Source of the DNA: an uncultured Candidatus Saccharibacteria bacterium
Lineage (GTDB): Bacteria > Patescibacteriota > Minisyncoccia > Phycocordibacterales > PALSA-1337
Direction of reading: 5' to 3'
DNA: 64,000 nt
Assembly (NCBI GenBank): GCA_964459225.1
Contig: CAYWKB010000001.1
Coordinates: forward strand, 289,318 to 353,317
In this document: piece by piece, positions 1-64,000 of the stretch
How the letters are laid out: each line of letters begins with the position of its first letter
Position numbering within the stretch: position 1 is the first letter of the stretch
Made by a program: the position numbers and the translations under genes
Notes under the pieces: generated by a model
What the model was told of the DNA's origin: nothing
The model's input: the letters and a program-made list of their open reading frames with translations, nothing else
Databases searched by the model: none

Positions 1-1020
1 TCACAAGTACTATATAGGAAATACAGACCATTCAATTGGAATGATGTAATTGGCCAGGATCATGTAATAGATGTTCTAAAAAGCTCAATTGAAGCAGAGA
101 AAGTGGCGCATGCATACCTTTTTTCTGGTGGAAGGGGAACTGGAAAGACATCAATAGCGCGTATATTTTCAAGGGCATTAAAAATAAGTGATAATGATAT
201 TTATGAAATAGATGCAGCTTCAAATCGTGGTATAGATGATATAAGGGAAATAAGGGATGGAGTAAGTGTTTTACCTTTTGAATCAAAATACAAAGTTTAT
301 ATTATCGATGAGGTACATATGCTCACAAAAGAGGCATTTAATGCATTGCTTAAAACATTAGAAGAGCCACCAGCACATGCAATATTTATTTTAGCTACAA
401 CCGAAACAGAAAAGATTCCAGAAACAGTTATTTCGCGTTGCCAAGTTTTTACATTTAAAAAACCAAATAGAGAAATACTTAAAAACTTAGTAGGGAAAAT
501 TGCAAAAAAAGAAGGCTATAGTTTAGATTCAGGAGTGGCTGATTTAATATCAGTGCTCGGGGACGGTTCATTTAGAGATACGCTTGGAATATTACAAAAA
601 GTCCTAAGTCAGGCAAAAGATAAAAAGATTTTAATAAAAGAGGTGGAGGATATAACAGGAGCGCCAAAGAGTTCATTGGTAAATGATTTTACGATGACAA
701 TTACAAATCAAGAAAAAGAAAAAGCATTACAAATTATTTCTAAAGTAATTGAGGGTAATATTTCAATAAAAGTATTCATAGCACTTGTTTTAGAAAAATT
801 AAGATTGGCACTTATAATTAAAAATATAAGTAGTAAAGAAATTTTTGATAATTATAAAAAAGACATAGGAGAAGATGATTTTAAAATTATTGAGAGTATT
901 TCAAAATCAAAAATAAATTCAGGAATGCTGCTCGAAATAATAAAAGCATATGATATGACAGGGAAATCATATATAGAAAGTTTACCATTAGAATTGGCAG
1001 TTATTGCTATTTGTGGGTAG
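1..1020 (+). CDS. dnaX: DNA polymerase III subunit gamma/tau (clamp loader ATPase), 5' partial (reading frame open at window start)
   Basis: Frame 1 translation from position 1 gives YRKYRPFNWNDVIGQDHV then Walker A GGRGTGKTS and IDEVHML, typical DnaX AAA+ motifs. The ORF continues in-frame upstream of the listed Met at 103. Confidence 0.85.
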   Translation, partial: SQVLYRKYRPFNWNDVIGQDHVIDVLKSSIEAEKVAHAYLFSGGRGTGKTSIARIFSRALKISDNDIYEIDAASNRGIDDIREIRDGVSVLPFESKYKVYIIDEVHMLTKEAFNALLKTLEEPPAHAIFILATTETEKIPETVISRCQVFTFKKPNREILKNLVGKIAKKEGYSLDSGVADLISVLGDGSFRDTLGILQKVLSQAKDKKILIKEVEDITGAPKSSLVNDFTMTITNQEKEKALQIISKVIEGNISIKVFIALVLEKLRLALIIKNISSKEIFDNYKKDIGEDDFKIIESISKSKINSGMLLEIIKAYDMTGKSYIESLPLELAVIAICG

Positions 1021-1056
1021 ATTTGATATAAAATTAATTGGAACAAATTACAAAAT

Positions 1057-1524
1057 ATGAATATCACATTACCACAACAATCAAATAAACCTTGCGTTTA
1101 CTGTTCAGTTCCAGAAATCAGAAATCGTGAGATTATGAGCAATGGACTAGCTTGGGCTTTTCCTACAAACATCCCGATAACTAAGGGACATACACTCATA
1201 AGTCCGAGGCGTTGCGTTGCAAACCTTGAAGGATTAACACTAGATGAGCTTACATCAATTTTTGATCTTGCAATAACCATCAAGTTTGCATTAAAGACAT
1301 TGTATGGGGCAGAAGGATTTAATTGTGTGTGGAATGAAGGAAAGTTGGCAGGTCAGTCTGTTCCACATTTTCATCTGCATATTATTCCTCGAAAGGATGG
1401 TGACACAGGACTTCTCGGATATGATCCAAGGAGTATGCTGTATCGAACAGGTGATCGCGAACCGACAACGGAAGATCAATTGTTGATTGTTAGGGATGAG
1501 ATAAGAAGGGTAATCACTCAGTAA
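1057..1524 (+). CDS. HIT family (histidine triad) hydrolase
   Basis: HFHLHIIPR histidine triad motif near the C-terminus; ~155 aa, typical HIT size. Confidence 0.8.
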   Translation: MNITLPQQSNKPCVYCSVPEIRNREIMSNGLAWAFPTNIPITKGHTLISPRRCVANLEGLTLDELTSIFDLAITIKFALKTLYGAEGFNCVWNEGKLAGQSVPHFHLHIIPRKDGDTGLLGYDPRSMLYRTGDREPTTEDQLLIVRDEIRRVITQ

Positions 1525-1546
1525 TCATCTCGGGACACTTACACGA

Positions 1547-1580
1547 ATACCGACTAGAAAATAGTCGGTATTTTCTTATT
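1547..1580 (+). terminator. Rho-independent terminator after the HIT gene
   Basis: 10-bp stem ataccgacta/tagtcggtat, loop gaaaa, then tttcttatt. Confidence 0.5.
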
Positions 1581-1663
1581 TTAAATAAAAAACCTCTAAA
1601 AATTTCATAATTATTTTATTTTAATTTTATTTGGATTTCATTTTGATTTGTTAGGGTTGATGA

Positions 1664-2053
1664 ATGGATTTTAGAAATCATAAAGATTTTATCAAAATAT
1701 ATTATATAAAATATAAAAAGATTGGATATGTAAAGTGTCCTGCTTTTAACTATGAAAAAGTCTATTTTAATAAACATGGTTTTCGTCATATTATCAGAAA
1801 AGGAAAGAAATTTAGAGAGATTAGTGAACAAATCGAAAGGCTTAATTTATTGAAATATGCCCCTATAATAATTGCTTCTAGTAAGAATATTAAAGATTAT
1901 AATAAAAATAGCACTAGTGCTAATAATAAGGATCAATATAAAACCGCTGATTTCTGGTCTTTTCTTCAGATTCATGATGATATAAAAATCATAGTTGTAA
2001 TAAGACAAGTGAAAGACGGCCCTAAGCATTTCTTCAGTATTATGCGTAAATAA
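1664..2053 (+). CDS. hypothetical protein (Lys-rich, 129 aa)
   Basis: Intact ORF after the upstream terminator; no recognisable motif; weak hairpin downstream. Confidence 0.35.
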   Translation: MDFRNHKDFIKIYYIKYKKIGYVKCPAFNYEKVYFNKHGFRHIIRKGKKFREISEQIERLNLLKYAPIIIASSKNIKDYNKNSTSANNKDQYKTADFWSFLQIHDDIKIIVVIRQVKDGPKHFFSIMRK

Positions 2054-2203
2054 AGCACAAAAGACCCCGAAGGGTCTTTCCATAGTGTTCGTCACCAGCG
2101 ACAATGCCGATTATATCAACTTGGTGTGCTATTCCAATGACCGCGAACATTATTACTCATAATCTTAACAAAGACGATTCTAAAGTCAACAATAAATTTA
2201 AAA

Positions 2204-2521
2204 TCACTTTATCTTCGTAATAATCTGATACTCATCTTCGTATAGGATTTCACTTGGTCGATCAATCATAATCATATCTACCTTACCAATTACTACTGAT
2301 TTATGCCAATCCATAAGTCCAGATTCTCTGTATTTTTTAAGTCCTTTTTCTGTCCAAAATGATATTGCTCCAGGATACTTTTCTCCTATTTTTGGCAACC
2401 AAGATCCATCTGGTTTATTTAACCTTCTCAAGTCGTCTTTTGGGCAATCTTTTTCTACAGCTTCATATATTCCAATGTTGCCTACAATAAATCTATAAAG
2501 TTTTTCAACACTATTTCCCAT
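2204..2521 (-). CDS. hypothetical protein (start ambiguous; maximal ORF reaches 2632 and overlaps the secA 3' end)
   Basis: ORF immediately downstream of secA on the same strand. The internal Met at 2519-2521 gives an 11-nt overlap with the secA stop; no motif recognised. Confidence 0.35.
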   Translation of the reverse strand: MGNSVEKLYRFIVGNIGIYEAVEKDCPKDDLRRLNKPDGSWLPKIGEKYPGAISFWTEKGLKKYRESGLMDWHKSVVIGKVDMIMIDRPSEILYEDEYQIITKIK

Positions 2522-5018
2522 GACACTTTTTGTATTTTTTACCACTTCCGCAAGGACACGGGTCATTTCTTCCTGCCTCATCTTTTTTTGAAGATGCTCC
2601 ACCTTGATTTGTATTATTGTCGCCATCCCCACTTCCTATTATTTGAGCATTTTCGTGAACCTCTTTTAATTTAACTGGTTCTTGAGTAATTATTCCTCCT
2701 GCAATATGTGGTATTAGCTCTGCTATTTTTAGATTTATTGCATTTTGCATTTCTTTAAATAGTCTCAATCCTTCTTTTTTATATTCAACTAGTGGATCAC
2801 GCTGACCATATGCACGTAGATTTACACTAGATCTTGTATAATCCATTATCTCAAGATGTTCTACCCAATACATATCTATTGTTTGTAATATTATTTGCTT
2901 AGCAACAGTTAAAAATCTCTCCTTTCCAATTTGATTTATTTTGTCCTCGATTATTTTGTTCAAATCTGAAAAAATATGCGTAGATGCTATTTCCTTTATT
3001 TCTTTTTCTATTATATCCATTCCTCCCATCAATATTTCTCTTCGTCTTCCATACACTGTCTTCCTTTGATGATTTAATATGTCATCGTATTCCAAGATAT
3101 GCTTTCTTGAGTCAAAGTTATGTCCTTCGATTTTGGTCTGAGCTGTTTCGAGTGATCTTGTGATTATCTTGTTTTGTATTGGTTCATCTTCTGCAACCCC
3201 AAGTCTTCCCATCAAACTTTTGATAGTATCTGAAGCAAATATTCTCATTAGTGAATCCTCAAGAGAAACAAAAAACTGTGTTGCACCAGGATCTCCTTGT
3301 CTCCCTGAACGACCTCTTAGCTGATTGTCTATTCTTCTTGCCTCATGTCTTTCAGTTCCAAGTACAAACAGTCCGCCAATTGATTTGATTTCTTCATACA
3401 AATCTTTTGTACTAGGATTTCCGCCAAGTTTAATATCAACTCCACGACCTGCCATATTTGTTGCTATCGTCACTGCACCTCTTTTTCCTGCTTGAGCGAT
3501 TATTTCTCCTTCTCTTTCATGATTCTTGGCATTAAGTATTTCATGTTTTACTCCCTCTGCCTTTAAAAATTCTGAAAGGACTTCATTTTTTTCAATTGAA
3601 ACTGTACCAATCAAAACTGGTTGACCTGTTTTATTTAATTCCTTTACCTTTCTTGCTATTGCCTTAAACTTTCCGATTTCAGTTTGGAAAATCAAATCAT
3701 CATGATCCAATCTTTGTATTGTTTTATTTGTAGGAACGACAATAGTTTCTAATCCATATACCTTATAAAATTCCTCACTTGAAGTTGATGCTGTACCTGT
3801 CATTCCTGAAAGTTTTTTATACAATCTAAAATAGTTTTGGAAAGTAATAGATGCATAGGTACGAGATTCTTTTTGAACTGAAACTCCTTCCTTTGCCTCT
3901 ATTGCTTGATGAAGTCCATCTGACCAACGTCTTCCGGGCTGAAGTCTACCTGTAAATGTATCGACTATAACTATTTGATTATCTTTAACAACGTATTCAG
4001 AATTTAAATTATAAAGAGCCTTGGCCTTTACTGCAGTCTCCAAATGATGAACGTATTTGATTCCTTTTTCTGTATAAATATTTTCGACACCCAATTTCTT
4101 CTCGGCTTTTTCTATTCCTTTTGGTGTAAGACTTATATTTCTATTTTTTTCATCAACTGTATAATCTTCATCTTTATTAAATTCACGAACCATAATTGAA
4201 AATATTTGATATAGATTTTCGGAATCAGTTGTTGGTGCAGAAATGATAAGAGGAGTACGCGCTTCGTCTATAAGTATTGAGTCGATTTCGTCCACAATGG
4301 CATAGTTGAAATCTCTTTGACGTAGGGAAGATTCTTCGTATTCTAAATTGTCTCTAAGATAATCAAAGCCGAATTCATTGTTAGTACCATAAGTTATATC
4401 TGCCGAATACGCCTCTCTACGAGATACTGGCTTAAGGAATTCATGAACAACTTTAAATGATCCAAGTTCATCACGCTTTTTATCTAAATTTTCATCTGAT
4501 TCATTTGAAGAAATATGTTTTGGATCATATATAAAAGAAGTTTCGTGATTTATAACTCCAGTTGTAAGTCCTAGAAAATTATATATTTGTCCCATCCAAA
4601 CCGCATCACGTCTTGATAGGTAATCGTTTACAGTTACAACATGTACTCCTTTACCTGAAAGTGCATTCAAATATGCGGGAAGGGTAGCTACCAAAGTTTT
4701 TCCTTCACCTGTTCGCATTTCACCTATATTTCCATAATGTAAAATTGCACCACCTATTATCTGTACATCAAAATGTCTTTGACCAGAAACTCTCTTTGAA
4801 GCCTCGCGTACAACTGCAAATGCTTCAGGGAGTATATTGTTTAGTGATTCACCGCTTGAAATTCTTTTTTTGAATTCTTGAGTTTTATTTTTTAAAGCAT
4901 CGTCTGAAAGGGAAGAGATAGCAGTTTCAAATGAATTAACCTCAACTAAAATAGCCTCATATTTTTTGAGTAGTTTTTTATTATTATCACCAAAAATGTT
5001 TTTTAATGAAAACGCCAT
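2511..5018 (-). CDS. secA: preprotein translocase ATPase SecA
   Basis: 835 aa; DEAD-like motor motifs (GEMRTGEGKT, DEIDSILIDEARTPLIIS) and C-terminal zinc-binding tail CPCGSGKKYKKCHGK. Confidence 0.95.
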   Translation of the reverse strand: MAFSLKNIFGDNNKKLLKKYEAILVEVNSFETAISSLSDDALKNKTQEFKKRISSGESLNNILPEAFAVVREASKRVSGQRHFDVQIIGGAILHYGNIGEMRTGEGKTLVATLPAYLNALSGKGVHVVTVNDYLSRRDAVWMGQIYNFLGLTTGVINHETSFIYDPKHISSNESDENLDKKRDELGSFKVVHEFLKPVSRREAYSADITYGTNNEFGFDYLRDNLEYEESSLRQRDFNYAIVDEIDSILIDEARTPLIISAPTTDSENLYQIFSIMVREFNKDEDYTVDEKNRNISLTPKGIEKAEKKLGVENIYTEKGIKYVHHLETAVKAKALYNLNSEYVVKDNQIVIVDTFTGRLQPGRRWSDGLHQAIEAKEGVSVQKESRTYASITFQNYFRLYKKLSGMTGTASTSSEEFYKVYGLETIVVPTNKTIQRLDHDDLIFQTEIGKFKAIARKVKELNKTGQPVLIGTVSIEKNEVLSEFLKAEGVKHEILNAKNHEREGEIIAQAGKRGAVTIATNMAGRGVDIKLGGNPSTKDLYEEIKSIGGLFVLGTERHEARRIDNQLRGRSGRQGDPGATQFFVSLEDSLMRIFASDTIKSLMGRLGVAEDEPIQNKIITRSLETAQTKIEGHNFDSRKHILEYDDILNHQRKTVYGRRREILMGGMDIIEKEIKEIASTHIFSDLNKIIEDKINQIGKERFLTVAKQIILQTIDMYWVEHLEIMDYTRSSVNLRAYGQRDPLVEYKKEGLRLFKEMQNAINLKIAELIPHIAGGIITQEPVKLKEVHENAQIIGSGDGDNNTNQGGASSKKDEAGRNDPCPCGSGKKYKKCHGK

Positions 5019-5065
5019 AATGTGCTTGGCACTATATCATAAAAAGGATAATAAAAAAAGGTTAT

Positions 5066-6085
5066 TTACTCTACATACTCAACCTCAGGGAATATTTCAA
5101 TACTAGTTTCTGCATAAACTTTATCCACCATTTTTTGTGCAAGGTTCACTATGTCATTTGCTGTAGCATTTCCATAATTTATTAAAACCAAAGCCTGACT
5201 TTTATATGTGCCTACTTCACCTATTTTTACTCCACGAAAACCGCAAACATGGTCGAGTATCCATGCTAGTGGAATTTTAACTTTTTTATCGTTAACAGAA
5301 TGCACTATCATATCTGGATACTTTGCTATTAATTCCTTTGCCTTATTTGTTGAGACTATAACATTTTTGAAAAATGAACCTGCGGTACCGTATTGTTTAA
5401 GATCAGGTAACTTCCTTGTTCTAATATCGACAATTGCTTCGCGTACTTGTTTTAAATTTGGTTCGCTAATCTTTTTGAATGAAAAATATTCATCAAGGTC
5501 TTTGTATTTTGTATTCAATTTACCTTTTTTATTTAATTTAAAAATAACTGAAAGTATTACATATCTATTTTTTTCTTTTTTAAAAATACTGTCTCTATAA
5601 TCAAATTTGCAATCTATATTTTTGAATGTCTTGTATTCATCATTTTTAATATCTAAAACATATACTGATTCAATTGTGTCTTTTGCTTCGCTTCCGTATG
5701 CACCAATATTTTGAACAGGAGAGGCTCCTACCGTGCCAGGTATCAATGAAAGATTTTCTAAACCATAATATCCTTTTTCAACAGTTTCTTTTACCAAATT
5801 ATCCCAATCTTCACCTGCCATAGCGGTGACAAGTACATTGTCGCCATCTTCCTTGTATGTAATACCTTTCATTTCAATTTTAATAACAATGCCAGGAAAG
5901 CCAGCATCAGATACTAAAAGATTTGAGCCACCACCTAAAATAAAGAAAGGAATTTTATTTTTCTTAGAAAAACCGATTGCTTCTATGAGTTCATCATCAT
6001 TTGTTGCAATACAAAAATATCGAGCAGGACCGCCGATTTTAAAAGTGGTGTATTTACTGAGAGAAATGTTTTCTAGGATTTTCAT
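5066..6085 (-). CDS. murB: UDP-N-acetylenolpyruvoylglucosamine reductase
   Basis: 339 aa; FAD-binding N-terminus LSKYTTFKIGGPARYF ... ILGGGSNLLVSD typical of MurB. Confidence 0.9.
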   Translation of the reverse strand: MKILENISLSKYTTFKIGGPARYFCIATNDDELIEAIGFSKKNKIPFFILGGGSNLLVSDAGFPGIVIKIEMKGITYKEDGDNVLVTAMAGEDWDNLVKETVEKGYYGLENLSLIPGTVGASPVQNIGAYGSEAKDTIESVYVLDIKNDEYKTFKNIDCKFDYRDSIFKKEKNRYVILSVIFKLNKKGKLNTKYKDLDEYFSFKKISEPNLKQVREAIVDIRTRKLPDLKQYGTAGSFFKNVIVSTNKAKELIAKYPDMIVHSVNDKKVKIPLAWILDHVCGFRGVKIGEVGTYKSQALVLINYGNATANDIVNLAQKMVDKVYAETSIEIFPEVEYVE

Positions 6086-6240
6086 ATAATAGTGTTTTGT
6101 AAAATCAGACGAACCTACGGGGCGGAGAATTTTTATAGACCTAAGGTATATAAAAATTACTACGCCCGCAAGATAGGTGAGACGATTTTACCAATTGCGC
6201 CGAATGTTGACGTACGGGTGTTAGCTCCAAATATAATGTC

Positions 6241-6430
6241 TAAATTAAGATGTGAGTACAGCCGTCCGTCATCACTTGGTACAATCTACAATAATATTAA
6301 CATAATAGATAGTGTGATGCATATGTGTACAAATAGAAACAAAAAACCCTGCCGAGGCAGGATCTTATGTAGACATTTTATTTTGGATTGTACCAACAGC
6401 TAAGTTCAAATATAACTTCAAACTTTATCA
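6241..6430 (+). ncRNA. candidate structured RNA / long imperfect inverted repeat upstream of tuf (identity unknown)
   Basis: Nested long-range complementarity: 6241-6249 tgtgagtac pairs 6421-6429 gtactcaca; 6266-6278 pairs 6374-6386 (13 bp incl. one U-G that is only valid on the plus strand); internal hairpin cctgcc/ggcagg at 6337-6351. No protein-coding signal. Confidence 0.3.
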
Positions 6431-6616
6431 GTACTCACACATGCATATTATAACTCAGAGAGCATATTTTTTGCAAATTATAATAAACATGGATATTTAC
6501 CCAAATAATTATTGACTTATTTATATATCTTATGCTAACATAGCAGTTACGCGTTTTTGCGTTGGCTTTAGTTATCTCTATATTAATAATTATTAATTTT
6601 TTATAAATAAAATATT

Positions 6617-7804
6617 ATGGCATCAGAATTTAATCGTTCAAAACCACATGTAAACGTAGGTACAATCGGACACGTTGACCACGGAAAGACAACTCTTACT
6701 ACTTCTATTCTTGCAGTTCAAGCAAAAGATGGATTAGCACAGCTTAAGGCTTATGCTGATATTGCTAAGGGAGGTACTGTTCGTGATGCAACAAAGGTTG
6801 TTACTATTTCACTTGCTCACGTTGAATACGAGTCAGACGCAAGACATTATGCTCATATCGACGCCCCAGGACACGCAGACTATATAAAGAACATGATTAC
6901 AGGTGCCGCTCAAATGGACGGTGCTATACTAGTAGTATCAGCTCTTGATGGAGTTATGCCACAAACAAGAGAGCATATTCTTCTTGCAAAGCAAGTTGGA
7001 GTTCCACAAATAGTAGTATTCCTAAACAAGTGCGATATGGTTCCTGAAGCAGATCTTCTAGATCTAGTTGAAGAAGAAGTACGTGATCTTCTAACAAAGA
7101 ACGGCTTTGACGGAAAGGGTGCACCAGTTATAAGAGGTTCAGCTTTGAAGGCTCTTGAGGGTGATGCAGCATGGGTATCAAAGATAAAGGATCTTATGAA
7201 GGCTCTTGATACATATATTCCTATGCCAGTTCGTGAAGTTGATAAGCCATTCCTAATGCCAATCGAAGACATATTCTCAATTGAAGGACGTGGTACTGTA
7301 GTAACAGGACGTATTGAAAGAGGTATGGTAAAGGTAGGTGAAGAAGTTGAAATCATCGGTTTCAAGGATACTTCAAAGACTACAATTACAGGTATTGAAA
7401 TGTTTAATAAGTCACTAAAGGAAGGTATTGCAGGGGATAATGCCGGACTACTACTTAGAGGTACAGGAAAGGATGATGTTACTCGTGGTATGGTTCTTGC
7501 TAAGACAGGATCAGTTAAGCCTCATACAGACTTCGAAGCAGAAGTATATATTCTAAAGAAGGAAGAGGGAGGACGTCATACACCATTCTTCACAGGATAT
7601 AAGCCACAATTCTATATCAGAACAACAGACGTTACAGGTGAAGTAACACTTGCAACAGGAGTTGAAATGGTTATGCCAGGAGATACAGTTACATTTAAGG
7701 TAAAGCTAGTAGCTCCAGTAGCTATGGAGGACAAGATGAGATTTGCTATCCGTGAAGGAGGTAAGACAGTAGGTGCAGGTGTTGTAACAAAAATAGTTGC
7801 ATAA
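6617..7804 (+). CDS. tuf: translation elongation factor Tu
   Basis: 395 aa; [22 protein letters not shown] GTPase motifs; full-length EF-Tu. Confidence 0.97.
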
Positions 7805-7836
7805 TACAGTAAAATCTGATAAACATTAACAATACT

Positions 7837-8205
7837 ATGACCACTATCGCTAAAGAAAAAAAGGTAACAAAGGCAAAGACATCTTCAAAAGAGGGTGAAA
7901 TTGCAAAACTTAGAATACGTGTTCGTGCATACGAACATAAGATTCTTGATGCTTCTCTTAAGCAGATAATGGATACAGCTATTCGTTATGATGTACAGTT
8001 TTTTGGACCTATTCCATTACCAACTGAAATCAAAAAGTACACTGTAAACCGTGCATCATTTGTATTCAAAAATGCTCGTGAACAGTTTGAAATGAGAGTA
8101 CACAAGAGATTAATAGATATACTAAATCCAAATCAAAAGATTATTGAAGCTCTAACAAATCTTAGTTTGCCATCAGGGGTGAATATAGATGTAAAGATGA
8201 TGTAA
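7837..8205 (+). CDS. rpsJ: 30S ribosomal protein S10 (with ~20-aa N-terminal extension)
   Basis: KLRIRVRAYEHKILD ... FEMRVHKRLIDI S10 signature; first gene of the S10 operon directly after tuf. Confidence 0.9.
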   Translation: MTTIAKEKKVTKAKTSSKEGEIAKLRIRVRAYEHKILDASLKQIMDTAIRYDVQFFGPIPLPTEIKKYTVNRASFVFKNAREQFEMRVHKRLIDILNPNQKIIEALTNLSLPSGVNIDVKMM

Positions 8206-8230
8206 TACCGAATAACAGAACTCAAATTAT

Positions 8231-8797
8231 ATGAAAACTATAGGAAAATTTATTCTAGGAAGGAAGCTAAGCATGACACAAATCTTCGATAAGGAAGGGG
8301 TAGTTCATCCTGTAACAGTAATTGAAGTATCTCCTATATCAGTTTCTCAAGTAAAAACAAAAGAAAAAGATGGATACACAGCTATTCAATTAACTTCTAA
8401 AAAAGGAAAAATAGAAACAAAAAGAGAGTACAGAACAGAGGACACAACTAAAAATGTTGGCGATGCTCTAGGTGTATTACTTTTCAACGAAGGAGATGAA
8501 ATAGAGGTTAGTGCAATCTCAAAGGGTAAAGGTTTCCAAGGTGTAGTTAAGCGTCATGGTTTCGGTGGAGGACCAAGAACACACGGACAAAAGCACTCAG
8601 AACGTGAACCAGGATCAATCGGAGGAGGACTTAGAAATAAAGTTCCTAAAAAGATGAGAATGGCCGGAAGAATGGGTGGCGACAGAATAACAGTTAAAAA
8701 CCTTAAAGTAGTTCATATTGACTCAGAGGCAAATAAAATGTATATTCGAGGAGCTATTCCTGGAAAAAGAGGAACTGTAGTTGAAATAAAAGGCTAG
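8231..8797 (+). CDS. rplC: 50S ribosomal protein L3
   Basis: GKGFQGVVKRHGFGGGPRTHGQ L3 motif; operon position. Confidence 0.92.
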   Translation: MKTIGKFILGRKLSMTQIFDKEGVVHPVTVIEVSPISVSQVKTKEKDGYTAIQLTSKKGKIETKREYRTEDTTKNVGDALGVLLFNEGDEIEVSAISKGKGFQGVVKRHGFGGGPRTHGQKHSEREPGSIGGGLRNKVPKKMRMAGRMGGDRITVKNLKVVHIDSEANKMYIRGAIPGKRGTVVEIKG

Positions 8798-8816
8798 TTA
8801 AATACCGTAAAATATC

Positions 8817-9467
8817 ATGGAAACAACAATATACAATCAAAAAGGACAAGAAGCAGGAAAGATGAAAATCCCAGAATCAGTTTTTGGTATTCCTTGGAAT
8901 GCTGACTTGGTTCATCAAGTGGTTGTTTCAATGATGTCTAGTGCTCGTCATCCAATCGCAAATACAAAAACTCGCGGTGAAGTAAGTGGAGGAGGTAAAA
9001 AGCCTTGGCAACAAAAAGGAACAGGACGCGCTCGCCACGGTTCTACAAGATCACCTATTTGGGTTGGTGGAGGTATTGCTCATGGACCAAGAGCGGATAA
9101 GAATTATGATAGAAAGGTAAATAAAAAGGCAAAGATAAAGGCGCTATATACTATTCTTTCTAAAAAGTTCAAGGATGGTGAAATATTGTTTGTTGATTCA
9201 CTTTCATTTACTGCTCCAAAGGCTAGTGAAGCTAAATCAACTCTAATGGCTTTTTCAAAAGTAAAAGGATTTGAAAAGTTTGCTACAAAACCTAAAAATG
9301 TTGCTATTCTAGCAATAGAAAAAAAGACTCCTGAAATCATGAAGAGTTTCAAAAATTTTGGAAATCTAGAAGTTGAAGAATTCAGAACAATTAATCCTGT
9401 ATCAGTTCTTAATCATAAATATTTGGTTATTGCTAATGCAAAGGAAAGTCTAAAAAATTTAAAATAA
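8817..9467 (+). CDS. rplD: 50S ribosomal protein L4
   Basis: 216 aa; [16 protein letters not shown]4 motif; position after L3. Confidence 0.9.
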
Positions 9468-9471
9468 TTTT

Positions 9472-9741
9472 ATGAATACACTTTTAAGACCAAGAATTAC
9501 AGAAAAGTCAGGAATAATGAGTGAAACTCAAAATATTTATACATTTGAGGTTCTTAAGGATTCAACAAAGGATAGTATTGCTCGTGAAGTAAAGGCACTA
9601 TATAAAGTTACTCCAGTAAAGATAACAATAGTTAATCTTCCAGCCAAAAAGGTTTTTGTAAGAGGAAAAAAGGGAACTCATTCTGCTGTTAAAAAGGCAA
9701 TGATTTACCTTAAAAAGGGAGATAAGATAAATTTTATATAA
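9472..9741 (+). CDS. rplW: 50S ribosomal protein L23
   Basis: 89 aa between L4 and L2; L23-like sequence (ITEKS..YTFEV). Confidence 0.85.
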   Translation: MNTLLRPRITEKSGIMSETQNIYTFEVLKDSTKDSIAREVKALYKVTPVKITIVNLPAKKVFVRGKKGTHSAVKKAMIYLKKGDKINFI

Positions 9742-9754
9742 TTAGATAAATACC

Positions 9755-10615
9755 ATGAAAAGCTATAAACCATTAACACCATCAAGAAGAGGAATGACAG
9801 GAATCAAGTATTCTGATTATATTACCACTTCTGAACCTCATAAGCCTCTTACAGTTGGAATGAAGAGAGATATGGGTAGAAATGCCTTCGGACGTATAAC
9901 TGTACGCCATAAGGGAGGTGGACATAAAAAGCTATACAGACTTGTTGATTTTAATTATGATAAGAAAAATGTTCCAGCAAAGATAACAACTATCGAATAC
10001 GATCCTTTTAGAACTGGATTCATTGCACTTGTTCAATACGCAGACGGTGAAAAGAGATATGTACTTGTTCCAAAGAGTATGAAGGTAGGTGACTCATTTA
10101 TAGTTTCTGAAACTGCTTCAGTTGAAACAGGAAATAGACTTCCATTAAGGAAAATTCCAGTAGGTACATTTGTATACAATATCGAAATTAAACCTAATAC
10201 TGGATCAAAACTAGTACGTTCAGCAGGATCTTTTGCGCAAGTTATTGCAAATGATAATGGTTATACTCATATCAAACTTCCTTCAACAGAAATAAGAAAG
10301 GTTCATGACAATGCTTGGGCAACAGTTGGTGTTGTTTCAAATGATGAAAATCGTCTAGTAAATATCGGAAAGGCAGGTCGTTCAAGATGGCTTGGTATAC
10401 GTCCTACTGTTCGTGGTTCTGCTCAAAACCCTGTGGATCACCCATACGGTGGAGGTGAACAGAGAACAGGTCGAGGTCTCAGAAGACTTAAGACTCGTTG
10501 GGGTAAGCCTGCTGGTAAGGGACAAAAGACCAGAACTCCAAAGAAGTATTCAAATGTCTTTGTGGTTTCAAGGAGAAGAGTTGGAAAGAGTAAAACAGTA
10601 GAAGTAAATGGCTAG
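9755..10615 (+). CDS. rplB: 50S ribosomal protein L2
   Basis: 286 aa; GRNAFGRITVRHKGGGHKK and GSAQNPVDHPYGGGE L2 motifs. Confidence 0.95.
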   Translation: MKSYKPLTPSRRGMTGIKYSDYITTSEPHKPLTVGMKRDMGRNAFGRITVRHKGGGHKKLYRLVDFNYDKKNVPAKITTIEYDPFRTGFIALVQYADGEKRYVLVPKSMKVGDSFIVSETASVETGNRLPLRKIPVGTFVYNIEIKPNTGSKLVRSAGSFAQVIANDNGYTHIKLPSTEIRKVHDNAWATVGVVSNDENRLVNIGKAGRSRWLGIRPTVRGSAQNPVDHPYGGGEQRTGRGLRRLKTRWGKPAGKGQKTRTPKKYSNVFVVSRRRVGKSKTVEVNG

Positions 10616-10684
10616 TAAGATCATTAAAAAGATAAGAGATTTGGTAGATAAAGTGATAATACACTTTTATGACAATCTCTAATC

Positions 10685-10713
10685 TTGACTTAACCATACA
10701 TTTTGTTTAATAT
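10685..10713 (+). promoter_or_regulatory. candidate internal sigma70-like promoter in the 106-nt L2-S19 gap
   Basis: TTGACT-N17-TAATAT; the predicted start site lies only a few nt before the rpsS ATG and there is no SD (near-leaderless). Confidence 0.3.
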
Positions 10714-10721
10714 AAAAAACC

Positions 10722-11069
10722 ATGTCACGATCACTTAATAAAGGACCATACGTTGAAGAACGACTATTGAAAAAGATAGCCGGCAAAAAACCTACAGAAA
10801 CTGGGGTTATTAAGACATGGTACAGAAGAAGTCAAATTTCTCCTGAAATGGTTGGATTTATTTTTGGAGTATACAATGGACGTCAGCATATAGACGTTTT
10901 GGTTTCAGAAGAAATGGTAGGTCATAGACTTGGTGAATTTGCTCCAACTCGTAAATTCATAAGACATGGAGGTAAGATGCAAAAGGAATTAGAGCAAAAA
11001 GCAAAGGAAGCAGAAATGAATGCAGCTAAGGCGGCAAAGGAAGCTGTTGCATCTCCAGCTAAAAAATAA
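10722..11069 (+). CDS. rpsS: 30S ribosomal protein S19 (with Ala/Lys-rich C-terminal extension)
   Basis: [12 protein letters not shown] ... [29 protein letters not shown]19 motif; ~25-aa KA-rich tail. Confidence 0.9.
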
Positions 11070-11083
11070 TTTAAATAAATAAC

Positions 11084-11476
11084 ATGATAACCGCATCACT
11101 AAAAAACTATAGACAGTCACCAAGAAAGGTAAGAAGTGTGGCAAATCTCGTGCGCGGTAAATCAGTTGATAATGCATTAAACACTTTAACTTTCCTAAGT
11201 AAAAAGGCAGCTGATCCAATATTTGGACTTATCATGTCAGCTGTTGCAAATGCAAAAAATAATTTTCAAATAGAAAAGGACTCTCTTATCATAAAAGAAT
11301 TAAGAGTAGATGCAGGACAAGTTTTAAAAAGAAGAATGCCACGAGCACGTGGAAATTCATACCCAATTAATAAAAGAACAAGTCATGTTCTTATTGTCCT
11401 TGCACCAGCAGAAATAAAAGAAAAGAAGGCAAAAAAGACTGCTGTTAAAAAGGAAGTTAAAATAGAAAATAAATAA
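11084..11476 (+). CDS. rplV: 50S ribosomal protein L22
   Basis: 130 aa; L22-like (RQSPRKVRSVANLVRGKSV); operon order. Confidence 0.9.
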   Translation: MITASLKNYRQSPRKVRSVANLVRGKSVDNALNTLTFLSKKAADPIFGLIMSAVANAKNNFQIEKDSLIIKELRVDAGQVLKRRMPRARGNSYPINKRTSHVLIVLAPAEIKEKKAKKTAVKKEVKIENK

Positions 11477-11477
11477 C

Positions 11478-12155
11478 ATGTCACATTCAGTACACCCATA
11501 TTCACATAGATTAGGAGTAATAAGAGACTGGAAGAGTCGCTGGATTGCTCGTGATAAAAATTACAGAACAGCATTAAAGGTTGACTTAATTATCCGTAAA
11601 TATCTTACAGACGCTCTTAGAAGTTTTTACCTTTCTGATATACAAATTGAAAGAAATCAAAAATCTCTAAAAGTAATAATAAGATCATCACGTCCTGGAA
11701 TGATAATAGGAAGAAGTGGAGATGGAGTTACAAAGCTACGTGATAAGATACTTGCTCTACTTAAAAAGAGAGGAATTGACCTAGCAGGACAAGAATTTAA
11801 ACTAGATATCGAAGAAGTAAGAAGTCCAGAATCAAATGCAGCGATAGTTGCTATGATGGTTGCAGAAGGATTAGAAAAGCGTCTACCTTTTAGAAGAGTT
11901 ATGAAGCAAACTCTAGAAAAAGTATTGGCAAGTAAAGAAGTAAAGGGAGCAAAGATAAAACTTTCAGGAAGACTAGGTGGTGCTGAAATGGCAAGAAGAG
12001 AAGATTTGAAAAAAGGACAAATTCCTCTTCAGACATTGCGTGCTGATATTGATTTTGCTCGTGAAAAGGCACATATGACATACGGAGATATCGGTATCAA
12101 GGTATGGATATACAAAGGTCAGATTTTTGAAAAGGATCTTAAAAATATAAAATAA
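11478..12155 (+). CDS. rpsC: 30S ribosomal protein S3
   Basis: 225 aa; KH-domain region and GRLGGAEMAR motif; operon order. Confidence 0.93.
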   Translation: MSHSVHPYSHRLGVIRDWKSRWIARDKNYRTALKVDLIIRKYLTDALRSFYLSDIQIERNQKSLKVIIRSSRPGMIIGRSGDGVTKLRDKILALLKKRGIDLAGQEFKLDIEEVRSPESNAAIVAMMVAEGLEKRLPFRRVMKQTLEKVLASKEVKGAKIKLSGRLGGAEMARREDLKKGQIPLQTLRADIDFAREKAHMTYGDIGIKVWIYKGQIFEKDLKNIK

Positions 12156-12159
12156 ATAT

Positions 12160-12591
12160 ATGTTATTCCCTAAAAAAGTAAAATTCAGAAAGTGGCATAC
12201 AGGCCGAACAAATGCAAAGAAGCTCGCAAAGGGTGTAGATACTCGTGGAGTTAAGCTTTCATTTGGATCATATGGACTAAAGGCCCTAGCTTATGGTAGG
12301 CTTTCATCAAATGAGATAGAAGCAGCAAGAAAGGTTATGGCCCGTTATGCTACTAAATCAGGTAAGGTATGGGTACGTGTTTTCCCAGACAGACCTTTTA
12401 CACAGAAGCCACCTGAAGTTAAGCTTGGTAAAGGAAAGGGTGAACCAGTAGGTTTCGTAGCTCAAATCAAAGCAGGAAGAGTACTTTTTGAAATTGATGG
12501 AGTTGATGATAAGGTTGCACAAGAAGCTTTGAGAAAGGCAGGTACAAAGATTTCAGTAAAGACAAAGGTTGTTAGTAGAAATATGATGTAA
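12160..12591 (+). CDS. rplP: 50S ribosomal protein L16
   Basis: 143 aa; KKVKFRKWHTGR L16 N-terminus. Confidence 0.93.
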   Translation: MLFPKKVKFRKWHTGRTNAKKLAKGVDTRGVKLSFGSYGLKALAYGRLSSNEIEAARKVMARYATKSGKVWVRVFPDRPFTQKPPEVKLGKGKGEPVGFVAQIKAGRVLFEIDGVDDKVAQEALRKAGTKISVKTKVVSRNMM

Positions 12592-12605
12592 TAATTATAA
12601 AACCA

Positions 12606-12794
12606 ATGAAAGAATTAAAGAATAAAACTCCACAAGAATTAAAGAAGCTTATAGAAGAAAAGCGTGAGGTTATTCGTAATTTTAGATTTGGAAGTGCAGG
12701 AAGTAAAACTAAAAACGTAAAGCTTGGCTATACAACAAGAAAGGAGATAGCAAGAATAATGACAGAATTGTCACTTAGATCAAAAGTAAAATAA
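12606..12794 (+). CDS. rpmC: 50S ribosomal protein L29
   Basis: 62 aa helical protein between L16 and S17. Confidence 0.8.
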   Translation: MKELKNKTPQELKKLIEEKREVIRNFRFGSAGSKTKNVKLGYTTRKEIARIMTELSLRSKVK

Positions 12795-12804
12795 TTTAAA
12801 AGAT

Positions 12805-13074
12805 ATGACAGCAAAAACAATACAAAATAATATGGTAGAAAAAAAGGCACAGAGAAAAACTCTTTCAGGTGTTGTTGTATCTGATAAAATGAAGGACACA
12901 ATTGTAGTTTTAGTGAATAGATATGTAAAAAATGAAAAGTATCAGAAATTCGTAAATATTCACAAGAAATACAAAGCTCATGATGCAGGAAATACAAAAA
13001 AGATTGGAGACAAAGTGACTATCGAATCATGCAGACCAATGTCAAAGGATAAGTCATTTATAGTAAAAGTATAA
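12805..13074 (+). CDS. rpsQ: 30S ribosomal protein S17
   Basis: 89 aa; RKTLSGVVVSDKMKDTIVV S17 motif. Confidence 0.88.
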   Translation: MTAKTIQNNMVEKKAQRKTLSGVVVSDKMKDTIVVLVNRYVKNEKYQKFVNIHKKYKAHDAGNTKKIGDKVTIESCRPMSKDKSFIVKV

Positions 13075-13084
13075 CAATAAATAT

Positions 13085-13456
13085 ATGATACAACCTAGAT
13101 CAATAGTTAAAATAACAGATAATTGCGGAGCCAAGATTGGAAGAATCTTTAAGGTTCTTGGAAGTTCAAAAAAGAGATATGCCGAAATAGGTGATCTAGT
13201 TATATTGTCAGTACAAAAAGCTGAACCAAGAAAGGCGATAAAGAAAAAGGATGTTCTACAAGGTGTGGTTGTACGCCAAGTAAAGGCATATAGAAGAAAG
13301 GATGGATCATATATAAGATTTGATGAAAATGCAGTTGTTATTTTGGAAAAGGGTAAAAAGGATCCAATTGCAGGACGTATATTCGGTCCTATACCACGCG
13401 AATTAGCAGAAAAAGGTTTTCAGACAATTGCCTCAAAGGCCCCTGAAATAGTATAA
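13085..13456 (+). CDS. rplN: 50S ribosomal protein L14
   Basis: 123 aa; MIQPRSIVKITDNCGAK L14 N-terminus. Confidence 0.93.
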   Translation: MIQPRSIVKITDNCGAKIGRIFKVLGSSKKRYAEIGDLVILSVQKAEPRKAIKKKDVLQGVVVRQVKAYRRKDGSYIRFDENAVVILEKGKKDPIAGRIFGPIPRELAEKGFQTIASKAPEIV

Positions 13457-13467
13457 ATTTAAATACC

Positions 13468-13713
13468 ATGACAATCAAAAGAGATGACAACGTAATAGTG
13501 CTAACAGGAAAAGACAAGGGAAAGACTGGTAAGGTTATTAAGGCTATGCCAAAGGAAAACAGAGTAGTAGTAGCAGGTATCAATATGTATAAGAAAAATC
13601 AAAGACCAACAAAGCAAGGTCAAAAAGGACAAGTAATAGAAAAAAATGGTTCAATACATATTTCAAATGTTGCTCTAGTCGATGCAAAAAAGTCTAAGAA
13701 GACAAAAAAATAA
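13468..13713 (+). CDS. rplX: 50S ribosomal protein L24
   Basis: 81 aa; KRDDNVIVLTGKDKGKTGKV KOW motif. Confidence 0.85.
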   Translation: MTIKRDDNVIVLTGKDKGKTGKVIKAMPKENRVVVAGINMYKKNQRPTKQGQKGQVIEKNGSIHISNVALVDAKKSKKTKK

Positions 13714-13719
13714 AATACC

Positions 13720-14292
13720 ATGACAACACATAAACATACAGCAAAAACTACATATGAAATGAATAAGGAGTCATTTAAGACTTTAAAGGAAAAGTTTGGG
13801 TATACAAATCCTATGCAAGCTCCAGTACTAAAGAAATTAGTTATAAGTACAGGAACAGGATCAGTAAAGGATAAGAAAAAGGTTGAGCTAATAGCAGACC
13901 GTCTAGCTAAGATTACAGGTCAAAAGCCAGCACCAAGATCAAGTAAAAAGTCAGTTGCCTCATTTAAGGTAAGACAAGGAGACTTGGTTGGATATCAAAT
14001 AACTCTAAGAGGAAAGAGAATGTGTGATTTTATAGATAAGCTTGTACACATTGCATTACCAAGAACAAAGGACTTCCGTGGTATTTCAAAGACTGCAGTA
14101 GATGATATGGGTAACTATACTCTAGGTATAAAGGAACATACCATTTTCCCAGAAACAGCAGATGAAGATCTAAAAGATGTATTTGGATTTGCTATAACAA
14201 TAGTTACAAGTTCAAAAAAGAAAGATGAGACATTAGCATTCCTTGAATATCTAGGTTTCCCATTTAAGAAAGAAGAGGCAAAGAAAAAATAA
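13720..14292 (+). CDS. rplE: 50S ribosomal protein L5
   Basis: 190 aa; L5-like (NPMQAPVLKKLVISTGTGS ... TLGIKEHTIFPE). Confidence 0.92.
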   Translation: MTTHKHTAKTTYEMNKESFKTLKEKFGYTNPMQAPVLKKLVISTGTGSVKDKKKVELIADRLAKITGQKPAPRSSKKSVASFKVRQGDLVGYQITLRGKRMCDFIDKLVHIALPRTKDFRGISKTAVDDMGNYTLGIKEHTIFPETADEDLKDVFGFAITIVTSSKKKDETLAFLEYLGFPFKKEEAKKK

Positions 14293-14318
14293 ATATATAA
14301 TATAATTTAAAATAAAAA

Positions 14319-14348
14319 ATCTTAGCTCTGCTAGGATTTTTTATTTTA
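14319..14348 (+). terminator. Rho-independent terminator ending the ribosomal protein operon after rplE
   Basis: 8-bp stem atcttagc/gctaggat (one G-U), loop tct, followed by tttttatttt. Confidence 0.6.
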
Positions 14349-14413
14349 TCAAGATTTTATTCAAATTTTATATGGATAGCAAATCAATAATCATTGTCAA
14401 TGTCTGTTCTGTA

Positions 14414-15349
14414 CTATCTCGCCTTTATGAAAAGATAGATATCCTCAAGTGCCTTCACTGCATCTCCTGCAGCTATATTGTTTTGATGATATAGGCCATC
14501 TGTACAATCTCCAGCTGCCCATATGCCGTCTATACTAGTCTTTTGATTTTTTGGGTCTACAACTATATGATTGTATGGAGTTAATTTGACTAAATCTTTT
14601 GCAAAATAAGTAGTTGGTAGGGAACCGATTTCGACAAATATTCCTGTTGTACTTATTTCATTTTCATTACCCGACTTTGTATCAGTGTAAATTATTGAAC
14701 TCACAAATTTATCTCCTTTAACTTCTTTTACAATTGCGTTTTTAATAATTTTAAAATTTGGATGTTTTGAAACTGCGTCCACAGTCACTGGATCTGCTTT
14801 AAATTGTTCTGTTCTGTTTAAAAGGGTAACTGATTTACAATATGCGAGTAATTGTGATGCACTTTCGAATGCTGCATTTCCTCCACCTACCACAATCACA
14901 TCTTGATCAGCAAAAAGGGGACCATCACACGATGCGCAGTATGTAAGTCCTTTGTGTTCAAATATATCGGCTCCTTTAGCCTCTAATTTACGCCTAAAGC
15001 TTCCTGTGGCGATTAAAACTGTCTTTGAGGTGTATTGTACCGTCTCACCACCCTTTTTGCTTATAATCTTAAATCCACCCTCAGTCTTTTCAATCTTTTC
15101 GCATGATTCGCCTTCATGTATATCTACTATATCTTTTGAATATGCTTTTAAATGACTTTCTAAACTCTTAGCAAAATCAGCACCAGAAATCTTGACTGTA
15201 CCTATCCAGTTTTCAATTCCTTCTGAAACTGTACTTTGGCTATTCCAATCTTTAGTTATAAAAAGCGTCTTGAGTTCCTTGCGTGCTGCATAAACTCCTG
15301 CAGCAACACCCGCAGGTCCACCACCTATAATTGTTAAATCATATTGCAT
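14414..15349 (-). CDS. trxB: thioredoxin reductase-like FAD/NAD(P) disulfide oxidoreductase
   Basis: 311 aa; N-terminal FAD motif IIGGGPAGVAAGVYAAR; redox CxxC (CASC); second dinucleotide fold VVGGGNAAFE. Confidence 0.8.
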   Translation of the reverse strand: MQYDLTIIGGGPAGVAAGVYAARKELKTLFITKDWNSQSTVSEGIENWIGTVKISGADFAKSLESHLKAYSKDIVDIHEGESCEKIEKTEGGFKIISKKGGETVQYTSKTVLIATGSFRRKLEAKGADIFEHKGLTYCASCDGPLFADQDVIVVGGGNAAFESASQLLAYCKSVTLLNRTEQFKADPVTVDAVSKHPNFKIIKNAIVKEVKGDKFVSSIIYTDTKSGNENEISTTGIFVEIGSLPTTYFAKDLVKLTPYNHIVVDPKNQKTSIDGIWAAGDCTDGLYHQNNIAAGDAVKALEDIYLFIKAR

Positions 15350-15383
15350 GATAAGTATTATACTATAAAATTTAATTTAGAAA

Positions 15384-16622
15384 TTACTTCAACTTACTTC
15401 TTCTCAAGAAAGCTGGAACTGCACCCCAATCATCATCGTCATCTCTTGTTTCTTGTTTTACTTCTTTCTTTTCTTCAACTACTACCTTTTCTACTTTTTG
15501 ATTTTGAACTGGTGCTTGTGCTTGATTTGATACTGAATTAAATATTCTTCCGCGATTTTCATCTCTTTTAATTTCAATAGTATTGCCACCAAACATTGAT
15601 TGTCTTTGCTGTGGTTGTGCTGGAGCCCCTACTTGTTCTTGTTTTATTTGATTGTTTATCACTTCTGGGAAACCAGCTGCAATAACTGTAACTTTTACCT
15701 CATTTTTCTTTAGCTTATCATCACGTACTGTTCCAAATATAACTTTTGCATTTGGATCTACTGATTCAGTTATAACCTTTGCGGCATCTTGTATTTCAAA
15801 CATTGTTAAGTCCTCACCACCAGCAATTGAAAATAGTACACCTTTTGCTCCATTTATTGATACATCAAGGAGTGGCGAGTTTATAGCGAGTTTTGCTGCT
15901 TCTACAGCTCTGTTTTCACCCATTGCAGAACCAATACCCATAAGTGCTGAACCTGCACTTTCCATCACTGTTCTTATATCGGCAAAGTCTATGTTAATTA
16001 TTCCGGGTGTTGTTATGAGATCTGAAATTCCTTCAACTGCTTGGCGTAGTATTTCATCACATATTGAAAAGGCATTTTTAACGGTTGTGTTTTTGTCTAT
16101 TGTTGAAAGCAGTCTATCATTTGGTATTACTATTATTGCGTCTACTTCCTTTCTTAAATCCTCAAGTCCTGCTTCTGCTATCTTGCTACGTGCTTGTCCT
16201 TCAAAGAAAAAGGGTCTAGTCACAACTGCAACTGTTAATGCACCTAATTCTTTTGCTGTTCTTGCCACTATTGGACTTGCTCCTGTACCTGTTCCTCCTC
16301 CTAGTCCGCATGCAACAAAGACCATATCAGCGCCTTTTAGGGCTTCCTGAACTTCTTCTTTTGTTTCTTCAACTGCACGTCTACCCATTTCTGGATTCAT
16401 ACCTGTACCTAGGCCTCGAGTAAGATTTTTACCTAGGTATATTCTTTTTTTAGCTAATGAATGATGTAGGTCTTGCGCATCAGTATTTATAGAAATGAAA
16501 TCAACTCCCTTTACTTTAGAATTGATCATATGATTTACAGCGTTTTTGCCTGAGCCTCCGACTCCGATTACTTTAATTCTGGCAAATGCTTCTATTTCTG
16601 GGGTGATATTAGGCATAGGCAC
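15384..16622 (-). CDS. ftsZ: cell division GTPase FtsZ
   Basis: 412 aa; tubulin signature GGGTGTGASP; Q/E-rich C-terminal tail. Confidence 0.95.
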   Translation of the reverse strand: MPMPNITPEIEAFARIKVIGVGGSGKNAVNHMINSKVKGVDFISINTDAQDLHHSLAKKRIYLGKNLTRGLGTGMNPEMGRRAVEETKEEVQEALKGADMVFVACGLGGGTGTGASPIVARTAKELGALTVAVVTRPFFFEGQARSKIAEAGLEDLRKEVDAIIVIPNDRLLSTIDKNTTVKNAFSICDEILRQAVEGISDLITTPGIINIDFADIRTVMESAGSALMGIGSAMGENRAVEAAKLAINSPLLDVSINGAKGVLFSIAGGEDLTMFEIQDAAKVITESVDPNAKVIFGTVRDDKLKKNEVKVTVIAAGFPEVINNQIKQEQVGAPAQPQQRQSMFGGNTIEIKRDENRGRIFNSVSNQAQAPVQNQKVEKVVVEEKKEVKQETRDDDDDWGAVPAFLRRSKLK

Positions 16623-16661
16623 ATAATACCAGAATGGCTATAAAAAAGGAAATATTGACAA

Positions 16662-17831
16662 TTATGGCAAAAAAACTTTTAAAGAATCTTTTATTTTTTT
16701 GAGTATTCTTCCAAAAGCTTGACCTGTAGTGTCTATTGGTTTGTCTTCGTCTGCATGCATTCCAAATATACAGAGGCCATAAGCAACAGATAGGGAATTA
16801 TCTTTTAGTGAATTTATCGTACCTATTCTTGCGGGTAATTTTAATGAAATTTTTGCAAGCTCCTCTATACCTGAAAGTTGTGAACCACCACCGGTTAATA
16901 CTATTCCTGCGGGTAGGAGACCATTTCTGCCTATTTTTTTCAAATGATTTTCAATTAATTCAAATATATCCGAAACTCTTGCTGTGACTATTTCCTCTAA
17001 TTTTTTCCTTGAATATGAACTACCTGTTATTGCACCGATTTTGATTTGTTCCGCCTCCTCCAGTGAGACTTTTAATCCCAATGCTATATCATTTGTTATA
17101 TCTGTTGAACCTATTGGAAATACTTCAAGCGATACTGGAATATTGTTTTCAAAAACAGCAATTGAAACGGTTTCGGCTCCGATATTTGCAAGCACACATC
17201 CTGCGACTTTTTGAGATTTTGTAATTGTTACAAGACTTGAAGCAATAGGTGATGCCATAACGTCTTGAACATTTAAACCCGCTTCCTCAACAGCTTGAAT
17301 CAAGTCATTAAGATGATGTTCTAGAGAGGTAATATACATAGACTTTATTTCTAATTTACTACCTTTCATTCCCTCACATTTACCTAGCACAACTCTACCG
17401 TCAATCTTATATTGTACAGGTATTGTATGAATTATTTTTTTATTTAAAGATTGATTTGTTGGTATGTCTTTTTCGCATTGCTCCTGCAATTTGCGCATAT
17501 CCAATGTTGTTATTTCAAGGTCTGCACGGCTTATGATTATTGAACTAGTGCAATTAATACTAGATAAGCCTATTCCACCTATTGAAATAAACACTTTATT
17601 TACTTTTACATTTGCCTTTTTTTCGGCTTCTGAAACTGCTTTTTTAATACTACTTACCACATCATAGGTATTTAATATATAGCCATTTCTTAGGCCTTTT
17701 GATTCAGATATTCCTATGCCTATTATTTTAGGTTCACCTTTTAGATTGTCATTAGTCTTTGATGCATCAACAATAACCACTTTGACATGGTATGTTCCTA
17801 TATCTATACCTGTAATTATTGATCTCGACAT
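16662..17831 (-). CDS. ftsA: cell division protein FtsA
   Basis: 389 aa actin-fold ATPase (IITGIDIGTYHVKVV ... LTGGGSQLSGI) immediately upstream of ftsZ. Confidence 0.9.
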   Translation of the reverse strand: MSRSIITGIDIGTYHVKVVIVDASKTNDNLKGEPKIIGIGISESKGLRNGYILNTYDVVSSIKKAVSEAEKKANVKVNKVFISIGGIGLSSINCTSSIIISRADLEITTLDMRKLQEQCEKDIPTNQSLNKKIIHTIPVQYKIDGRVVLGKCEGMKGSKLEIKSMYITSLEHHLNDLIQAVEEAGLNVQDVMASPIASSLVTITKSQKVAGCVLANIGAETVSIAVFENNIPVSLEVFPIGSTDITNDIALGLKVSLEEAEQIKIGAITGSSYSRKKLEEIVTARVSDIFELIENHLKKIGRNGLLPAGIVLTGGGSQLSGIEELAKISLKLPARIGTINSLKDNSLSVAYGLCIFGMHADEDKPIDTTGQAFGRILKKIKDSLKVFLP

Positions 17832-17892
17832 TTAAATAGTGACAAAAAAGCATTTCGAAAACAGTAAAATAATTATTTAATAAACAGCAATA

Positions 17893-18279
17893 TTAAATAC
17901 CAAACTTTTTTCGAAAACGTGCTTCTATACTCTCCATTGTACTACCATGGTCGAATCCTTTCAAATGCACTAAACCGTGGATAAACAAAAAACCAAAAAA
18001 GTTTTCATAATCTCTATCAAATTTCTTTGCCATTACCTTAGTCATGTCTGGATTTATATAAATTTCACCAAATTTGTCTGAAAGAGGGAAGCTTAGTATA
18101 TCTGTTGCCTCATTTATATCTCTGTATTCTTTATTTAACTTTTTAATTTCACTTTTGCTGATTATTATTACTGACAATTCATACTTTTTACCGAGTACAG
18201 CATCTTTCATAGCCTCAAAAGCCAAGCTTGGTAGCTTGGCTTTTGTTGTATTAGTTATTGAAAACGTAGGCTCATTCAT
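17893..18279 (-). CDS. ybeY: rRNA maturation endoribonuclease YbeY
   Basis: 128 aa; ATDILSFP and metal-binding HGLVHLKGFDH (H3xH5xH) motifs. Confidence 0.8.
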   Translation of the reverse strand: MNEPTFSITNTTKAKLPSLAFEAMKDAVLGKKYELSVIIISKSEIKKLNKEYRDINEATDILSFPLSDKFGEIYINPDMTKVMAKKFDRDYENFFGFLFIHGLVHLKGFDHGSTMESIEARFRKKFGI

Positions 18280-18288
18280 CGACTGATA

Positions 18289-18534
18289 TTATTTTGAATA
18301 TCTTGCTGTCTTTTCTTGCATTTTACCCATCTTTATAAGTTCTTGTATTTCTGCCTTTCTTTTTAAAGATTTCAATGTCTTCATCTTTGTTTTGTATGAT
18401 GAAAGTACTCTTTGATTGTATCTTATGCTTCTTACTCTTGGTAATATACCTGCACCTTGTACTCTCTTTGTAAAACGACGAATAACAGCTGCGCTGTTTT
18501 CGGTTCCATTTCTAGTTATTGCTACGTTTATCAT
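18289..18534 (-). CDS. probable 30S ribosomal protein S21
   Basis: 81 aa basic protein; VIRRFTKRVQGAGILPRVRSIRY resembles the S21 core (RRFKR..AGVL..VRRR.FY); divergent. Confidence 0.45.
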   Translation of the reverse strand: MINVAITRNGTENSAAVIRRFTKRVQGAGILPRVRSIRYNQRVLSSYKTKMKTLKSLKRKAEIQELIKMGKMQEKTARYSK

Positions 18535-18590
18535 AGTTTCAATATATTATCATGCATTATATGAAAATGCAAAGGGATTTTGATAGGGTA

Positions 18591-19847
18591 CTATTTTTCT
18601 AGTTTTTTCATGTATTTTGGCAATTCATCAATAGATATAATCTCTTGCGCATGTGTATCGTTATTCCTTACTATGACTGTTTTTTCGACTGCCTCCTTTT
18701 TACCCATGATAAGTGCATATGGTATATGATATTTTTCAACTGCTGATACTTGAGCACCAAGTCTATCTCTAGCTAAAGATAAAAATAATGGGATTTTTTC
18801 TTGTCTTAAATCCTCAATAATTTTAAGGCTTAATAATTTTGATTCAAAACCTAATTGTACAAAAGAAGCAAATGGTCTTTTAACTTTTTTGATTTCTTTT
18901 CTTAATTCTGGTTTATTATTTTTAATTAATATTGAAATACCAACACCGTGTATTTCTTTTTTCAATCCTATCTTTTTTGAAAGACCGTCATATCTCACAC
19001 CCACGGCTAATGCTTTTTGATCTTTCTTTTTATTATCTTGATCTGTATTGTATATCGAAAATATTGTTTCGGTGCAGTACTTTTTATTTCCTATTAGATT
19101 ATTATTGATTTGATAAGGAATATTTAATGCTTCCATGTATTCCAATACTTCTTGAAAATGATTTCTACTTGATTCTGAAAGGAAAGACATTGATTTTGGT
19201 GCACCTTCGTTTAATTTCTTGCACTTATCATTTTTGCAACTTAAAAGTTCAAATGGATCCTTTTTTAAAAGTTGTCTGCATTCTGCATGCATGTCATTTA
19301 CATGTTTCCTATAATAATTACCAAGATCACGGGTATAGCGATTGATTGATTCCTTGTCTCCTATACTATTTATTTCAACACAAATGTTTTTGTAGCCCTC
19401 TTCCTTTAAAATCGCACATGTTGTTTGTATAAGTAATGCTTCTGCAATGCTTTTTGAGCCTCCCATTATTTCGAGATCGCAATAGCGATTGTATGTTATA
19501 TCAGATTTCTTGGATGTATTTGATTTATTGTTTTTAAAAGGCTCTCTGAAATAAAACATAATAGGTTGTGGAAGGGCATGCATATTTCCTTCATTATACA
19601 TACGTAAAAGGGCTACTTTTTCCTCTACATGCAATGGTAAATGTGATTTTTCATCATTATTTTCATCAATATAATCTCCCTCTAAAAGATTTTTAGACAA
19701 ATCCAAATCAACCTTTTTGATTTCAGGACTTTCATGTGGGACAAAACCATAATAGACTGGTATTTCTCCTATTTTATCTAAATTTTCATAAGCTGTGAAT
19801 TTTTCTATCTTTTTTTCACTTTTACTTTCTTTTGTTTTTTGAATCAT
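18591..19847 (-). CDS. histidyl-tRNA synthetase-like paralog (HisZ-like class II aaRS-like protein, catalytic motifs degenerate)
   Basis: 418 aa; class II core pattern PQPIMFYFREP ... RYCDLEIMG ... VGVRYDGL (cf. HisRS GGGRYDGL) and C-terminal anticodon-binding-like domain (IPYALIMGKKEAVEKTVIVRN). A canonical hisS is separately present at 51032-52333. Confidence 0.55.
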   Translation of the reverse strand: MIQKTKESKSEKKIEKFTAYENLDKIGEIPVYYGFVPHESPEIKKVDLDLSKNLLEGDYIDENNDEKSHLPLHVEEKVALLRMYNEGNMHALPQPIMFYFREPFKNNKSNTSKKSDITYNRYCDLEIMGGSKSIAEALLIQTTCAILKEEGYKNICVEINSIGDKESINRYTRDLGNYYRKHVNDMHAECRQLLKKDPFELLSCKNDKCKKLNEGAPKSMSFLSESSRNHFQEVLEYMEALNIPYQINNNLIGNKKYCTETIFSIYNTDQDNKKKDQKALAVGVRYDGLSKKIGLKKEIHGVGISILIKNNKPELRKEIKKVKRPFASFVQLGFESKLLSLKIIEDLRQEKIPLFLSLARDRLGAQVSAVEKYHIPYALIMGKKEAVEKTVIVRNNDTHAQEIISIDELPKYMKKLEK

Positions 19848-19866
19848 ACGGTAATTTTGTTTAAAT

Positions 19867-20499
19867 TTATACTCCAGGTAAAATATTTATTTTTGAAATT
19901 GGATATAGACGCAATAGTGGTCTGCCAACAATATAACTTTCCTCTAATGGACCCCATTCTCTGGAGTCTGAGCTGTTGGCTCTATTGTCTCCCATGACAA
20001 AGTATTCATCATGGGCTAGAGTTTTCCTGAAAGTATCATGTGTTCTGTTTGATTCTGTAACATGGCTATCGTCAATCACTATTCCTTTTGGATTTGCGCT
20101 GTTTATTATTGTTATAATTCCATTATCCATTGAAATTGTCTCATCTGGTAGGGCAATTATTCTTTTTATTAAATATCTTTCATTTTGAGCAATAGGATGC
20201 TTGAAAACAACCACATCTCCTCGCTCTGGTTTATTGAAATGATATGTAACTTGATCAACAATCAAATAATGACCAGTTGCAAATGTTGGATCCATAGATG
20301 GACCCTTAACGATAAAAGGTTCAGCGATATATGCTCTAAAAGGTATGATGATAGCAAAAGCAATAATTGTAAATTTTAGTATATCTTTAAAAGAATTTTC
20401 TTTTTTAATAGAAATATTTTCTTGATTGAGATTTTGAGTGTCCATTACTGCAATTGTATTATGGATTTTGGTTTGACACAAGATTTCTGTATATGGCAC
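19867..20499 (-). CDS. lepB: signal peptidase I
   Basis: 210 aa; TM anchor, catalytic VKGPSMDPT and GDNRANSSDSREWG S26 motifs. Confidence 0.88.
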   Translation of the reverse strand: MPYTEILCQTKIHNTIAVMDTQNLNQENISIKKENSFKDILKFTIIAFAIIIPFRAYIAEPFIVKGPSMDPTFATGHYLIVDQVTYHFNKPERGDVVVFKHPIAQNERYLIKRIIALPDETISMDNGIITIINSANPKGIVIDDSHVTESNRTHDTFRKTLAHDEYFVMGDNRANSSDSREWGPLEESYIVGRPLLRLYPISKINILPGV

Positions 20500-20508
20500 A
20501 ATGGTGTC

Positions 20509-21105
20509 ATGGCATACATAATTGCAGGTTTAGGAAATCCAGGACAAGAATACACAAATACTCGTCACAATACAGGACGAATTGTTTTGGATTATATTAA
20601 AAATGAATTCAAGGGCGAAGATTTTGTGTCAGAAAAGAAATCCAATGCACTTGTAAGTGAAATAAAAATAGGAAAAGAAAAAATAAAACTAATTGAACCA
20701 GAAACATTTATGAATAATTCTGGTAAGTCTATCGTAACTGCTGTTAAAAGTGTAAAAGCAGCAGAAAAGCTGATTGTTATATATGATGATTTTAATTTAC
20801 CTTTTGGAAAGATAAGAATTTCATTTAATAGAAGTTCAGGTGGGCATAATGGTGTTGAATCTATAATCAAATCAATTAAAACCGAGGCATTTATAAGAAT
20901 ACGCATTGGTGTATCTCCCGAAAATGCAAAAGGTATAGCAAAAGTTCCACATGGAAATGATAAAATAGAAAAATTCATATTAGGAGACTTTAAAGATGAT
21001 GAATTAAAAGAATTGAAAAAAATATCTAAAAAATGTGCTTTAGCTATTGAAACAATAGTAAAAGAAGGAAGGGAAAAAGCGATGAGTGTCTATAATGCAG
21101 ATTAA
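20509..21105 (+). CDS. pth: peptidyl-tRNA hydrolase (start taken at internal Met; maximal ORF from 20422 would overlap divergent lepB)
   Basis: MAYIIAGLGNPGQEYTNTRHNTGR Pth N-terminal signature. Confidence 0.85.
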   Translation: MAYIIAGLGNPGQEYTNTRHNTGRIVLDYIKNEFKGEDFVSEKKSNALVSEIKIGKEKIKLIEPETFMNNSGKSIVTAVKSVKAAEKLIVIYDDFNLPFGKIRISFNRSSGGHNGVESIIKSIKTEAFIRIRIGVSPENAKGIAKVPHGNDKIEKFILGDFKDDELKELKKISKKCALAIETIVKEGREKAMSVYNAD

Positions 21106-22335
21106 ATGAATTTAGAAGATTTCAAAAAATTAAATTTACCAGATACTCCTGGGGTGTATTTTTTTAAGGATAATAATAAAAATATACTATATATAGGTAG
21201 AGCAACATCACTCTATGATCGTGTTAAGAGTTATTTTTCAAATGATTTAATACAGACTAGAGGACCGCTTCTTGTTGATATGATTACAAAATCAAATACT
21301 GTTGAATATATTCAAACAGATACTGTACTTGAGGCAATAATACTTGAATCAAATGAAATCAAAAAATATACGCCATACTATAATACAAAGGAAAAGGATA
21401 ATAAAAGCTATAACTTTGTAGTGATTACAGACGAAGAGTTTCCAAGAGTTATAATGGTACGAGGAAGGACTTTGGAAATCTTAAATGAAAAGGATTTGGG
21501 CTATAAGATTAAATATCAGTTTGGGCCGTACCCTCAAGGTAGTTTATTACGTGATGCCTTGAAAATAATAAGAAAAATATTTCCTTTTAGAGATGAAAAG
21601 GCAAAATTAAAACATCAAGAATCATTTTATAAATCACTTGGACTTTCACCAGATACAGAATCTCCAAATGCAAAAAAAGAATATCAAAGGACTATTAGAA
21701 ATCTTGTTTTATTTTTTGAAGGTAAAAAAGGTCAATTGATTAATACCCTTGAAAAAGAAATGAATGAATTTTCTTTGGCTCAAGATTTTGAAAATGCAAA
21801 AAAGACTAGAGATACGCTATATGCATTAACACATATTCAAGACATTTCACTTATTAAAAATGAAATTAATTTTGATAATACTGATAAAGTAGGGTTTAAA
21901 ATTGAATCATATGATATTGCTCATATGTCGGGTCAGGATACTGTCGGTGTTATGACTGTTGTTATTAATGGCGAAATAGAAAAGGGTCAGTATAAGAAAT
22001 TTAAAATAAGTATTGATGCAAATGATGATACTGCAGGGATAAAAGAAATATTAAATAGAAGATTAAAGCATAATGAATGGAGATTTCCTGATCTTATAGT
22101 TATAGATGGTGGACTCGGACAGATTAATTCAGCAAAAGAGGTTTTGAATAATTTAAATATTAATATCCCTATTGTTTCAGTTGTTAAAAATGATGCACAT
22201 AAACCAAGTTATTTTTTGGGTGATGAAGAAATGGCAAAAAAGTATACAAAAGATATTTTGCTTGCAAATAGTGAATCCCATAGATTTGCAATTGCTTATC
22301 ATAAGAAATTAAGGACTAAAAGATTTATTAGGTAA
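21106..22335 (+). CDS. uvrC: excinuclease ABC subunit C, short form lacking the C-terminal (HhH)2 domain
   Basis: 409 aa; GIY-YIG (PGVYFFKDNNKNILYIGRATSLYDRVKSYF), UVR motif, RNase H-like endonuclease region (DLIVIDGGLGQINSAKEVL); ends without an HhH domain. Confidence 0.72.
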   Translation: MNLEDFKKLNLPDTPGVYFFKDNNKNILYIGRATSLYDRVKSYFSNDLIQTRGPLLVDMITKSNTVEYIQTDTVLEAIILESNEIKKYTPYYNTKEKDNKSYNFVVITDEEFPRVIMVRGRTLEILNEKDLGYKIKYQFGPYPQGSLLRDALKIIRKIFPFRDEKAKLKHQESFYKSLGLSPDTESPNAKKEYQRTIRNLVLFFEGKKGQLINTLEKEMNEFSLAQDFENAKKTRDTLYALTHIQDISLIKNEINFDNTDKVGFKIESYDIAHMSGQDTVGVMTVVINGEIEKGQYKKFKISIDANDDTAGIKEILNRRLKHNEWRFPDLIVIDGGLGQINSAKEVLNNLNINIPIVSVVKNDAHKPSYFLGDEEMAKKYTKDILLANSESHRFAIAYHKKLRTKRFIR

Positions 22336-22428
22336 AAATGGACTCGTCGACTTGCGCTCGGGAGATATTTTTTCTTCAATTAATTTCAGAAAAAACACTC
22401 CCTCACCGTGCCGAGTCTCATTTTTACT
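22328..22428 (+). repeat. structured repeat element, copy 1 (conserved flanks, variable central hairpin, U-tract)
   Basis: 36-nt 5' flank taggtaaaaatggactcgtcgacttgcgctcgggag and 29-nt 3' flank ctccctcaccgtgccgagtctcattttta are identical to copy 2. Centre is hairpin ttttttct/agaaaaaa. P1 gactcg/cgagtc, P2 gggag/ctccc. Confidence 0.55.
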
Positions 22429-22463
22429 AATATTACTTCATTTCATCTGCTATAATATATCTC

Positions 22464-23429
22464 ATGCATAGAATACGTGTTGGAGTTTTGCGTGGAGGTC
22501 CGAGCAATGAATACGATGTGTCTTTAAATACTGGAGCTACTGTTCTTGGTAATCTTTCTCCTGAAAAATACAATGTAAAAGATATTTTGATAGATAAAAA
22601 TGGTGTCTGGCATTTGCATGGTATTCCTAGATTGCCTCATGAAGTACTTGCAAATCTCGATGTTGTTTTTAATGCTTTACATGGCGAATATGGTGAGGAC
22701 GGAAAGGTTCAACATATTTTGGAAACTCATGGCATTCCTTATACTGGTTCAAATTCATTTGCTTCTGCAATTGGAATGAATAAACAGATGTCAAAAGATG
22801 TTTATAAGAAAAATAATATCAAAACTCCTGACTCTATTCTTTTGGAATCTCTTTCTGATTTGAGTAAAAATGTTCATGAAATCTTTAAAAAATATCCTCT
22901 ACCTGTTGTGGTTAAACCAACTTCGGGCGGTTCATCTGTTGGTGTTGATCTGGTCTATGATTATAAATATCTAGATGATGCTATAAAAAAGGCATTTGAA
23001 CATTCTCGTTCTGTTATGATTGAAGAATATATAAAAGGTAGGGAAGCCACCTGTGGTGTTGTTGATAATTATCGTGAAAAAGATTTCTATACCTTACCTC
23101 CTATTGAAATTAGACATAATAATAAGTTTTTTGATTATGATGCTAAATATGGTGGTAAAAGTGAGGAAATTGTTCCGGGATATTTTACTGATGAGGAAAA
23201 AAGGGAAATCGAGAGATTGTCTGTTGAGGCTCATAAGGCTCTTGGTATGAGGCATTATTCTCGTTCGGATTTTATTATTCATCCTAGTCGGGGTATATTT
23301 ATTTTGGAGACTAATTCTCTACCTGGTTTGACTAAGGAAAGTCTTATTCCTAAGGCATTGCATGCTGTTGGGGCTTCTATTTCTCATTTCCTCGATCATA
23401 TTATTGAGCTTGCAATAAGGAGGAAATAA
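22464..23429 (+). CDS. ddl: D-alanine--D-alanine ligase
   Basis: 321 aa; ATP-grasp with N-terminal RIRVGVLRGGPSNEYDVSL typical of Ddl. Confidence 0.9.
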   Translation: MHRIRVGVLRGGPSNEYDVSLNTGATVLGNLSPEKYNVKDILIDKNGVWHLHGIPRLPHEVLANLDVVFNALHGEYGEDGKVQHILETHGIPYTGSNSFASAIGMNKQMSKDVYKKNNIKTPDSILLESLSDLSKNVHEIFKKYPLPVVVKPTSGGSSVGVDLVYDYKYLDDAIKKAFEHSRSVMIEEYIKGREATCGVVDNYREKDFYTLPPIEIRHNNKFFDYDAKYGGKSEEIVPGYFTDEEKREIERLSVEAHKALGMRHYSRSDFIIHPSRGIFILETNSLPGLTKESLIPKALHAVGASISHFLDHIIELAIRRK

Positions 23430-23460
23430 TGTAGAATAATTTTGTTCGGTTATATTGAGT

Positions 23461-23561
23461 CTAGGTAAAAATGGACTCGTCGACTTGCGCTCGGGAGTAC
23501 TTTTATTTGTTCGCAAGCTCAAAATAAAAGTCTCCCTCACCGTGCCGAGTCTCATTTTTAC
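23461..23561 (+). repeat. structured repeat element, copy 2
   Basis: Same flanks as copy 1; the centre is replaced by an unrelated hairpin acttttatttg/caaaataaaagt (loop ttcgcaagct) that preserves the fold. Confidence 0.55.
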
Positions 23562-23576
23562 AAAAAATAAACACAT

Positions 23577-23649
23577 GGGCCCGTAGCTCAGTTGGTAGAG
23601 CAATCGCTTTGCAAGCGAAAGGTCAGGAGTTCGAATCTCCTCGGGTCCA
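23577..23649 (+). tRNA. tRNA-Ala (anticodon UGC)
   Basis: Cloverleaf: acceptor gggcccg/cgggtcc with G3:U70 Ala identity pair, D-arm gctcagttggtagagc, anticodon loop ttTGCaa, T-arm aggag-ttcgaat-ctcct, discriminator A; CCA not encoded. Confidence 0.92.
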
Positions 23650-23663
23650 CAACTAAAGAAAAA

Positions 23664-23690
23664 GCTGGCACATGCCAGTTTTTTATTTTG
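23664..23690 (+). terminator. Rho-independent terminator after tRNA-Ala
   Basis: ctggca-ca-tgccag hairpin followed by ttttttatttt. Confidence 0.6.
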
Positions 23691-23798
23691 TCTTGGATCT
23701 TGAGATTAGATGAATATTATTAATAGTGGGTGTTAAAAAGATTAAATAGTTTTTGTATTTACTATTTAAAAATCACTCTCAATAAGTTATTTTCTAAA

Positions 23799-23827
23799 TT
23801 GACATCATTTAGATTATAGAACATAAT
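23799..23827 (+). promoter_or_regulatory. sigma70-like promoter for leader copy 1
   Basis: TTGACA-N17-CATAAT; the predicted start site coincides with the first base of the 104-nt repeated leader. Confidence 0.45.
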
Positions 23828-23831
23828 CCCC

Positions 23832-23935
23832 AACAGAATAGTCACCCAACTAAACTACATTATCTGAAAAGTTTTCATGATTTGTTGATTATGAAAATGG
23901 GAAAGTCCCTCAGAGGTGTTGTATGGGGTTAAAAT
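23832..23935 (+). repeat. 104-nt conserved 5' leader, copy 1
   Basis: Identical to 24680-24783 except one base (TAA vs TAC, 6 nt before the ATG). Contains hairpin ttttcatga/ttatgaaaa and SD-like GGGG 9 nt before the ATG. Identity begins at the predicted start site and ends at the start codon. Confidence 0.6.
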
Positions 23936-24559
23936 ATGGAATCGTCTTTTACCCGTGAAAGTATTTCCAGGTCTATAGACCAAGTGAGTCTAGAACTCCA
24001 GTCTAATTGGGGCTCAAGAAATAATTGTCGTCCCGGAGGATTTGCAAATGAATACTGCAGATTAATAAATAAAAGGGAGTCATTAAGTATTGCCTTCAAG
24101 GTTTTTGTCGCTCTGTTTGTGTTGTTTGCAATAGTGGCAATCATCTCAATTTTTAAGGGCGGCTCAATATGGTATATGGTAGTTACGATTGTCATTGGAT
24201 TGATAGCTTTGTGTTTATCTTGCTTGGTCGAATATACCGATCATGAACTTAATGAACTTATTTTATTGATAAAGCAATTCAATTCTGATTTTATTGATCT
24301 GATGATTCCTGTCAGTGTCAATAAGCCTATCGATAAACAGTATTTAATCGACCATGTGACATCACTAGCAATTGCGTGTCGTGAATGCATATCAGCTGGT
24401 GCTGGGCATCTTAACTTAACAGGTGATATTGATGAACAGATATTTATAATCCATAGAGCCACCGACCGCTACTGTAAAGCAGTTAACGGTGCTGCGAAGT
24501 TTGGTGTTAAAATAACCGGCGAAATGATCTCTTCGGGAATTGCCACCAGACATTCATGA
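23936..24559 (+). CDS. hypothetical membrane protein (two TM helices plus C-terminal soluble domain), paralog A
   Basis: 207 aa; hydrophobic segments FKVFVALFVLFAIVAIISIF and WYMVVTIVIGLIALCLSCLV; C-terminal FGVKITGEM motif shared with paralog B. Confidence 0.55.
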   Translation: MESSFTRESISRSIDQVSLELQSNWGSRNNCRPGGFANEYCRLINKRESLSIAFKVFVALFVLFAIVAIISIFKGGSIWYMVVTIVIGLIALCLSCLVEYTDHELNELILLIKQFNSDFIDLMIPVSVNKPIDKQYLIDHVTSLAIACRECISAGAGHLNLTGDIDEQIFIIHRATDRYCKAVNGAAKFGVKITGEMISSGIATRHS

Positions 24560-24570
24560 CTCTCACCTCG

Positions 24571-24615
24571 GTTTTTCAATCAGTCCCTGTGCTAGTAGAA
24601 ACTAGTACCGGGACT
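24571..24615 (+). terminator. Rho-independent terminator after paralog A
   Basis: cagtccc...gggactg extended stem followed by ctttttatt. Confidence 0.55.
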
Positions 24616-24646
24616 GCTTTTTATTATCATGAATGTATAATGTATC

Positions 24647-24675
24647 TTGACAATACCACATAAAGACAGTATGGT
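24647..24675 (+). promoter_or_regulatory. sigma70-like promoter for leader copy 2
   Basis: TTGACA-N17-TATGGT ending just 5' of repeat copy 2. Confidence 0.45.
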
Positions 24676-24679
24676 ATTT

Positions 24680-24783
24680 AACAGAATAGTCACCCAACTA
24701 AACTACATTATCTGAAAAGTTTTCATGATTTGTTGATTATGAAAATGGGAAAGTCCCTCAGAGGTGTTGTATGGGGTTACAAT
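24680..24783 (+). repeat. 104-nt conserved 5' leader, copy 2
   Basis: See copy 1. Here the leader mini-ORF MKMGKSLRGVVWG reads through (TAC) in frame into the main ORF, so the maximal ORF starts at 24730. Confidence 0.6.
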
Positions 24784-25344
24784 ATGGGCAAGAAAATTAA
24801 TTTAGCTAAATTCAAAGTAGCACTAGACCGAATAGACTCTGAGCTAGTCAGGATATGGAATGAAAAATACAGTTGCGACTTGAAAGATCTTCCCAGGCGG
24901 TATAATGATTGTAGGGCAAAGAGATCTGAATTTAAACTTAAAGAAGGAAAACGGATTTTCTTCATCGTGCTCACTTTTTTCCTTACTATGTATTTTAAAG
25001 GGAATAGTTATGAGCCATCATTGCCGGCGTTTCTGTCTGTGTCCGCCTGTATCATCCTGTTTCTTGAATGGCTCCTTTTTTCTCAAAGCATAAGCATAGA
25101 AAAAAGGAATCTGACAGAAAGCCTTGAAAGAACAGAGCTCATGATCAAAAATTTCATATTCGCTGTGAATTCACTGCTTATTGCAGACCCAGTTGCGATA
25201 ACTACGCAGACAATAATACAACGTGCGAGAGAGATTCATAATAATTTCTCTGAGAATCAAATAACTATAAACAGAGCATACATATGCTTTGAAAGATCAG
25301 CTGAGTCATTTGGTGTTAAGGTCAGTGAGTTGACTCTAAAGTAA
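24784..25344 (+). CDS. hypothetical membrane protein, paralog B (start at position-equivalent ATG; in-frame extension to 24730 possible)
   Basis: Same architecture as paralog A (2 TM: IFFIVLTFFLTMYF and AFLSVSACIILFLEWLLF; C-terminal SFGVKVSELT) but strongly diverged. Confidence 0.5.
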   Translation: MGKKINLAKFKVALDRIDSELVRIWNEKYSCDLKDLPRRYNDCRAKRSEFKLKEGKRIFFIVLTFFLTMYFKGNSYEPSLPAFLSVSACIILFLEWLLFSQSISIEKRNLTESLERTELMIKNFIFAVNSLLIADPVAITTQTIIQRAREIHNNFSENQITINRAYICFERSAESFGVKVSELTLK

Positions 25345-25426
25345 AATGTCCCAATTTCCACAACCCCTTGTTTGGTAGAATCCAGGCAAGGGGCTTGTCT
25401 TATGTATAAAAGTGATATTTAAGACT

Positions 25427-25467
25427 TGTCAATACACTATTGACATAATTATTATTTAGTGTATAGT
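25427..25467 (+). promoter_or_regulatory. palindromic operator overlapping a sigma70-like promoter
   Basis: Perfect inverted repeat TGTCAATA-cac-TATTGACA whose right half supplies the -35 TTGACA; N16 then TATAGT; SD AAGGAG before ATG 25542. Confidence 0.45.
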
Positions 25468-25541
25468 ATTTTTCAGGTGGATCTTAAAAGAAGTTTGAGG
25501 TCCAGTGAAATAGAACAGATAAATCTAACTTTAAAGGAGTT

Positions 25542-25766
25542 ATGGAATTCGAAAGTATATTTATTATTGCAATCGTATCTGCAATTACTATTGTTAAAGT
25601 CACCAAGATTGTTTTTGAAAAAAAGGAGACAAATGTATATGATTCACAATGTGAGAGTTATAGGGCGAGTTCTGCGGCTGAGATAGAGAAGATTAAAGCA
25701 GATGCCGCAGTTGAGATCGCCAAACACCAAAAGGTGTGCGCAAAGTGTGGTGGAAGCCTACAATAG
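25542..25766 (+). CDS. small hypothetical membrane protein (74 aa)
   Basis: Good SD AAGGAG; N-terminal TM IFIIAIVSAITIVKV; C-terminal CAKCGG; own promoter and terminator. Confidence 0.45.
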   Translation: MEFESIFIIAIVSAITIVKVTKIVFEKKETNVYDSQCESYRASSAAEIEKIKADAAVEIAKHQKVCAKCGGSLQ

Positions 25767-25791
25767 GGAAAACCACCACACTCCAACCACA

Positions 25792-25840
25792 AAGCCCCAG
25801 ACAACTTGCTTGTCCTGGGGCTTCCGCTTTTGTGATTTTT
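25792..25840 (+). terminator. Rho-independent terminator
   Basis: aagccccag/ctggggctt stem followed by T-rich ccgcttttgtgattttt. Confidence 0.55.
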
Positions 25841-25938
25841 ATGTTACATTTTGTTAGGTTCAGTTCCTAACCTATTCCATATGTTCCACGTATGGAATGA
25901 AATAAAGAGGTTAACAATCAAAGAGAAAGGAGGTAAAA

Positions 25939-26130
25939 ATGGAAAAAATAATCCAAGTAGAGGAATTTGAAGCCGATATGTCGGATGGCGAAGTGGCCAT
26001 TAGCAGTTCTGAGTCCGATTCGGCAATGACCGAGATTACAGACATCCAGTCTTTGTGGCTCGCTGTGTGCTACCCAGAATACATTGCTGGTAGGAATGCG
26101 CGGAAATTGCGCCATAAAAAAATCCCTTAA
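25939..26130 (+). CDS. small acidic hypothetical protein (63 aa)
   Basis: Very strong SD AAAGGAGGT 5 nt before the ATG; D/E/S-rich N-terminal two thirds; basic tail RNARKLRHKKIP; upstream hairpins; own terminator. Confidence 0.5.
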   Translation: MEKIIQVEEFEADMSDGEVAISSSESDSAMTEITDIQSLWLAVCYPEYIAGRNARKLRHKKIP

Positions 26131-26163
26131 ACACCCATAACCTAGTATGAAAAAAGACTAGAA

Positions 26164-26194
26164 AACACTTCGCTTCTGCGAGGTGTTTTTGTTG
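26164..26194 (+). terminator. Rho-independent terminator
   Basis: aacacttcgc-ttct-gcgaggtgtt (one G-U) then ttttgttg. Confidence 0.55.
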
Positions 26195-26228
26195 TATAAT
26201 AAAACAATTAATCTTTAATTTAATATAA

Positions 26229-26609
26229 ATGAATAGAGTTACACATTTTGAAATACAAGCTGATGATATTGAAAGAGCCACAAATTTTTATAGCGAAATT
26301 TTTAATTGGGAAATTAAAAAATGGGATGGTATGGAATATTGGATGGTGATGACAGCTCCAATGGATAGCACTGAAAGAGGGATAAATGGAGGATTATTAA
26401 AAAGGCCAGCGAATGTAAAAGAATTGCAAAAAGGCACAAATGCTTACGTATGTACAATTGAAGTTTCTGATTTTGATAATATTGCAGATAAAATATTAAA
26501 AGCGGGAGGAATTGTGGCTATGCCAAAATTTGATATAGGAGGTATGGCATGGCAGGGATATTTTATAGATACAGAAGGAAATACATTTGGATTGCATCAG
26601 AGGAAATAA
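26229..26609 (+). CDS. VOC/glyoxalase-bleomycin resistance family protein
   Basis: 126 aa; N-terminal VTHFEIQADDIERATNFYSEIFNWE typical glyoxalase-like fold. Confidence 0.72.
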   Translation: MNRVTHFEIQADDIERATNFYSEIFNWEIKKWDGMEYWMVMTAPMDSTERGINGGLLKRPANVKELQKGTNAYVCTIEVSDFDNIADKILKAGGIVAMPKFDIGGMAWQGYFIDTEGNTFGLHQRK

Positions 26610-26640
26610 AATTAGACCCACATTTCTTACGAATGGGGGT

Positions 26641-27201
26641 CTAAATGATTGTCTCCTTTTGGGAGACTTTACCGTCTTCATCTATTATGAGATTGGTTTG
26701 GTCATTGTTCCCAAAAAATCTCCAGAAATCATCTCGCTGTCTCCATGCTTTACCAAGAAATCTGAAATGATCGCAAGTACCTATCACCTTTATCCTTCCT
26801 TCTCTTGTTAAATAAAAATGATTAAAAGGGAAGGATAATGTTGTGTGTGTCTGAATTATGGGTAAATCCTCAGGATCGCTTACCCATTCAAACCCAACCC
26901 TCTTTCTTCTTATACTGAGAATTGTCTGCAATGGCCTACAATCCATTCTTTGCCAGGATATAAAATCCTTTCTGCTTTTAGGATAATTACCCTCATATGC
27001 CCAATTAAGATGAACGGTTATGATTTTACCAACACTATCTAAAACTGGTGCTTCTGAAAGTTCACCTCTCATTATATTTTTACCATGATTCATTTGAACT
27101 TGTATTGGTTTAAGTTCATTGAATAGTCTTTGTAATTCACATGGATCACGTTGGTCCTTGTGCAGACCTGTAATAGATCGCTTTTTGAACATATCTCTCA
27201 C
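26641..27201 (-). CDS. hypothetical protein (divergent from the LexA-box region)
   Basis: 186 aa; no motif recognised; start lies ~125 nt from the LexA box on the opposite strand. Confidence 0.5.
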   Translation of the reverse strand: MRDMFKKRSITGLHKDQRDPCELQRLFNELKPIQVQMNHGKNIMRGELSEAPVLDSVGKIITVHLNWAYEGNYPKSRKDFISWQRMDCRPLQTILSIRRKRVGFEWVSDPEDLPIIQTHTTLSFPFNHFYLTREGRIKVIGTCDHFRFLGKAWRQRDDFWRFFGNNDQTNLIIDEDGKVSQKETII

Positions 27202-27319
27202 CTCCTCTCAATTGTTAATTGTTTGTGCTGTTCGACGACATTATATCATCTAAATAATTTTCAAACAGTGATTTTTTGTGTTGTAATTGTATTTTATGCC
27301 AGTTATCCACAATATTTAA

Positions 27320-27348
27320 TTGCAGGTGAACGACTGTTCACTTATAAT
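27320..27348 (+). promoter_or_regulatory. LexA (Cheo-type) SOS box overlapping a sigma70-like promoter
   Basis: gtGAACgactGTTCac palindrome (GAAC-N4-GTTC) at 27326-27341, immediately followed by -10 TATAAT (27343-27348); -35-like TTGCAG 17 nt upstream. Confidence 0.55.
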
Positions 27349-27381
27349 ATAAATACATTAGAAATATTAATTTTTATAAAT

Positions 27382-27591
27382 ATGAGTAAAATACAATTAG
27401 CACAAAAAATTAGAAAAGAAATAAAAAAGTTAAACAGGGAAATAGATCTTAAGATTATAAAAGGTCTACCATACAAGGCAGAGGCAAGACGCCATAAGTT
27501 TCTAGTATCACAGTTTTATGGATTCTATGAAACTCAAAAGGCAAGTTGGTTCAAAAAGACGGTATACAGTTTGGCGAGCTTTATGTTATAA
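27382..27591 (+). CDS. small basic hypothetical protein (69 aa) in the LexA-box-driven transcript upstream of lexA
   Basis: ATG 34 nt downstream of the SOS-box promoter; MSKIQLAQKIRKEIKK...; ends 9 nt before the lexA ATG. No homolog recognised. Confidence 0.4.
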   Translation: MSKIQLAQKIRKEIKKLNREIDLKIIKGLPYKAEARRHKFLVSQFYGFYETQKASWFKKTVYSLASFML

Positions 27592-27599
27592 ATTATATA

Positions 27600-28166
27600 A
27601 TGATTGAGCAATATAAAAATAAAATATTTGATTTCTATGAAAGGAAAAAGAGAATGCCTAGTTATCAAGAGATAATGGGTATTCTTGGTTTTAAATCTAA
27701 AAATGCCGTTTACAAATTAGTTAACAAAATGATAGAAGCAGGATTAATTGAAAAGGATAGTAGCGGCAAGATATTACCAACAAATCTTTTTCAAGAAATT
27801 AAACTATTAGGACTAGTTGAGGCTGGTATACCTACTGTTGCAGAAGAGGAACCACTCGATACAGTTAATCTTGATAGTCTATTAATCAAAAACAGGGATT
27901 CATCTTATTTGCTTGAGGTAAAGGGAGACTCAATGATAGAGGAGGGTATAAAAGAGGGCGACATGGTAATAGTTGAAAGAAAAAGTGATGCAAAAGATGG
28001 AGACATTGTTATAGCTGAGGTTGATGGTGGATGGACAATGAAATATTTTAGGAAAAAGGGTAATAAAATATTTTTAGAGCCAGCAAACAAAAACTACAAA
28101 CCAATATATCCTGAAAATGATATGAAAATTGCCGCTATTGTTCGTGGTGTAATAAGGAAGTACTAA
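27600..28166 (+). CDS. lexA: SOS repressor LexA (start at MIEQYK...; maximal ORF from 27546)
   Basis: N-terminal wHTH, S24 peptidase domain with catalytic GDSM and KxDG(D); cleavage-site-like VEAG. Confidence 0.85.
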   Translation: MIEQYKNKIFDFYERKKRMPSYQEIMGILGFKSKNAVYKLVNKMIEAGLIEKDSSGKILPTNLFQEIKLLGLVEAGIPTVAEEEPLDTVNLDSLLIKNRDSSYLLEVKGDSMIEEGIKEGDMVIVERKSDAKDGDIVIAEVDGGWTMKYFRKKGNKIFLEPANKNYKPIYPENDMKIAAIVRGVIRKY

Positions 28167-28223
28167 TTAAACACAATTTGATTATTAGCAAAATTCAAAA
28201 AATATGTTAGTATTCAAGGCATT

Positions 28224-28769
28224 ATGAAACATTCACATTTCCATATTATCCCACAGGATAAGGCACCAAAAATATTAAATTTAATAGTTGAGATTCGTCA
28301 GGGTGAGTCAAATAAATATGAGTATAATAAAGATTATGGAATTATAGAGCTCGATAGAGTTCTTTATGGTCCTATGTATTATCCGGTAAACTATTGTGAT
28401 GTTCCATCTACATGGAATGAAGGTGATAATGATCCACTCGATGCTGTTGTATTTAGTACGCATCCTATTGTACCTGGCGCTATGGTACGTGGTCGTGTTA
28501 TCGGTATTATGGAAATGATAGATAATGGTGAAGAAGACTATAAGATTATTTGTGTAAATAACAAGGATCCTAGATTTGATCATATCAATCATGTAGATGA
28601 GCTCGCTCCATATGATAGGAAGGATATACAAACATTTTTTGAAACGTACAAAATACCTCAGACAGGTCCAGGGACAGTAAAGATTGGTAAATTCCATGGT
28701 CCAGAAGTTGCCTATGAACATATCAAAAAGGCAATGGAGGTTTATGAAAAAAAGTTTAAGACAAATTAA
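28224..28769 (+). CDS. ppa: inorganic pyrophosphatase (family I)
   Basis: 181 aa; EIRQGESNKYEY, DNDPLDAVV, IDNGEEDYKII metal-binding motifs. Confidence 0.9.
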   Translation: MKHSHFHIIPQDKAPKILNLIVEIRQGESNKYEYNKDYGIIELDRVLYGPMYYPVNYCDVPSTWNEGDNDPLDAVVFSTHPIVPGAMVRGRVIGIMEMIDNGEEDYKIICVNNKDPRFDHINHVDELAPYDRKDIQTFFETYKIPQTGPGTVKIGKFHGPEVAYEHIKKAMEVYEKKFKTN

Positions 28770-28936
28770 TTTATATTTTGTCTTGATCACAATTTCCTTC
28801 TAGTCAATTAAATACAATGCTTAAAATATTAAATTTTACATTATGGTTAATTGCAGCACCCTTTGTACTATTTGGAGTCTTTATTGCTGTATCTGTTTTT
28901 CCTAAATGGGAAGAATGGGGTAAGGATTTCTAAAGT

Positions 28937-30355
28937 GTGATAAAATTCCTCCACATGCAGATAAACATATCACCTACAACTTTTATTATTCTCGGTATAA
29001 CTGGTGACTTGGCGGGTAGGAAATTATTGCCGGCATTACTTAGTCTTTATGTAAACAAGGAATTACCAAGTAAATTTGCTATTGTGGGTTTTTCAAGAAG
29101 GTCATTTACTCGTGAGGAATTCCGGGATTTTATTCGTACCCATATGAATATTAAGCCAGGGCAATTCCGTGAAGAGGACGTTAAGCATTTTATCGATCAC
29201 ATATATTATGAGCAGGGGAATTTTGATACCGCTTCTTCATATGCACAATTAGCACAGAGATTGAGAAATATCGATGATAATTTCAAGCAATGTTCAAATA
29301 AGCTTTTCCATTTATCTACACCGCCATCTCTCTATGAATCTATTTTTATTCATTTGCATAATTCTGGTTTAACAATACCTTGTGGTGGTAATGAAGGATG
29401 GACTCGAATATTAGTTGAAAAGCCTTTTGGAAATGATATTGAAACTGCAAAAAAGTTAGACAAAAAATTAGCAGAGCTCTTTGATGAAAGTCAGATATTT
29501 AGAATAGATCACTATCTCGCAAAAGAAGCATTGCAAAATATCATTTCGTTCCGTTTCTCTAATTCACTTTTTGAGCCTTTATGGAATAAAAATCATATAG
29601 ACAAAGTTCATATCAAATTAGTTGAAAAAATAGGGGTTGGAAGTCGTGGTGCTACATATGATTCTATCGGTGCTTTAAAAGATGTTGGACAAAACCATGT
29701 ATTACAAATGCTTGCCCTCATAGCTATGGAGACACCAAAGGCATTTGATGCAGAGAATATAAGAAAGGAGAGGGCAAATGTTTTAAAAAATCTAGTAACT
29801 ATTAATTCAAAAAATGTATCATCAAGTATTGTTCGTGGACAATATGAGGGATATAGGCATGAAATGGGTGTTAAAGAGCATACACAAACAGAAACGTATT
29901 TTCGGCTAGAGTCATATATAGATAATAAAAGATGGAAAGGCGTACCATTTTTTCTTGAAAGTGGAAAAGAAATGTCAGAAACAAAAGCTGAGATAAATAT
30001 TTATTTCAAAGACACATCAAATATAGAGGGATTGGGAGATGATAGACAAAATATCTTAACTTTCAGAATTCAACCTGATGAAATGATTAAAATAAGATTT
30101 TGGGTTAAGACACCAGGCTTTACAATGAATACTGAACCAAAGACATTAAAGTTTAAATACAGCGACTTTCAATCACAAGCGACTTTACCAGATGCTTATG
30201 AGAGGGTAATATATGATGCAATACTTGGCGATCAAACTTTGTTTACAAGTACCGATGAAGTTATATACGCATGGAAATACATAACTTCAATTATTAATAA
30301 TTGGAATTCTGTACCACTTACAATATACAAAAAGGGTACAGCAATAGTAATTTAA
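28937..30355 (+). CDS. zwf: glucose-6-phosphate 1-dehydrogenase
   Basis: 472 aa; NADP-binding ILGITGDLAGRKLLPAL and active-site RIDHYLAKE. Confidence 0.85.
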   Translation: MIKFLHMQINISPTTFIILGITGDLAGRKLLPALLSLYVNKELPSKFAIVGFSRRSFTREEFRDFIRTHMNIKPGQFREEDVKHFIDHIYYEQGNFDTASSYAQLAQRLRNIDDNFKQCSNKLFHLSTPPSLYESIFIHLHNSGLTIPCGGNEGWTRILVEKPFGNDIETAKKLDKKLAELFDESQIFRIDHYLAKEALQNIISFRFSNSLFEPLWNKNHIDKVHIKLVEKIGVGSRGATYDSIGALKDVGQNHVLQMLALIAMETPKAFDAENIRKERANVLKNLVTINSKNVSSSIVRGQYEGYRHEMGVKEHTQTETYFRLESYIDNKRWKGVPFFLESGKEMSETKAEINIYFKDTSNIEGLGDDRQNILTFRIQPDEMIKIRFWVKTPGFTMNTEPKTLKFKYSDFQSQATLPDAYERVIYDAILGDQTLFTSTDEVIYAWKYITSIINNWNSVPLTIYKKGTAIVI

Positions 30356-30367
30356 TTTTATAATAAA

Positions 30368-30595
30368 ATGTTTCAAAACTTTTTACTTAAGACAATGCTT
30401 AAAAAGCAATTAAAAGGATTACCTGAAGACGAGCAAAATAAGATTTTTAATATGATAGAAAAAAACCCAGACTTTTTTATGAAAATCGCCACAGAAGCAC
30501 AAGAAAAAATAAAGGGAGGTATGAATCAGCAAGATGCAATGATGGCAGTAATGAAAAATCACGAAACAGAGCTAAGGGAAGTGATGGGCAAGTAG
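30368..30595 (+). CDS. small hypothetical protein (75 aa, Met/Lys-rich)
   Basis: Intact ORF with no recognisable domain. Confidence 0.4.
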   Translation: MFQNFLLKTMLKKQLKGLPEDEQNKIFNMIEKNPDFFMKIATEAQEKIKGGMNQQDAMMAVMKNHETELREVMGK

Positions 30596-30643
30596 AATCA
30601 GGTCAGCACTTGCGTTATTTTATGATATATGTTATGTTAATTT

Positions 30644-30735
30644 CGGTCTAGGTTCTTTGAGGGGTTTCTTCGGCGGGGTTTCCTCCCCATAAAAACCCTA
30701 CCTCCTTGGCTCCTTCAGGGGACCTAGGCCACACT
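30644..30735 (+). ncRNA. candidate GC-rich structured small RNA (identity uncertain; possible SRP/4.5S-like)
   Basis: Local GC far above surroundings. 9-bp closing helix ggtctaggt/acctaggcc with a U-G that is only valid on the plus strand. Internal repeats ggggtttc; complement strand resembles AGGUCC..GAAGGA..GCCAAGG of SRP helix 8. Immediately followed by a strong plus-strand terminator. Confidence 0.4.
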
Positions 30736-30736
30736 C

Positions 30737-30787
30737 CACTTACCAAACCTCATTCGAGGCCGAGTTTGGTAAGTGGACTTTTTTATA
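30737..30787 (+). terminator. strong Rho-independent terminator
   Basis: Perfect 12-bp stem cacttaccaaac/gtttggtaagtg, 15-nt loop, then gacttttttat. Confidence 0.7.
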
Positions 30788-31208
30788 TCTCAGACCTATT
30801 TTTGACTGCAATTAATGCAAGTACAAGAGTATAGATAATATGATCATCTATTATGGGATTATTTTCTGGCATAAGTAGAGCCGTATACATTAACATGAGC
30901 ATAATACCTCCTGCTATACATCCCCATTTTACATATTTATTAAATATCAAAGTGATACCAACAAAGAGTAGTCCAAGCATAAACATCCAATCAACAAAAA
31001 CATTACCAGCAAGACTATGGAAAAATGAAGCAAAAGGTCCCTTAACAGCATAAGTCAAAAAGCCAAAAGTAGGGGAAACACCATCTATCCATGCACTACC
31101 TGATTTTGTAGCAAAACCCAAACCAAATACCTTATCAAAAAATGCCCAAAGAAAGATAAAGCTCATTGATAAACGTAACAATAACATAACAATTTTTTCT
31201 TTTTTCAT
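30783..31208 (-). CDS. DoxX-family membrane protein
   Basis: 141 aa, four predicted TM helices; DoxX-like size and pattern. Confidence 0.65.
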   Translation of the reverse strand: MKKEKIVMLLLRLSMSFIFLWAFFDKVFGLGFATKSGSAWIDGVSPTFGFLTYAVKGPFASFFHSLAGNVFVDWMFMLGLLFVGITLIFNKYVKWGCIAGGIMLMLMYTALLMPENNPIIDDHIIYTLVLALIAVKNRSEI

Positions 31209-31289
31209 ATTATTAATAATAACACCTATAAAATATTGGGCTGTGCATAACTATTTACAAAATAAGATATTGTTGTAACATGACTACAG

Positions 31290-31525
31290 TTATGCTCCCA
31301 ATAGTAAGTGCATATTTCCTATCCTTGGTGCTTAACAGTTTCTTTTTTGGTCTACAGAAAGTAAGACCAGTCTTAAAAGGAAACCTACCCTGGACTCAAG
31401 AGGTTCAGGATTTCAGTACGTTTAGCAGGTCACATACAAAATCAAATGTGGCCGGCAGCTACGGGATTGCACAACCCATATTGTGTCCACGCACAAGGTA
31501 TAAGATGCCTTTGCGACGCCACTAA
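31290..31525 (+). CDS. possible small leaderless ORF or unannotated RNA
   Basis: ORF with N-terminal hydrophobic helix; promoter-like TTTACA-N16-TAACAT directly abuts it; several hairpins; see terminator 31537-31576. Coding status uncertain. Confidence 0.25.
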
Positions 31526-31536
31526 TTTAAAATGAT

Positions 31537-31576
31537 CCGTCCGTCCCCACCCAGGGACGGCGGATTTTGTTTATTT
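31537..31576 (+). terminator. Rho-independent terminator
   Basis: GC-rich stem ccgtccgtccc/gggacggcgg (one bulge) followed by attttgtttatttt. Confidence 0.6.
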
Positions 31577-31606
31577 TGCTAATACTGCTATATTTATGTT
31601 TACAAA

Positions 31607-32878
31607 ATGAAATGGTTAATAAATAGATTTGATTCAGACGTATTTTTCAGGAAGTATTTAATATATTTTTCTGGATCTATGATTGTGGCATTTCTGAATT
31701 ATATTTTTCACCCACTACTAGGAAGGATACTAAGTCCAAGCGATTTTGGTGATATTCAGGCATTAATATCCTTAATTGCACAATCATCTGTAATATTGGG
31801 TGCATTTTCAGTTATTGTTGTAAATGTAACTGCAAATATTGATAATGAAAATGAAAGAAATGCGATAATATCTGAATTACAAAAAATATCATTCTATTTG
31901 ATTGGTTTTATTTTTATTATTTTATTATTATCTATATCATTTATAAAAAACTATTTTAATTTTGAGACTTTTTACCCACTTTTTGGTTTGGCATTAATAT
32001 TGCCAATAAGTGCAATGGCGTCTTTTAGAAGTTCATTTTTACAGGGCAAGGGTGACTTTTATGGACTATCAATCGCTCAGATAATATCATCATCTGGAAG
32101 ATTAGTATTATCATTATTATTTGTTTATTTAGGATTTAAAGTATTTGGAGCAACACTTGGTATTGTGCTTACAAATCTTCTATCACTAATATATTTATAT
32201 TTTAAAACAAAAGATAATTTAATTTTAAATAGAAAAGTTAATATTCACGTCTTAGAAAAAGGAAGTATAAGTAAGGAATTAATATATGGAATACTTGTAT
32301 TCTTTTCTACTATTTTAATAACTATTTTTTACACATCAGATGTATTAATAATTAAGCATTACTTTGATTCAAATACTGCGGGGTTATATAGCGGAATTTC
32401 AGCAATAGCTAAAATATTATTTTTTGCCATTGGTCCAACATCAGCAGTATTGTTATCATCAATTAAATTAAAAAATAGTTTTAAGGAAAATTCAAAAAAC
32501 TTGTCAAAATCATTAATAATTTCCTTGATAATAGGAATACTCGGCATGTTTACATTTTATATGTTTAATGATATGGTTGTGGGTATAATGATTGGTGATA
32601 ATTACATTCAATATGCTAATTATCTACCTAAAATAGGGTTACTGATGTTCTTAACAGCTATCGCAAATATATTTATATACTACTATCTTGCATTAAGAAG
32701 ATTTTTCCTCATCCTAATTTCAATTGTTGGAGGAATATCAATAATTTCAATATTATTAGCAGAACATAGTAATATACAAAATGTGTTAAATAGTTTAACA
32801 GTATCAGTCTCTATAATAATTATCTTGTTAGTATTTACATATGCAAAAGACTATATCAATAGTAATACCCGTATATAA
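31607..32878 (+). CDS. polysaccharide/oligosaccharide flippase (Wzx/MOP-superfamily-like), 12 predicted TM
   Basis: 423 aa polytopic protein at the head of a glycosyltransferase operon. Confidence 0.65.
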   Translation: MKWLINRFDSDVFFRKYLIYFSGSMIVAFLNYIFHPLLGRILSPSDFGDIQALISLIAQSSVILGAFSVIVVNVTANIDNENERNAIISELQKISFYLIGFIFIILLLSISFIKNYFNFETFYPLFGLALILPISAMASFRSSFLQGKGDFYGLSIAQIISSSGRLVLSLLFVYLGFKVFGATLGIVLTNLLSLIYLYFKTKDNLILNRKVNIHVLEKGSISKELIYGILVFFSTILITIFYTSDVLIIKHYFDSNTAGLYSGISAIAKILFFAIGPTSAVLLSSIKLKNSFKENSKNLSKSLIISLIIGILGMFTFYMFNDMVVGIMIGDNYIQYANYLPKIGLLMFLTAIANIFIYYYLALRRFFLILISIVGGISIISILLAEHSNIQNVLNSLTVSVSIIIILLVFTYAKDYINSNTRI

Positions 32879-33779
32879 TGAGGAAAAAAATATTCCAGCT
32901 ATTTATCTTGCATTAAAAGAAGTCTTAAAAAATCTAAATTATAATTATGAAATAATTTATGTGAATGATGGATCAGATAAAGATAATTCACAAATAGAAA
33001 TAGAAAAAATATCAAGAGATGACGATCAAGTAAAATACATAGAATTTTCAAGAAATTTTGGCAAAGAATACGCAACAACAGCAGGTATATCTCATGCAAT
33101 TGGTGATGCAGTACTTACAATAGATTCAGATTTACAGCATCCAGTAAGCTTAATACCAGACTTTATAAAAAAATGGGAAAACGGAATAGAGGTAGTTATT
33201 GGAATAAGAGATGGAAATAAAGGACAAACATTTATTAAAAAAATATGTTCAAATCTTTACTACAAAATAATTAATCTAATAAGTGATACACCAATACAAT
33301 CAGGAGCAACAGATTATAGATTATTAGATAGAAAGGTTGTGGATGAATTTAACAAACTTTCTGAACATAATAGAATGACAAGAGGGTTAATAGATTGGAT
33401 GGGATATAAAAGAGATTTTATAAATTTTGTAGCAGATAAAAGGAAAAACGGAAATGCTTCATATTCATTTATAAAATTAATTAAATTAGCAATATCATCA
33501 GCAATTTCACATAGTCTAGTACCATTAAAGATAGCAGGGTATTTAGGAATATTTACAACAATATTTTTTGGAATAATAGGTGCAATAGTTTTTACAGAAA
33601 GATATTTATATAATGATGTATTAGGTTGGTATATATCAGGCACAGCACAGCTTGGGATATTACTCGCATTTTTTGCAGGAATAATGCTTATATGTTTGGG
33701 TTTGATAGCTTTATATATAGGTAATATATATAATGAAGTTTCAGGAAGACCGCTATATATAATAAGAAATAAGAAATAA
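32841..33779 (+). CDS. family 2 glycosyltransferase with C-terminal TM helices (polyprenyl-phosphate sugar transferase-like, GtrB/DPM1-type)
   Basis: ISIVIPVYNEEKNI GT-A N-terminus, DxD region TIDSDLQHP, two C-terminal TM helices. Confidence 0.8.
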   Translation: MQKTISIVIPVYNEEKNIPAIYLALKEVLKNLNYNYEIIYVNDGSDKDNSQIEIEKISRDDDQVKYIEFSRNFGKEYATTAGISHAIGDAVLTIDSDLQHPVSLIPDFIKKWENGIEVVIGIRDGNKGQTFIKKICSNLYYKIINLISDTPIQSGATDYRLLDRKVVDEFNKLSEHNRMTRGLIDWMGYKRDFINFVADKRKNGNASYSFIKLIKLAISSAISHSLVPLKIAGYLGIFTTIFFGIIGAIVFTERYLYNDVLGWYISGTAQLGILLAFFAGIMLICLGLIALYIGNIYNEVSGRPLYIIRNKK

Positions 33780-33780
33780 A

Positions 33781-34881
33781 ATGAATATATTATGGTTTAC
33801 ATGGAAGGATAGAAAAAATCCTCTTGCTGGTGGGGCGGAGTTTTTTAATGAGGGACTTGCAAAGAAGTTGGTAGAAAATGGACATAACTTAATATTTATA
33901 GTGGGGGGATCGAATGGATTGCCCGACGAGGAGTACAGGAATGGGTTTAAAATCATTAGAGTCGGTAATAAATTCAGTGTATATATAAGAGCATATTTTT
34001 TCTATAAGAGATATCTAAGTCACTGGCCAGAAATTGTTATAGATGAAATGAATACATTGCCTTTTTTCACTAAATTTTATGTTAAACAGAGAAGTATACT
34101 GATTGTTCATCAATTATGCAGAGAGATATGGTTTTATCAAATGCCTTACCCCTTAAATTTAATTGGATATTTTTTAGAACCTATTTATTTAAGGTTATTG
34201 AATGATATGAAGATTATGACTGTATCAGATAGTACAAAAAATGATTTATTAAAATTCGGTTTTTTGGAAAGGAATATATCTATATTACCTGAGGGTATAG
34301 AAGTAAGTAAGATCTCAAATGTCAGTAAATTAGTAAAATTCAATAAAGTAACATTACTTTCTTTTGGTACAATAAGACCAATGAAAAGAACATTGCATAT
34401 TATTAAGGCATTTGAGTTAGCAAAAAAGAAATTTAAGGATCTTGAGTTGATTGTGGCTGGAGATGTACAAGGTCGATATGGTAGAAAAGTAATAAAATAT
34501 ATAAATAAATCAATTTATAGAGATTCTATTAAATATTTAGGTAAAGTTAATTTCGATATAAAAATGGAATTAATGCAAAAATCTCATTTGATTATCGCAA
34601 CTTCTGTAAAGGAGGGTTGGGGGCTTACTATTTCGGAAGCAAATAGTCAGGGTACTCCAGCTGTGGTCTATAATGTTGATGGTTTAAGGGATTCTGTAAA
34701 AAATCTTTATTCAGGATTAATCTGTGATAAAAATAATCCCTTAGATTTATCTATTAAAATTTTGCAAGCTTTAGATGAAAAAGTTTATGATTCATTGTCT
34801 AGGAATTGTTATGAATTTGTAAAACCATTGAATTTTAAAAATTGCTACGATAAGTTTATTTTTAATATATCCAATGAATAA
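33781..34881 (+). CDS. family 4 (GT-B) glycosyltransferase
   Basis: C-terminal EGWGLTISEANSQGTPAVV signature. Confidence 0.8.
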   Translation: MNILWFTWKDRKNPLAGGAEFFNEGLAKKLVENGHNLIFIVGGSNGLPDEEYRNGFKIIRVGNKFSVYIRAYFFYKRYLSHWPEIVIDEMNTLPFFTKFYVKQRSILIVHQLCREIWFYQMPYPLNLIGYFLEPIYLRLLNDMKIMTVSDSTKNDLLKFGFLERNISILPEGIEVSKISNVSKLVKFNKVTLLSFGTIRPMKRTLHIIKAFELAKKKFKDLELIVAGDVQGRYGRKVIKYINKSIYRDSIKYLGKVNFDIKMELMQKSHLIIATSVKEGWGLTISEANSQGTPAVVYNVDGLRDSVKNLYSGLICDKNNPLDLSIKILQALDEKVYDSLSRNCYEFVKPLNFKNCYDKFIFNISNE

Positions 34882-35791
34882 TATAAACAAGATATCAATA
34901 GTCATTTGTGCGTTAAATGAAGAGAAAAATATAGGTAATCTTTTGTACGATATAATTGAACAAGATTTAAATAACCTCTGTAATTCTTTAGTCTATCAGA
35001 TAATAGTTGTGTCAGACGGGTCAACGGATAATACAATAAACATTGTAGGTCAATTACAAAAAAAAGATAATAGAATAAAATTAATTATTAATGAATTTAG
35101 AATGGGTAAGATATTTTGCCTTGATAAGGTTTTTAGAGATTTGGATTCCGATTTTGCCATACTTTTTGACGCAGATATAAGACTTGATAAAAACACCATT
35201 GAAACTTTATTAAAAACTTCTTTTAACTCTGGTAATATGTATGATTTGATCGGCGGCAACCCCGTGCCTTTTTATCACGATCACGATTTTAATATTGCTA
35301 GAAATGCATCATTCTTCAGTTGGTTGTTGGTACAAAAAATTAAAAAGTTTAATCCTAAAAGTATATATTGCTCACATGGTAGGATCTTAATGTTATCAAA
35401 AAAATTGTATAAAAAATTAAATATCGGCTTATTAAGTTCACCAGGTGATGATCAGTATATTTTTTTAATGAGTAGTAATTTTTATTATGAGAAAGAAGCC
35501 ATTGTAAGGTATTTCTTGCCAAATACCATTGGAGACTACATAAAGCAGAATACTAGATTTAGAAAGGCTAAATTGTTGAGGGGTTTATCCGTATTTAACA
35601 AAGAGCACGTTAGGGAAAGTTTTAATATAAAAAATAAGTATATTATATTAATTCAGTTAATTTTAACATACCCATTTAAAGCGCTTTGCTGGGTGATTTT
35701 GTATATGCTAGGCTATTTAAAGTTTAAAATTTTAATACAAAATTCTATGGATATTAATAGGATCTGGGGTGAAGTAAAAAGTACTAAGTAG
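34874..35791 (+). CDS. family 2 glycosyltransferase
   Basis: ISIVICALNEEKNIGNLL GT-A N-terminus; VVSDGSTDNT. Confidence 0.7.
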   Translation: MNNINKISIVICALNEEKNIGNLLYDIIEQDLNNLCNSLVYQIIVVSDGSTDNTINIVGQLQKKDNRIKLIINEFRMGKIFCLDKVFRDLDSDFAILFDADIRLDKNTIETLLKTSFNSGNMYDLIGGNPVPFYHDHDFNIARNASFFSWLLVQKIKKFNPKSIYCSHGRILMLSKKLYKKLNIGLLSSPGDDQYIFLMSSNFYYEKEAIVRYFLPNTIGDYIKQNTRFRKAKLLRGLSVFNKEHVRESFNIKNKYIILIQLILTYPFKALCWVILYMLGYLKFKILIQNSMDINRIWGEVKSTK

Positions 35792-35792
35792 T

Positions 35793-36962
35793 ATGATATA
35801 TATTGTTATATATAACTCATTAGATGCAGCGGGTGGGGTAGAGAGAGTGGCGGCAAATATATTAAAAAATTTACCACACAACTTTGAAACAAGCAAGATA
35901 ACTGTTTTGTGTACTGATAATAAATTAGAAAGACATTTCTATTACAATAAATTTAAATGTGTAAATATATATGTTCATAAGTTCAAAATACTAGAAAAGA
36001 TATTTAGATTATCTAGAATTATTTATTCTTTTAAAATTTTATTTTTTATTTTAAGAAATATTAAGGATAATGATATTGTTCACTTTCATGGTTATGAATA
36101 CACGTTTGCGACAAGAATTTTTAGGTCGATAATTAAGAGGAAATTTACTTTATTAGTCACCATCCATGGATCATTTTATGATGCTCATACAAAATACACC
36201 GTGCAAAACCTACCAAATAGATTTATTCCAGTAAAAATATTATTTTATTTTTTTAGATTCTATTTCTTTATTATTGAAAGATTTTTTGCTAATAATATAG
36301 ATTACTACGTATTCATTACTGAATATCTGAAAGATTTTTATTTTAAAACATATAAAATCAATAGACGTTATTCTATAATTAATAATGGATTATACCTTAA
36401 TTCTCGTAAATACAAAATAAATTATGGAATTGATGAAACCGTACGATTTGTAATAGTAGGCTCATCTTTTTATGGTAAGGGTTTAGATGTAGCGTTAGAG
36501 TCAATAAAGAGATTATATAATAAAGGCTTCAATGTAGAACTAAATATTATTGGATTTCATAGTGATAAAAGACGTATTGAGAAACACGACTCAAAGTATA
36601 TAAAATATTTTGGTCAAGTCGATTCCGGATTAGTGTCCATGATATTGAGTGAATGCGATATACTAGTATTTCCAAGTAGGAACGAAGGTTTTCCGTTGGC
36701 AATTTTAGAATCAATTAGTTGTGGATTACCAGTAATCGTGAGTAAGGACTCAAAATTTTCGGAACTTAATGATAATCAAATGATGGGTATAATTGTTAGG
36801 GATTATAAGATTGATAATTGGGTTGATTGCATGAAATTTATGATTAATAATATCGATTATTATAAGAATAATATTAAAAATTATGATTTTTCAAGATATT
36901 TGTGGCTGGGGGTGTCAAAAAAATATTTAGATATTTACATAAACTTTCATGAAAATAATTAA
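35793..36962 (+). CDS. family 4 (GT-B) glycosyltransferase
   Basis: NEGFPLAILESISCGLPVIVS signature. Confidence 0.75.
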   Translation: MIYIVIYNSLDAAGGVERVAANILKNLPHNFETSKITVLCTDNKLERHFYYNKFKCVNIYVHKFKILEKIFRLSRIIYSFKILFFILRNIKDNDIVHFHGYEYTFATRIFRSIIKRKFTLLVTIHGSFYDAHTKYTVQNLPNRFIPVKILFYFFRFYFFIIERFFANNIDYYVFITEYLKDFYFKTYKINRRYSIINNGLYLNSRKYKINYGIDETVRFVIVGSSFYGKGLDVALESIKRLYNKGFNVELNIIGFHSDKRRIEKHDSKYIKYFGQVDSGLVSMILSECDILVFPSRNEGFPLAILESISCGLPVIVSKDSKFSELNDNQMMGIIVRDYKIDNWVDCMKFMINNIDYYKNNIKNYDFSRYLWLGVSKKYLDIYINFHENN

Positions 36963-38892
36963 AGATAAATTTGGGTATATAATTCTCGGTATCTTTCTAG
37001 TAAAGCTCTTTTTACTTACATGGTCTGCTCACCCGTTCGATTTTTGGGCATTTGTAAATACAATTCAAAGAAACACATTATATGGTTGGAATGTATTTGA
37101 ATCATGGAATAAGGGGAATATAATAATACTTTTATGGTACCCGCTATATTCATTATACTTAGTAATGTTACAAATTACACACAGTGTAATCGATAATATT
37201 TTATTGTTACACCTTTTTTTCAAATTACCTTTTTTACTGGTTGATTTGGTGTCAGCATTTTATATCTATAAAATAATATTATGTTATACGAATAATCAGT
37301 CTATTGCCAAGAAAAGTTTTATGATCTGGTTTACAAATCCAATCGTATTTTACACATACGGAATACATGGTCATTATGAAATACTTGTTGCTCTGTCTAT
37401 TATATTAATAATTTACGGACTTATTAATAAATCGGTAATCTATTTATGTATCGGTTTAATTTTGGGTATCGAGACAAAATATTTCTTCATTATATTTTTA
37501 CCATTTATAATTATATATTTTTTAAGTCAAAAAAGAATAAAGGATTTGTTTTTTTTGGTATTTCTTACTTGTATGGGGCTACTTTTATCTTTTATTCATG
37601 TCTTCTTTAATCCAATATTATTTACTCAGATAATTAATTCAATAAATAATTTATCCAAAATCAATAATCAGCAAGTTTTTCAGGTGTTAAAAATGCCTGC
37701 AACAAATATATTCTCATCAATTAATTACTTATTTAAACCACTAATGCCAATTAATAATATAGATAATGAATTGTTATTCAAAGTAGCTTCTAATGGATTA
37801 ATGATTGTTGCTCTTATTTTATTAGTACATATTATTTTTAGAGTAGTAAGAATATTTATTTATTCAATTAATTATAGTAATACAATTATTATAAAAGATA
37901 TATTTATCTCATTGTGTTATTTACTAGTATTTCTATCTAGTTTCCAGTTGCATTATATGATTTGGCTAATTCCCTTTCTAATTTTCTACTGTGTTATAGA
38001 TAATAATAATATCCTGATCTATTTATTTGTATTATTAACAGTTGTGGGTACGATCCTTTCCTTCAGGGGAGAGCTGGGTACTTATACTTTTTTCCTTGAC
38101 CTACTTAATAATCAGAGCATCGAACTATTCTCTCTTTCAAGTAGATATTTGGCTATTGTATATAGAGAAGGTATGCTTATTATTTTTACTATAATTTTAT
38201 CTGCTATGTATATAATTTATGATGGCATGCAAAAAAAATATCATATCATAAATAAAACTACTGGTTATAATGTTTATGTTATATATCTTGGTATTTCTAT
38301 AATTTTGTGGGTAATTATTATAATTCCATATATACAAATTTTTAGATTATATATTCATCAAAAAAATCATCAAACAGAATTAGCATATAGTAGAATAAGC
38401 AATATTAATAGAGGTTTTATCTCTGCTACTTATAAATTTTCTCATATAAATGATAATAAGATTTACTTTGATGATCATAATTCAACAATCTTCTACGGGG
38501 TCAAAAAATTAGACCCATTTAATAAGAATAATTTTTCAATAAATATTATTCTCCCATTAGATAATGGTTATAGTATAAAAAGAGAAGTATTTTTTAACGA
38601 ATGCCCCGTAAATTACCATAAAAATGATGAAACTGAAATGTTAGAGATTTACTCATCAATCGATTGTTTAAAATCAGAGAATAACTATATCAGCAATATA
38701 TATGATTACCCGCAGTTAGATAGATTGAAAATTACCGTTAAAAATCATGAAGTCGATTATGTCTACTCACCAAGTATGAAGTATGTGGTAATACTCATGT
38801 CCCTGTTAGGAATATTGTATATAATAATGTCTATTTATATTATATATAGTATAGTAATGTCAGTTTCCTCATCTAAAAATAAGATAAATTAA
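36949..38892 (+). CDS. large polytopic membrane protein, possible GT-C-fold glycosyltransferase (N-terminal multi-TM, C-terminal soluble domain)
   Basis: 647 aa; ~12 hydrophobic helices then ~200-aa hydrophilic domain; context in a glycosylation operon. Family assignment by architecture only. Confidence 0.4.
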   Translation: MKIIKDKFGYIILGIFLVKLFLLTWSAHPFDFWAFVNTIQRNTLYGWNVFESWNKGNIIILLWYPLYSLYLVMLQITHSVIDNILLLHLFFKLPFLLVDLVSAFYIYKIILCYTNNQSIAKKSFMIWFTNPIVFYTYGIHGHYEILVALSIILIIYGLINKSVIYLCIGLILGIETKYFFIIFLPFIIIYFLSQKRIKDLFFLVFLTCMGLLLSFIHVFFNPILFTQIINSINNLSKINNQQVFQVLKMPATNIFSSINYLFKPLMPINNIDNELLFKVASNGLMIVALILLVHIIFRVVRIFIYSINYSNTIIIKDIFISLCYLLVFLSSFQLHYMIWLIPFLIFYCVIDNNNILIYLFVLLTVVGTILSFRGELGTYTFFLDLLNNQSIELFSLSSRYLAIVYREGMLIIFTIILSAMYIIYDGMQKKYHIINKTTGYNVYVIYLGISIILWVIIIIPYIQIFRLYIHQKNHQTELAYSRISNINRGFISATYKFSHINDNKIYFDDHNSTIFYGVKKLDPFNKNNFSINIILPLDNGYSIKREVFFNECPVNYHKNDETEMLEIYSSIDCLKSENNYISNIYDYPQLDRLKITVKNHEVDYVYSPSMKYVVILMSLLGILYIIMSIYIIYSIVMSVSSSKNKIN

Positions 38893-40100
38893 TTTTTAAT
38901 TAGAATGTCACGGTTGTATATTTTAATAAAAAGTATTTTTCCATTATAATATTGATTATTATTTTTGCCGATAAAAATCTCTGGATTATATGTATAATCT
39001 AGGTTTCCATAATACTGCTTTTTATTAGTAAACATATTATTTATTGATAATTCTAATATTTTTCTTTCGTCATCTACAACTGAAATTATATTATAGTTAG
39101 TATTATTCTTAATTGGTCCATTCTTTATACTTATTACGCCGTCTAATTTGCTATTGATAGCAAAGGCAATTTGGTCATTATCAATAAAAATACCATAGTT
39201 GAATGCAGAATATCCAGGTATGCCTTTTTGAATTATACCAGATTGTTGAGGTATTATTTTTGGTGATATATTAACTTCAATACTTATTTTCTTTTCATTT
39301 TTTATTTGATACCCATCTAGTTGTATATATTCATTAATACCATTTAGTAAAATTCCACCACTATTGTTTTCTAACAAATTAGTTGTGATTAAGGACAAAT
39401 TATCTATGTTGTTAAGTATGTTTCTTGATACATTATTATCAAACCTCCAATACCCAATCAACCCCAACGCATCTGCCCATATTTTTCTATTTGTTCCTAG
39501 CTCATATCTTATATCATCAACTCCATTATCTTCTCTTGCTACCTCCTTTGTGTATTTAGAAGAATCTATAAGGGAAGTAAGATTATAATCTCTATCTATC
39601 TTTTCTATTATTCTCTGACCATTTATTTTTTTTGACTTTTGTATTGTTGAACTTGCTACATATGTATAGTAGTTAAGTGTTACATCACTATTTATCGGAT
39701 CTACAGGTAATATATCTAGACTACCTGAAATATCTACAGGTAACCATCCTGTTCCATCTGTCTTTCTGTAATTTTCATTATTACTGCAATTGTATTTCCA
39801 GTCTTTTGGTAGGGAAGGTAGTGATAGGTTTTTGCAATCCTTTTCCTCTGAAGGTATTGATATATAGATTACATAATCTTTTCCTATTGTCTGTGTTGTT
39901 GATGCTTGTAATGATTGCTCGATTTTACTATTTAAAACTTTTATATTTTCTATTCTTATTTCGTCTAACCTCCTTAAAGCCAACTCATTTATATATGGTT
40001 TTCCGTATTTTACATAAAGTGATGTAAAAATAGCTATTAAACCTAGTATTATTAGGCCTTTTAGTATGATGTCTTTGTTTATTTTCCTAAACCATTTCAT
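38889..40100 (-). CDS. membrane-anchored protein with C-terminal concanavalin A-like/LamG lectin domain
   Basis: 403 aa; N-terminal signal anchor; C-terminal region (GIFIDNDQIAFAINSKLDGVISIKNG ... LFIKIYNR) resembles the LamG/ConA-like fold. Opposite strand inside the glycosylation cluster. Confidence 0.45.
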   Translation of the reverse strand: MKWFRKINKDIILKGLIILGLIAIFTSLYVKYGKPYINELALRRLDEIRIENIKVLNSKIEQSLQASTTQTIGKDYVIYISIPSEEKDCKNLSLPSLPKDWKYNCSNNENYRKTDGTGWLPVDISGSLDILPVDPINSDVTLNYYTYVASSTIQKSKKINGQRIIEKIDRDYNLTSLIDSSKYTKEVAREDNGVDDIRYELGTNRKIWADALGLIGYWRFDNNVSRNILNNIDNLSLITTNLLENNSGGILLNGINEYIQLDGYQIKNEKKISIEVNISPKIIPQQSGIIQKGIPGYSAFNYGIFIDNDQIAFAINSKLDGVISIKNGPIKNNTNYNIISVVDDERKILELSINNMFTNKKQYYGNLDYTYNPEIFIGKNNNQYYNGKILFIKIYNRDILIKN

Positions 40101-40146
40101 GCCGATTAATATAGCAGAGTAAGGGAAATTAAGCTATAATCCGTAT

Positions 40147-40644
40147 ATGTTAAATAAGTTCAGAACTTATGCCTATAAATATAGGCTAGAGGCAATACTT
40201 CTAGTTATTCTATGCTTATTTTTGTTTATTGAGCAGGTAAATAGTTATTTGCTATCAATTTATTTGTTGTCTTATTTTGTGATTGTCGCTTTTCTTAATA
40301 ATGAATATTTGCAAAAGGGAGTTCTTAAGGGTTTTTTTGATATTAAAAAAGAAAGAAGGTATCTATATCTTTATTTGATATTTTTATCTCTATCTATTGT
40401 ATGGGGTTTAAGTATTAATGCTATTGTATTTTTATCTATTTTTATTTTATTTGCTCTGTATGACTGGGACAGTAGGATCACTGCATTTCTGGCAATTGCT
40501 ATGCTCATTGGTTGCGTGGTTTTTATGTTAATGAATATGGACAATTATGCTGAGATTTGTGCTGAATATGTATACTATCTACTTGTTATTACTATTTTTT
40601 TACAAATTATCGAATACAAAAAGTTTCCAAATAAATTTAAATGA
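40147..40644 (+). CDS. hypothetical membrane protein (4 TM)
   Basis: 165 aa, hydrophobic. Confidence 0.4.
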   Translation: MLNKFRTYAYKYRLEAILLVILCLFLFIEQVNSYLLSIYLLSYFVIVAFLNNEYLQKGVLKGFFDIKKERRYLYLYLIFLSLSIVWGLSINAIVFLSIFILFALYDWDSRITAFLAIAMLIGCVVFMLMNMDNYAEICAEYVYYLLVITIFLQIIEYKKFPNKFK

Positions 40645-42284
40645 TTAAATCTAAAATAAATCATTATTTAATATTTACTTTCACCACTATTTTGCTTATT
40701 GTTATCCCTTGGATTGGTAATGGTTATCTACTAACTTTGGATATGGTATTTGGCACACATATTGATGTTTATGGTGGTCATTCGGGCATTACTAATAATT
40801 TACTTTTATATGATGTCTTAAATGTTATCAGTAATACTCTCGGTGGTGTATTTACCCAAAATTTTTTAATTATTTTAATATTCTTTTTTATTATATTTTT
40901 CCCACTTATCTTTTTCTCTAAGATCTTTAAAAATATTAATACAAATGGAGCAGAGTATGCTGTGTCTTTATTGTATACTTTTAATCCTTTCGTTTATGAA
41001 AGATTTTTAGCCGGTCACTGGATGGTCCTATTTGGTTACTCTCTTTTATTTCCTATTTTCTATTATTTTATTGAATTATATAGGGAATATAATATAAAAA
41101 AGATTTTTGTCTTGGCATTACTCATTTCAATTTTGAGTTACATTTCAATTCATACATTTACTATTGTGATTGTAATTACTTTTATTACTACTTTATACTA
41201 CTTCATCTTTAATAAAAATATTATTGAAACTCTTAAAAAGATTTCTATTCTAGCTTTGTCTTGCTTGGTATTATGTAGTTTTTGGTTAATTCCTATGTTT
41301 AATAATAAAAGTAGTAATATTGATAATTTTGATAATAGGCATTGGGAAGTGTTTAAGACAACTGGTGATAATGGTTTTGAGACAATTTCTAATATTGTCT
41401 CACTAAGAGGATTTTGGTTAGAAAGGGAGGTTTGGAGTGAAAGGTTTGTAATGCAAAATAGTTTATATTATAAAATTATATTTTTACCTGTACTTTTAAT
41501 TATTATTTATGGTGTCTATAATGGTGTTAAAAATGAAAGTACTAAAAAAGTTTCTAAAATACTTTTGCTTTTGCTGTCTATTGCAATAATATTTTCGTCT
41601 GGTATCGCTCCTGGTATTTTTAAAAATATTAATTATTGGTTATTTGAAAATATTGGATTTTGGAAGGGATTTAGAGATACTCAAAAATGGTCATCTATAA
41701 TTGCTATTATTTATTCATTATATTTTGGTCTTGGTATCTCTGGTCTTTTAACTAAGTACGACAAATACTTTAATCGGGGTATTTTATTGAGTATTTTTAT
41801 TTTATTACCTATTTTATATACCCCTAGTATGCTATTTGGCTTTTCAAATCAATTAAAAACAGTAAATTACCCAGATTCTTGGTATGAGGTAAATGAAATA
41901 ATTAAAGGTGAGGTAAATTGTAGAGCACTTTTTCTGCCTTGGCATCAATATTATGAATTAAAATTTAATAATAGTATTTTGACCGGTAATATTTCTAGGA
42001 ACTTTTTTGATTGTGATATCTTGCATGGTAAAAATATGGAATTAGGAAATATTAAAAGTCAGGGAGGTAATGGTGATGAGTATAATGAACTTGAGACAAT
42101 AGTTATAGATAATAATTTAAATAAAGATAGAGGTGTAGAAAAGTTAAAGAAATTTAATATTAAATATATTATCTTTACGGATGATATTATGAGCCTTGAT
42201 GAGTACTATTATCCTTTTTTGGATTCATTTTTAATTAAAGAAATCTATAAAAAAGACGGTATTTACTTGTTTAAAGTAATCTGA
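40641..42284 (+). CDS. large polytopic membrane protein (possible second GT-C-like enzyme)
   Basis: 547 aa; multi-TM N-terminus plus C-terminal soluble domain; translationally coupled to the upstream gene. Confidence 0.4.
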   Translation: MIKSKINHYLIFTFTTILLIVIPWIGNGYLLTLDMVFGTHIDVYGGHSGITNNLLLYDVLNVISNTLGGVFTQNFLIILIFFFIIFFPLIFFSKIFKNINTNGAEYAVSLLYTFNPFVYERFLAGHWMVLFGYSLLFPIFYYFIELYREYNIKKIFVLALLISILSYISIHTFTIVIVITFITTLYYFIFNKNIIETLKKISILALSCLVLCSFWLIPMFNNKSSNIDNFDNRHWEVFKTTGDNGFETISNIVSLRGFWLEREVWSERFVMQNSLYYKIIFLPVLLIIIYGVYNGVKNESTKKVSKILLLLLSIAIIFSSGIAPGIFKNINYWLFENIGFWKGFRDTQKWSSIIAIIYSLYFGLGISGLLTKYDKYFNRGILLSIFILLPILYTPSMLFGFSNQLKTVNYPDSWYEVNEIIKGEVNCRALFLPWHQYYELKFNNSILTGNISRNFFDCDILHGKNMELGNIKSQGGNGDEYNELETIVIDNNLNKDRGVEKLKKFNIKYIIFTDDIMSLDEYYYPFLDSFLIKEIYKKDGIYLFKVI

Positions 42285-42351
42285 TACTATTAAATCAATG
42301 TGAATTAGTGCTAAAACACTATAAAACAGCTTATTATTTATCAATAAAAAA

Positions 42352-42762
42352 ATGAAGAAAACACTAATAACAATAATGACACTTGTTTTGACACTTGCTT
42401 TTGCAGGTACAGTCAATGCTCAAGTAGGTTACGGCGGATCTGGTGGTGGTACATCAGGTGGTCGTGGTTTTATAACTAATCCTACAGCTATAAACGCTAT
42501 TCAGACTAGAAATCCTCAAGCTGGTCGTGTACTCGGTGCTTCTACATTCACTTTCGTTTCTCCTCTAAGAAGGAGTAATACTGGTGATGCTGTTGTTGAA
42601 CTTCAAGAGAGACTTCGTGCTCTTGGATTCTTCAAATATCCTGTCTCAACTGGATTTTTCGGTCCTATAACTTTGGCTGCTGTTCAAGCATTTCAAACTG
42701 CTAACAATATCCCAAGTACAGGTTATGTAGGTGCTCTTACAATAGCTGCATTAAATAAATAA
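42352..42762 (+). CDS. secreted protein with Gly-rich linker and C-terminal peptidoglycan-binding (PG_binding_1-like) domain
   Basis: Signal peptide MKKTLITIMTLVLTLAFAGTVNA; GGSGGGTSGG; GDAVVELQERLRALGF...PITLAAVQAFQTANNIP typical PGBD. Confidence 0.7.
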   Translation: MKKTLITIMTLVLTLAFAGTVNAQVGYGGSGGGTSGGRGFITNPTAINAIQTRNPQAGRVLGASTFTFVSPLRRSNTGDAVVELQERLRALGFFKYPVSTGFFGPITLAAVQAFQTANNIPSTGYVGALTIAALNK

Positions 42763-42791
42763 TATTTAACTCTGTATACTAGATACACAAA

Positions 42792-42822
42792 AACAGCCCA
42801 TTAACATGGGTTGTTTTTTGTT
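42792..42822 (+). terminator. Rho-independent terminator
   Basis: aacagccca-ttaaca-tgggttgtt then ttttgtt. Confidence 0.55.
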
Positions 42823-42837
42823 ATACAATATCTATAT

Positions 42838-43764
42838 ATGTACAAGTGGTTTCGTAAACATTTTATCCCTCATAAACACAATAATCATAAACCACACTTT
42901 CTCCGTAGTAAAAATATTAGATTTTTAGCTTTATCTATTTTACTTATTGAAATTTGTTTCCTTACTATTCCTACTTTAAAAATAATTGATTATATTAGTA
43001 ATAATTTTACCGCTCTTGTTTTGCCCACTGTCTTAGCCGATCTCACAAATATCAATAGGGAAAAAATTAATTTGCCAAGTTTAACTGTAAATGAAACTTT
43101 AAATACTGTTGCAAGCATGAAGGCACAGGATATGGCGGCAAAGGGATATTTTGCTCATATAAGTCCCGAAGGCAAAGAACCATGGTTTTGGTTTGATAAG
43201 GCAGGATACAAATATGAATACGCAGGGGAAAATCTCGCAATTGATTTCACGGATTCAGAGGATGTCACTTTGGCATGGATGAATTCACCTACTCATAAAG
43301 CAAATATTATTAAACATGCATATACCGAAATGGGTACAGGTATTGCAACTGGTACATATGAAGGCAATCCCACAGTTTTTGTGGCACAAGTTTATGCAAA
43401 GCCTCTTACAAACAATGTCCCTATTACCGCAAGTATAGCTAGTGTGGAAAGTAATACAGGAGAAAATGACAAAATAAAAGGTGCAACAATTGAAAAGGTA
43501 GATGATTTAAAAAGTTCAAAATTTGAAAGGACAATATCATCACCAAGACATATTATAAATATTATTTTAATTATTATTTCTATCCTTGTGATTGGTGCAC
43601 TTTGTCTTAAGATTTTTATTAAATTTGATAAAAAGCATTCAAGGTTAATAACAAATGGTGTGGTTATATTAGCTTTAATTGTTGGTATATACACATTAAA
43701 TATGTATATTTCATTAAATAAATTAAAGATAAGCACTTCATTTACTAGTTTTGAAAATAAATGA
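42838..43764 (+). CDS. CAP/SCP (PR-1-like) domain protein with N- and C-terminal TM segments
   Basis: YFAHISPEGKEPWFWFDKAGYKYEYAGENLA ... WMNSPTHKANI CAP-domain motifs; start set after the upstream terminator. Confidence 0.7.
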   Translation: MYKWFRKHFIPHKHNNHKPHFLRSKNIRFLALSILLIEICFLTIPTLKIIDYISNNFTALVLPTVLADLTNINREKINLPSLTVNETLNTVASMKAQDMAAKGYFAHISPEGKEPWFWFDKAGYKYEYAGENLAIDFTDSEDVTLAWMNSPTHKANIIKHAYTEMGTGIATGTYEGNPTVFVAQVYAKPLTNNVPITASIASVESNTGENDKIKGATIEKVDDLKSSKFERTISSPRHIINIILIIISILVIGALCLKIFIKFDKKHSRLITNGVVILALIVGIYTLNMYISLNKLKISTSFTSFENK

Positions 43765-44507
43765 CAAAATATATTTTAATTTTAATATCGGCAATTATTA
43801 TAAATACCTCAATTGTATTTGCTGAACCGGAACAAATAAATGCGAGAATATTACCAACCATTTGGTATTCTGATTTAAATATAAAAGAAGGAGATACAGT
43901 TAAAGTATTTGCAGGTATTCAAAATAATTCAAATACAAATTGGACGGGAAATGCAGTCTTTTTGGTTGATAATGTTGAGATTGCAAAACAGGCATTTACT
44001 TCAAATTCAGATACGCTGAAGGATATAAGTGCAAATTGGAAAGTGAGTTCAGGTACTCATGATATACAGGTCAAAATAACAGCAAATAATCTACCAGAGG
44101 GCAAGACATTGGTTGCCTATGAGACAAATAAAAGCACATTGTCGGTGAATATAAATATAACTAAAGAAGATGTAAAAGAAAAAATAAATGATACAGCAGT
44201 AAAGGTATTAGATAAGACAAATAGTTTGGCAGAAGTCTTGGCCGAAAAATTAGATGACTATAAAAAACCAGATACAGAAAAGATAAAAATTTCTGAATTA
44301 ATCGATGGTGTAAAGGGAAAAGTTTTAGGTACAACAACACAGAGTAAAGCACAAAAAGATGATTTTTCAATAGGTAAATTTGCTGGAAATGCTTTTGATT
44401 CCGCTTGGAATGTAGTTATAGATACATTTAAATTTTTAATAAATAATTGGAAGTGGAGTCTGGCAGGATTGCTTGTGTTATACTTGTTGTATAAATTTTT
44501 CCTATAA
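43761..44507 (+). CDS. secreted/surface hypothetical protein with C-terminal TM anchor
   Basis: Signal peptide, beta-rich repeat-like middle, C-terminal hydrophobic WSLAGLLVLYLLYKFFL. Confidence 0.5.
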   Translation: MTKYILILISAIIINTSIVFAEPEQINARILPTIWYSDLNIKEGDTVKVFAGIQNNSNTNWTGNAVFLVDNVEIAKQAFTSNSDTLKDISANWKVSSGTHDIQVKITANNLPEGKTLVAYETNKSTLSVNINITKEDVKEKINDTAVKVLDKTNSLAEVLAEKLDDYKKPDTEKIKISELIDGVKGKVLGTTTQSKAQKDDFSIGKFAGNAFDSAWNVVIDTFKFLINNWKWSLAGLLVLYLLYKFFL

Positions 44508-44514
44508 TCTTATG

Positions 44515-45012
44515 GAAGTAAAAGACAAGGCAGAAAAAATAGCGACAATAGCAGCAGGGCATACCATGAGTTTAATTATCAATAATTGGTTTGATTATGG
44601 TATTTACGTGCCAGTTATTGCATATTTTGGCCCAGTGAAAGGTGGCGGAATCATGATTGTCCTTTCAATCCTTATCAATTTAATCCTGATATATCTATAC
44701 GATAAGACAGGAAAAGATTGGTTAGGATTTGAAATGATAAAAGAAGGAAAGGAAGAGGCTGCTTCAAAGCTACCTAATTGGCTCAAAAAAGCCATAAATG
44801 CTGGAGACATAATGGCTTTTATTGGATTGTCTATATATGATCCATTTTTCGCTACAATATATCTAAGAAAAATTGAAAACAAGTTCAATGGTCTAACAAA
44901 AAGGGATTGGATAATATTTATTATCGCCACAATTTTGAGTAATATAGGATGGACAGCTCTGGTTTATTCTGGTATTTCAGTATTTAAAATTATATACAAT
45001 TTTATTGTATAA
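44515..45012 (+). CDS. hypothetical membrane protein
   Basis: Several TM helices; start taken at MEVKDKAEK downstream of the previous stop. Confidence 0.45.
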   Translation, partial: EVKDKAEKIATIAAGHTMSLIINNWFDYGIYVPVIAYFGPVKGGGIMIVLSILINLILIYLYDKTGKDWLGFEMIKEGKEEAASKLPNWLKKAINAGDIMAFIGLSIYDPFFATIYLRKIENKFNGLTKRDWIIFIIATILSNIGWTALVYSGISVFKIIYNFIV

Positions 45013-45029
45013 TATACCCTATACTATTT

Positions 45030-45419
45030 ATGTCAGAAAAGAATAAAAATATATTGTTTTTTGGAATACTTACTCTAATGATTTTGATATCAATTTCTTT
45101 TTCCTATTATAAATATATTGTAAAAATGGATTATCAAGTTTTTGCTCATGTAGCATGTGATAAAAATACTGAAAATTGTTTTGAAGAGGAATGCGTAGAT
45201 AGCGATAATTGCGAAATAAATTCAGATGGAAATAAAGTTAAATATTACAAAATCATAAGCAAAAATGCCTATAACATCTATATGTGTAGGAATAGCTCAA
45301 ATAAAGAGGGATGCACAGGAGAATACAAATGCACATTAGGTGAAAGTAATTGTTCATATGAATTTTGTACTTCAGATAATTCAAAATACATAAGTGGTTG
45401 CAGTACAAAAATGAATTGA
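45030..45419 (+). CDS. cysteine-rich membrane-anchored/secreted protein (14 Cys in ~95 aa)
   Basis: N-terminal TM/signal then a C-dense module (CDKNTENCFEEECVDSDNCE ... CTGEYKCTLGESNCSYEFC). Confidence 0.5.
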   Translation: MSEKNKNILFFGILTLMILISISFSYYKYIVKMDYQVFAHVACDKNTENCFEEECVDSDNCEINSDGNKVKYYKIISKNAYNIYMCRNSSNKEGCTGEYKCTLGESNCSYEFCTSDNSKYISGCSTKMN

Positions 45420-45420
45420 G

Positions 45421-46182
45421 ATGGATAATGAAAATATTTATACAAATATAGTTGATCTCGAAAAGGAGATAGAAAAAAGGAGAAATGATAAAGAATTAAA
45501 TGAAAAGCTTCTCAAGTTTTGGCATATTCATAAGCCTGATTTTATAAGAGATAATACATGCCTTGTACTATCTAAACCACTTATAACTCCAAACAAAGAA
45601 TTAAAATATTTCCTAGATATTGCAAAAGAGTTTAATTTTAAAACACTTTTCCTAGAATATTTAAAGGGGAAGTTTGTAGGAGTAAATGAGGAAAAAAGGC
45701 ATTTGGGTAAAATGTATTTTTATCATGGACGAGGCAAAAAGCACGGGAGCAAGTTAAATCATGTAAACATTATAGACTTTACTAAACAAGAAGGTAAAAG
45801 GGTTGAGGATGTGATGACTGTAAATGGTAAAAGCGTCAAGGATTTTCATAGACAAATACTTAAAAATAAATTTCCAGATAATAATTTTGATATCATAGAT
45901 ATTTCGCCTTGGTTTGATAATACAAAACATTTAGATGAATATTATGTATTCTATCTATCGCTTTTTATAAAGGATTTTGTGCTTTTTGAAAATTTTATAT
46001 TTGATGATAGAGAAGAAAGCAAATTTACAAAAGAAAAATTTATGCCAAGTTTTGAAAAGGTAACTAAGATGTTTGGATATAAGCCACTTATTATCCCTTT
46101 ACTTCCACATGAAAATGAAAAAAGCAGAACTTGGTTTTATTATGATGGAGATATAGAGGAACATGTAAGGGGTATGATATAA
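45421..46182 (+). CDS. hypothetical cytoplasmic protein (253 aa)
   Basis: Intact ORF tightly coupled (2-nt gap) to the neighbours; no motif recognised. Confidence 0.5.
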   Translation: MDNENIYTNIVDLEKEIEKRRNDKELNEKLLKFWHIHKPDFIRDNTCLVLSKPLITPNKELKYFLDIAKEFNFKTLFLEYLKGKFVGVNEEKRHLGKMYFYHGRGKKHGSKLNHVNIIDFTKQEGKRVEDVMTVNGKSVKDFHRQILKNKFPDNNFDIIDISPWFDNTKHLDEYYVFYLSLFIKDFVLFENFIFDDREESKFTKEKFMPSFEKVTKMFGYKPLIIPLLPHENEKSRTWFYYDGDIEEHVRGMI

Positions 46183-46189
46183 TATAAAA

Positions 46190-46735
46190 ATGGAAAATAA
46201 TAACTTCACACTAAAAGATACTAATGGTTACGGAAAGGGGGTTTATGCAAATAAAAATTTCAAAAAAGGCGAAATTATATACACACTTTCTGGTGAAGTC
46301 ATTACATTTGAGGAATCAATAAGAAGGATCAAGTCAGGTATCGAAAAACAAACAGATTCTCTGCAAGTTGGCTTGGAGATGGATATGGATCTAGATGAAT
46401 TTTCAAGAACATTCAATCATAGCTGTGATCCGAATGCAGGTCTGAGAAAGGTAAGTGAATTATTTGCATTAAGAGATATCAATATTGGCGATGAAATAAC
46501 TTATGATTATTCGGCAACAATTGGTCCAAACATACCGGATTCATTGTGGTCTATGGAATGCCTATGTGGGGCTAGTATATGCAGAAAGATATTACATAAT
46601 GTTTTGAGTATTCCAAAAGAAAGATTGGATTATTATAGGAGGGAAGGTGCTTTGCAGGACTATATAATAAAAGAGTTAGATATTATTGATTCAATGGGTG
46701 GTAAATTGCCTAAATATAATCCAATAGATTTATAG
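46190..46735 (+). CDS. SET-domain protein (putative protein lysine methyltransferase) with post-SET Cys cluster
   Basis: GKGVYA...GEII N-SET region, NHSCDPNAGL and EITYDY core SET motifs, post-SET CLCGASIC. Confidence 0.75.
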   Translation: MENNNFTLKDTNGYGKGVYANKNFKKGEIIYTLSGEVITFEESIRRIKSGIEKQTDSLQVGLEMDMDLDEFSRTFNHSCDPNAGLRKVSELFALRDINIGDEITYDYSATIGPNIPDSLWSMECLCGASICRKILHNVLSIPKERLDYYRREGALQDYIIKELDIIDSMGGKLPKYNPIDL

Positions 46736-46739
46736 TTTT

Positions 46740-48392
46740 ATGGACTTTAATAGCATAGAAAATATTCAAAATTGTTTTAATATAATTAATGAAACATCCA
46801 AGATTCTTTTCTATTCTCATATTCCAACTACAGTAATAGCATTTTTTATTGGTATTGCTGTACTTAAAAATGGTGATAATAAAATAGCGAGTAGATTATT
46901 GTTTTTTATAACATCGATATTTTCATTATGGTCTGTAATAGATTTACTTGTCTGGTTTAGTTATGACAGAAGTACATTACTTATGTATGCATGGTCACTC
47001 TATGGAATTATTTACGGATTAATATTTATTTCTTCAGTTTATTTTGTTTATTCTTATTTCGATAATAAGGATATAAGTATTTCAAAAAAATCCATACTTC
47101 TCATTTTAATATTGCCATTTATATTACTTACTCCAACTACTTACAATATTCAAGGATACGATAATGTAGGTTGTGTAGCAAAGGAGACAGGAATATTTTT
47201 AAATTATTATCTTATACTCGGTGTGATAGTGGTGTTCTGGATACTCGCCATAGCTATTAATAGATATTTAAAATCAAATTCTACAAGTCAAAAAAAGCAA
47301 ATAGTACTTATGACTTTTGGTATCGAATCATTCCTCATCCTTTTTTCTTGTGTGGTATTCCTAGTAGCATATCTTGTCGATACGGGATATATCACAAATG
47401 GTGATTATAGTTTGGATCAGTATGCATTACTTAGTATGCCTATATTTATCGCTTTTCTTGCATACCTTATTGTTAAATTTAGGACTTTTAATATCAAGTT
47501 AATAGGTGCTCAGGCAATAGTTTTGGGATTGGTTACTTTAACTGGTTCAAAACTTTTTACAGTTGAAACATTACAATCTCGTATAATTACATTTATAACT
47601 TTTGCTTTGTCTGCTATTTTTGGATTTTATTTAATTAAAAATATTAAAAGAGAAATTGAAGCAAGAAATAAAATAGAAATACTTGCAAAGAAATTGGAAA
47701 AGGCAAATGAAGAACAGGCCGATACTCTAAGATTTATAACACATCAAGTAAACGGTATATTTACAAATACAAAAGGGGCACTGGCATCAATTATTGAAGG
47801 TCAATATGATCCAATACCTGAAAATCTTAGGGAAATGGTTAAAAATCTATTTATGATTCAATCTGGAGGTGTTGATAGTGTGCAATCATTTTTATCTGCT
47901 TCACAAGTTGATAATGGTAATCCGTATTCAATGGCAAAGGTAAATATAAATGAAATAACATTAAACGCATTTAAACAATTAAAATTAAAGGCAGATAAAA
48001 AGGGTCTTCAAATGAATATTAAATTCAACGATGATAATTTATTTGTAAATGGTGACAAGACATATTTAACGAATGCTTTTATAAACGTATTTGATAATGC
48101 AATAAGATATACAAAAATAGGTACAATAGATATTGAATTAAATAAAATTGAAAATAAATACGTACAAATTTCAGTTAAAGACACTGGAGTAGGAATAAAC
48201 GCAGAAGACGGTCAAAAGTTATTTACAAAATACGGCAGAGGCAAAAACTCAAGATCAGTAAATGTTGATAGTAATGGTATTGGACTATATTTAGTCAAAA
48301 GAATTCTGGACGGACATAACGGAAATATTTGGTATGAAACAGTTGAGGGTAAGGGAACAGTCTTTTATATTAAATTGCCACTTGTAGATTAA
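46740..48392 (+). CDS. sensor histidine kinase with polytopic N-terminal sensor domain (orphan; no adjacent response regulator)
   Basis: ~7 TM helices, coiled coil, H-box region FITHQVNG, HATPase_c motifs DTGVGINAEDGQKLF and GIGLYLVKRIL. Confidence 0.78.
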   Translation: MDFNSIENIQNCFNIINETSKILFYSHIPTTVIAFFIGIAVLKNGDNKIASRLLFFITSIFSLWSVIDLLVWFSYDRSTLLMYAWSLYGIIYGLIFISSVYFVYSYFDNKDISISKKSILLILILPFILLTPTTYNIQGYDNVGCVAKETGIFLNYYLILGVIVVFWILAIAINRYLKSNSTSQKKQIVLMTFGIESFLILFSCVVFLVAYLVDTGYITNGDYSLDQYALLSMPIFIAFLAYLIVKFRTFNIKLIGAQAIVLGLVTLTGSKLFTVETLQSRIITFITFALSAIFGFYLIKNIKREIEARNKIEILAKKLEKANEEQADTLRFITHQVNGIFTNTKGALASIIEGQYDPIPENLREMVKNLFMIQSGGVDSVQSFLSASQVDNGNPYSMAKVNINEITLNAFKQLKLKADKKGLQMNIKFNDDNLFVNGDKTYLTNAFINVFDNAIRYTKIGTIDIELNKIENKYVQISVKDTGVGINAEDGQKLFTKYGRGKNSRSVNVDSNGIGLYLVKRILDGHNGNIWYETVEGKGTVFYIKLPLVD

Positions 48393-48438
48393 TTTGATTT
48401 TGCTTGAATATTAATCAAAAAAAGGGCATTATAGTCAT

Positions 48439-49536
48439 ATGTCATTAAGTATAGGAATTGTCGGGCTACCAAATGTAGGCAAATCAACACTTTTTACCGC
48501 TTTAACCAAAAAGAGTGTTTTAATTGCTAACTATCCATTTGCAACTATAGATCCATCTGTTGGCGTTGTTGCAGTGCCAGATGAAAGACTGTGGAAACTT
48601 TCAGAATTTTCAAAAACACAAAAGACAGTACCAGCAATAGTAGAATTCGTTGATATTGCAGGACTTGTAAAGGGAGCATCAGATGGTGAAGGACTTGGAA
48701 ATCAATTCCTAACAAATATTCGCGAAACAGATGCAATTGCGCATGTAGTTAGAATATTTGAAGACGATAATATAATACATGTGGATGGAAAGATTAATCC
48801 TCTAAAAGATATTGAGGTTATAAATCTAGAATTGATACTTGCTGACTTACAAACTATTACAAAAAGACTTTCAAATGTACAAAGAGAAGTGAAGGCAAAT
48901 AAAAAGGAAGCAATAATCGAAAATACATTATTAGAAAAGATTAAAGTAGCATTAGATGCAGGTAAATTGGCATCAAGTGTTATACCAGATGAATTTGAAA
49001 AACCATTTCTAAAATCAATGCATTTATTAACATCAAAACCAATGATGTATGTTTTGAATAAAAAGTCAGGAGGCAAAAATCTAGATGAAATAAATGATGA
49101 AAGATATGTAGCGCTTTTAAAATATTTTAAAGAAAATAATTCAAAATGGGTTGTGGTTGATGCAGGAATTGAACATGAATTAAAAGATTTGGAGGATAAA
49201 GATAAAAAGGAAATGAGAGAAGGATTGGGGGCAAAGGATGATGGAATAGATGAATTAATAAAAAAGGGTTATGAACTTTTGAATCTTATTACGTATTTTA
49301 CAACAGGGGAAAAAGAAACACGCGCTTGGACTATAGGACGAGGATGGACAGCACCAGAAGCAGGAACTGCAATACATGGAGATTTCAAGGATAAGTTTAT
49401 AAGGGCGGAAGTAATAGAATGGGATAAATTAATTGAATCAGGATCATTTGGGCAGGCTAGAGAAAAGGGACTCATAAGGACAGAGGGAAAGGAGTATATA
49501 GTAAAGGATGGGGATGTGATGGAGTTTAAGATTTAG
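48439..49536 (+). CDS. ychF: ribosome-binding ATPase YchF
   Basis: 365 aa; G1 GLPNVGKSTLF, TGS-like C-terminus. Confidence 0.92.
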   Translation: MSLSIGIVGLPNVGKSTLFTALTKKSVLIANYPFATIDPSVGVVAVPDERLWKLSEFSKTQKTVPAIVEFVDIAGLVKGASDGEGLGNQFLTNIRETDAIAHVVRIFEDDNIIHVDGKINPLKDIEVINLELILADLQTITKRLSNVQREVKANKKEAIIENTLLEKIKVALDAGKLASSVIPDEFEKPFLKSMHLLTSKPMMYVLNKKSGGKNLDEINDERYVALLKYFKENNSKWVVVDAGIEHELKDLEDKDKKEMREGLGAKDDGIDELIKKGYELLNLITYFTTGEKETRAWTIGRGWTAPEAGTAIHGDFKDKFIRAEVIEWDKLIESGSFGQAREKGLIRTEGKEYIVKDGDVMEFKI

Positions 49537-49766
49537 GTAAAAAATAGCCCAACGATTTTTGTCGTCGGGCCCTGATTTCGCCTCTAGAAATCAGTGGGCG
49601 CAACCATTTTCATGGAGTGATACCTTGAAAATATTATAACATAGAAAATGGTGGTGTTATGGAATTTAGGATTTAGGTAATAAAATTACCAAAACAAATG
49701 AGTAAATAATTTAGTTTACATGTTTTTACTTATGTTGTAACCTATAATGAGAAGGAGAACATTTTC

Positions 49767-50243
49767 ATGAATGAACAAATCGTCTTTGATACTAGGCCAG
49801 CTGGCGTTGAGTTTGTAGAAAGAATTTCTGGGTGTTACATCAGAAATGGTGAAGAGGCTTTATTTTTACAACATGCTGAGAATAGCGTTAAGCCATATGC
49901 TGGTAAATGGGGCTTAGTTGGTGGAAAAAGGCAAAAAGATGAAACACCTAAAGAAACAATGATTCGTGAATGTCGTGAGGAGACTGGGCTTCGGATGAAC
50001 GAAGGTGATCTACGATTATACAGGAGATTTTTCGTGATTTATCCTCCACCAACTCCTCCATTCATATATTTTGTATATGACTACCATTTGTTCAGACGTT
50101 TCAAACCAACTATCAGCCCTGAACACACTGATTATCGCTGGGAAAAAATTCAGAACATGACATGTAACGAACTCATGCCGGGACAATTTGAGGTGAATCA
50201 GAGAGTTTTCCCGGGTTGTTTCAATAAAATCACTGTACACTGA
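49767..50243 (+). CDS. NUDIX hydrolase
   Basis: Nudix box GGKRQKDETPKETMIRECREETGL; GC content higher than flanking genes. Confidence 0.8.
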   Translation: MNEQIVFDTRPAGVEFVERISGCYIRNGEEALFLQHAENSVKPYAGKWGLVGGKRQKDETPKETMIRECREETGLRMNEGDLRLYRRFFVIYPPPTPPFIYFVYDYHLFRRFKPTISPEHTDYRWEKIQNMTCNELMPGQFEVNQRVFPGCFNKITVH

Positions 50244-50287
50244 CACCCTTTACCGAGGTGGCTTTTCATGGTAGTATGTCAGGGTAT

Positions 50288-50395
50288 TATGAAAAAGTTG
50301 TGCGGTATGAATATGACAGTACTACTGATCATATCCGTAGTACTGGGCCTTGCTCTTTTTTTCATGCTAGACCTTGCTGGTCTTGCAGGCCGATA
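50288..50395 (+). CDS. small hydrophobic peptide (35 aa from first ATG; 28 aa from ATG 50312), type I toxin-like
   Basis: MKKLCGMNMTVLLIISVVLGLALFFMLDLAGLAGR: a single TM helix with charged ends; weak SD AGGG; followed directly by a strong terminator. Below the ORF-track size cutoff. Confidence 0.35.
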
Positions 50396-50416
50396 ATAAT
50401 CGGCAAATTTCAGAAG

Positions 50417-50452
50417 GCTGGGCATCGAAAAACGATGCTCAGCTTTTCCTTT
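50417..50452 (+). terminator. Rho-independent terminator (also at the 3' end of the convergent exonuclease gene)
   Basis: 11-bp stem gctgggcatcg/cgatgctcagc (one G-U), loop aaaaa, then ttttcctttt. Confidence 0.6.
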
Positions 50453-51027
50453 TAAAAGGGTAATGTAAAAGTCATAGCACTTTCCTCTACTTTTTCCCAA
50501 TCTTTTGTATTGAGTTTTATATCCTTCAATACTCCCATATCTTTGTATTTTAATTTACCATTTTGTAGTGCATAGTCATAAACCTTTTTTGTGATTTTTA
50601 CATCTTCAATGCAATATTTTATTATCTTGTCTATTTCACCTGTTTTCCACCATTCTACTGCCTCGAGTCCATGCCCGCTTTTATTTACTCCAAGTGTTGC
50701 CTCCGCTATTGTGTCGAGCTTTATTCTCCTACCTAGTGAATTTTTAATTTCTCTTAGTAAATCTAGGCTTTTGATTTTAGTTAAATCGCCTGAATAGTAT
50801 TTGTTTAAGAGGGGAATATCAAAGTGATCACCGTTGAAGGTTATCAACATATCTGCTTGTTCAAGTATTGGCCAGAGTTTTGGTAAGTCTTCTTGTAAAT
50901 AACTACTGTATTCATCAGTTTTAGAATCATGTATGCATACTACAGATATATCCAAGTCTACTGGATCATTTGAATTTACATCAGAAAATATGTTCCTTGT
51001 TTCTATATCAAATGTTATTTTCCTCAT
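50452..51027 (-). CDS. DEDD-family 3'-5' exonuclease (RNase H-like fold)
   Basis: FDIET (exo I), NGDHFDIP (exo II), YCIEDV (exo III)-like acidic motifs. Confidence 0.6.
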   Translation of the reverse strand: MRKITFDIETRNIFSDVNSNDPVDLDISVVCIHDSKTDEYSSYLQEDLPKLWPILEQADMLITFNGDHFDIPLLNKYYSGDLTKIKSLDLLREIKNSLGRRIKLDTIAEATLGVNKSGHGLEAVEWWKTGEIDKIIKYCIEDVKITKKVYDYALQNGKLKYKDMGVLKDIKLNTKDWEKVEESAMTFTLPF

Positions 51028-51031
51028 AGTA

Positions 51032-52333
51032 TTAAATTAGTTTAATGTTTTCGATTGTATATGACTTTTCTTCACCTGATTGAAGATTTTTGAGTTTTAA
51101 ATTTCCTGTTTTCATTTCTTCTTCACCTATGCAAATTATATTTGGTATTTTATTTTTATCGGCATTTTTGATTTGATCTCCTATTTTCCTGTATGAATAA
51201 TCTATTGAAACATTTATACCTTTATTTCGCATTTCTTTTGCGAGATTTTGTGCATAAGTTGAATACTCTTCACCCATAAGGCATAAATATACTTGTGAAG
51301 GATTTGCATTTGCACCCTTTAGATTTCCATAAGTTTCGATTAAGTCTCTTGCTGTTACATCACCAGCACCAAAACCAACTGCAGGAACTTTGTCTCCGCC
51401 AAAAAGTGATAGTAAATCATCATATCTTCCACCACCAAATACCGATCTTCTGTTTATTGGATTTTTATCAAATACTTCAAAAACTATTCCGGTATAATAA
51501 TCAAAACCTCTCATAAGAGTTTGGTCAAATCTTGCATTTGTTATACCCAACTTCGCCAAGCTATCTATAACTTGTCTTATTTCTTTTAATCCTTGATGCT
51601 CCTCACTTGTTTGTTTTAAATGAGTTGTGAATTCCTCAAAATTTTGTGAATTTAAAAGAGTTAGAAATTTATCTGTATTTGATTTTAATATTTCTTTTGA
51701 ATTTTGTATAAATGCCTCTGGCGTTATCTTGTCCTTTTTGTCTATTAACTTTGATATTGTATATGCTTCATCATCAGTTAAACTAAATACTTCTTTACTT
51801 ATATAATTCATTAACTTTCGATTATTTATTAGTATTTCAAAGTTATCAGGCTTTAAACCATATGAAAGGGTAATATCATAAGCCATTTGAATTATTTCAA
51901 TTTCTGCATCCAAACTTTCAACTCCAAATATATCCACATTTAATTGCCAGTGTTCACGCAATCTTCCACGTTGTGGTTGTTCATATCTAAATAGATTTGG
52001 AATAGAAAACCAACGCAGGGGATATGCAAGCTCCCTTTTTTTGCCTGCCACCATACGAGCAACTGTCGGAGTCATTTCGGGTCTTAATGTGATATCTCTT
52101 CCTCCACGATCGGTAAAGGTATATGTTTGCTTTTCGACTATTTCTTCTCCTGACTTTTCAATATATAATTCTGCGGGCTCAATAACAGATGCGCTGTATT
52201 CACTATATCCATATTTTTGTACATTTGATTTCCAAATATCAAAAATCTGATTTTGAATAGCCATGTCCTCAGGGTAAAAGTCTCGCACACCTTTATACGA
52301 ATCAGTTGATAACTTTTTATTCATAAGGTACAT
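51032..52333 (-). CDS. hisS: histidyl-tRNA synthetase
   Basis: 433 aa; KGVRDFYP, LRPEMTP, FGGGRYDDL class II HisRS motifs; anticodon-binding C-terminus. Confidence 0.92.
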   Translation of the reverse strand: MYLMNKKLSTDSYKGVRDFYPEDMAIQNQIFDIWKSNVQKYGYSEYSASVIEPAELYIEKSGEEIVEKQTYTFTDRGGRDITLRPEMTPTVARMVAGKKRELAYPLRWFSIPNLFRYEQPQRGRLREHWQLNVDIFGVESLDAEIEIIQMAYDITLSYGLKPDNFEILINNRKLMNYISKEVFSLTDDEAYTISKLIDKKDKITPEAFIQNSKEILKSNTDKFLTLLNSQNFEEFTTHLKQTSEEHQGLKEIRQVIDSLAKLGITNARFDQTLMRGFDYYTGIVFEVFDKNPINRRSVFGGGRYDDLLSLFGGDKVPAVGFGAGDVTARDLIETYGNLKGANANPSQVYLCLMGEEYSTYAQNLAKEMRNKGINVSIDYSYRKIGDQIKNADKNKIPNIICIGEEEMKTGNLKLKNLQSGEEKSYTIENIKLI

Positions 52334-52343
52334 TGTAACAAAT

Positions 52344-53042
52344 ATGTATTTAACTTACAAAAATATTGGTGAGACACCGCTTGAATGTTTAGAAAGGGTA
52401 AGAAAGGAAAATGGAAAGCCACAAAGCGTTCCAATGACTTATGCTGGAAGATTGGATCCTATGGCAGAGGGCCTGCTTGTTATACTTCAAAATGAAGAAT
52501 GTAAAGACAAGGAAAAGTACACAAAAATGGATAAAGAATACGAACTTGAAGTTTTGTTTGGTGTATCTACAGATAGTTATGATGTATTAGGTAAAATAAT
52601 CGAAATAGAAAAGAAATCTTTTGATAATATAGATATTTCAAAATACAAAGGTAAATTTATACAAAAATATCCTAGATATTCATCAAAAATAATCGCAATG
52701 AAGGAAATACCAGATGAAGATGAAATGCCTACAAAAGAAGTTGAAATATATGATATTGAACAAATAGGTTCAAATGCAATGTCAGGTGAAAAGATTTCTA
52801 AAAAAGTAATTGAAAATATTAAAAAAGTTAATGGAGATTTCAGACAAGACGAAATAATTCCACTTTGGGAAAAGTTTGGTATTGATTACGCAAAAGTGAT
52901 TTTTATAATTTTAAAATACAGAGTTGCTTGTTCGAGTGGAACATATATGCGAAGTTTAGCAAATAATATTGGTAATGATATGAGTATTCCTGCTTTAGCT
53001 TTTTCAATTAAAAGAACGAGAATAAATGGCTATAAGATTTAG
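52344..53042 (+). CDS. truB: TruB-family tRNA pseudouridine synthase (short, no PUA domain)
   Basis: MTYAGRLDPMAEGLLVI catalytic-Asp motif (TruB HxGTLDPxAxGLL). Confidence 0.65.
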   Translation: MYLTYKNIGETPLECLERVRKENGKPQSVPMTYAGRLDPMAEGLLVILQNEECKDKEKYTKMDKEYELEVLFGVSTDSYDVLGKIIEIEKKSFDNIDISKYKGKFIQKYPRYSSKIIAMKEIPDEDEMPTKEVEIYDIEQIGSNAMSGEKISKKVIENIKKVNGDFRQDEIIPLWEKFGIDYAKVIFIILKYRVACSSGTYMRSLANNIGNDMSIPALAFSIKRTRINGYKI

Positions 53043-53062
53043 CAATATGTTAATATGTATAT

Positions 53063-54049
53063 ATGAGAAAGGTAATTATTAAGGAGGGGCCTATAGTATT
53101 CCTAAGGGATGTTTTTATTATGGAAATATTGGCCACAGTGCTATTTTTCTTTGCGTCCTTCCTTGCTAACTATGAAATGTTGTATAAATCATTTTCTGTA
53201 TCACATCTCATAAGATATGATATTTTTACAATAATTGTATTTTCACTATTTCAATTATCGTATATTTGTATTTTATTTTTAAATTGGTATTTTTCTAGAT
53301 TTGAAATTCATGAAAAAGAAATAATAAGGAAATCTGGATTATTATTTAAACGCAGGAAATCTGTGAGTCTATATGATGTTGCATCCGTTGAGGTGTATCA
53401 AAGTCCATTAGGCAGACTTATGAATCACGCTACTATAATTTTGGAACATAATAATGGCAGAGTTACAAAAATGAAAAATATAGGAAATTTTGATGAATAT
53501 GTTTTTAATATAAAACAATTAGTACACAATGCATCTGGGCGAGTGCTAAGTAGGGATATAAAATCTCTTTTGAGTGAGGGGGAAAGTTCATATTTAGAAT
53601 ACAAGGAGACAATGAGATATGATGGGAGAAAGGGGGAAGTTAGTAAGGATTTAGAAAAAGTAATTATCAAAACAATAGTTGGATTTTTGAATTCAAATGG
53701 TGGAACTTTACTTATTGGTGTTAATGATTATGGAAGACCTGTCGGATTAGAGGGTGATTATAAAACATTAATTAAAAAAAATAGGGACGGTTTTGAAAAT
53801 CATTTAAATATGCTTATAAAGACTATGATAGGTCTTGGATTTTCTAAATACATAAATATTAAATTTGAAAAAGTTGTGGAGGATAATAAAGAATTTGATA
53901 TTTGTATGGTTATAGTCAATGAGGGACATAAACCAGCGTATCTTATAAATGGAGATAAAAAAGAGGATTTTTATGTGAGGGTGGGGAATACTACTCAGCC
54001 CTTTAATATGAGCGAGGCGTCTGATTATATAAAGACAAAGTGGGGTTGA
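53063..54049 (+). CDS. membrane-anchored protein with bacterial PH (bPH_2/DUF304-like) domain and C-terminal AlbA_2 (Schlafen-like) putative DNA-binding domain
   Basis: Two N-terminal TM helices, then SLYDVASVEVYQSPLGRLMNHATIIL (bPH-like), then LEYKET...IVGFLNSNGGTLLIGVNDYGRPVGLE (AlbA_2 signature). Confidence 0.55.
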   Translation: MRKVIIKEGPIVFLRDVFIMEILATVLFFFASFLANYEMLYKSFSVSHLIRYDIFTIIVFSLFQLSYICILFLNWYFSRFEIHEKEIIRKSGLLFKRRKSVSLYDVASVEVYQSPLGRLMNHATIILEHNNGRVTKMKNIGNFDEYVFNIKQLVHNASGRVLSRDIKSLLSEGESSYLEYKETMRYDGRKGEVSKDLEKVIIKTIVGFLNSNGGTLLIGVNDYGRPVGLEGDYKTLIKKNRDGFENHLNMLIKTMIGLGFSKYINIKFEKVVEDNKEFDICMVIVNEGHKPAYLINGDKKEDFYVRVGNTTQPFNMSEASDYIKTKWG

Positions 54050-54152
54050 CATTATATTATATTAATGTTAACATCAGAAACGGTTTAAATAGATACCAGA
54101 AGAATATCTGGATAATATCTGTTTATAGTTAGTAAATTGAAAACATACTGTT

Positions 54153-54404
54153 ATGTCAGACAAAATATCGGTTGTGGTTAAACAAATAGTTAGGGATGTT
54201 CGTACTCCCTACGTGGTCACAGTGCCTCAGGTGGGTCAAAACCTCTCTGGTATCAGGGCTGGTGACACTATAACTTTTACCCTTAGCATATGGGACGGAG
54301 ATGAGCTTTTTGCTGATCAGGTACTGTCGCTCGAAAGGTCGAAGGTTGTGAGGAGCCAAAAAGGATTCCGTTGTACGGGAGGCATTTCTTCTGTGAGTAT
54401 CTGA
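54153..54404 (+). CDS. small hypothetical protein (83 aa) at the start of the higher-GC segment
   Basis: Intact ORF with elevated GC; no SD; no motif. Confidence 0.3.
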   Translation: MSDKISVVVKQIVRDVRTPYVVTVPQVGQNLSGIRAGDTITFTLSIWDGDELFADQVLSLERSKVVRSQKGFRCTGGISSVSI

Positions 54405-54445
54405 AAAATAGAAACAAGAAAAAAGAAAAGAGAAAGAGAAATAGA

Positions 54446-55717
54446 ATGAAAGAAGCTAAGAAATCTTCGGTTATCACGACTAAAATCTCCGATTTAAATG
54501 AGGAATTCTTTGTAAGAGTTTCCTTGAACCAGGAGAGGGTCAATTTTTTGGCCGGCTTACTTGTTAATGAAACAGTACTCGATCCAATCGAGATTTCCAT
54601 GTTGGAGGGTAAGTTGGTTGTTGTTGATGGTAGGCATAGGGTGGCAGCAAATTCGGCGGTTGGCAATCATGAGGTTGAGTGTACTGTCTTAGAATTTGAC
54701 AGTAAAGCGTCTATGATTTCATATGCCTTTTTGAAAAACTCTGGCGGTTCATTACAAGCTACATCAGCTGACGCACTTCATGTCATAAGGGTTCTTTTGT
54801 CTGAAGGACTGAGGCATAGAGAAGTTGTTGCGCAACTATCGAAATCAGGTAGTTATTCACCAAGAACCATTCAAAAATGGGTCAAAGATGTATCCACTGA
54901 GAATTACAGGAAATCCTTGAGGGATGCTGTGAGGCATATTTCAGAGGGTAAGACTGTTGATCAGGCCTCTGAGCTTACTGGGTTAAAAAAAGAGCAAATT
55001 CAGAGGGGGTTAAATCCATCTGCTTTTGCTCCTTTGGGTGGCGGGCCTGCTGATAAGTTGAAGGGAAAGGTTTCTACCGAGTTCCACCGTTTCAATCTAT
55101 CTCTTGGTCAACATTCCAACTCACTAACAAGGGAAGTTAATTCTGGGTTGATTACTCCGGAACAAGCCAGGGGCATTATTGCCGAATGGGGTCGTAGGGT
55201 TTCAAATGTTCAAAAGCAATTTGCTAATACTCAGGCGAGATTATCAAAGGTGCTTGAGATCTATGAAAATCTTGGACACACACAATTAGCTCGAGTTGAA
55301 CCGGGTCCTACTAGGACGAAACATAACACTGATCATGGGGCAAACCATTCAGACACCACACCTAACGGTGGTATGGCTGTAAAAAAGCCAGTCAAGGTAT
55401 TAACACCATCTCAAATCAAGAAGACTGATGAAGTCTTCAGAAAGATGGGTATCTCACCTAAAGATCACAAAAAGATCACAGAGGAAGAGTTTGTTCTGAG
55501 GGCGATCAGGGAAATCAGGAAGGGTACTGAATTTCCTGGTATTCATACTGTGTTCACAGGGTTTAATGATGCGTTTCGACGGTATTTTGGTGACGGATCA
55601 AACCCGGTTGAGGCAATCACCAAACTCAGGGATGATGGAAAAATATTCATCATGGTTTCAAGAAAGGGTTCGGTAATCAATCTCGCTGAAGACAGAAAGG
55701 ATAAGTCAAACAGCTGA
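54446..55717 (+). CDS. ParB/DndB-like nuclease-domain protein (DGRHR motif), orphan (no ParA)
   Basis: LDPIEISMLEGKLVVVDGRHRVAANSAVG ParB-N/DGQHR-like motif; 423 aa from MKEAKK; elevated GC (~45%). Confidence 0.55.
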   Translation: MKEAKKSSVITTKISDLNEEFFVRVSLNQERVNFLAGLLVNETVLDPIEISMLEGKLVVVDGRHRVAANSAVGNHEVECTVLEFDSKASMISYAFLKNSGGSLQATSADALHVIRVLLSEGLRHREVVAQLSKSGSYSPRTIQKWVKDVSTENYRKSLRDAVRHISEGKTVDQASELTGLKKEQIQRGLNPSAFAPLGGGPADKLKGKVSTEFHRFNLSLGQHSNSLTREVNSGLITPEQARGIIAEWGRRVSNVQKQFANTQARLSKVLEIYENLGHTQLARVEPGPTRTKHNTDHGANHSDTTPNGGMAVKKPVKVLTPSQIKKTDEVFRKMGISPKDHKKITEEEFVLRAIREIRKGTEFPGIHTVFTGFNDAFRRYFGDGSNPVEAITKLRDDGKIFIMVSRKGSVINLAEDRKDKSNS

Positions 55718-55740
55718 TCCTAATCGTCGTATTTCACAAG

Positions 55741-55777
55741 TCGTCACTCCGAGAACGGGGTGGCGATTTTTTATTTT
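55741..55777 (+). terminator. Rho-independent terminator (family member 1)
   Basis: tcgtcactccg-agaa-cggggtggcga (two U-G pairs) then ttttttatttt. Confidence 0.55.
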
Positions 55778-55800
55778 ACTTAATTGATACAATAAATTGA

Positions 55801-55829
55801 TTGACAGCAAGTTATAAATGTGATTATAT
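55801..55829 (+). promoter_or_regulatory. sigma70-like promoter
   Basis: TTGACA-N17-TTATAT upstream of the TIM-barrel gene. Confidence 0.4.
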
Positions 55830-55862
55830 GAATATAGGAAAAAACACGGTTTCAACAGAAAG

Positions 55863-56756
55863 TTGACCCCAGATGTTTTAAATGCAGAAAATCGACAATC
55901 AACGATCAGTAATATGAAAATGTACTTTCCTTACATAACTATTTGCGGTATTCCATTTGTCAGTATGGAAAAAATTGCCAAGGCCGGTTTCAATGGTGTC
56001 GAAATACACCTAGCTGGACATCGGAGTCCTAGGACTTTGATGAAAGCCATTAAGAAAGCAGAGAAATTAGGTCTGGAGGTCACACTCCATCAAGCATGGA
56101 GCCTGAGTGAAAATCCTACACATTTTACCAACCATGTACTTAACTGGCTTGGTTGTTTGCCAAAAGACGGTTACACACTTCACGAACATTTTAAAGGTTT
56201 AGAGCGATATCCTAAGGTTGTTTATGCCGATAGGGTTTTGGATGTTGAACAGTACGGTCAGGCTGGGTTAATGGCAGAAGAAAATTTCTGGCTTCAGACC
56301 ATAAGTACTTTTGGTCCTATTGGTAGGCATAAAATGCCATTCGCAATGTTTATTAGTTGTATTGAAAATAAACCTCATCCTTTAGTATTCGATACTCAAC
56401 ATTTCCTTGAGTACTATGAAGGTGTGAGAGGAGTCTCCGGACTTACCTGGTCTACACCCGAAAGACTACTCGGAATACTGATGTTGTATTGGAGTCAGTT
56501 CGGTTCACAGGTTAGAGAAATACACCTTGTGGACTTTGATCATAATCTCGGTCATGACAAGGGTAGAAATGTAATGTTGGGTACAGGCGTACTACCACTA
56601 ATGGATTTCGGTGCACATGTGATGGCAAGTGGTCATTTGCCAAGTATTATCACTCCTGAGGTCAATCCACTGAAGCTTTTAAGGGCTTCTGCTCAAGACC
56701 TTAGGAAAGTTGCAGACTATGCTCGATCGTGTTTCCCTGGTGCTACATGGGAATAG
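55863..56756 (+). CDS. xylose-isomerase-like TIM-barrel protein (AP_endonuc_2 / endonuclease IV-like); start uncertain (TTG 55863 or ATG 55914)
   Basis: AGFNGVEIHL, LGLEVTLHQAW and IHLVDFDHNLGHDKGRNVMLGTG resemble the metal-binding His/Asp/Glu pattern of endonuclease IV/sugar epimerase TIM barrels; elevated GC. Confidence 0.45.
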   Translation: MTPDVLNAENRQSTISNMKMYFPYITICGIPFVSMEKIAKAGFNGVEIHLAGHRSPRTLMKAIKKAEKLGLEVTLHQAWSLSENPTHFTNHVLNWLGCLPKDGYTLHEHFKGLERYPKVVYADRVLDVEQYGQAGLMAEENFWLQTISTFGPIGRHKMPFAMFISCIENKPHPLVFDTQHFLEYYEGVRGVSGLTWSTPERLLGILMLYWSQFGSQVREIHLVDFDHNLGHDKGRNVMLGTGVLPLMDFGAHVMASGHLPSIITPEVNPLKLLRASAQDLRKVADYARSCFPGATWE

Positions 56757-56774
56757 ATCAGGATGCTTTGCGCG

Positions 56775-56808
56775 ATCACCATTCCGGAGACGGGGTGGTG
56801 ATTTTTTA
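56775..56808 (+). terminator. Rho-independent terminator (family member 2; homolog of 55741-55777)
   Basis: atcaccattccg-gaga-cggggtggtgat with U-G pairs at the same two positions, then tttttt; abuts the dnaE stop. Confidence 0.55.
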
Positions 56809-59800
56809 TACCAAAACCTTTACATTATCTATCAAAATACTTTTCTGACCATTTCTTTCTGATACCTTTCCTTTTACCGCCAGACATTTATCAGCCACAA
56901 ATGCAATTTTAAATTGTGCTAGGACTTTTGGAAATACTACTGTATCTATTTCACCTGTAAAATCTGAAACCTTTACAAATGCCATTGCATCTCCTTTTTT
57001 TGTGTTCAAGGATCTTATTTCTGTAACTATACATGCAATCATAACTTCTGTTCCATCTTTTAATTCTTCCTTTAATTTTTTTATATTCATGTCTCGCTTT
57101 TGTATTGTCTCTCTGTATTTATCTAGTGGATGTCCGGAAATATACAATCCTAAAAGCTCTTTTTCCCATGCTAACTTTTCTTTTACATCTGCATTTGGTA
57201 CTTCTTCGAGTTTTAGACTTGGCAGGGTAGATGAATCTGACATTAATCCCCACAGTGAATCTTGATTATCTGCCTGCTTTCCTTTTTCTTTATTATATGC
57301 GAGTAATGTTTCGATATTTCCAAGTAATAGTCCTCTATCATGTCCAAAACTATCCAATGCTCCTGCTTTTATTAGTGCTTCTAATGATTTTTTATTTAGA
57401 TTTTTGTCCTTTACTCTGTCTAGGAAATCCACCAAAGATGTAAATCTTCCACCACGCTTCCTCTCTTCAATTATTGCTGTTGAAATTCCTTGACCAAAGT
57501 TTTTGATTGTTACTAGTCCGAAGCGGATGGTGTCTTTCGGCTCGGGAATAGTGTCTCCTCCTGGCCCTGCGAAACTCGCTTCGCTATCGCTACGCTCAGA
57601 CAGTCCTCGGGCCATCGAAGACACTATTCCCGAGCCTTTGACCACCGTAAACTGACTAAAACTTTCATTTATATCGGGTGGAAGTATGGGAATATTCATT
57701 CTTTTACATTCACCGATTATTTCTGCTATTTTTTCTACATCACCTGCATCTGCTGTAAGTACGGCTGACATATATATAGCAGGGAAATTTGCTTTCATAT
57801 ATGCAGTTTGATATGCGACTAATCCATAACTCGCGGCATGGGACTTATTAAATCCGTAAGCAGCAAAGGGCTCAATTAATTTCCAAAGTGTATTGGCATC
57901 TTTTTTCTTCATTCCATTTTTTACTAGTCCGGACATAAGCTTTTCTTTTTGCTCTTCCATTTCTTTTGGAATCTTTTTTCCCATTGCCTTACGTAGCTTA
58001 TCTGCCTCAAGCCATGAATATCCTCCAAGCTTAATAGCAATCATCATAACGTCATCCTGATAGGTTATAACTCCATAAGACATGTCCAAAATATCTTTCA
58101 TTCTTGGATCCAAATACTCTATTTTTGAATTATCATGCTTTCGTTCTATATATTGAGGAATTGATTCTAGTGGTCCTGGACGATATAGGGCTACCATGGC
58201 GTTTATGTCGTGTATTCTTGATGGCTTTAGATCAACTAGGAATTTTGTCATACCAGTTCCATTTAGCTGGAACACTCCTGTTGTTTCTCCACGAGCCAAC
58301 ATTTCAAATGTCTTTGTATCGTCTCTTGGTATATTTTCAATATCAATTTCAATATTTTCTATTTTCTTTACTCTATCTACCGCATCGGCAAGTATTGAAA
58401 GATTTTTGATTCCCAAAAAGTCGAATTTCAAAAGTCCTACACCGTCTTCACCGACTGCATGCATATCATATTGGGTGATGATTTTTTTGACTGGATTTCC
58501 ATTTGCGTCTTCTTTGCTTTTGGTATCGTATTGAAGTGGTACAAATTCGGTCAGTGGTTCAGGAGCAATAACAACACCGGCAGCGTGAACAGAAATGTGT
58601 CTTGCACAGCCTTCTATTTTTTTTGCCATGTCTATTATTTTTCGTGTATCTTCTTCTTTTTCATACGCTTCTTTTAATTCTGCTACTTCAGTTAGAGCAC
58701 GATCAATAGTCATGGGGAAACCTTGCGCACCAAGAGGAATGAGTTTTGATATTCTATCTGCAACTGCGTACTCATATCCCATAGCACGTGCAATATCACG
58801 CACAGCACCTTTTGCCATCATAGTTCCAAATGTTCCTATTTGCGCCACATGATCATGGCCATACTTTTTTCTTGCATAATCAATAACCTCATCTCGTCTA
58901 TTATCGGCAAAGTCCATATCGATATCGGGAGCTGACGGTCTTTCGGGATTTAGAAATCTTTCGAAGGGAAGTTTAAAGGCAAGCGGATCTACATTTGTAA
59001 TTCTTGTTACATAAGTTGTAAGTGAGCCGGCAACGGAACCTCGAATATTTGTAAGTATTCCATTTTCATGTGCGTATTTTAAAAGATCAGATACCACTAG
59101 GAAATACTGCGCATATCCCTTATCTTTTATAACTTTTAATTCATATTCAAGTCTATCCACAACTTCCTTACTCATTTCCAAACCTCTTTTCGGTATTCCT
59201 TCATATGCCAATCTTTTTAATTCGTCATCATGAGATAGGCCACTTTCAACAATAAATTTTGGAAAATACCATTTACCTAATGTTAATTCTAGATTGCATT
59301 CATTTGCGATTTTCACAGTATTGTCTAGCGCTTCGGGAATATCTCGGAAAAGTTCTTCAGCCTTTTCACTTGAAATAAATGAAAAATCTTCTTCATTTTC
59401 ATCACCATTAATATTTGTATTTGATGAATTCCTATCTGACATATCGCCTGCAGTGTTAACAAGTGTTAGCATTTCACGAGCAGATCTATCATCTGAATTT
59501 ATATAGTAAACATCTTGTCCAGCTACTATTTGTGTATTTGTTTCTTTTGCTAATTTGATTAATTGTTGCATTAAACCTTCATGACCTTGTATTTCATTAT
59601 GTCTTGTTATTTCAATATAAAAATTATCAGCGCCGTATACTTTTTTATAATATTCAATATGTTCTTTTGCTTTTTCTACATTTTTATTTTTCAATGCTGT
59701 TGAAATTTCACTAGAAAAAGAAGGAGCAATACAAATCAAATCAGAATTATATTTTTCTATTAATTCTCTATCAATACGAGGCTTATAATAAAATCCTTCA

Positions 59801-60132
59801 AAATATGAATACGTCACAAGCTTCACAAGATTTTTGTATCCCGCATGATTTTTTGCAAGTAAAACTAGACGATTGCGTCTATTATCAATACCTGCTTGCA
59901 TGTCCTTTCGAGTTCTAATAGCGGTATAGAAATCAACACCGATAATAGGTTTAATACCTTTTTTCTTTGCAGTTTTATAAAATTCAATAGCACCATACAT
60001 ATTACCAGCATCAGTAAGAGCAAGGGCAGGCATATTAAGCTCTTTTGCACGATCAAGTAAATCATCGATTTTAGGCAGGGCATTAAGAAGAGAATAATGA
60101 CTGTGAGTGTGTAGGTGAATAAAGCGAGACAT
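56806..60132 (-). CDS. dnaE: DNA polymerase III alpha subunit
   Basis: 1108 aa; N-terminal PHP domain HLHTHSHYSLL, polymerase core, OB-fold C-terminus. Confidence 0.95.
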   Translation of the reverse strand: MSRFIHLHTHSHYSLLNALPKIDDLLDRAKELNMPALALTDAGNMYGAIEFYKTAKKKGIKPIIGVDFYTAIRTRKDMQAGIDNRRNRLVLLAKNHAGYKNLVKLVTYSYFEGFYYKPRIDRELIEKYNSDLICIAPSFSSEISTALKNKNVEKAKEHIEYYKKVYGADNFYIEITRHNEIQGHEGLMQQLIKLAKETNTQIVAGQDVYYINSDDRSAREMLTLVNTAGDMSDRNSSNTNINGDENEEDFSFISSEKAEELFRDIPEALDNTVKIANECNLELTLGKWYFPKFIVESGLSHDDELKRLAYEGIPKRGLEMSKEVVDRLEYELKVIKDKGYAQYFLVVSDLLKYAHENGILTNIRGSVAGSLTTYVTRITNVDPLAFKLPFERFLNPERPSAPDIDMDFADNRRDEVIDYARKKYGHDHVAQIGTFGTMMAKGAVRDIARAMGYEYAVADRISKLIPLGAQGFPMTIDRALTEVAELKEAYEKEEDTRKIIDMAKKIEGCARHISVHAAGVVIAPEPLTEFVPLQYDTKSKEDANGNPVKKIITQYDMHAVGEDGVGLLKFDFLGIKNLSILADAVDRVKKIENIEIDIENIPRDDTKTFEMLARGETTGVFQLNGTGMTKFLVDLKPSRIHDINAMVALYRPGPLESIPQYIERKHDNSKIEYLDPRMKDILDMSYGVITYQDDVMMIAIKLGGYSWLEADKLRKAMGKKIPKEMEEQKEKLMSGLVKNGMKKKDANTLWKLIEPFAAYGFNKSHAASYGLVAYQTAYMKANFPAIYMSAVLTADAGDVEKIAEIIGECKRMNIPILPPDINESFSQFTVVKGSGIVSSMARGLSERSDSEASFAGPGGDTIPEPKDTIRFGLVTIKNFGQGISTAIIEERKRGGRFTSLVDFLDRVKDKNLNKKSLEALIKAGALDSFGHDRGLLLGNIETLLAYNKEKGKQADNQDSLWGLMSDSSTLPSLKLEEVPNADVKEKLAWEKELLGLYISGHPLDKYRETIQKRDMNIKKLKEELKDGTEVMIACIVTEIRSLNTKKGDAMAFVKVSDFTGEIDTVVFPKVLAQFKIAFVADKCLAVKGKVSERNGQKSILIDNVKVLV

Positions 60133-60270
60133 GGAGGTATTATAGCAAATTGGGGTTATTAGGGAATTTGGGGAAGGGTGCTGAAATGGGAAATAGTTCT
60201 AATTCAATTTAATGTATTTTAAACACTTCTAAAATATGTTTAAAAGTGGTAGGATTTGATTACATAATCT

Positions 60271-63200
60271 ATGGAAGAATATCTCAAAAACGTATCTCTA
60301 AAATTTGCTGATTCTCAAACAAGTGAGATGGGTTATAGAACTGATTTTGAAAATCTCTTAAGGGAGATTTTTACGAAGGAGCAAAAATATCATATTCATC
60401 ATGATGCAAAAGCGGTTGGGGGAAATAAGCCTGACTTTATCGTTCTTAAAGGTGTTGTGCCGGTTCTTTATATTGAAGTAAAAGATATTGGGGTCAATCT
60501 TGATAAAATGGAAAAAAGTAACCAAATGGATCGCTATTTTGGTTATGATAATCTTATACTCACCGATTATGTCGAATTTCGTTTCTATAGAAATGGTGTG
60601 AGATACGGTGAGCCTATCATCATTGCAAGTTTCGATAAAGCTGCCCGCTCTATAACGCTAATTCCTCAACATTTTTCACTACTCACAAAAACTTTAATTG
60701 ATTTTTCTACTTCGCATAAGGAAAAAATAAAAAGAGGAAAACACTTGGCTCAAATCATGGGAGGTAAGGCTCAGCGTATTAGAGATAATGTTATGGAGAT
60801 GTTAACTTCAAAATCAGATAATTACACCCATTTAGGTGATCTAATAAAGATGAGAGATGTTGTAAAAGAATATCTAGTCTCAAGTCTTGATGATGAATCT
60901 TTTGCTGATATGTATGCACAGACTCTAGTCTATGGACTCTTTGCTGCTCGTTATAACGACCCCACTCAAAAAGATTTTTCTCGAACTGAAGCACGAGAAT
61001 TAGTACCAAAGACCAACCCATTCCTAAGATCATTTTTTGATCACATAGCAGGAACATCATTTCCTGAGAGACTTCGATTTATTGTGGATGAATTATGTGA
61101 AGTTTTTACGCACGCTAATGTTCACGAACTTATGCATGAATACTTCACTCAAGGTAAACTTAATGGGGAAGCTTATACAAGTCCTGATCCAGTCATCCAC
61201 TTCTACGAGGATTTCTTGCTTGAGTATGATGCAAAAAAGAAAATGGAAATGGGAGTTTTCTATACTCCAAGGCCAGTTGTTCAATTTATTGTTCGGGCTG
61301 TAGACAGTATTCTTAAAAAAGAATTTGGTCTTGAGAAAGGTTTAATCGATACTACAAAAATTTCAGTTGAGAAAAAAGAAGTAAATGTAAAGGGTAAAGA
61401 GGTAAAGGTAAAAAAAGAATACCATAAGGTACAGTTGCTTGATATTGCAACAGGAACAGGAACATTTCTTAATGAAGTAATTAATTATATTCATAATAGT
61501 TTCAAAGGCCAAGAGGGTCGATGGTCAACATATGTCGAAAATGATCTTTTGCCTCGATTGCATGGATTTGAACTTATGATGGCATCTTACACGATTGCTC
61601 ATTTGAAGCTTGGTATGACCTTACATGATTCAGGCGCTGAAAAGATCGATACTAGACTTGGAGTGTATCTTACAAATACACTCGATGAACCAATAGACTA
61701 TGCTAATCAGAATACTCTATTTGGAATAATGGATAGTATCGCTCAGGAGAGTAAAAATGCCTCAAGAATCAAAAAAGAATACCCGATCATGTGTGTAATA
61801 GGGAACCCACCATATTCTGGTATCTCAATGAATAAGCATTACACAGATAATAGTGTGTATAAAGTTGAACCAGGTGGTTTACAAAAACTTCAGGAGAGGA
61901 AAAATTGGCTTGATGACGATTACGTAAAGTTTATTCGCTTTGCAGAAAGTCTTATTGAAAAAAATGAAGAAGGTGTCGTAGGAATGATTACTGCACATGG
62001 ATACATAGATAATCCAACATTCCGTGGGATGCGTTGGCATTTGAGAAAAACGTTCGACAAAATTTATATTGTTGATTTGCATGGAAATAGTAATAAAAAA
62101 GAAATGAGTCCAGATGGATCAAAAGATGAGAATGTTTTTGATATTAAAACCGGAGTTTCTATTATTTTAGGTGTAAAAAAATCCGGAGAATCTAAAAATA
62201 AAAAGCAAGCACAGATATACCAAACTGATTTTTATGGCACCCGAGAGAATAAATACGAGAAGTTAGATAAGGAAAATCTTGATACAATAAGATGGAATAA
62301 ACTACCTGAAAGTGCAGAAGTTTGGCGTATTGAGGGGGAAGGAAAAGACGAATATCAAAAAGGATTTTCGGTTGCAGAATTATTTCCAAAGAATACTACA
62401 GGGATAGTAACAGCACGAGACGGTCTTGTCATTGATCAAAGCAAAGAAACCCTTCTTAAAAGGATACAAGCTTTTTGTGATGAGACCAAAACGGATCAAG
62501 AAATACGAACTATATTTTTTGGTCAGAAGAAAGAAGGGAAATATAAACCTGGTGATTCTAGAGGATGGAAATTAGATATAGCACGAAAGAAGATAAGAGA
62601 TTATGATCATGAGTTACTTATTCAACCTATTTCTTATAGGCCTTTTGATACAGAGTGTATTTATTACTCTCCAGATATGGTGGACTGGGGAAGATGGGAC
62701 TTGATGCAGAATTTTGTAAATAGGGAAAATGTTGGTCTGATTTTTGCACGTTCGCAAAAAGATCCAAATTATTCCGCTGTATTTATTTCAAAAAATATCA
62801 GTGAAACAAAGTGTGGTGAGGCGAGTACTCAATCTGCAATCGCTCCACTTTATCTATATACTGAGCAGGAAGAAAAGGTACCAAATCTCGATAAAAAAAT
62901 CTGGGAAAAGATAAATGAGATCGTTGGTGAGACAACTCCTGAACACATTTTAGATTATGTGTACGCATATCTTCACTCACCAGGTTATCGAGAAAAGTAT
63001 AAAGAATTCCTGAAGACTGATTTTCCTCGAGTGCCATATCCAAAAAATAAATCTGAATTCTGGAACCTCGTTCCTCTAGGTGAGAAACTCCGTGAGCTGC
63101 ATCTAATGTTATCACCGGAGTGTAATAAAATTATTACTACATATTCTCAGTCAGGGGATAATGTCATCGAGAAAATAAAATATGAAAAAAAGAGAGTGTA

Positions 63201-63402
63201 TATCAATAACACTCAGTATTTTGGAGATGTTCCTGAAGCTGCTTGGAATTTTTATATCGGAGGATATCAACCAGCACAGAAATGGTTAAAGGATAGAAAG
63301 GGTAGGAAACTTTCAAATGAGGATATTGAACATTATCAAAAGATGATAGTGGTGCTTATTGAGACAGATAAAATCATGAAGGAAATTGATAAACTTAACT
63401 AA
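60271..63402 (+). CDS. Type IIG restriction-modification enzyme (MmeI-like fused PD-(D/E)xK endonuclease / gamma-class N6-adenine methyltransferase / TRD)
   Basis: N-terminal PDFIVLKG...YIEVKD (D-x-EVK nuclease motif), MTase motif I DIATGTGTF, FYTPRPVV, motif IV NPPY (VIGNPPYSG); 1043 aa single polypeptide. Confidence 0.7.
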   Translation: MEEYLKNVSLKFADSQTSEMGYRTDFENLLREIFTKEQKYHIHHDAKAVGGNKPDFIVLKGVVPVLYIEVKDIGVNLDKMEKSNQMDRYFGYDNLILTDYVEFRFYRNGVRYGEPIIIASFDKAARSITLIPQHFSLLTKTLIDFSTSHKEKIKRGKHLAQIMGGKAQRIRDNVMEMLTSKSDNYTHLGDLIKMRDVVKEYLVSSLDDESFADMYAQTLVYGLFAARYNDPTQKDFSRTEARELVPKTNPFLRSFFDHIAGTSFPERLRFIVDELCEVFTHANVHELMHEYFTQGKLNGEAYTSPDPVIHFYEDFLLEYDAKKKMEMGVFYTPRPVVQFIVRAVDSILKKEFGLEKGLIDTTKISVEKKEVNVKGKEVKVKKEYHKVQLLDIATGTGTFLNEVINYIHNSFKGQEGRWSTYVENDLLPRLHGFELMMASYTIAHLKLGMTLHDSGAEKIDTRLGVYLTNTLDEPIDYANQNTLFGIMDSIAQESKNASRIKKEYPIMCVIGNPPYSGISMNKHYTDNSVYKVEPGGLQKLQERKNWLDDDYVKFIRFAESLIEKNEEGVVGMITAHGYIDNPTFRGMRWHLRKTFDKIYIVDLHGNSNKKEMSPDGSKDENVFDIKTGVSIILGVKKSGESKNKKQAQIYQTDFYGTRENKYEKLDKENLDTIRWNKLPESAEVWRIEGEGKDEYQKGFSVAELFPKNTTGIVTARDGLVIDQSKETLLKRIQAFCDETKTDQEIRTIFFGQKKEGKYKPGDSRGWKLDIARKKIRDYDHELLIQPISYRPFDTECIYYSPDMVDWGRWDLMQNFVNRENVGLIFARSQKDPNYSAVFISKNISETKCGEASTQSAIAPLYLYTEQEEKVPNLDKKIWEKINEIVGETTPEHILDYVYAYLHSPGYREKYKEFLKTDFPRVPYPKNKSEFWNLVPLGEKLRELHLMLSPECNKIITTYSQSGDNVIEKIKYEKKRVYINNTQYFGDVPEAAWNFYIGGYQPAQKWLKDRKGRKLSNEDIEHYQKMIVVLIETDKIMKEIDKLN

Positions 63403-63405
63403 TTA

Positions 63406-64000
63406 TGAAATTTATCAATGCGCCTCTATCTTACATTGCATATAAATTAAAAGGTAAATCAAAACAATTTTTACTGTTAATTATTACTGCAACATTTGTA
63501 GTATATATTTTTTGTCCAACATTGAGAATGTATATTTTTAAGCAAAATATTGATCCAAATTTTGTACTTGGATTTCTCACAACCATAACTTTAATGATTA
63601 GTATTATACAGTCTTCAAAAGATAGAAAATTAACTTATGATATGGGTATTTCGGAGCAGTTAAGAAATAATGGTTTAGTAATAATAAGTAAATTAGTATT
63701 AATCAAACATAAGAGTCTTGTAATTCTGAATACACTAAAACACTATAAAGATGCAATAAGTAAAAAACAAAAATTTATTGATAGTAATAATATAACCTCA
63801 ATGAAAGATGTAAATGATGGATTTGAATTGGCTGCTACATATGCAGATACATATTTTAAAAAGGAATGCCAGGGATGGAACGAGATGATAGATAAAATAG
63901 GTACTATGGCGACATGTGGTATAAATGTTAATAAAAATTATGAAATGAATTTACAGTTAATCTTGAATGGAGATATTTTTAAGAATGAAACACTGGATAG
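63406..64000 (+). CDS. hypothetical membrane protein, 3' partial (runs off window)
   Basis: ATG 63406 four nt after the RM gene stop; reading frame open to the end of the window; N-terminal TM helices. Confidence 0.4.

Follow-up and report, generated by a model that had tools for sequence, protein, structure and literature searches.

The ERIC elements or IRUs of enterobacteria are imperfect palindromes of ≈127 bp that are usually treated as MITE-like, and effects of ERIC on mRNA level have been reported (PMC10969869, PMC3184786). The Rickettsia palindromic elements (RPEs) are palindromic repeats of 100–150 nt in a reduced, host-dependent genome. They occur beside or inside genes, including RNA genes, and their cognate transposase is not known (PMC10969869). 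The Correia elements of Neisseria and the SPRITE, BOX and RUP elements of pneumococcus are small non-autonomous repeats with inverted ends that form hairpins in transcripts; some Correia elements are cut by RNase III, and some SPRITE elements look like rho-independent terminators (PMC10969869, PMC3049150). The REP/REPIN elements are mobilized by RAYTs, which are HUH transposases; a single-stranded hairpin is recognized, and the paired arms make a rod of ≈100 nt. Searches of the literature on repeats or MITEs in CPR bacteria found no description of a dispersed repeat family for Patescibacteria, ultra-small bacteria whose genomes are among the smallest and most tightly packed.

Here, we describe imperfect palindromes of 95–102 nt in short intergenic spacers of such a genome. 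They constitute a previously undescribed family of hairpin-forming intergenic repeats, with 11 copies distributed over nine sites. Three of the copies are in the window (the whole 64,000-nt stretch of DNA that was analyzed) and eight in related Patescibacteria contigs. The family is most likely a miniature mobile element; a terminator, a site for gene cassettes and a dedicated RNA gene are less likely readings. With a probability of roughly 0.6, it is a new palindromic repeat family of the MITE, ERIC or RPE type, that is, non-autonomous mobile or recombining DNA homogenized by patchy gene conversion. The window contains the following features:

21106–22335, forward strand: uvrC, short (409 aa; orthologues 408–415 aa), with a reading frame that closes inside copy 1
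22329–22427, forward strand: copy 1, subtype A (5′ arm 22329–22364, atypical centre 22365–22397, 3′ arm 22398–22427)
22464–23429, forward strand: ddl, between copies 1 and 2, with its own extended −10
23410–23437, forward strand: promoter-like TTGCAA–16 nt–TAGAAT from a consensus scan, within the 3′ end of ddl
23462–23561, forward strand: copy 2, subtype A (5′ arm 23462–23497, family-typical centre 23498–23531, 3′ arm 23532–23561)
23577–23650, forward strand: tRNA-Ala (UGC), with a canonical terminator downstream (23659–23684)
6098–6192, reverse strand: copy 3, subtype B, diverged (R1 covariance model, 39.3 bits, E = 1e-7)

The preliminary description had reported that the two elements around ddl share identical arms and a fold and differ in their centres, and this was borne out. 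The two copies agree at 36/36 positions of the 5′ arm, TAGGTAAAAATGGACTCGTCGACTTGCGCTCGGGAG, and at 30/30 of the 3′ arm, CTCCCTCACCGTGCCGAGTCTCATTTTTAC, or 66/66 together, and each copy folds into a long rod hairpin. The 5′ arm length of 36 nt stands; the 3′ arm is 30 nt rather than 29, and copy 1 starts at 22329 rather than 22328. With up to three mismatches allowed, the window contains no further match to either arm, and the arm search gave no matches on dinucleotide shuffles. The centres (33 nt in copy 1, 34 nt in copy 2) align at only 21/36 positions, each forming its own hairpin. Both copies had been said to start at or next to a stop codon, which holds for copy 1, where the last uvrC codon and the TAA stop (22333–22335) lie inside the 5′ arm, but not for copy 2, which starts 33 nt past the ddl stop (23427–23429). 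Copy 2 occupies the tRNA-Ala 5′ leader, with 15 nt left between its end and the tRNA, and has positional counterparts in L003 and L006. Short-read graph contigs end within the repeat: the 1157-bp ddl contig L001 runs from within copy 1 to within copy 2.

The whole-element fold is a single rod, with a free energy of −32.9 kcal/mol for copy 1 (z = −6.0) and −37.1 kcal/mol for copy 2 (z = −5.4); none of 200 shuffles folded as well. The P1 and P2 pairings described previously were right, and pairing continues beyond them in an outer 9-bp stem, GUAAAAAUG/CAUUUUUAC, so that the stem reaches 9 bp further out. As RNA or single-stranded DNA, the predicted rod of ≈40 bp has four parts, from the outside to the apex:

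A/U-rich outer stem, G[Y/A]AAAAnnG / CnnUUUU[R/U]C
G+C-rich stem
Conserved asymmetric core: a 5′-side bulge with CUUGC, GCG/CGU and a helix of 5–6 bp
A/T-rich apical hairpin, free to vary in sequence

The same fold was found in all copies, with z-scores from −5.4 to −10.7, and the two ends of every copy form the 9-bp outer stem and a 6-bp stem. In the seven close copies, 96.6% of the cells pair and double-sided changes occur at 12/34 base pairs, a level matched by 0/500 shuffles, while slid controls pair at ≈50%. The asymmetric core, by comparison, keeps its sequence (the CUUGC bulge and GCG/CGU). The claim that the fold is kept by compensatory change is thus upheld. The further claim, that selection acts on RNA, is not supported: at three of the nine sites the element is antisense to the transcription around it, and the G·U and A·C cells outside one invariant G·U number 4 versus 4, which makes the strand test uninformative. 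Nor is the exchanged centre itself best read as compensatory change. The centre of copy 2 is the usual one of the family and that of copy 1 is the outlier, which is better explained by patchy recombination than by compensation base by base. For annotation, the family cautions against taking identical arms with a different centre as a sign of a riboswitch-like RNA or of a cassette site.

Two other candidate features of the arms were rejected. A small ORF starting at an ATG in the 5′ arm would encode peptides of 30 and 18 aa in copies 1 and 2, in differing frames and with different stop positions, and its start is TTG, CTG or TCG in other copies. A mimic of an anticodon loop, UCGA-CUUGCGC-UCGG, with the “anticodon” UGC beside tRNA-Ala, loses its local stem in L003, L084 and subtype B.

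The preliminary description had proposed a covariance-model search and would have been weakened if no further copies existed anywhere. Such a model yielded copy 3, and eight copies occur in related contigs; structure-preserving variation was seen across the seven close copies. Copy 3 (GGTAAAATC...CTTGCGGGCGTAG...TTCTCCGCCCCGT...GATTTTAC) folds with −33.7 kcal/mol (z = −6.5) and lies upstream of murB, with 12 nt between its end and the start codon (6085). The copies outside the window are in L003, L006, L084, L085, L086, L087 (with a second copy at 8781–8879) and L217. Several genomes have more than one copy: three in the window, two in L087 and two on contig SXGQ01179547 (L006 and L217). The related DNA covered amounted to ≈0.4 Mb. 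Copy number appears low, at ≈3 per 64–77 kb. The relatives with copies belong to a narrow clade of Patescibacteria labeled Candidatus Taylorbacteria or Paceibacteria, and L088–L093, with ddl 71–76% identical, contain none. Throughout the family the ends are GG[Y/A]AAAAT ... ATTTT[R/T]C, with the bounding end sequences GGYAAAATTGGACTCG ... CGAGTCTCAATTTTRC.

Searches of wider collections gave no relatives. Rfam 15 at gathering thresholds matched only tRNA-Ala in the window; with E values up to 10 over 22200–23750, the elements remained unmatched except for a 19-bit chance match of the copy 1 centre to a CRISPR repeat. The exact pattern of the 5′ arm had no match in 185,579 species genomes. Viral contigs matched neither the subtype A pattern nor the specific pattern for subtype B; a less strict pattern for subtype B had at least 120 matches there, all of them G+C-rich chance matches outside the CTTGC context.

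All copies are intergenic, in either orientation relative to transcription. The contexts include the following:

smpB–tmRNA spacer, antisense: L084, 12 nt before tmRNA
23S–5S spacer, antisense: L086
ftsA–ftsZ spacer, antisense: L087
ftsZ–trxB spacer, sense: L087
Gap separating two convergent genes: one site
tRNA-Ala leader, sense
Upstream of murB, sense

Three of the nine sites (tRNA-Ala leader, tmRNA leader and 23S–5S spacer) are inside precursors of stable RNAs. Copy 1, the L085 copy and L087a lie either where a gene ends or between convergent genes, and A(A/U)UUUU comes after the G+C-rich stem in both orientations, as would suit a large repeat-borne intrinsic terminator that works in both directions, similar to pneumococcal SPRITE. 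SPRITE, however, has canonical terminator geometry. A canonical terminator is a short G+C-rich hairpin that has a loop of 3–8 nt and runs directly into a U-tract at an operon end, whereas the stem in the present elements encloses ≈75 nt in the predicted fold, and the family occurs at places where termination would do harm. The TTGCAA/TAGAAT motif at the end of ddl is found at the same place in ≈20 relatives, with the tRNA 20–60 nt downstream and the element absent. From its sequence and conservation, we infer that this motif is the tRNA-Ala promoter, which would put copy 2 inside the tRNA precursor. The 15 nt left between copy 2 and the tRNA are too few for another promoter, and copy 2, judged by this placement, is unlikely to be an efficient terminator. 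The same difficulty arises for the tmRNA-leader and 23S–5S copies. Moreover, the consensus scan called the terminator after tRNA-Ala (23659–23684) but not the elements, and relatives without copy 1 have no terminator in its place. The elaborate terminator put forward previously is thus quite unlikely, and the positions also speak against an ordinary terminator.

A stand-alone family of small RNA genes, each copy with its own promoter, would fit the good promoter upstream of copy 2 and the clear strand separation of the R1 model, which scored 101 bits for copy 1 and 114 bits for copy 2 in sense versus 32–34 bits in antisense (34 bits for copy 1). That promoter, however, appears to belong to tRNA-Ala and is present in relatives without the element; no conserved promoter precedes the other copies, and several of these abut stop or start codons, where a promoter would not fit. 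We consider such genes very improbable.

A more serious alternative is a selected cis-acting RNA hairpin, either an RNase III processing site or a 3′-end stability element that separates transcripts, duplicated to several spacers and with a core that binds protein on the RNA. Strong covariation around a sequence-conserved core is what such an RNA would display, and a third of the sites are within precursors of processed stable RNAs. A rod of ≈40 bp is a substrate for RNase III in either orientation, and RNase III is encoded in the genome. Correia and ERIC repeats are likewise RNase-cut or alter mRNA levels (PMC10969869). Against this, close relatives lack the element at the same sites, the G·U and A·C cells are balanced outside the invariant pair, and the antisense copies would put the complement of the core into RNA, so that a sequence-specific RNA ligand would fail at three of the nine sites. 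On balance, we regard a cis-acting RNA as possible but rather unlikely.

The bracketing of ddl by two same-strand copies, together with the imperfect palindrome and its variable middle, had suggested an attC-like recombination site marking ddl as a mobile cassette, and ftsZ in L087 is likewise bracketed by two copies. This reading is already contradicted and deserves hardly any credence. Both ddl and ftsZ are core genes whose order is conserved with or without the elements; uvrC–ddl–tRNA-Ala is kept in many relatives that lack the element, and in its synteny ddl does not behave as an inserted cassette. The two copies around ftsZ have opposite orientations. The element ends, GGYAAAAT/ATTTTRC, are not the R″/R′ core sites RYYYAAC ... 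GTTRRRY expected at the ends of attC. Rather than forming part of a promoterless one-orientation cassette array beside intI/attI, ddl has its own extended −10 (TGCTATAAT, 22448–22456), 7 nt before the ATG and conserved in L002–L004, and no integrase was found in the window.

Comparison of filled and empty sites bears directly on the mobile-element reading. The uvrC–ddl spacer is only 39 nt in L002, where ddl is 97% identical and the element is absent, and contains only remnants in L003 and L004. The site upstream of murB is filled in L217 and empty in L216 (murB 90% identical), where a flank of ≈130 nt matches the window nearly base for base, the last 95 nt being identical. The filled site reads GCGCAAT/T–element–AAAACACTATTAT/ATG and the empty one GCGCAAT/CAACTC/ATG. 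L087 has copies in both the ftsA–ftsZ and ftsZ–trxB spacers, and the window has none there (FtsZ 81% identical). No target-site duplication is visible at the filled versus empty murB and uvrC–ddl sites; old insertions may lose such duplications (PMC10969869). The ddl–tRNA-Ala and murB-upstream sites are occupied in genomes that are 73–80% identical in the neighboring protein, which would equally fit copies that selection has maintained through long vertical descent.

Copy 2 and its positional counterpart in L003 are identical at 47/66 positions (71%), compared to 59/60 (98%) in the 60-nt upstream flank and 87% in the ddl DNA of the same locus. L006 and L217 share a core of ≈57 nt with three differences, while their outer stems are wholly different yet still pair. 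An exchange of contiguous tracts between copies of one genome would account both for this pattern and for the identical arms with a different centre in the window.

The option of a mobile miniature element, one of several raised previously, therefore fits best, with more copies in unrelated contexts and sites filled or empty among close relatives. As in a MITE, the element is short (<≈500 bp) and non-coding, the 5′-arm ATG not being conserved; its end stems form terminal inverted repeats, and its dispersed copies show insertion polymorphism (L002, L216 and the ftsZ flanks of the window are empty). A target-site duplication, also typical of MITEs, is lacking at the murB and uvrC–ddl sites. Copies would thus behave as non-autonomous mobile or recombining DNA that comes and goes between genes, with contiguous tracts passing between copies within one genome. 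Spread would need a trans-acting enzyme that recognizes the folded ends and the core. No transposase, integrase, HUH, RAYT or Y1 protein was found among the window ORFs, and fuzzy end patterns revealed neither a longer element with the same ends nor solo ends in related CPR loci. Since neither a transposase nor a target-site duplication was found, the mechanism of spread is one that we infer. The copies are presumably co-transcribed with their neighbors, the hairpin being tolerated even in tRNA-Ala, tmRNA and rRNA precursors, and effects on RNA, such as RNase III cutting, 3′ end protection or partial termination, would be by-products. A repeat beside tRNA, tmRNA, rRNA, ddl, murB and ftsZ, exchanged between copies, would mean that even such tightly packed genomes carry active small selfish DNA.

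The conserved core speaks against a mobile element, as an asymmetric core that stays constant within covarying helices is the expected signature of a functional ligand, whether RNA or single-stranded DNA, and not of drifting junk. Recognition of a single-stranded hairpin, as in REP/REPIN, would account for a core that is conserved while changes elsewhere preserve the structure. The likeness is limited: no RAYT or Y1 transposase was found among the window ORFs, the two arms do not repeat one short palindrome, and REPs are G+C-rich, ≈35 nt long and far more numerous. Speculatively, and with low confidence, the asymmetric core might serve as the module recognized by a new CPR system that depends on hairpins, either a new class of structure-specific (HUH- or recombinase-type) mobile element without terminal duplication or a ligand, in RNA or single-stranded DNA form, that was domesticated to mark transcript boundaries for stable RNAs and housekeeping genes. 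The conserved core points to a putative binding partner, for which the covariation-supported hairpin offers an experimental handle.

Among the described systems, ERIC is similar in that the whole length folds into a hairpin that occurs in both orientations in co-transcribed intergenic spacers, with compensating changes and with presence or absence among relatives. The present family is from another phylum, shorter and apparently low in copy number, and has a sequence-conserved asymmetric core while its helices covary; no sequence relation to ERIC or RPEs is expected, and the likeness is one of structure and location. Correia elements, with 26-bp terminal repeats, carry a TA duplication; the present family shows no duplication. 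RPEs share the palindromic form and a reduced, host-dependent genome, but are typically in frame inside ORFs, whereas the present family is intergenic and copy 1 merely donates the last codon and stop of uvrC. A 98-nt palindrome inside dnaE of the window, unrelated to the repeat family, is more RPE-like.

Besides ddl, the locus carries pth, tRNA-Ala(UGC) and a uvrC that is short, at 409 aa. From its ddl homologues, the window is assigned to the Patescibacteria. Direct reading of 21900-24000, together with a repeat finder, placed two elements around ddl, with these arms:

22329-22364 and 23462-23497, + strand: 5' arm of copies 1 and 2, TAGGTAAAAATGGACTCGTCGACTTGCGCTCGGGAG
22398-22427 and 23532-23561, + strand: 3' arm of copies 1 and 2, CTCCCTCACCGTGCCGAGTCTCATTTTTAC

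The uvrC stop codon (22333-22335) lies within copy 1. Copy 2 begins 33 nt past the stop codon of ddl, and its end is 15 nt ahead of the tRNA. The arms are identical at 66/66 bases, but the aligned centres agree at only 21/36. No further arm occurred in the window with up to three mismatches allowed, nor did any in shuffled sequence. The shared arms and differing centres reported in the preliminary description are real and non-random. The structure proposed there was also right: each copy folds into one long rod (-32.9 kcal/mol for copy 1, -37.1 for copy 2; z about -6), in which the outer stem, GUAAAAAUG/CAUUUUUAC, is followed inward by GACUCG/CGAGUC, a 5'-side bulge, GCG(C)/(G)UGC, GGGAG/CUCCC and an A/U-rich apical hairpin. 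An Rfam search returned no family for either copy.

Four more copies, each in an unrelated context, came from a two-arm pattern search of metagenome contigs. A covariance model trained on seven copies was then used to find additional ones. It located a third copy in the window (6098-6192, - strand, 39 bits), 12 nt upstream of murB, and three outside it: a second copy on contig L087, a ddl-tRNA copy (L006) and a murB-upstream copy (L217). An unfiltered search of the window gave these three copies and no others. The covariance search that the preliminary description had called for brought the family to 11 copies across related Patescibacteria, all with the identical rod fold (z from -5.4 to -10.7). 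Model scores were 101-114 bits in sense and 32-34 bits in antisense, so the orientation calls are reliable. Copy 3, the second L087 copy, L006 and L217 form a diverged subtype B, with the core CTTGC[G/T]GGCGTAG ... TCTCCGCC[A/C]CG; copies 1 and 2 belong to subtype A.

In the seven subtype-A copies, 96.6% of cells were standard pairs and 12 of 34 pairs had changed on both sides, which 0 of 500 shuffles reached; structure-preserving covariation, as anticipated, is therefore present. When the partners were slid by 1-3 columns as a control, pairing fell to about 50%. The stems vary as follows:

Outer stem: GUAAAAAUG/CAUUUUUAC; GCAAAAUUG/CAAUUUUGC; GAAAAACUG/CAGUUUUUC; GUAAAAUCG/CGAUUUUGC
Second stem: GACUCG/CGAGUC; GAAUCG/CGAUUC
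Inner helix: GGGAG/CUCCC; GGAAG/CUUCC
Second stem, subtype B: ACCUAU/GUAGGU; GGCUCGUUGC/GCAACUCGC; GAAAAAAUC/GAUUUUUUC; a 20-bp version in L087

The subtype B second stem is wholly different in every copy and paired in all. Amid this turnover, the 5' bulge (CUUGC in 9/11 copies) and the GCG/CGU step stay constant. With the invariant G.U left out, there were four G.U cells against four A.C cells, a balance that does not tell selection on the RNA form from selection on the DNA form.

The exchanged centre had been read as compensatory change under selection on RNA. However, the centre of copy 2 (ACTTTTATTTG...CAAAATAAAAGT) is the common one in the family, shared with L003, L084 and L086, and that of copy 1 is the odd one. 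Copy 2 matches its positional counterpart in L003 at 47/66 arm bases, in surroundings where the upstream 60 nt agree at 59/60 and the ddl DNA is 87% identical. L006 and L217, on the same contig, share a contiguous core of ~57 nt with three differences, and their outer stems are unrelated. Such similarity within a genome is the expected product of dispersed copies exchanging sequence by patchy gene conversion or recombination, which suffices to explain the same arms around a different centre without RNA under selection.

The sites themselves turn over. Relative L002 (ddl 97% identical) shows nothing of copy 1 in its 39-nt uvrC-ddl spacer; L003 (95%) retains only AAATGAAATTGGGCTC followed by TTAC, and L004 (82%) only GGTAAAATTGGACTCGTTGA followed by TTTTAC, both remnants from which the interior was deleted. 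Upstream of murB, the site is empty in L216 (murB 90% identical) and filled in L217 (murB just 73% identical):

Empty, L216: ...TTCGGCGCAAT, CAACTC, ATG
Filled, window: ...TTCGGCGCAAT, T, 95-nt element, AAAACACTATTAT, ATG

The flank upstream is nearly identical over ~130 nt between the window and L216, and fully so over the final 95 nt, and no target duplication is visible between the filled and empty sites. Both spacers flanking ftsZ, which are occupied in L087, lack an element in the window, where they measure 39 and 34 nt (FtsZ 81% identical).

These data are best fitted by a new repeat family, small, palindromic and intergenic, of the same kind as ERIC, RPE, Correia and SPRITE (PMC10969869, PMC3184786, PMC3049150). 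Among the functions first suggested, a mobile miniature element is best supported, by the dispersed copies and polymorphic sites. Size, inverted ends, multiple dispersed copies and insertion polymorphism are those of a MITE, but the target duplication is absent, and no parent transposase was found in the window or as longer units among the related loci checked. The searchable literature yielded no account of such repeats for CPR bacteria; the family is undescribed, yet of a known kind.

Genomic contexts of the copies and their orientation to flanking transcription
Copy 1: past uvrC, ahead of the ddl promoter; sense
Copy 2, L003, L006: leader of tRNA-Ala; sense
Copy 3, L217: directly upstream of murB; sense
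L084: smpB-tmRNA spacer, 12 nt from tmRNA; antisense
L086: within the 23S-5S spacer; antisense
L087b: ftsA-ftsZ spacer; antisense
L087a: ftsZ-trxB spacer; sense
L085: exact fill of the gap between two convergent genes; sense to one, antisense to the other

At the antisense sites, the RNA cannot act in a sequence-specific way, and we regard a dedicated RNA function of the element as a minority possibility. Homogenization from arm to arm should erase an unselected asymmetric core; its persistence suggests that a protein may recognize the folded element. With RNase III encoded in the genome, the transcribed rod could plausibly be cut whichever way it is oriented.

An elaborate terminator had also been suggested. 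A promoter-like TTGCAN-16/17 nt-TAGAAT lies within the last ddl codons (23410-23437 in the window) and is conserved in about 20 relatives, in which the tRNA starts 20-60 nt past it; it is probably the tRNA-Ala promoter, kept across the clade. Copy 2 sits between this motif and the tRNA, with insufficient space for another promoter, and so would have to be transcribed within the tRNA-Ala precursor, where it cannot be an efficient terminator. Efficient termination would likewise be harmful at the tRNA, tmRNA and rRNA sites, and is thus unlikely.

The attC-like alternative, in which the elements bound a cassette, was examined at the ddl loci of relatives (species-level relatives carry the labels Cand. 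Taylorbacteria or Paceibacteria). It is contradicted by the uvrC-ddl-tRNA-Ala order, which is widely conserved, mostly without any element; ddl is therefore not a cassette.

Several further features were observed at this locus. An extended -10 of ddl (TGCTATAAT, 22448-22456) lies just 7 nt ahead of its ATG, suggesting a leaderless mRNA. L001, a 1,157-bp Logan short-read graph contig with this exact ddl, begins inside copy 1 and finishes inside copy 2; the repeat thus breaks assemblies of the organism. A direct repeat of 108 nt (23832-23939 and 24680-24787, 99% identical) covers the beginnings of two neighbouring paralogous ORFs and the sequence ahead of them; the ORFs, of 207 and 204 aa, have no Pfam match. 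In relatives, partial 5' tRNA-Ala fragments (GGGCCCGTAGCTG...) precede the intact gene (L004/L005/L009, L012, L026, L093), in tandem in L004 (about 6040-6150), and a large serine recombinase (Resolvase + Recombinase; L092, 2653-4191) lies right at a truncated tRNA-Ala, which suggests that an element has repeatedly integrated at this tRNA and been excised from it.

Abutting copy 3 is a single-copy, 98-nt rod-like hairpin with regularly spaced mismatches (6193-6290, - strand; z = -3.4, or -4.3 on the + strand) and no Rfam match. L216 and L217 (murB 90% and 73% identical) carry it in the corresponding position upstream of murB, with 100% identity over 95 nt. Its conservation matches that of a tRNA, so a murB leader or an unknown stable RNA may be encoded here. 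At about 6340-6450 (- strand), a promoter-like TTGCAA-18 nt-TATAAT, a folded region of ~100 nt and a clean terminator (CCTGCCTCGGCAGGGTTTTTT) make up what looks like a small RNA gene, conserved in L217; its 5' GUGUGAGUAC is complementary to GUACUCACAU of the neighbouring conserved rod. The tuf-murB spacer of L216, a close relative, contains (at 6341-9746) a reverse transcriptase (RVT_1) beside a bAvd gene, the layout of a diversity-generating retroelement, together with a PemK toxin and an ORF of 240 aa; none of them is present in the 531-nt spacer of the window.

Within dnaE (56806-60132, - strand), a 98-nt palindrome at 57539-57636, unrelated in sequence to the ddl-flanking family, has a perfect 18-bp stem (GGCTCGGGAATAGTGTCT/AGACACTATTCCCGAGCC; z = -6.4 and -8.9). 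It adds ~33 aa in frame between FTVVK and IRFGL in the HHH_6 domain, where relatives have 5-70 unrelated residues, and looks like an RPE-like in-frame insertion.

Follow-up and report, generated by a model that had tools for sequence, protein, structure and literature searches.

The locus described here raises the question of why two neighbouring genes with strongly diverged coding sequences should carry almost the same untranslated leader. Within the 64-kb stretch of DNA that was analysed (the window), which comes from an uncultured, ultra-small bacterium of the Patescibacteria, a 108-nt direct repeat (23832-23939 and 24680-24787) is identical at 107/108 positions, the sole mismatch being A at 23933 versus C at 24781, which bears out the earlier note's statement that the leaders are alike apart from one substitution. 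Leader copy 1 (23832..23935, + strand) is the 5' UTR of gene A and scores 139 bits with the covariance model R1; copy 2 (24680..24783, + strand), with the C at 24781, is the 5' UTR of gene B and scores 137 bits. No third copy was found within the 64-kb window, and the chance expectation for such a repeat is 0. Identity between A and B drops sharply at both leader ends. It begins 5 nt past the -10 box, ∼2-3 nt ahead of the usual start-site position, and ends at ATGG, start codon included, so that the proposed onset exactly at the transcription start holds only approximately while the proposed stop at the ATG was confirmed. Logan contigs from other runs stop exactly at the repeat (with contig starts at 24680 and 24750) and contain the TAC variant; since these contigs stem from independent reads, the two leader copies and their single difference are no assembly artefact. 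The leader repeat fragments short-read assemblies.

Gene A (23936..24559, + strand) encodes a helical protein of 207 aa whose 2 TM segments form a long, hydrophobic helical hairpin and whose C-terminal part carries the FGVKI motif (AlphaFold2 model, mean pLDDT 86.5). Gene B (24784..25344, + strand) encodes 186 aa from the conserved AATATG start. In BLASTP the two proteins are 21% identical at E = 0.26, whereas a profile of A and its two outside relatives matched B with an hhalign probability of 94% (E = 1e-7). The proteins are just ∼20% identical, and their kinship is seen only by profile comparison; the pair had been called clearly homologous, which is overstated from the pair alone and justified by the profile. 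The FGVK motif noted in both proteins turned out to be family-wide. Hydropathy analysis shows the two suggested TM segments clearly in A, and a weaker first segment in B. For both domains of the protein, a cytoplasmic location is predicted.

An exhaustive phmmer search of 1.84 billion representative proteins gave a family of four members, adding P0003 (L076) and P0004 (L077), which lie outside the source genome on short metagenome contigs; a eukaryotic repeat protein from this search was a spurious match. Single-sequence and profile searches of 5.8 billion clusters yielded no family proteins other than A, B, and P0004, and an ORF upstream in L076 was rejected as a further paralog (hhalign probability 0.2%). 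The family proteins (186-218 aa) have no match in Pfam, PHROG, NCBIfam, or PADLOC outside the TM segments, no informative fold match was found, and the known 2-TM defence effectors in PADLOC gave no significant profile match. B is the most divergent member, with 17-20% identity to the others. The family is tiny, fast-diverging, and confined to a few Paceibacteria-type Patescibacteria; four very divergent members in a variable island fit the earlier suggestion of a variable membrane-protein family.

The L076 and L077 genes carry a matching promoter and leader, giving four genes from three sources. Between genomes the leaders are 79-83% identical, the coding sequences 35-51% (nt, saturated), and the proteins 17-35%, the comparison covering three independent leader sequences. 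The A and L077 leaders agree at 90/108 positions, which is more than the glyoxalase gene next door does at its third codon positions (45/68, 66%; p = 0.01), more than the upstream 60 nt (33/62; p = 4e-5), and more than the 3' 80 nt (p = 4e-9); flanking non-coding DNA is 25-53% identical. The leader is thus conserved before homologous genes of other genomes beyond the neutral expectation, with TCACCCAACTAAACTACA and GGGAAAGTCCCTCAG as invariant blocks across the family. The outcome that the earlier note named as refuting its interpretation, a lack of leader conservation elsewhere, was not borne out, as L076 and L077 retain both promoter and leader. Variation between copies clusters at the hairpin top and in the stretch between the G-run and the ATG. 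Beyond these genes the element appears extremely rare: R1 found only the four known copies across the window and 23 related Patescibacteria loci, an exact 30-mer of the leader had 0 matches in genome and metagenome collections, a gapped two-block pattern had 0 matches in metagenome and viral contigs, and blastn against phages and plasmids gave nothing meaningful. Eight viral-contig matches to a 17-mer leader core were all attributed to chance (covariance model ≤ 18.5 bits).

Each leader has its own promoter, as proposed: TTGACA-N17-CATAAT for gene A (23799..23827, + strand; 11/12 consensus matches) and TTGACA-N17-TATGGT for gene B (24647..24675, + strand; 10/12), both among the best sigma-70-like sites of the region. 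The gene A form looks ancestral; L076 and L077 share it together with the following CCCC. From the -35 to the -10 box, B is 45-55% identical to the other three family promoters, which are 72-93% identical among themselves, and only its -35 box is homologous to theirs. The gene with the most distant protein and an unrelated promoter nevertheless has the leader most similar to that of A, and the A-B match (107/108) exceeds the A-L076 match (90/108; p = 4e-5). Together with the sharp identity ends, this suggests that the A and B leaders have stayed 99% identical through gene conversion, or through a recent recombination, that did not reach beyond the transcribed leader. The earlier note offered two causes, recent conversion or selection acting on the leader, and it appears that both are at work.

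The 3' ends of the units evolved differently. The hairpin that terminates A (24583..24624, + strand) has the loop TAGAAA and a T-run behind it, and the one that terminates B (25364..25403, + strand) has the loop TAGAAT. All four family genes have homologous terminator hairpins (37-58% sequence identity) whose stems have turned over through compensatory changes: 7/12 pairs are compensatory, and the covariation score was reached by 0/500 shuffles. The terminator stems changed over the same divergence as the leader, so there was ample time for change; with the coding sequences saturated, the terminator stems turned over, and the leader kept, the leader must have been held at the sequence level. 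We infer that it is under purifying selection as a cis-regulatory element common to all family members. One transcript thus combines a frozen leader sequence, freely covarying terminator stems, and a saturated CDS, and concerted evolution at this locus is limited to an untranslated tract of 108 nt.

Such a tract might also be kept by exchange itself: leader and terminator could act as homology arms for swapping, converting, or deleting CDS cassettes, both inside one genome and from one genome to another, with leader identity as a by-product. The genes lie in a variable island of ∼3.7 kb in the window, which runs from tRNA-Ala(TGC) at its left edge (23577..23650, + strand; ARAGORN, Rfam tRNA 71 bits) to the orf69-lexA operon. 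The order uvrC-ddl-tRNA-Ala-[variable 3.3-3.9 kb]-orf69-lexA recurs in L002, L004, and L006, and the island content is different in every relative. L077 has one family gene beside a glyoxalase gene (85% nt identity to the glyoxalase gene of the window) where the window has two family genes and two extra ORFs. This variable position beside a tRNA, the sharp-edged within-genome leader identity on the most divergent pair, and direct repeats of 108 nt, a length sufficient for RecA-type exchange, all favour recombination. Between genomes, however, the leaders differ by 17-21% in a non-random scatter with invariant blocks, which points to selection and not to a transfer in recent times. As homology arms the terminators have diverged too far, no recombinase or integrase was seen among the neighbouring ORFs, and, with a promoter in front of every unit, no expression-site logic is apparent. 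In the window, no duplicated tRNA 3' end (att site) marks the far side of the island. A role of the leader primarily as a recombination anchor is therefore considered unlikely. Integron-type cassettes, which are promoterless and bounded by attC sites, were rejected, as the units have their own strong promoter and terminator and the neighbouring ORFs include no integrase. A diversity-generating retroelement, in which the variable repeat lies within the 3' part of a target CDS and mismatches fall at template adenines, was rejected as well: the repeats are non-coding, lie 5' of the genes, and differ by one mismatch, and the CDS divergence lies outside the repeat. Among the ORFs at 23.9-28.2 kb, a Pfam scan found no reverse transcriptase.

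Could the leader be conserved for a peptide that it encodes? Copy 1 carries the mini-ORF MKMGKSLRGVVWG*, and the TAA to TAC change in copy 2 opens this mini-ORF in frame into the gene B ORF; as sequence facts, both had been reported correctly. Translation of the mini-ORF might then regulate the downstream gene or extend B, and the NCBI call for gene B (P0002) is indeed a 199-aa form starting at the upstream ATG 24745. The relatives speak against this. In L076 the frame relation between mini-ORF and main ATG is not the one seen in the window, and the tail differs; L077 has lost the ATG of the mini-ORF, and a deletion of 1 nt displaces the reading frame over the invariant block. The idea of a leader peptide thus fails for want of a conserved peptide. 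The mini-ORF is not preceded by a Shine-Dalgarno-like sequence, its ATGs sit in the 3' arm of the leader hairpin, and the family proteins (4/4) align from the conserved AATATG start. A leader peptide or N-terminal extension is hardly credible, and the start annotated for gene B, which gives 199 aa, is probably incorrect. A leader-peptide attenuator was discarded on similar grounds: the short ORF is not conserved, and there is no intrinsic terminator within the leader. No terminator-like site was found inside either copy, the leader hairpin being followed by GGGAAAG and not by a U-run.

Next to be considered is whether the leader is read as RNA or as DNA. The 9-bp hairpin described earlier (TTTTCAT...ATGAAAA) is present, includes one G.U pair, and can be extended to 12 bp. 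Folded independently, all three distinct leaders have the same three-way junction as their MFE fold, which is also the RNAalifold consensus, and 95% of predicted-pair cells are paired as compared with 43-48% when the partners are slid. Among the 32 predicted leader pairs, 0 show a compensatory double change across the three distinct sequences, and shuffles do equally well; the fold z-scores are weak (-1.5, -0.1, and -2.0). By manual count, ∼7/12 stem substitutions keep pairing, mostly as G.U and on the sense strand only (binomial p = 0.04). The L076 hairpin has two adjacent U.U mismatches, and its inner part is not strictly kept. The predicted unpaired probability at -15..+3 is 0.28-0.47 for the leaders versus 0.48 ± 0.12 for 12 control genes of the window, and copy A alone falls below all 12; sequestration of the Shine-Dalgarno sequence as a strong thermodynamic signal was rejected, the RBS being no less accessible than in the control genes. 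The most invariant block (18 nt) is mostly single-stranded in the predicted fold, so structure does not explain its conservation. A cmscan of 22000-27500 against Rfam 15 with permissive filters found only tRNA-Ala and no leader match at E ≤ 10. A shared RNA regulatory element, as the earlier note suggested, is a plausible but tentative reading.

Several of these observations would serve a DNA-level operator as well, in which the conserved blocks just past the start site bind a transcription factor acting as repressor or activator of the whole family. Primary sequence is conserved from the -10 box on, the leader lacks covariation, and CATAATCCCC is kept in 3/4 copies. There are three instances of the half-site TGAAAA/TTTTCA, one of them in the form of the 13-bp palindrome TGAAAAGTTTTCA, and the arrangement TGAAAA-G-TTTTCA ... 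TGAAAA would equally suit a DNA-binding repressor; the outer hairpin half-sites are invariant and the centre varies without strict complementarity. On the other hand, the palindrome is imperfect (TGAACA) in L076 and L077, ∼100 nt of near-continuous conservation is long for a single operator, and the stem substitutions favour G.U, which is compatible with pairing in the sense RNA, over A.C. The island has no evident regulator gene. Four genomes keep the local LexA box, GAAC-N4-GTTC, ahead of orf69-lexA; the box has a single match in the window (27328) and is absent from both leaders, which also removes the genes from the SOS (LexA) regulon. We regard an operator as rather unlikely.

The invariant 5' part of the leader might instead pair with a minus-strand antisense RNA or a trans sRNA, as in type I toxin-antitoxin systems. 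A minus-strand promoter-like site is found in all copies (TCAACA-18-GATAAT in the window, TCGACA-18-GATAAT in L077, and TCGACG-18-GATGGT in L076), a minus-strand terminator lies downstream of copy 1 (23678-23665), and the product is a membrane protein. The site matches the consensus at 9/12 positions in the window, however, and is within the shuffle range (28 sites versus 17.5 expected in the region); copy 2 has no minus-strand terminator, and complementary sequence is absent elsewhere in the window. The mRNAs of type I toxins (tisB, zorO, hok) have long, structured, highly conserved leaders that hold translation off, and the family resembles them in its paralogous membrane-protein genes with highly conserved long leaders. 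Type I toxins are peptides of <60 aa with a demonstrated antisense or divergent sRNA, whereas the proteins here are ∼200 aa long with two soluble helical domains. We rejected a type I toxin-antitoxin system on the protein size and the weak antisense promoter, and the wider antisense or trans-RNA reading is quite improbable.

Similar arrangements are known from unrelated bacteria. In Mycoplasma, the vsp/vlp/vsa genes for variable surface proteins stand in tandem and combine 5' non-coding (and signal) regions that are nearly identical with highly divergent bodies, the 5' part evolving in concert; their phase variation works through repeats in promoters or through site-specific inversion by a dedicated recombinase, and conservation reaches into the coding region. 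The genes described here are likewise tandem with a near-identical 5' part and divergent bodies, but no recombinase or repeats of that kind were seen, and identity ends at the ATG. The 'upstream homology box' (UHB) genes of Borrelia (ospE/ospF/elp, or erp) encode divergent paralogous membrane-associated lipoproteins behind a highly conserved upstream non-coding region with its own promoter or operator, and recombination among members is reported (Marconi et al., 1996; Sung et al., 1998, 2000; as listed in the references of PMC10016077). These genes lie on cp32 prophage plasmids and are present many times in each cell, and their conserved region acts as DNA operators for known proteins. The likeness, a conserved non-coding module on divergent paralogs within and between genomes, is a functional analogy only: sequence and host are unrelated, there are two chromosomal copies, the conserved part is a transcribed leader, and the 2-TM proteins have no signal peptide. 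Translational riboswitches and protein-binding 5'-UTR elements share with this leader a promoter-proximal position, a length of ∼100 nt, and a predicted multi-stem junction; as in riboswitches, junction and single-stranded nucleotides are invariant, a peripheral stem is variable, and a closing helix is predicted at the RBS. Unlike riboswitches, the leader has neither an Rfam match nor covariation, and there are three distinct examples in an uninformative gene context.

Our best explanation, to which we give about an even chance, is that the leader is a 5'-UTR module with a cis-regulatory role, restricted in lineage and belonging to a gene family that evolves fast and occupies a variable island. 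Each gene is a self-contained unit of promoter, ∼105-nt 5' UTR, highly variable CDS for a 2-TM helical protein, and conserved-loop terminator. In the likeliest mechanism, the transcript may fold into a three-way junction of CUGA/UCAG, the UUUUCAU...AUGAAAA hairpin, and a GGGA/UCCC mini-hairpin, and an ACCC:GGGU helix may close the junction and engage the ribosome-binding site, a weak G-run. A factor acting in trans, whether protein, RNA, or small ligand, could recognise the junction together with the invariant G-poor 5' segment and would in this way set the translation of a potentially harmful membrane protein.

The four-member protein family, the conservation of its leader in outside relatives, and the homologous terminators with turned-over stems are new, and the leader probably controls gene expression as an element that is new, though very rare. 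With four known copies, its wider impact would stay limited until further members or a ligand come to light. To our knowledge, almost nothing is known of gene regulation in Patescibacteria/CPR bacteria, and a leader >80% identical before coding sequences at ∼20% protein identity offers a clean candidate for regulation by a lineage-specific element. A more speculative and doubtful extension is that the leader represents an undescribed class of sensing RNA (for a ligand or a protein) in a small Patescibacteria clade, forming one system with the conserved-loop terminator and the hypervariable 2-TM cassette. If so, invariant regulatory ends would bracket a coding body diversified by cassette exchange or conversion, and the diversified cassette might serve, for example, in phage defence or in the interaction between an episymbiont and its host cell.

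Genes A (23936..24559, plus strand) and B (24784..25344, plus strand), which encode divergent 2-TM proteins, are preceded by two copies of one leader (23832-23935 and 24680-24783). Pairwise alignment and a repeat finder agreed on a single direct repeat of 108 nt (23832-23939 and 24680-24787), the sole mismatch being A at 23933 versus C at 24781; the 3' end of each copy is the ATGG that opens an ORF. A 100-nt pattern search tolerating up to 3 mismatches turned up these two leader copies and no other in the window, against a chance expectation of 0. A strong sigma-70-like promoter ends 5 nt upstream of each repeat copy: TTGACA-N17-CATAAT for A (23799-23827, 11/12 matches) and TTGACA-N17-TATGGT for B (24647-24675, 10/12 matches). 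In pairwise alignment the two promoters are unrelated upstream of the repeat except for the -35 box, and the A and B sequences part immediately 3' of the ATG. Logan assemblies of this strain from independent runs are interrupted precisely at the repeat: one contig has its start at 24680, a second one at the first 31-mer to include the TAC variant; we therefore concluded that the two copies and their single difference are real. The paired leaders with one substitution described in the earlier note were thus confirmed, together with the mini-ORF, its TAA/TAC difference and its in-frame fusion to the main ORF in copy 2.

The same note had called the two proteins homologous, which the pair alone does not prove (21% identity, BLASTP E = 0.26). 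Among 1.84 billion representative proteins, searched exhaustively with phmmer, A has just two true relatives: P0003 (31% identity, E = 7e-12), encoded on a 1.4-kb JGI metagenome contig, L076, and P0004 (22% identity, E = 1e-6), on a 1.9-kb Logan contig, L077. No further relatives were found in 5.8 billion clusters with A, B or the four-sequence profile as queries. A profile of A, P0003 and P0004 matches B end to end (hhalign probability 94%, E = 1e-7), so that the homology stands: by profile comparison A and B are very distant paralogs in a family of four known members. All four share W..(K/R)(N/Y) near the N-terminus and (A)xxFG(V/I)(K/V) near the C-terminus. A has 207 aa. In the public annotation B (P0002, 199 aa) begins at the second ATG of the mini-ORF, but the conserved AATATG start indicates a protein that is probably 186 aa long. 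The AlphaFold2 model, all-helical and confident (mean pLDDT 86.5), has a hydrophobic hairpin built of two ∼40-residue helices; hydropathy backs both TM segments for A and P0003, and the first is weaker in B and P0004. Pfam, PADLOC, PHROG and NCBIfam gave no family match beyond weak ones to the TM region, and solved structures gave no informative match.

The same promoter and leader lie immediately 5' of the P0003 and P0004 genes, both outside contigs carrying TTGACA-N17-CATAAT-CCCC and then the leader. Leader identity is 79-83% between genomes, as compared with 107/108 for the repeat tract within the window. The promoters (-35 to -10) of A, L076 and L077 are 72-93% identical, and that of B is 45-55% identical to the others. 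Among family members, identity is 35-51% (saturated) in coding DNA, 17-35% in the proteins, 25-53% in the 60 nt upstream of the promoter and 37-58% in the 80 nt downstream of the stop codon. Further downstream on L077 lies a homologue of the glyoxalase gene in the window (85% nt, 87% protein and 66% third-codon-position identity). Identity of the A-L077 leader is significantly above that of the glyoxalase third codon positions (p = 0.01) and of the non-coding DNA around it (p < 1e-4). Every copy carries the blocks TCACCCAACTAAACTACA and GGGAAAGTCCCTCAG unchanged; variation clusters at the hairpin top and in the stretch from the G-run to the ATG. That the leader is a cis-regulatory element under purifying selection is well supported.

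Selection and conversion had both been proposed for the near-identity of the two leaders, and both appear to have a part. B is the most divergent of the four proteins, with 17-20% identity to every other (A-P0003, 30%), and without homogenisation the A-B leader difference should be at least that between A and L076. The A and B leaders differ by 1% versus 17% for A and L076 (p = 4e-5). This low difference, the unrelated promoter of B and the sharp edges of the identity indicate probable gene conversion or recent recombination, confined to the transcribed leader.

The terminators served as an internal control. The 3' ends of all four genes are homologous (window 24583-24624 and 25364-25403; L076 ∼1352-1390; L077 ∼1483-1520), each a 12-bp hairpin whose loop is TAGAA(A/T/G), with a T-run after it. 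Compensatory double changes occur in 7/12 terminator pairs, a covariation reached by 0/500 shuffles. By this comparison the stems, as plain structural RNA, changed freely over the same divergence whereas the leader barely changed, which argues for constraint on leader sequence rather than on mere foldability and points to probable specific recognition by a protein, RNA or ligand. The conserved terminator loop suggests that it, too, is recognised by something. In L076 and L077 a strong promoter directly follows the family-gene terminator. The window has a strong promoter at 25426-25469 (TTGACA-16-TATAGT, 11/12), within an operator-like inverted repeat (TACACTA...TAGTGTA), serving the gene next to B; that gene's 74-aa product has a single TM segment and a C-terminal CxxC.

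A leader peptide, as suggested earlier, is unlikely because the mini-ORF is not kept outside the window: L076 has it in another frame relation and with a different tail, and in L077 its ATG is missing and a 1-nt deletion shifts the frame across the invariant block. As for RNA, the three distinct leaders, folded separately, gave the same three-way junction, closed by an ACCC:GGGU helix at a weak G-run ribosome-binding site; predicted pairing is 95% in register versus 43-48% with the partners slid. About 7/12 stem substitutions retain pairing, mostly via G.U (p = 0.04, our count from the pair table). Yet the three sequences contain no compensatory double changes and the fold z-scores are weak; the RNA element put forward in the earlier note is a plausible candidate. 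Predicted accessibility of the ribosome-binding site is inside the control-gene range, the fold model leaves the most invariant block largely unpaired, and Rfam has no match to the leader. Alternatively, the leader DNA could serve as an operator, and TGAAAA/TTTTCA half-sites do recur in it; the lineage's LexA box, GAAC-N4-GTTC, kept upstream of orf69-lexA in four genomes, is found in neither window leader. We regard action as RNA as the more likely option, at about an even chance, and gating of translation through the modelled ACCC:GGGU helix as a tentative working guess that is rather doubtful. Each leader also has a promoter-like site on the minus strand (TCAACA-18-GATAAT; 23888-23859 and 24736-24707), with the equivalents TCGACA-18-GATAAT in L077 and TCGACG-18-GATGGT in L076; judged by consensus match only, it would yield antisense RNA over the invariant 5' block.

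The closest relatives of the neighbouring ddl are in MAGs of Patescibacteria that carry the labels Taylorbacteria, Paceibacterota or 'Saccharibacteria' (best match, 82% identity); uvrC, ddl and tRNA-Ala(TGC) follow one another in conserved order. In L002, L004 and L006, as in the window, orf69-lexA(-ppa) follows 3.3-3.9 kb after the tRNA. Because the DNA in between is unrelated in each genome (window 23651-27384; L002 11093-14741; L004 11101-14359; L006 11112-14972), A and B sit in a variable island adjoining a tRNA gene. Neither an integrase nor a recombinase was recognised in the ORFs neighbouring A and B. The L002 island encodes a 1154-aa repeat-rich surface protein, and a minus-strand ORF of the window (26641-27201) shows weak similarity to L004 12944-13414 (E = 1e-4). 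The MAG contigs L001, L003 and L021 stop no more than a few bases from the tRNA. A LexA box of Gram-positive type (window 27328-27339; region 27310-27350) lies between -35 TTGCAG and -10 TATAAT ahead of the conserved 69-aa ORF upstream of lexA; L002, L004 and L006 share this entire promoter almost unchanged, and L002 apparently has it twice. Upstream of the L077 cassette, GTCCACAACTTAATAAAAG (190-215) resembles window 23641-23665, GTCCACAACTAAAGAAAAAG, the tRNA-Ala 3' end plus the bases after it; by its sequence it could be a remnant att-like duplication, and the window holds no second copy of that stretch. In L001, the closest relative, the ddl-tRNA spacer (10960-11155) has two partial tRNA-Ala 5' ends (GGGCCCGTAGCTGTT...) ahead of the real tRNA. 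A ∼107-nt repeat just after uvrC (22329-22435) and just after ddl (23462-23569), with arms 89-93% identical and ends GTAAAAATGGACTCG...CGAGTCTCATTTTTAC, forms a long hairpin when folded (z = -5.4 and -6.4) and could represent a palindromic element of MITE/REP type or a terminator working in both directions; of this repeat, the L001 uvrC-ddl spacer has only the two ends, as if an empty site or deletion. At 1157 nt, the Logan contig L088, which carries ddl, roughly matches the gap between the copies in length, which, for this unaligned contig, would fit assembly breaking at the repeats.

Mycoplasma variable-protein families have conserved 5' regions and offer a second analogy to the leader, unrelated in sequence. 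The closest analogy is the Borrelia 'upstream homology box' family, a conserved upstream module on divergent paralogs, as judged from titles that PMC10016077 cites, with no sequence relationship to the leader. The defining mechanisms of these systems (known DNA-binding proteins, recombinases and phase-variable repeats) were not seen at the A/B locus. The element is real and cleanly delimited and thus of moderate interest, its known copies being four only. Should it act as RNA, the leader would count as a new candidate motif with a very narrow distribution, similar in kind to familiar 5'-UTR regulators.

Follow-up and report, generated by a model that had tools for sequence, protein, structure and literature searches.

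A conserved small gene ahead of lexA shares an operator-bearing promoter with it in Paceibacteria and may encode a stress-induced effector

LexA autoregulation is textbook knowledge, and the genes that each lineage places under LexA control show how that lineage survives DNA damage. Within a 64-kb window (the whole stretch of DNA analyzed, 64,000 nucleotides), we found a lexA operon whose first cistron is a gene for a 69-amino-acid basic protein, with lexA as the second. What is this protein, and why does it precede lexA? The locus is a chromosomal bicistronic lexA operon of a Patescibacterium of the class Paceibacteria (Parcubacteria group). In monoderm bacteria, SOS division inhibitors (yneA, sosA, chiZ, divS) are encoded beside lexA and are nonhomologous between lineages. 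The LexA network of Patescibacteria was reportedly analyzed by Sanchez-Osuna, Barbe and Erill (Environ Microbiol 2017, 19:3465), and parts of the small-ORF and operon finding may already be described there. The passages of PMC7739468 and PMC8565304 that cite this analysis do so without detail. Coordinates below are those of the window, and features lie on the forward strand unless stated otherwise.

The second cistron (27600 to 28166) encodes a 188-residue protein that matched the equivalog TIGR00498 over residues 12 to 187 with 128.5 bits, above the curated cut-off of 110.95, and Peptidase_S24 with an E value of 9.6e-29. This result bears out the first-pass annotation of the DNA, which had called the gene lexA. 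The cleavage site Ala75-Gly76 and the dyad Ser111/Lys148 were invariant in 32 orthologues (positions 174, 175, 210, and 247 in an alignment of small protein-linker-LexA fusions from 32 loci), and the segment FKSKNAVYKL was nearly invariant in the same orthologues. Gram-positive LexA is a self-cleaving S24 repressor too, and it shares both the Ala-Gly site and the Ser/Lys dyad. The N-terminal winged-helix DNA-binding domain of LexA (PF01726) scored 15.6 bits against a cut-off of 23.7, although the TIGR00498 match already begins at residue 12. The C-terminal domain of LexA is acidic, with a pI of 5.07.

Upstream of the small gene, a -35 hexamer, TTGCAG (27320 to 27325), and a -10 hexamer, TATAAT (27343 to 27348), are spaced by 17 nt. 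The LexA operator core GTGAAC-GACT-GTTCAC (27326 to 27341) lies between them and extends to the longer palindrome AGGTGAAC-GACT-GTTCACtT (27324 to 27343). With these coordinates and this spacing, the operator fills the entire spacer and overlaps both hexamers. A LexA box fused to a promoter had been noted before, and this description holds. As read from the sequence, one sigma-70-type promoter drives the operon, and its spacer is wholly a 16- to 20-bp LexA palindrome. The promoter (27320 to 27348) was absent from the output of a simple promoter scanner because TTGCAG agrees with TTGACA at only 3 of 6 positions. The aligned -35 element reads TTGC(A) or TTGAC in 48 relatives, and the aligned -10 element reads TATAAT or TATACT.

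By itself, GAAC-N4-GTTC is not significant in the 64-kb window: it was seen once against 0.48 expected, and 36 of 100 shuffles of the window contained at least one copy. The longer GTGAAC-N4-GTTCAC with at most one mismatch was seen once against 0.05 expected, and allowing two mismatches revealed no further site in the window. As a sequence element, the operator is more than a chance palindrome, and the decisive proof is comparative: all relatives examined carry it at the same place in the promoter. GAAC-N4-GTTC lay between -35 and -10 in 47 of 47 species loci with upstream DNA (46 perfect palindromes and one, L004, with one mismatch) and, always perfect, in 55 of 55 metagenome loci with upstream DNA. 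In total, the core was present in 102 of 102 promoters, 101 of them perfect and one with a single mismatch. Across relatives, the arms are conserved and the N4 is variable. The core is shared with the Gram-positive (Cheo/DinR) SOS box CGAAC-N4-GTTCG, likewise a palindromic 16- to 20-bp site over the promoter of lexA itself. In contrast to that box, the flanks here are (AG)GTGAAC...GTTCAC(CT); the flanking pair is invariably T/A and never the C/G of CGAAC...GTTCG, making this a variant of the motif. The locus also differs from Gram-positive lexA in placing lexA second in the operon, behind the small gene, in an operator that takes up the -35/-10 spacer exactly, and in an extra element upstream. 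In 554 kb of related loci, no second LexA site was detected; only chance-level matches with two mismatches appeared, and thus no regulon can be defined beyond the lexA operon.

Transcription probably starts at A27355, 7 nt past the -10 hexamer, which would give a 27-nt, A/T-rich 5' untranslated region (27355 to 27381) without a Shine-Dalgarno sequence. In 7 of 48 species loci (L036, L040 to L043, L045, and L048), the ATG of the small ORF lies at the same distance from -10 as A27355, a leaderless-like arrangement that also occurs in the metagenome loci L075 and L092 (L060 and L036 are one contig). An Rfam search of 26000 to 29000 returned nothing significant, ruling out a known leader RNA or riboswitch at the locus.

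The extra element, TTATCCACA (27303 to 27311), is identical to the DnaA-box consensus and ends 8 nt upstream of -35, with its center near -48 relative to the predicted transcription start. It had been overlooked by the first-pass annotation and is as conserved as the operator. The window holds a single exact copy (9/9 consensus match). Among distinct related promoters, the element was present in 91 of 91, at 9/9 in 74 and at 8/9 in 17, always in the same orientation; in a control region, the best matches reached merely 4 to 6 of 9. Its start lies 22 to 26 nt upstream of GTGAAC in 79 promoters, 33 to 36 nt in 9, and 15 to 17 nt in 3, and the longer distance adds one helical turn. The simplest reading of TTATCCACA is that of a lone, high-affinity DnaA box, and we give DnaA input at the lexA promoter about an even chance. 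At the lexA promoter there is a single box and no cluster. In related loci, the element also stands ahead of a few further sequences that look like promoters, and a factor with a more general role may therefore bind it. A search for dnaA and recA across the DNA gathered for this analysis gave no match. DnaA boxes and LexA boxes are known from one SOS promoter region, that of Escherichia coli uvrB (PMC6015884). In contrast to uvrB, the putative DnaA site here consists of one consensus box whose distance from the single operator is fixed and phased; it is located at lexA and is conserved class-wide. Our literature searches found no paper that pairs a DnaA box with a lexA promoter.

The first ORF downstream of the promoter (27382 to 27591, with ATG at 27382 and TAA at 27589 to 27591) encodes the basic protein of 69 amino acids that the first-pass annotation had placed before lexA. 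The ORF is real and conserved: its relatives form 84 homologue clusters (340 clusters at 50% identity), and the family is broad and composed of short proteins only. lexA lies immediately 3' of the small gene in 50 of 50 species loci and in 46 of 46 informative metagenome loci that carry it; together with the coding signature, these counts clearly contradict a lack of conservation of the ORF among relatives. The metagenome loci represent a distant branch of the small-protein family. Several of the loci compared come from the Hainich groundwater sites. Reverse selection gave the same layout, with the small gene and lexA present in 3 of 3 loci picked through LexA. The linkage of the small gene to lexA is stricter than that of any known SOS effector. 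By its codon usage, the small ORF is clearly coding and under purifying selection, with codon-position entropies of 0.72/0.44/1.50 and several synonymous codons at invariant residues. The order of upstream motif, -35, operator, -10, small gene, and lexA is kept in about 100 independent relatives, and the small protein is therefore a real, uncharacterized product of a predicted DNA damage response gene. The small gene shares the operon of lexA and its operator-bearing promoter, with LexA control predicted from the motif. We hold the operon architecture and the predicted LexA autoregulation with high confidence.

The two cistrons are separated by 8 nt (27592 to 27599), correcting an earlier value of 9 nt, and the ATG of lexA is at 27600. 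The spacer has no Shine-Dalgarno sequence, which suggests translational coupling between the small ORF and lexA. In relatives, the distance from the small-gene stop to the lexA start is mostly 4 to 10 nt, or the two overlap as ATGA. A lexA without a Shine-Dalgarno sequence, starting 8 nt past a stop codon, would also fit a small ORF that is a mere leader for translational coupling (an upstream ORF). The pair might likewise serve a prophage or mobile element as its repressor module and not be the SOS regulator of the host, as S24 repressors are frequent in phages and the C-terminal domain of LexA has PHROG matches. However, a pure leader should not show such strong purifying selection, in which invariant residues keep changing between synonymous codons; the LexA protein scores above the curated equivalog cut-off; and the neighbors are housekeeping genes that vary by locus. 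A search of 2.9 million viral contigs found no relatives, and a phage origin is rejected on this result. Such a leader or repressor module is already largely refuted by the viral-contig, codon-selection, and TIGR00498 results, and we consider it scarcely credible.

A location on a mobile element was ruled out by the variable housekeeping neighbors and by the lack of viral-contig or PHROG relatives. A divergent 186-amino-acid gene had also been reported next to the operon. The ORF exists (26641 to 27201, opposite to lexA, GTG start), but its start is more probably the ATG at 27192, behind the Shine-Dalgarno sequence GGAGGTG, giving 183 amino acids. This 183-residue product had no match in Pfam, NCBIfam, or PHROGs, and relatives were found only at L004 (32% identity) and, weakly, L008. 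The gene is not conserved across related loci and was rejected as part of the module.

The small protein has a pI of about 10.2 to 10.5. AlphaFold2 predicted a two-helix hairpin (helices 3 to 27 and 32 to 68, pLDDT 86), with K, R, and H residues clustered around the hairpin tip; a Foldseek search with this model returned only generic hairpins. The invariant core of the family is LN..ID.KII.G..Y..EA.RHK.L, and the polar residues E13, N18, D22, Y31, E34, R37, and H38 reach about the level of conservation seen in LexA. The protein had been described as having no similarity to known families, and our searches agree: there was no match in Pfam or NCBIfam at E <= 0.1, none in PHROG, and none in a sequence profile search of the PDB. 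The C terminus is hydrophobic, ending in ...ASFML, with the family pattern [AS][ST]F[VLMI][LF]-COOH. Amphipathicity of the tail was only modestly higher than in shuffled controls (0.34 versus 0.24, standard deviation 0.12).

A small LexA-controlled ORF with a hydrophobic C terminus recalls SOS-induced membrane-active toxins or persistence peptides of the TisB, HokE, or DinQ type. However, the uncharged C-terminal run has a median of 10 residues in 140 family members, which is too short for a membrane span, and the other 55 or so residues form a highly charged, strongly conserved, predicted soluble hairpin. Constant cotranslation with an essential repressor also suits a toxin poorly, and we regard a toxin as very improbable. 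The basic charge of the protein (pI about 10.5) and the K/R/H cluster at the hairpin tip would instead suit a DNA-binding regulator of TTATCCACA, such that two regulators would act side by side on their own promoter. In line with this idea, TTATCCACA and the small gene occur together at every locus, with orientation and phasing fixed. Nevertheless, the 9/9 match to the DnaA box makes DnaA the simpler explanation. The element is also asymmetric and single, whereas small helical DNA binders usually bind repeats as dimers; searches with the protein revealed no known DNA-binding fold; and the element is present at other promoter-like sites. Regulation of TTATCCACA by the small protein is therefore improbable.

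The main competing explanation for the small protein is that it is an accessory of LexA or RecA, either a corepressor that steadies DNA-bound LexA or a factor that modulates RecA-stimulated cleavage. It would then be stoichiometric with LexA, made from the same mRNA, and would resemble gp7 of phage GIL01, DdrR of Acinetobacter and, functionally, DinI and RecX. In every locus examined, the linkage to lexA is absolute; the two reading frames overlap or almost touch, and no separate ribosome-binding site precedes lexA. The polar residues listed above are conserved nearly like LexA itself, and a basic hairpin could pair with the acidic C-terminal domain of LexA. There are precedents for such small binders of S24-family repressors in gp7 and DdrR (PMC4551915, PMC11332147). 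Each of these proteins has about 50 to 80 amino acids, is encoded or coregulated with an S24 repressor, and works through binding to that repressor. However, both help at weak or atypical operators, whereas the operator of the lexA promoter is a perfect, strong palindrome, for which a helper is not obviously needed. Moreover, gp7 is phage borne, and DdrR, found solely in Acinetobacter, is encoded divergently from umuDAb. A gp7 relative would be expected to match a PHROG, which the small protein did not; it also had no viral-contig relative, and family searches detected no homology to the gp7/DdrR type. Adjacency to lexA is also explained by the sharing of the sole local LexA-controlled promoter. 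An accessory role, with the likeness to gp7, DdrR, DinI, and RecX that belongs to it, is thus a serious possibility, although we consider it unlikely.

We favor, tentatively and at somewhat below even odds, a role as a cell cycle checkpoint, by analogy with known systems. YneA of Bacillus subtilis, SosA of Staphylococcus aureus, ChiZ of Mycobacterium tuberculosis, and DivS of Corynebacterium glutamicum are also small, lineage-specific, LexA-controlled, and linked to lexA, and in the lexA-sulA operon of Pseudomonas aeruginosa the inhibitor is in the same operon as lexA, as the small gene is here. The likeness to division inhibitors drawn in the first-pass annotation appears to be positional only. 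Unlike these inhibitors, the small protein has no sequence similarity to them and no transmembrane segment or LysM domain, and it is predicted to be a soluble, basic, helical hairpin; its gene lies upstream of lexA, predicted to be translationally coupled and not divergent, and is unusually conserved. B. subtilis Sda, a 46-amino-acid helical hairpin expressed from a DnaA-box-dependent promoter and removed via its C terminus, offers a second likeness: both are very small antiparallel two-helix hairpins (predicted here) with a promoter that carries DnaA boxes or, here, a DnaA-box-like element, and the C-terminal tail that serves Sda turnover has a counterpart in the conserved tail of the small protein. 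In contrast, Sda is acidic to neutral and targets sporulation kinases, whereas the small protein is basic, predicted to be LexA controlled, and linked to lexA. The small protein had no Pfam hit to Sda, and hhalign against an Sda sequence gave a probability of 0.5%. Several observations count against a checkpoint. The protein contains no hydrophobic run of transmembrane length and no LysM domain, as found in YneA, SosA, ChiZ, and SidA, and it resembles neither SulA (PF03846) nor Sda in sequence. Division inhibitors usually show much less conservation than the core of this protein, and cotranslation at a ratio to LexA of at least 1:1 suits a LexA partner just as well.

Taken as a whole, we read the locus, with a probability of roughly 0.5, as an operon that LexA autorepresses and DnaA probably modulates, with a stress-induced, protein-binding effector as its first product; a checkpoint-type role is favored for this effector. 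In this model, a LexA dimer bound between -35 and -10 would shut out RNA polymerase, which is classical autorepression. DNA damage would lead to RecA-stimulated self-cleavage of LexA at Ala75-Gly76 and free the promoter. A single mRNA would then yield the small protein and fresh LexA, with translation of LexA coupled to that of the small ORF. DnaA bound at TTATCCACA near -48, with helical phasing kept, would add an input of replication status to the lexA promoter. The small protein would be the SOS payload of the operon, its basic hairpin binding another conserved protein, and the conserved C-terminal pentapeptide could serve as a docking, turnover, or membrane tag. As a transient checkpoint, the protein might stop division or new initiation and would be an analogue, not a homologue, of SulA, YneA, and Sda.

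These findings show that a whole class of uncultured, genome-reduced bacteria keeps a protein of 65 to 70 amino acids as the first cistron of its lexA operon. With its phased distance from the operator, the invariant DnaA-box-like element suggests that replication status and the SOS switch are directly coupled at lexA. A bolder proposal, which we regard as doubtful, is that Paceibacteria join a damage signal (LexA) and a replication initiator signal (DnaA) at one promoter for a class-wide hairpin checkpoint protein. If true, this protein would be the candidate phyla radiation counterpart of SulA, YneA, or Sda, and it may be the main or sole SOS payload of such minimal genomes, where it would halt division or reinitiation in ultrasmall episymbionts. 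The small protein is a concrete, easily synthesized candidate for the missing checkpoint or LexA accessory function in the candidate phyla radiation.

Inspection of the sequence from 26300 to 28500 placed the 9-mer TTATCCACA at 27303-27311, a -35 element (TTGCAG) at 27320-27325, the LexA palindrome GTGAAC-GACT-GTTCAC at 27326-27341, and a -10 element (TATAAT) at 27343-27348, all on the forward strand. With its extension to AGGTGAAC/GTTCACtT (27324-27343), the palindrome takes up the whole 17-nt spacer and overlaps both hexamers. On the same strand, an A/T-rich tract without a Shine-Dalgarno sequence leads to the 69-aa open reading frame (ORF) (ATG 27382, TAA 27589-27591), which is followed after an 8-nt spacer by the 188-aa lexA ORF (ATG 27600, end 28166). 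The first-pass annotation was accurate in what it located and described, except that it gave this gap as 9 nt. Since TTGCAG fits TTGACA at only 3/6 positions, a simple promoter scan does not recover this promoter. GAAC-N4-GTTC occurs once in 64 kb against 0.48 expected, which is not significant by itself; the 16-mer GTGAAC-N4-GTTCAC with at most one mismatch is rarer (1 found, 0.05 expected), and the 64-kb window contains no other operator-like site with two or fewer mismatches. Comparative conservation supplies the decisive argument against chance.

Three samples of related loci were compared: 50 species loci (each species represented by a single genome and picked by the small gene) from Taylor-, Nomura-, and Giovannonibacteria, Paceibacterota, and Minisyncoccia; 56 metagenome loci picked by distant members of the small-protein family; and 3 loci picked by LexA rather than the small gene. 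lexA lies immediately 3' of the small gene on the same strand in 50/50 species loci and in all 46 metagenome loci with enough downstream DNA, and the small gene lies 5' of lexA in each LexA-picked locus. As first proposed, GAAC-N4-GTTC stands at the promoter of this pair: it was present in 47/47 species loci with upstream DNA (46 perfect, one mismatch in locus L004), in 55/55 metagenome loci (all perfect), and in 3/3 LexA-picked loci. In the species loci, it sits between a TTGC/TTGAC -35 and a TATAAT/TATACT -10. Its arms are conserved and its N4 varies freely, as expected of a protein-binding site. These counts establish the anatomy of the operon and its conservation.

In relatives, the small-gene stop and the lexA start are mostly 4 to 10 nt apart or overlap as ATGA, without a ribosome-binding site, which indicates translational coupling. 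The small-gene ATG falls exactly 7 nt past the -10 in 7 of 48 species loci (L036, L040, L041, L042, L043, L045, and L048) and likewise at 7 nt in metagenome loci L075 and L092, with a GAAC-to-ATG distance of 27 to 28 nt. The mRNA is apparently leaderless in these loci, and their spacing supports A27355 as the probable transcription start in the window. The remaining loci, including the window, have A/T-rich leaders of 20 to 90 nt with no Shine-Dalgarno sequence. Downstream of its intact operator but before the ATG, locus L014 carries a degenerate second operator and -10 (2941-2956; GTGAAGGACCGTTAAC ttataat), apparently the decayed remnant of a tandem promoter duplication. A conserved ORF of ~54 aa (MTKNKILYSQNGFHKFR...) separates the small gene from lexA in loci L045 (3440-3604) and L049 (about 3270-3430) and widens the gap to 365 to 534 nt.

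The earlier assignment of the second cistron as lexA was upheld. The 188-aa protein scored 128.5 bits against the curated equivalog TIGR00498 (cut-off, 110.95), contains a Pfam Peptidase_S24 domain, and has Ala75-Gly76, Ser111, and Lys148, invariant among 32 orthologues; these sequence features identify it as LexA. The Pfam LexA_DNA_bind model scored under threshold, and the N-terminal domain is therefore probably divergent.

The 69-aa protein matched nothing in Pfam, NCBIfam, PHROGs, or PDB sequences, and comparisons with SulA, YneA, Sda, and phage gp7 gave no homology. Judged by sequence, it falls outside every known SOS effector family, in agreement with the initial remark that it does not resemble YneA/SulA-type inhibitors. 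The ORF is kept in relatives: homologues formed 84 clusters, nearly all of exactly 69 aa, and an exhaustive profile search yielded 340 clusters at 50% identity, short proteins without exception. The family has the invariant core LN..ID.KII.G..Y..EA.RHK.L. Entropy at codon positions 1/2/3 was 0.72/0.44/1.50, and up to five synonymous codons encode the invariant residues, marking the ORF as a real gene. In the AlphaFold2 prediction (pLDDT 86), residues 3-27 and 32-68 form two antiparallel helices joined in a hairpin by the loop GLPY; Foldseek returned generic hairpins only. The family is basic, as had been noted for this member, with a mean pI of 10.5. The C terminus is conserved as [AS][ST]F[VLMI][LF]-COOH and is preceded by an uncharged run with a median of 10 residues; this tail is too short for a membrane span, which argues against a membrane toxin, a lesser rival. 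Gene callers at times start the small ORF too far 5', so that it reads through the operator (P0138, P0175, and P0225; window ORF 27151-27591), and N termini of the ...GERTFTYN... type are translated LexA box plus -10. One cluster, P0020, is wrongly labeled "DNA polymerase elongation subunit (family B)" by JGI.

The divergent ORF (26641-27201, reverse strand) most probably starts at ATG 27192 behind a strong Shine-Dalgarno sequence, GGAGGTG (183 aa). It had no match in Pfam, NCBIfam, or PHROG and was rejected as part of the module because the closest relative, L004 (32% identity), is the only one with a clear counterpart, L008 having a weak one; the ORF is an orphan gene outside the SOS module. 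Because the module's flanking genes are housekeeping and differ from locus to locus, the divergent gene is unconserved, and viral contigs contained no relatives, the unit is chromosomal and comprises nothing beyond the promoter, small gene, and lexA. The codon entropy and synonymous codons, the TIGR00498 score, and the lack of relatives in viral contigs effectively exclude both a mere coupling leader and a prophage module. No additional LexA sites were found in 554 kb of related DNA. Another conserved small protein recurs near the module: a 66- to 75-aa ORF (...KGLPEDEQNKIFNMIEKNPDFF...; window 30368-30595, forward strand) lies 2 kb downstream of lexA, and its homologues in loci L112 (817-1017) and L113 (774-1001) directly precede the small gene and lexA. 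In one relative, L112, a PemK-family toxin gene (2066-2449) starts 2 nt past the lexA stop. The window is ordinary chromosome; it encodes DnaE, a Type ISP restriction-modification enzyme, SecA, and HisRS (listed at 56806-60132 [-], 60271-63402 [+], and 2511-5018 [-]). No LexA box precedes its DnaE gene, and its large ORFs at 36949-38892, 40641-42284, and 54371-55717 had no Pfam match.

TTATCCACA, absent from the first-pass annotation, is the canonical DnaA-box 9-mer. Its one exact copy in the 64-kb window lies 8 nt upstream of the lexA-operon -35, centered near -48. Among 91 distinct promoters, it matches at 9/9 positions in 74 and at 8/9 in 17, and its orientation never changes; the best matches in a control region reached just 4 to 6 of 9. 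From its start to GTGAAC there are 22 to 26 nt in 79 promoters, 33 to 36 nt (one helical turn further) in 9, and 15 to 17 nt in 3. A single high-affinity DnaA box is the most economical reading; as a lesser rival, the small protein might itself be the DNA-binding protein recognizing TTATCCACA. Related loci also have the 9-mer 5' of a few further promoter-like sequences; it may serve a more general factor or may mark a small regulon. At about 2495-2547 (reverse strand) in L112, TTATCCACA-N5-TTGACA-N17-TATAAT is followed by GGACAGTTGGCTTCGGCC, with an equivalent in L113; the GGACAGTTGGCTTCGGCC region of L112 has no called ORF and no Rfam match. In loci L003 (4776, forward) and L020 (4767, forward), TTATCCACA lies upstream of a 103-aa gene without a Pfam match.

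By what is established for LexA, a dimer bound to the -35/-10 spacer would shut out RNA polymerase, and RecA-stimulated LexA self-cleavage would de-repress the promoter. One mRNA would then yield the small protein, as the damage-induced payload of the operon, and LexA, whose re-accumulation would bring repression back. A classical Gram-positive-type autoregulated lexA promoter works in the same mode; the operator here is a flank variant (GTGAAC rather than CGAAC). That the small protein is so deeply conserved points to a conserved binding partner. We favor a transient checkpoint that would block division or initiation, because lineage-specific SOS division inhibitors of monoderms are characteristically linked to lexA and because the combination of hairpin, putative DnaA box, and C-terminal tag has a parallel in Sda. 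The main rival, a LexA/RecA accessory factor like gp7 or DdrR (PMC4551915, PMC11332147), would account for stoichiometric co-translation with LexA and for the high conservation, but the operator is perfect and so needs no helper; we regard it as rather unlikely. In the literature searched, neither the family and fold of the small protein nor the DnaA-box-like element was described. Outside the scope of that search, Sanchez-Osuna et al. in 2017 (cited in PMC7739468 and PMC8565304) reportedly analyzed the SOS network of Patescibacteria and may already have noted the operator motif, possibly also the ORF. Joint control by DnaA and LexA has a precedent in Escherichia coli uvrB (PMC6015884). If TTATCCACA is a DnaA box, the lexA operon would receive an input from replication status.
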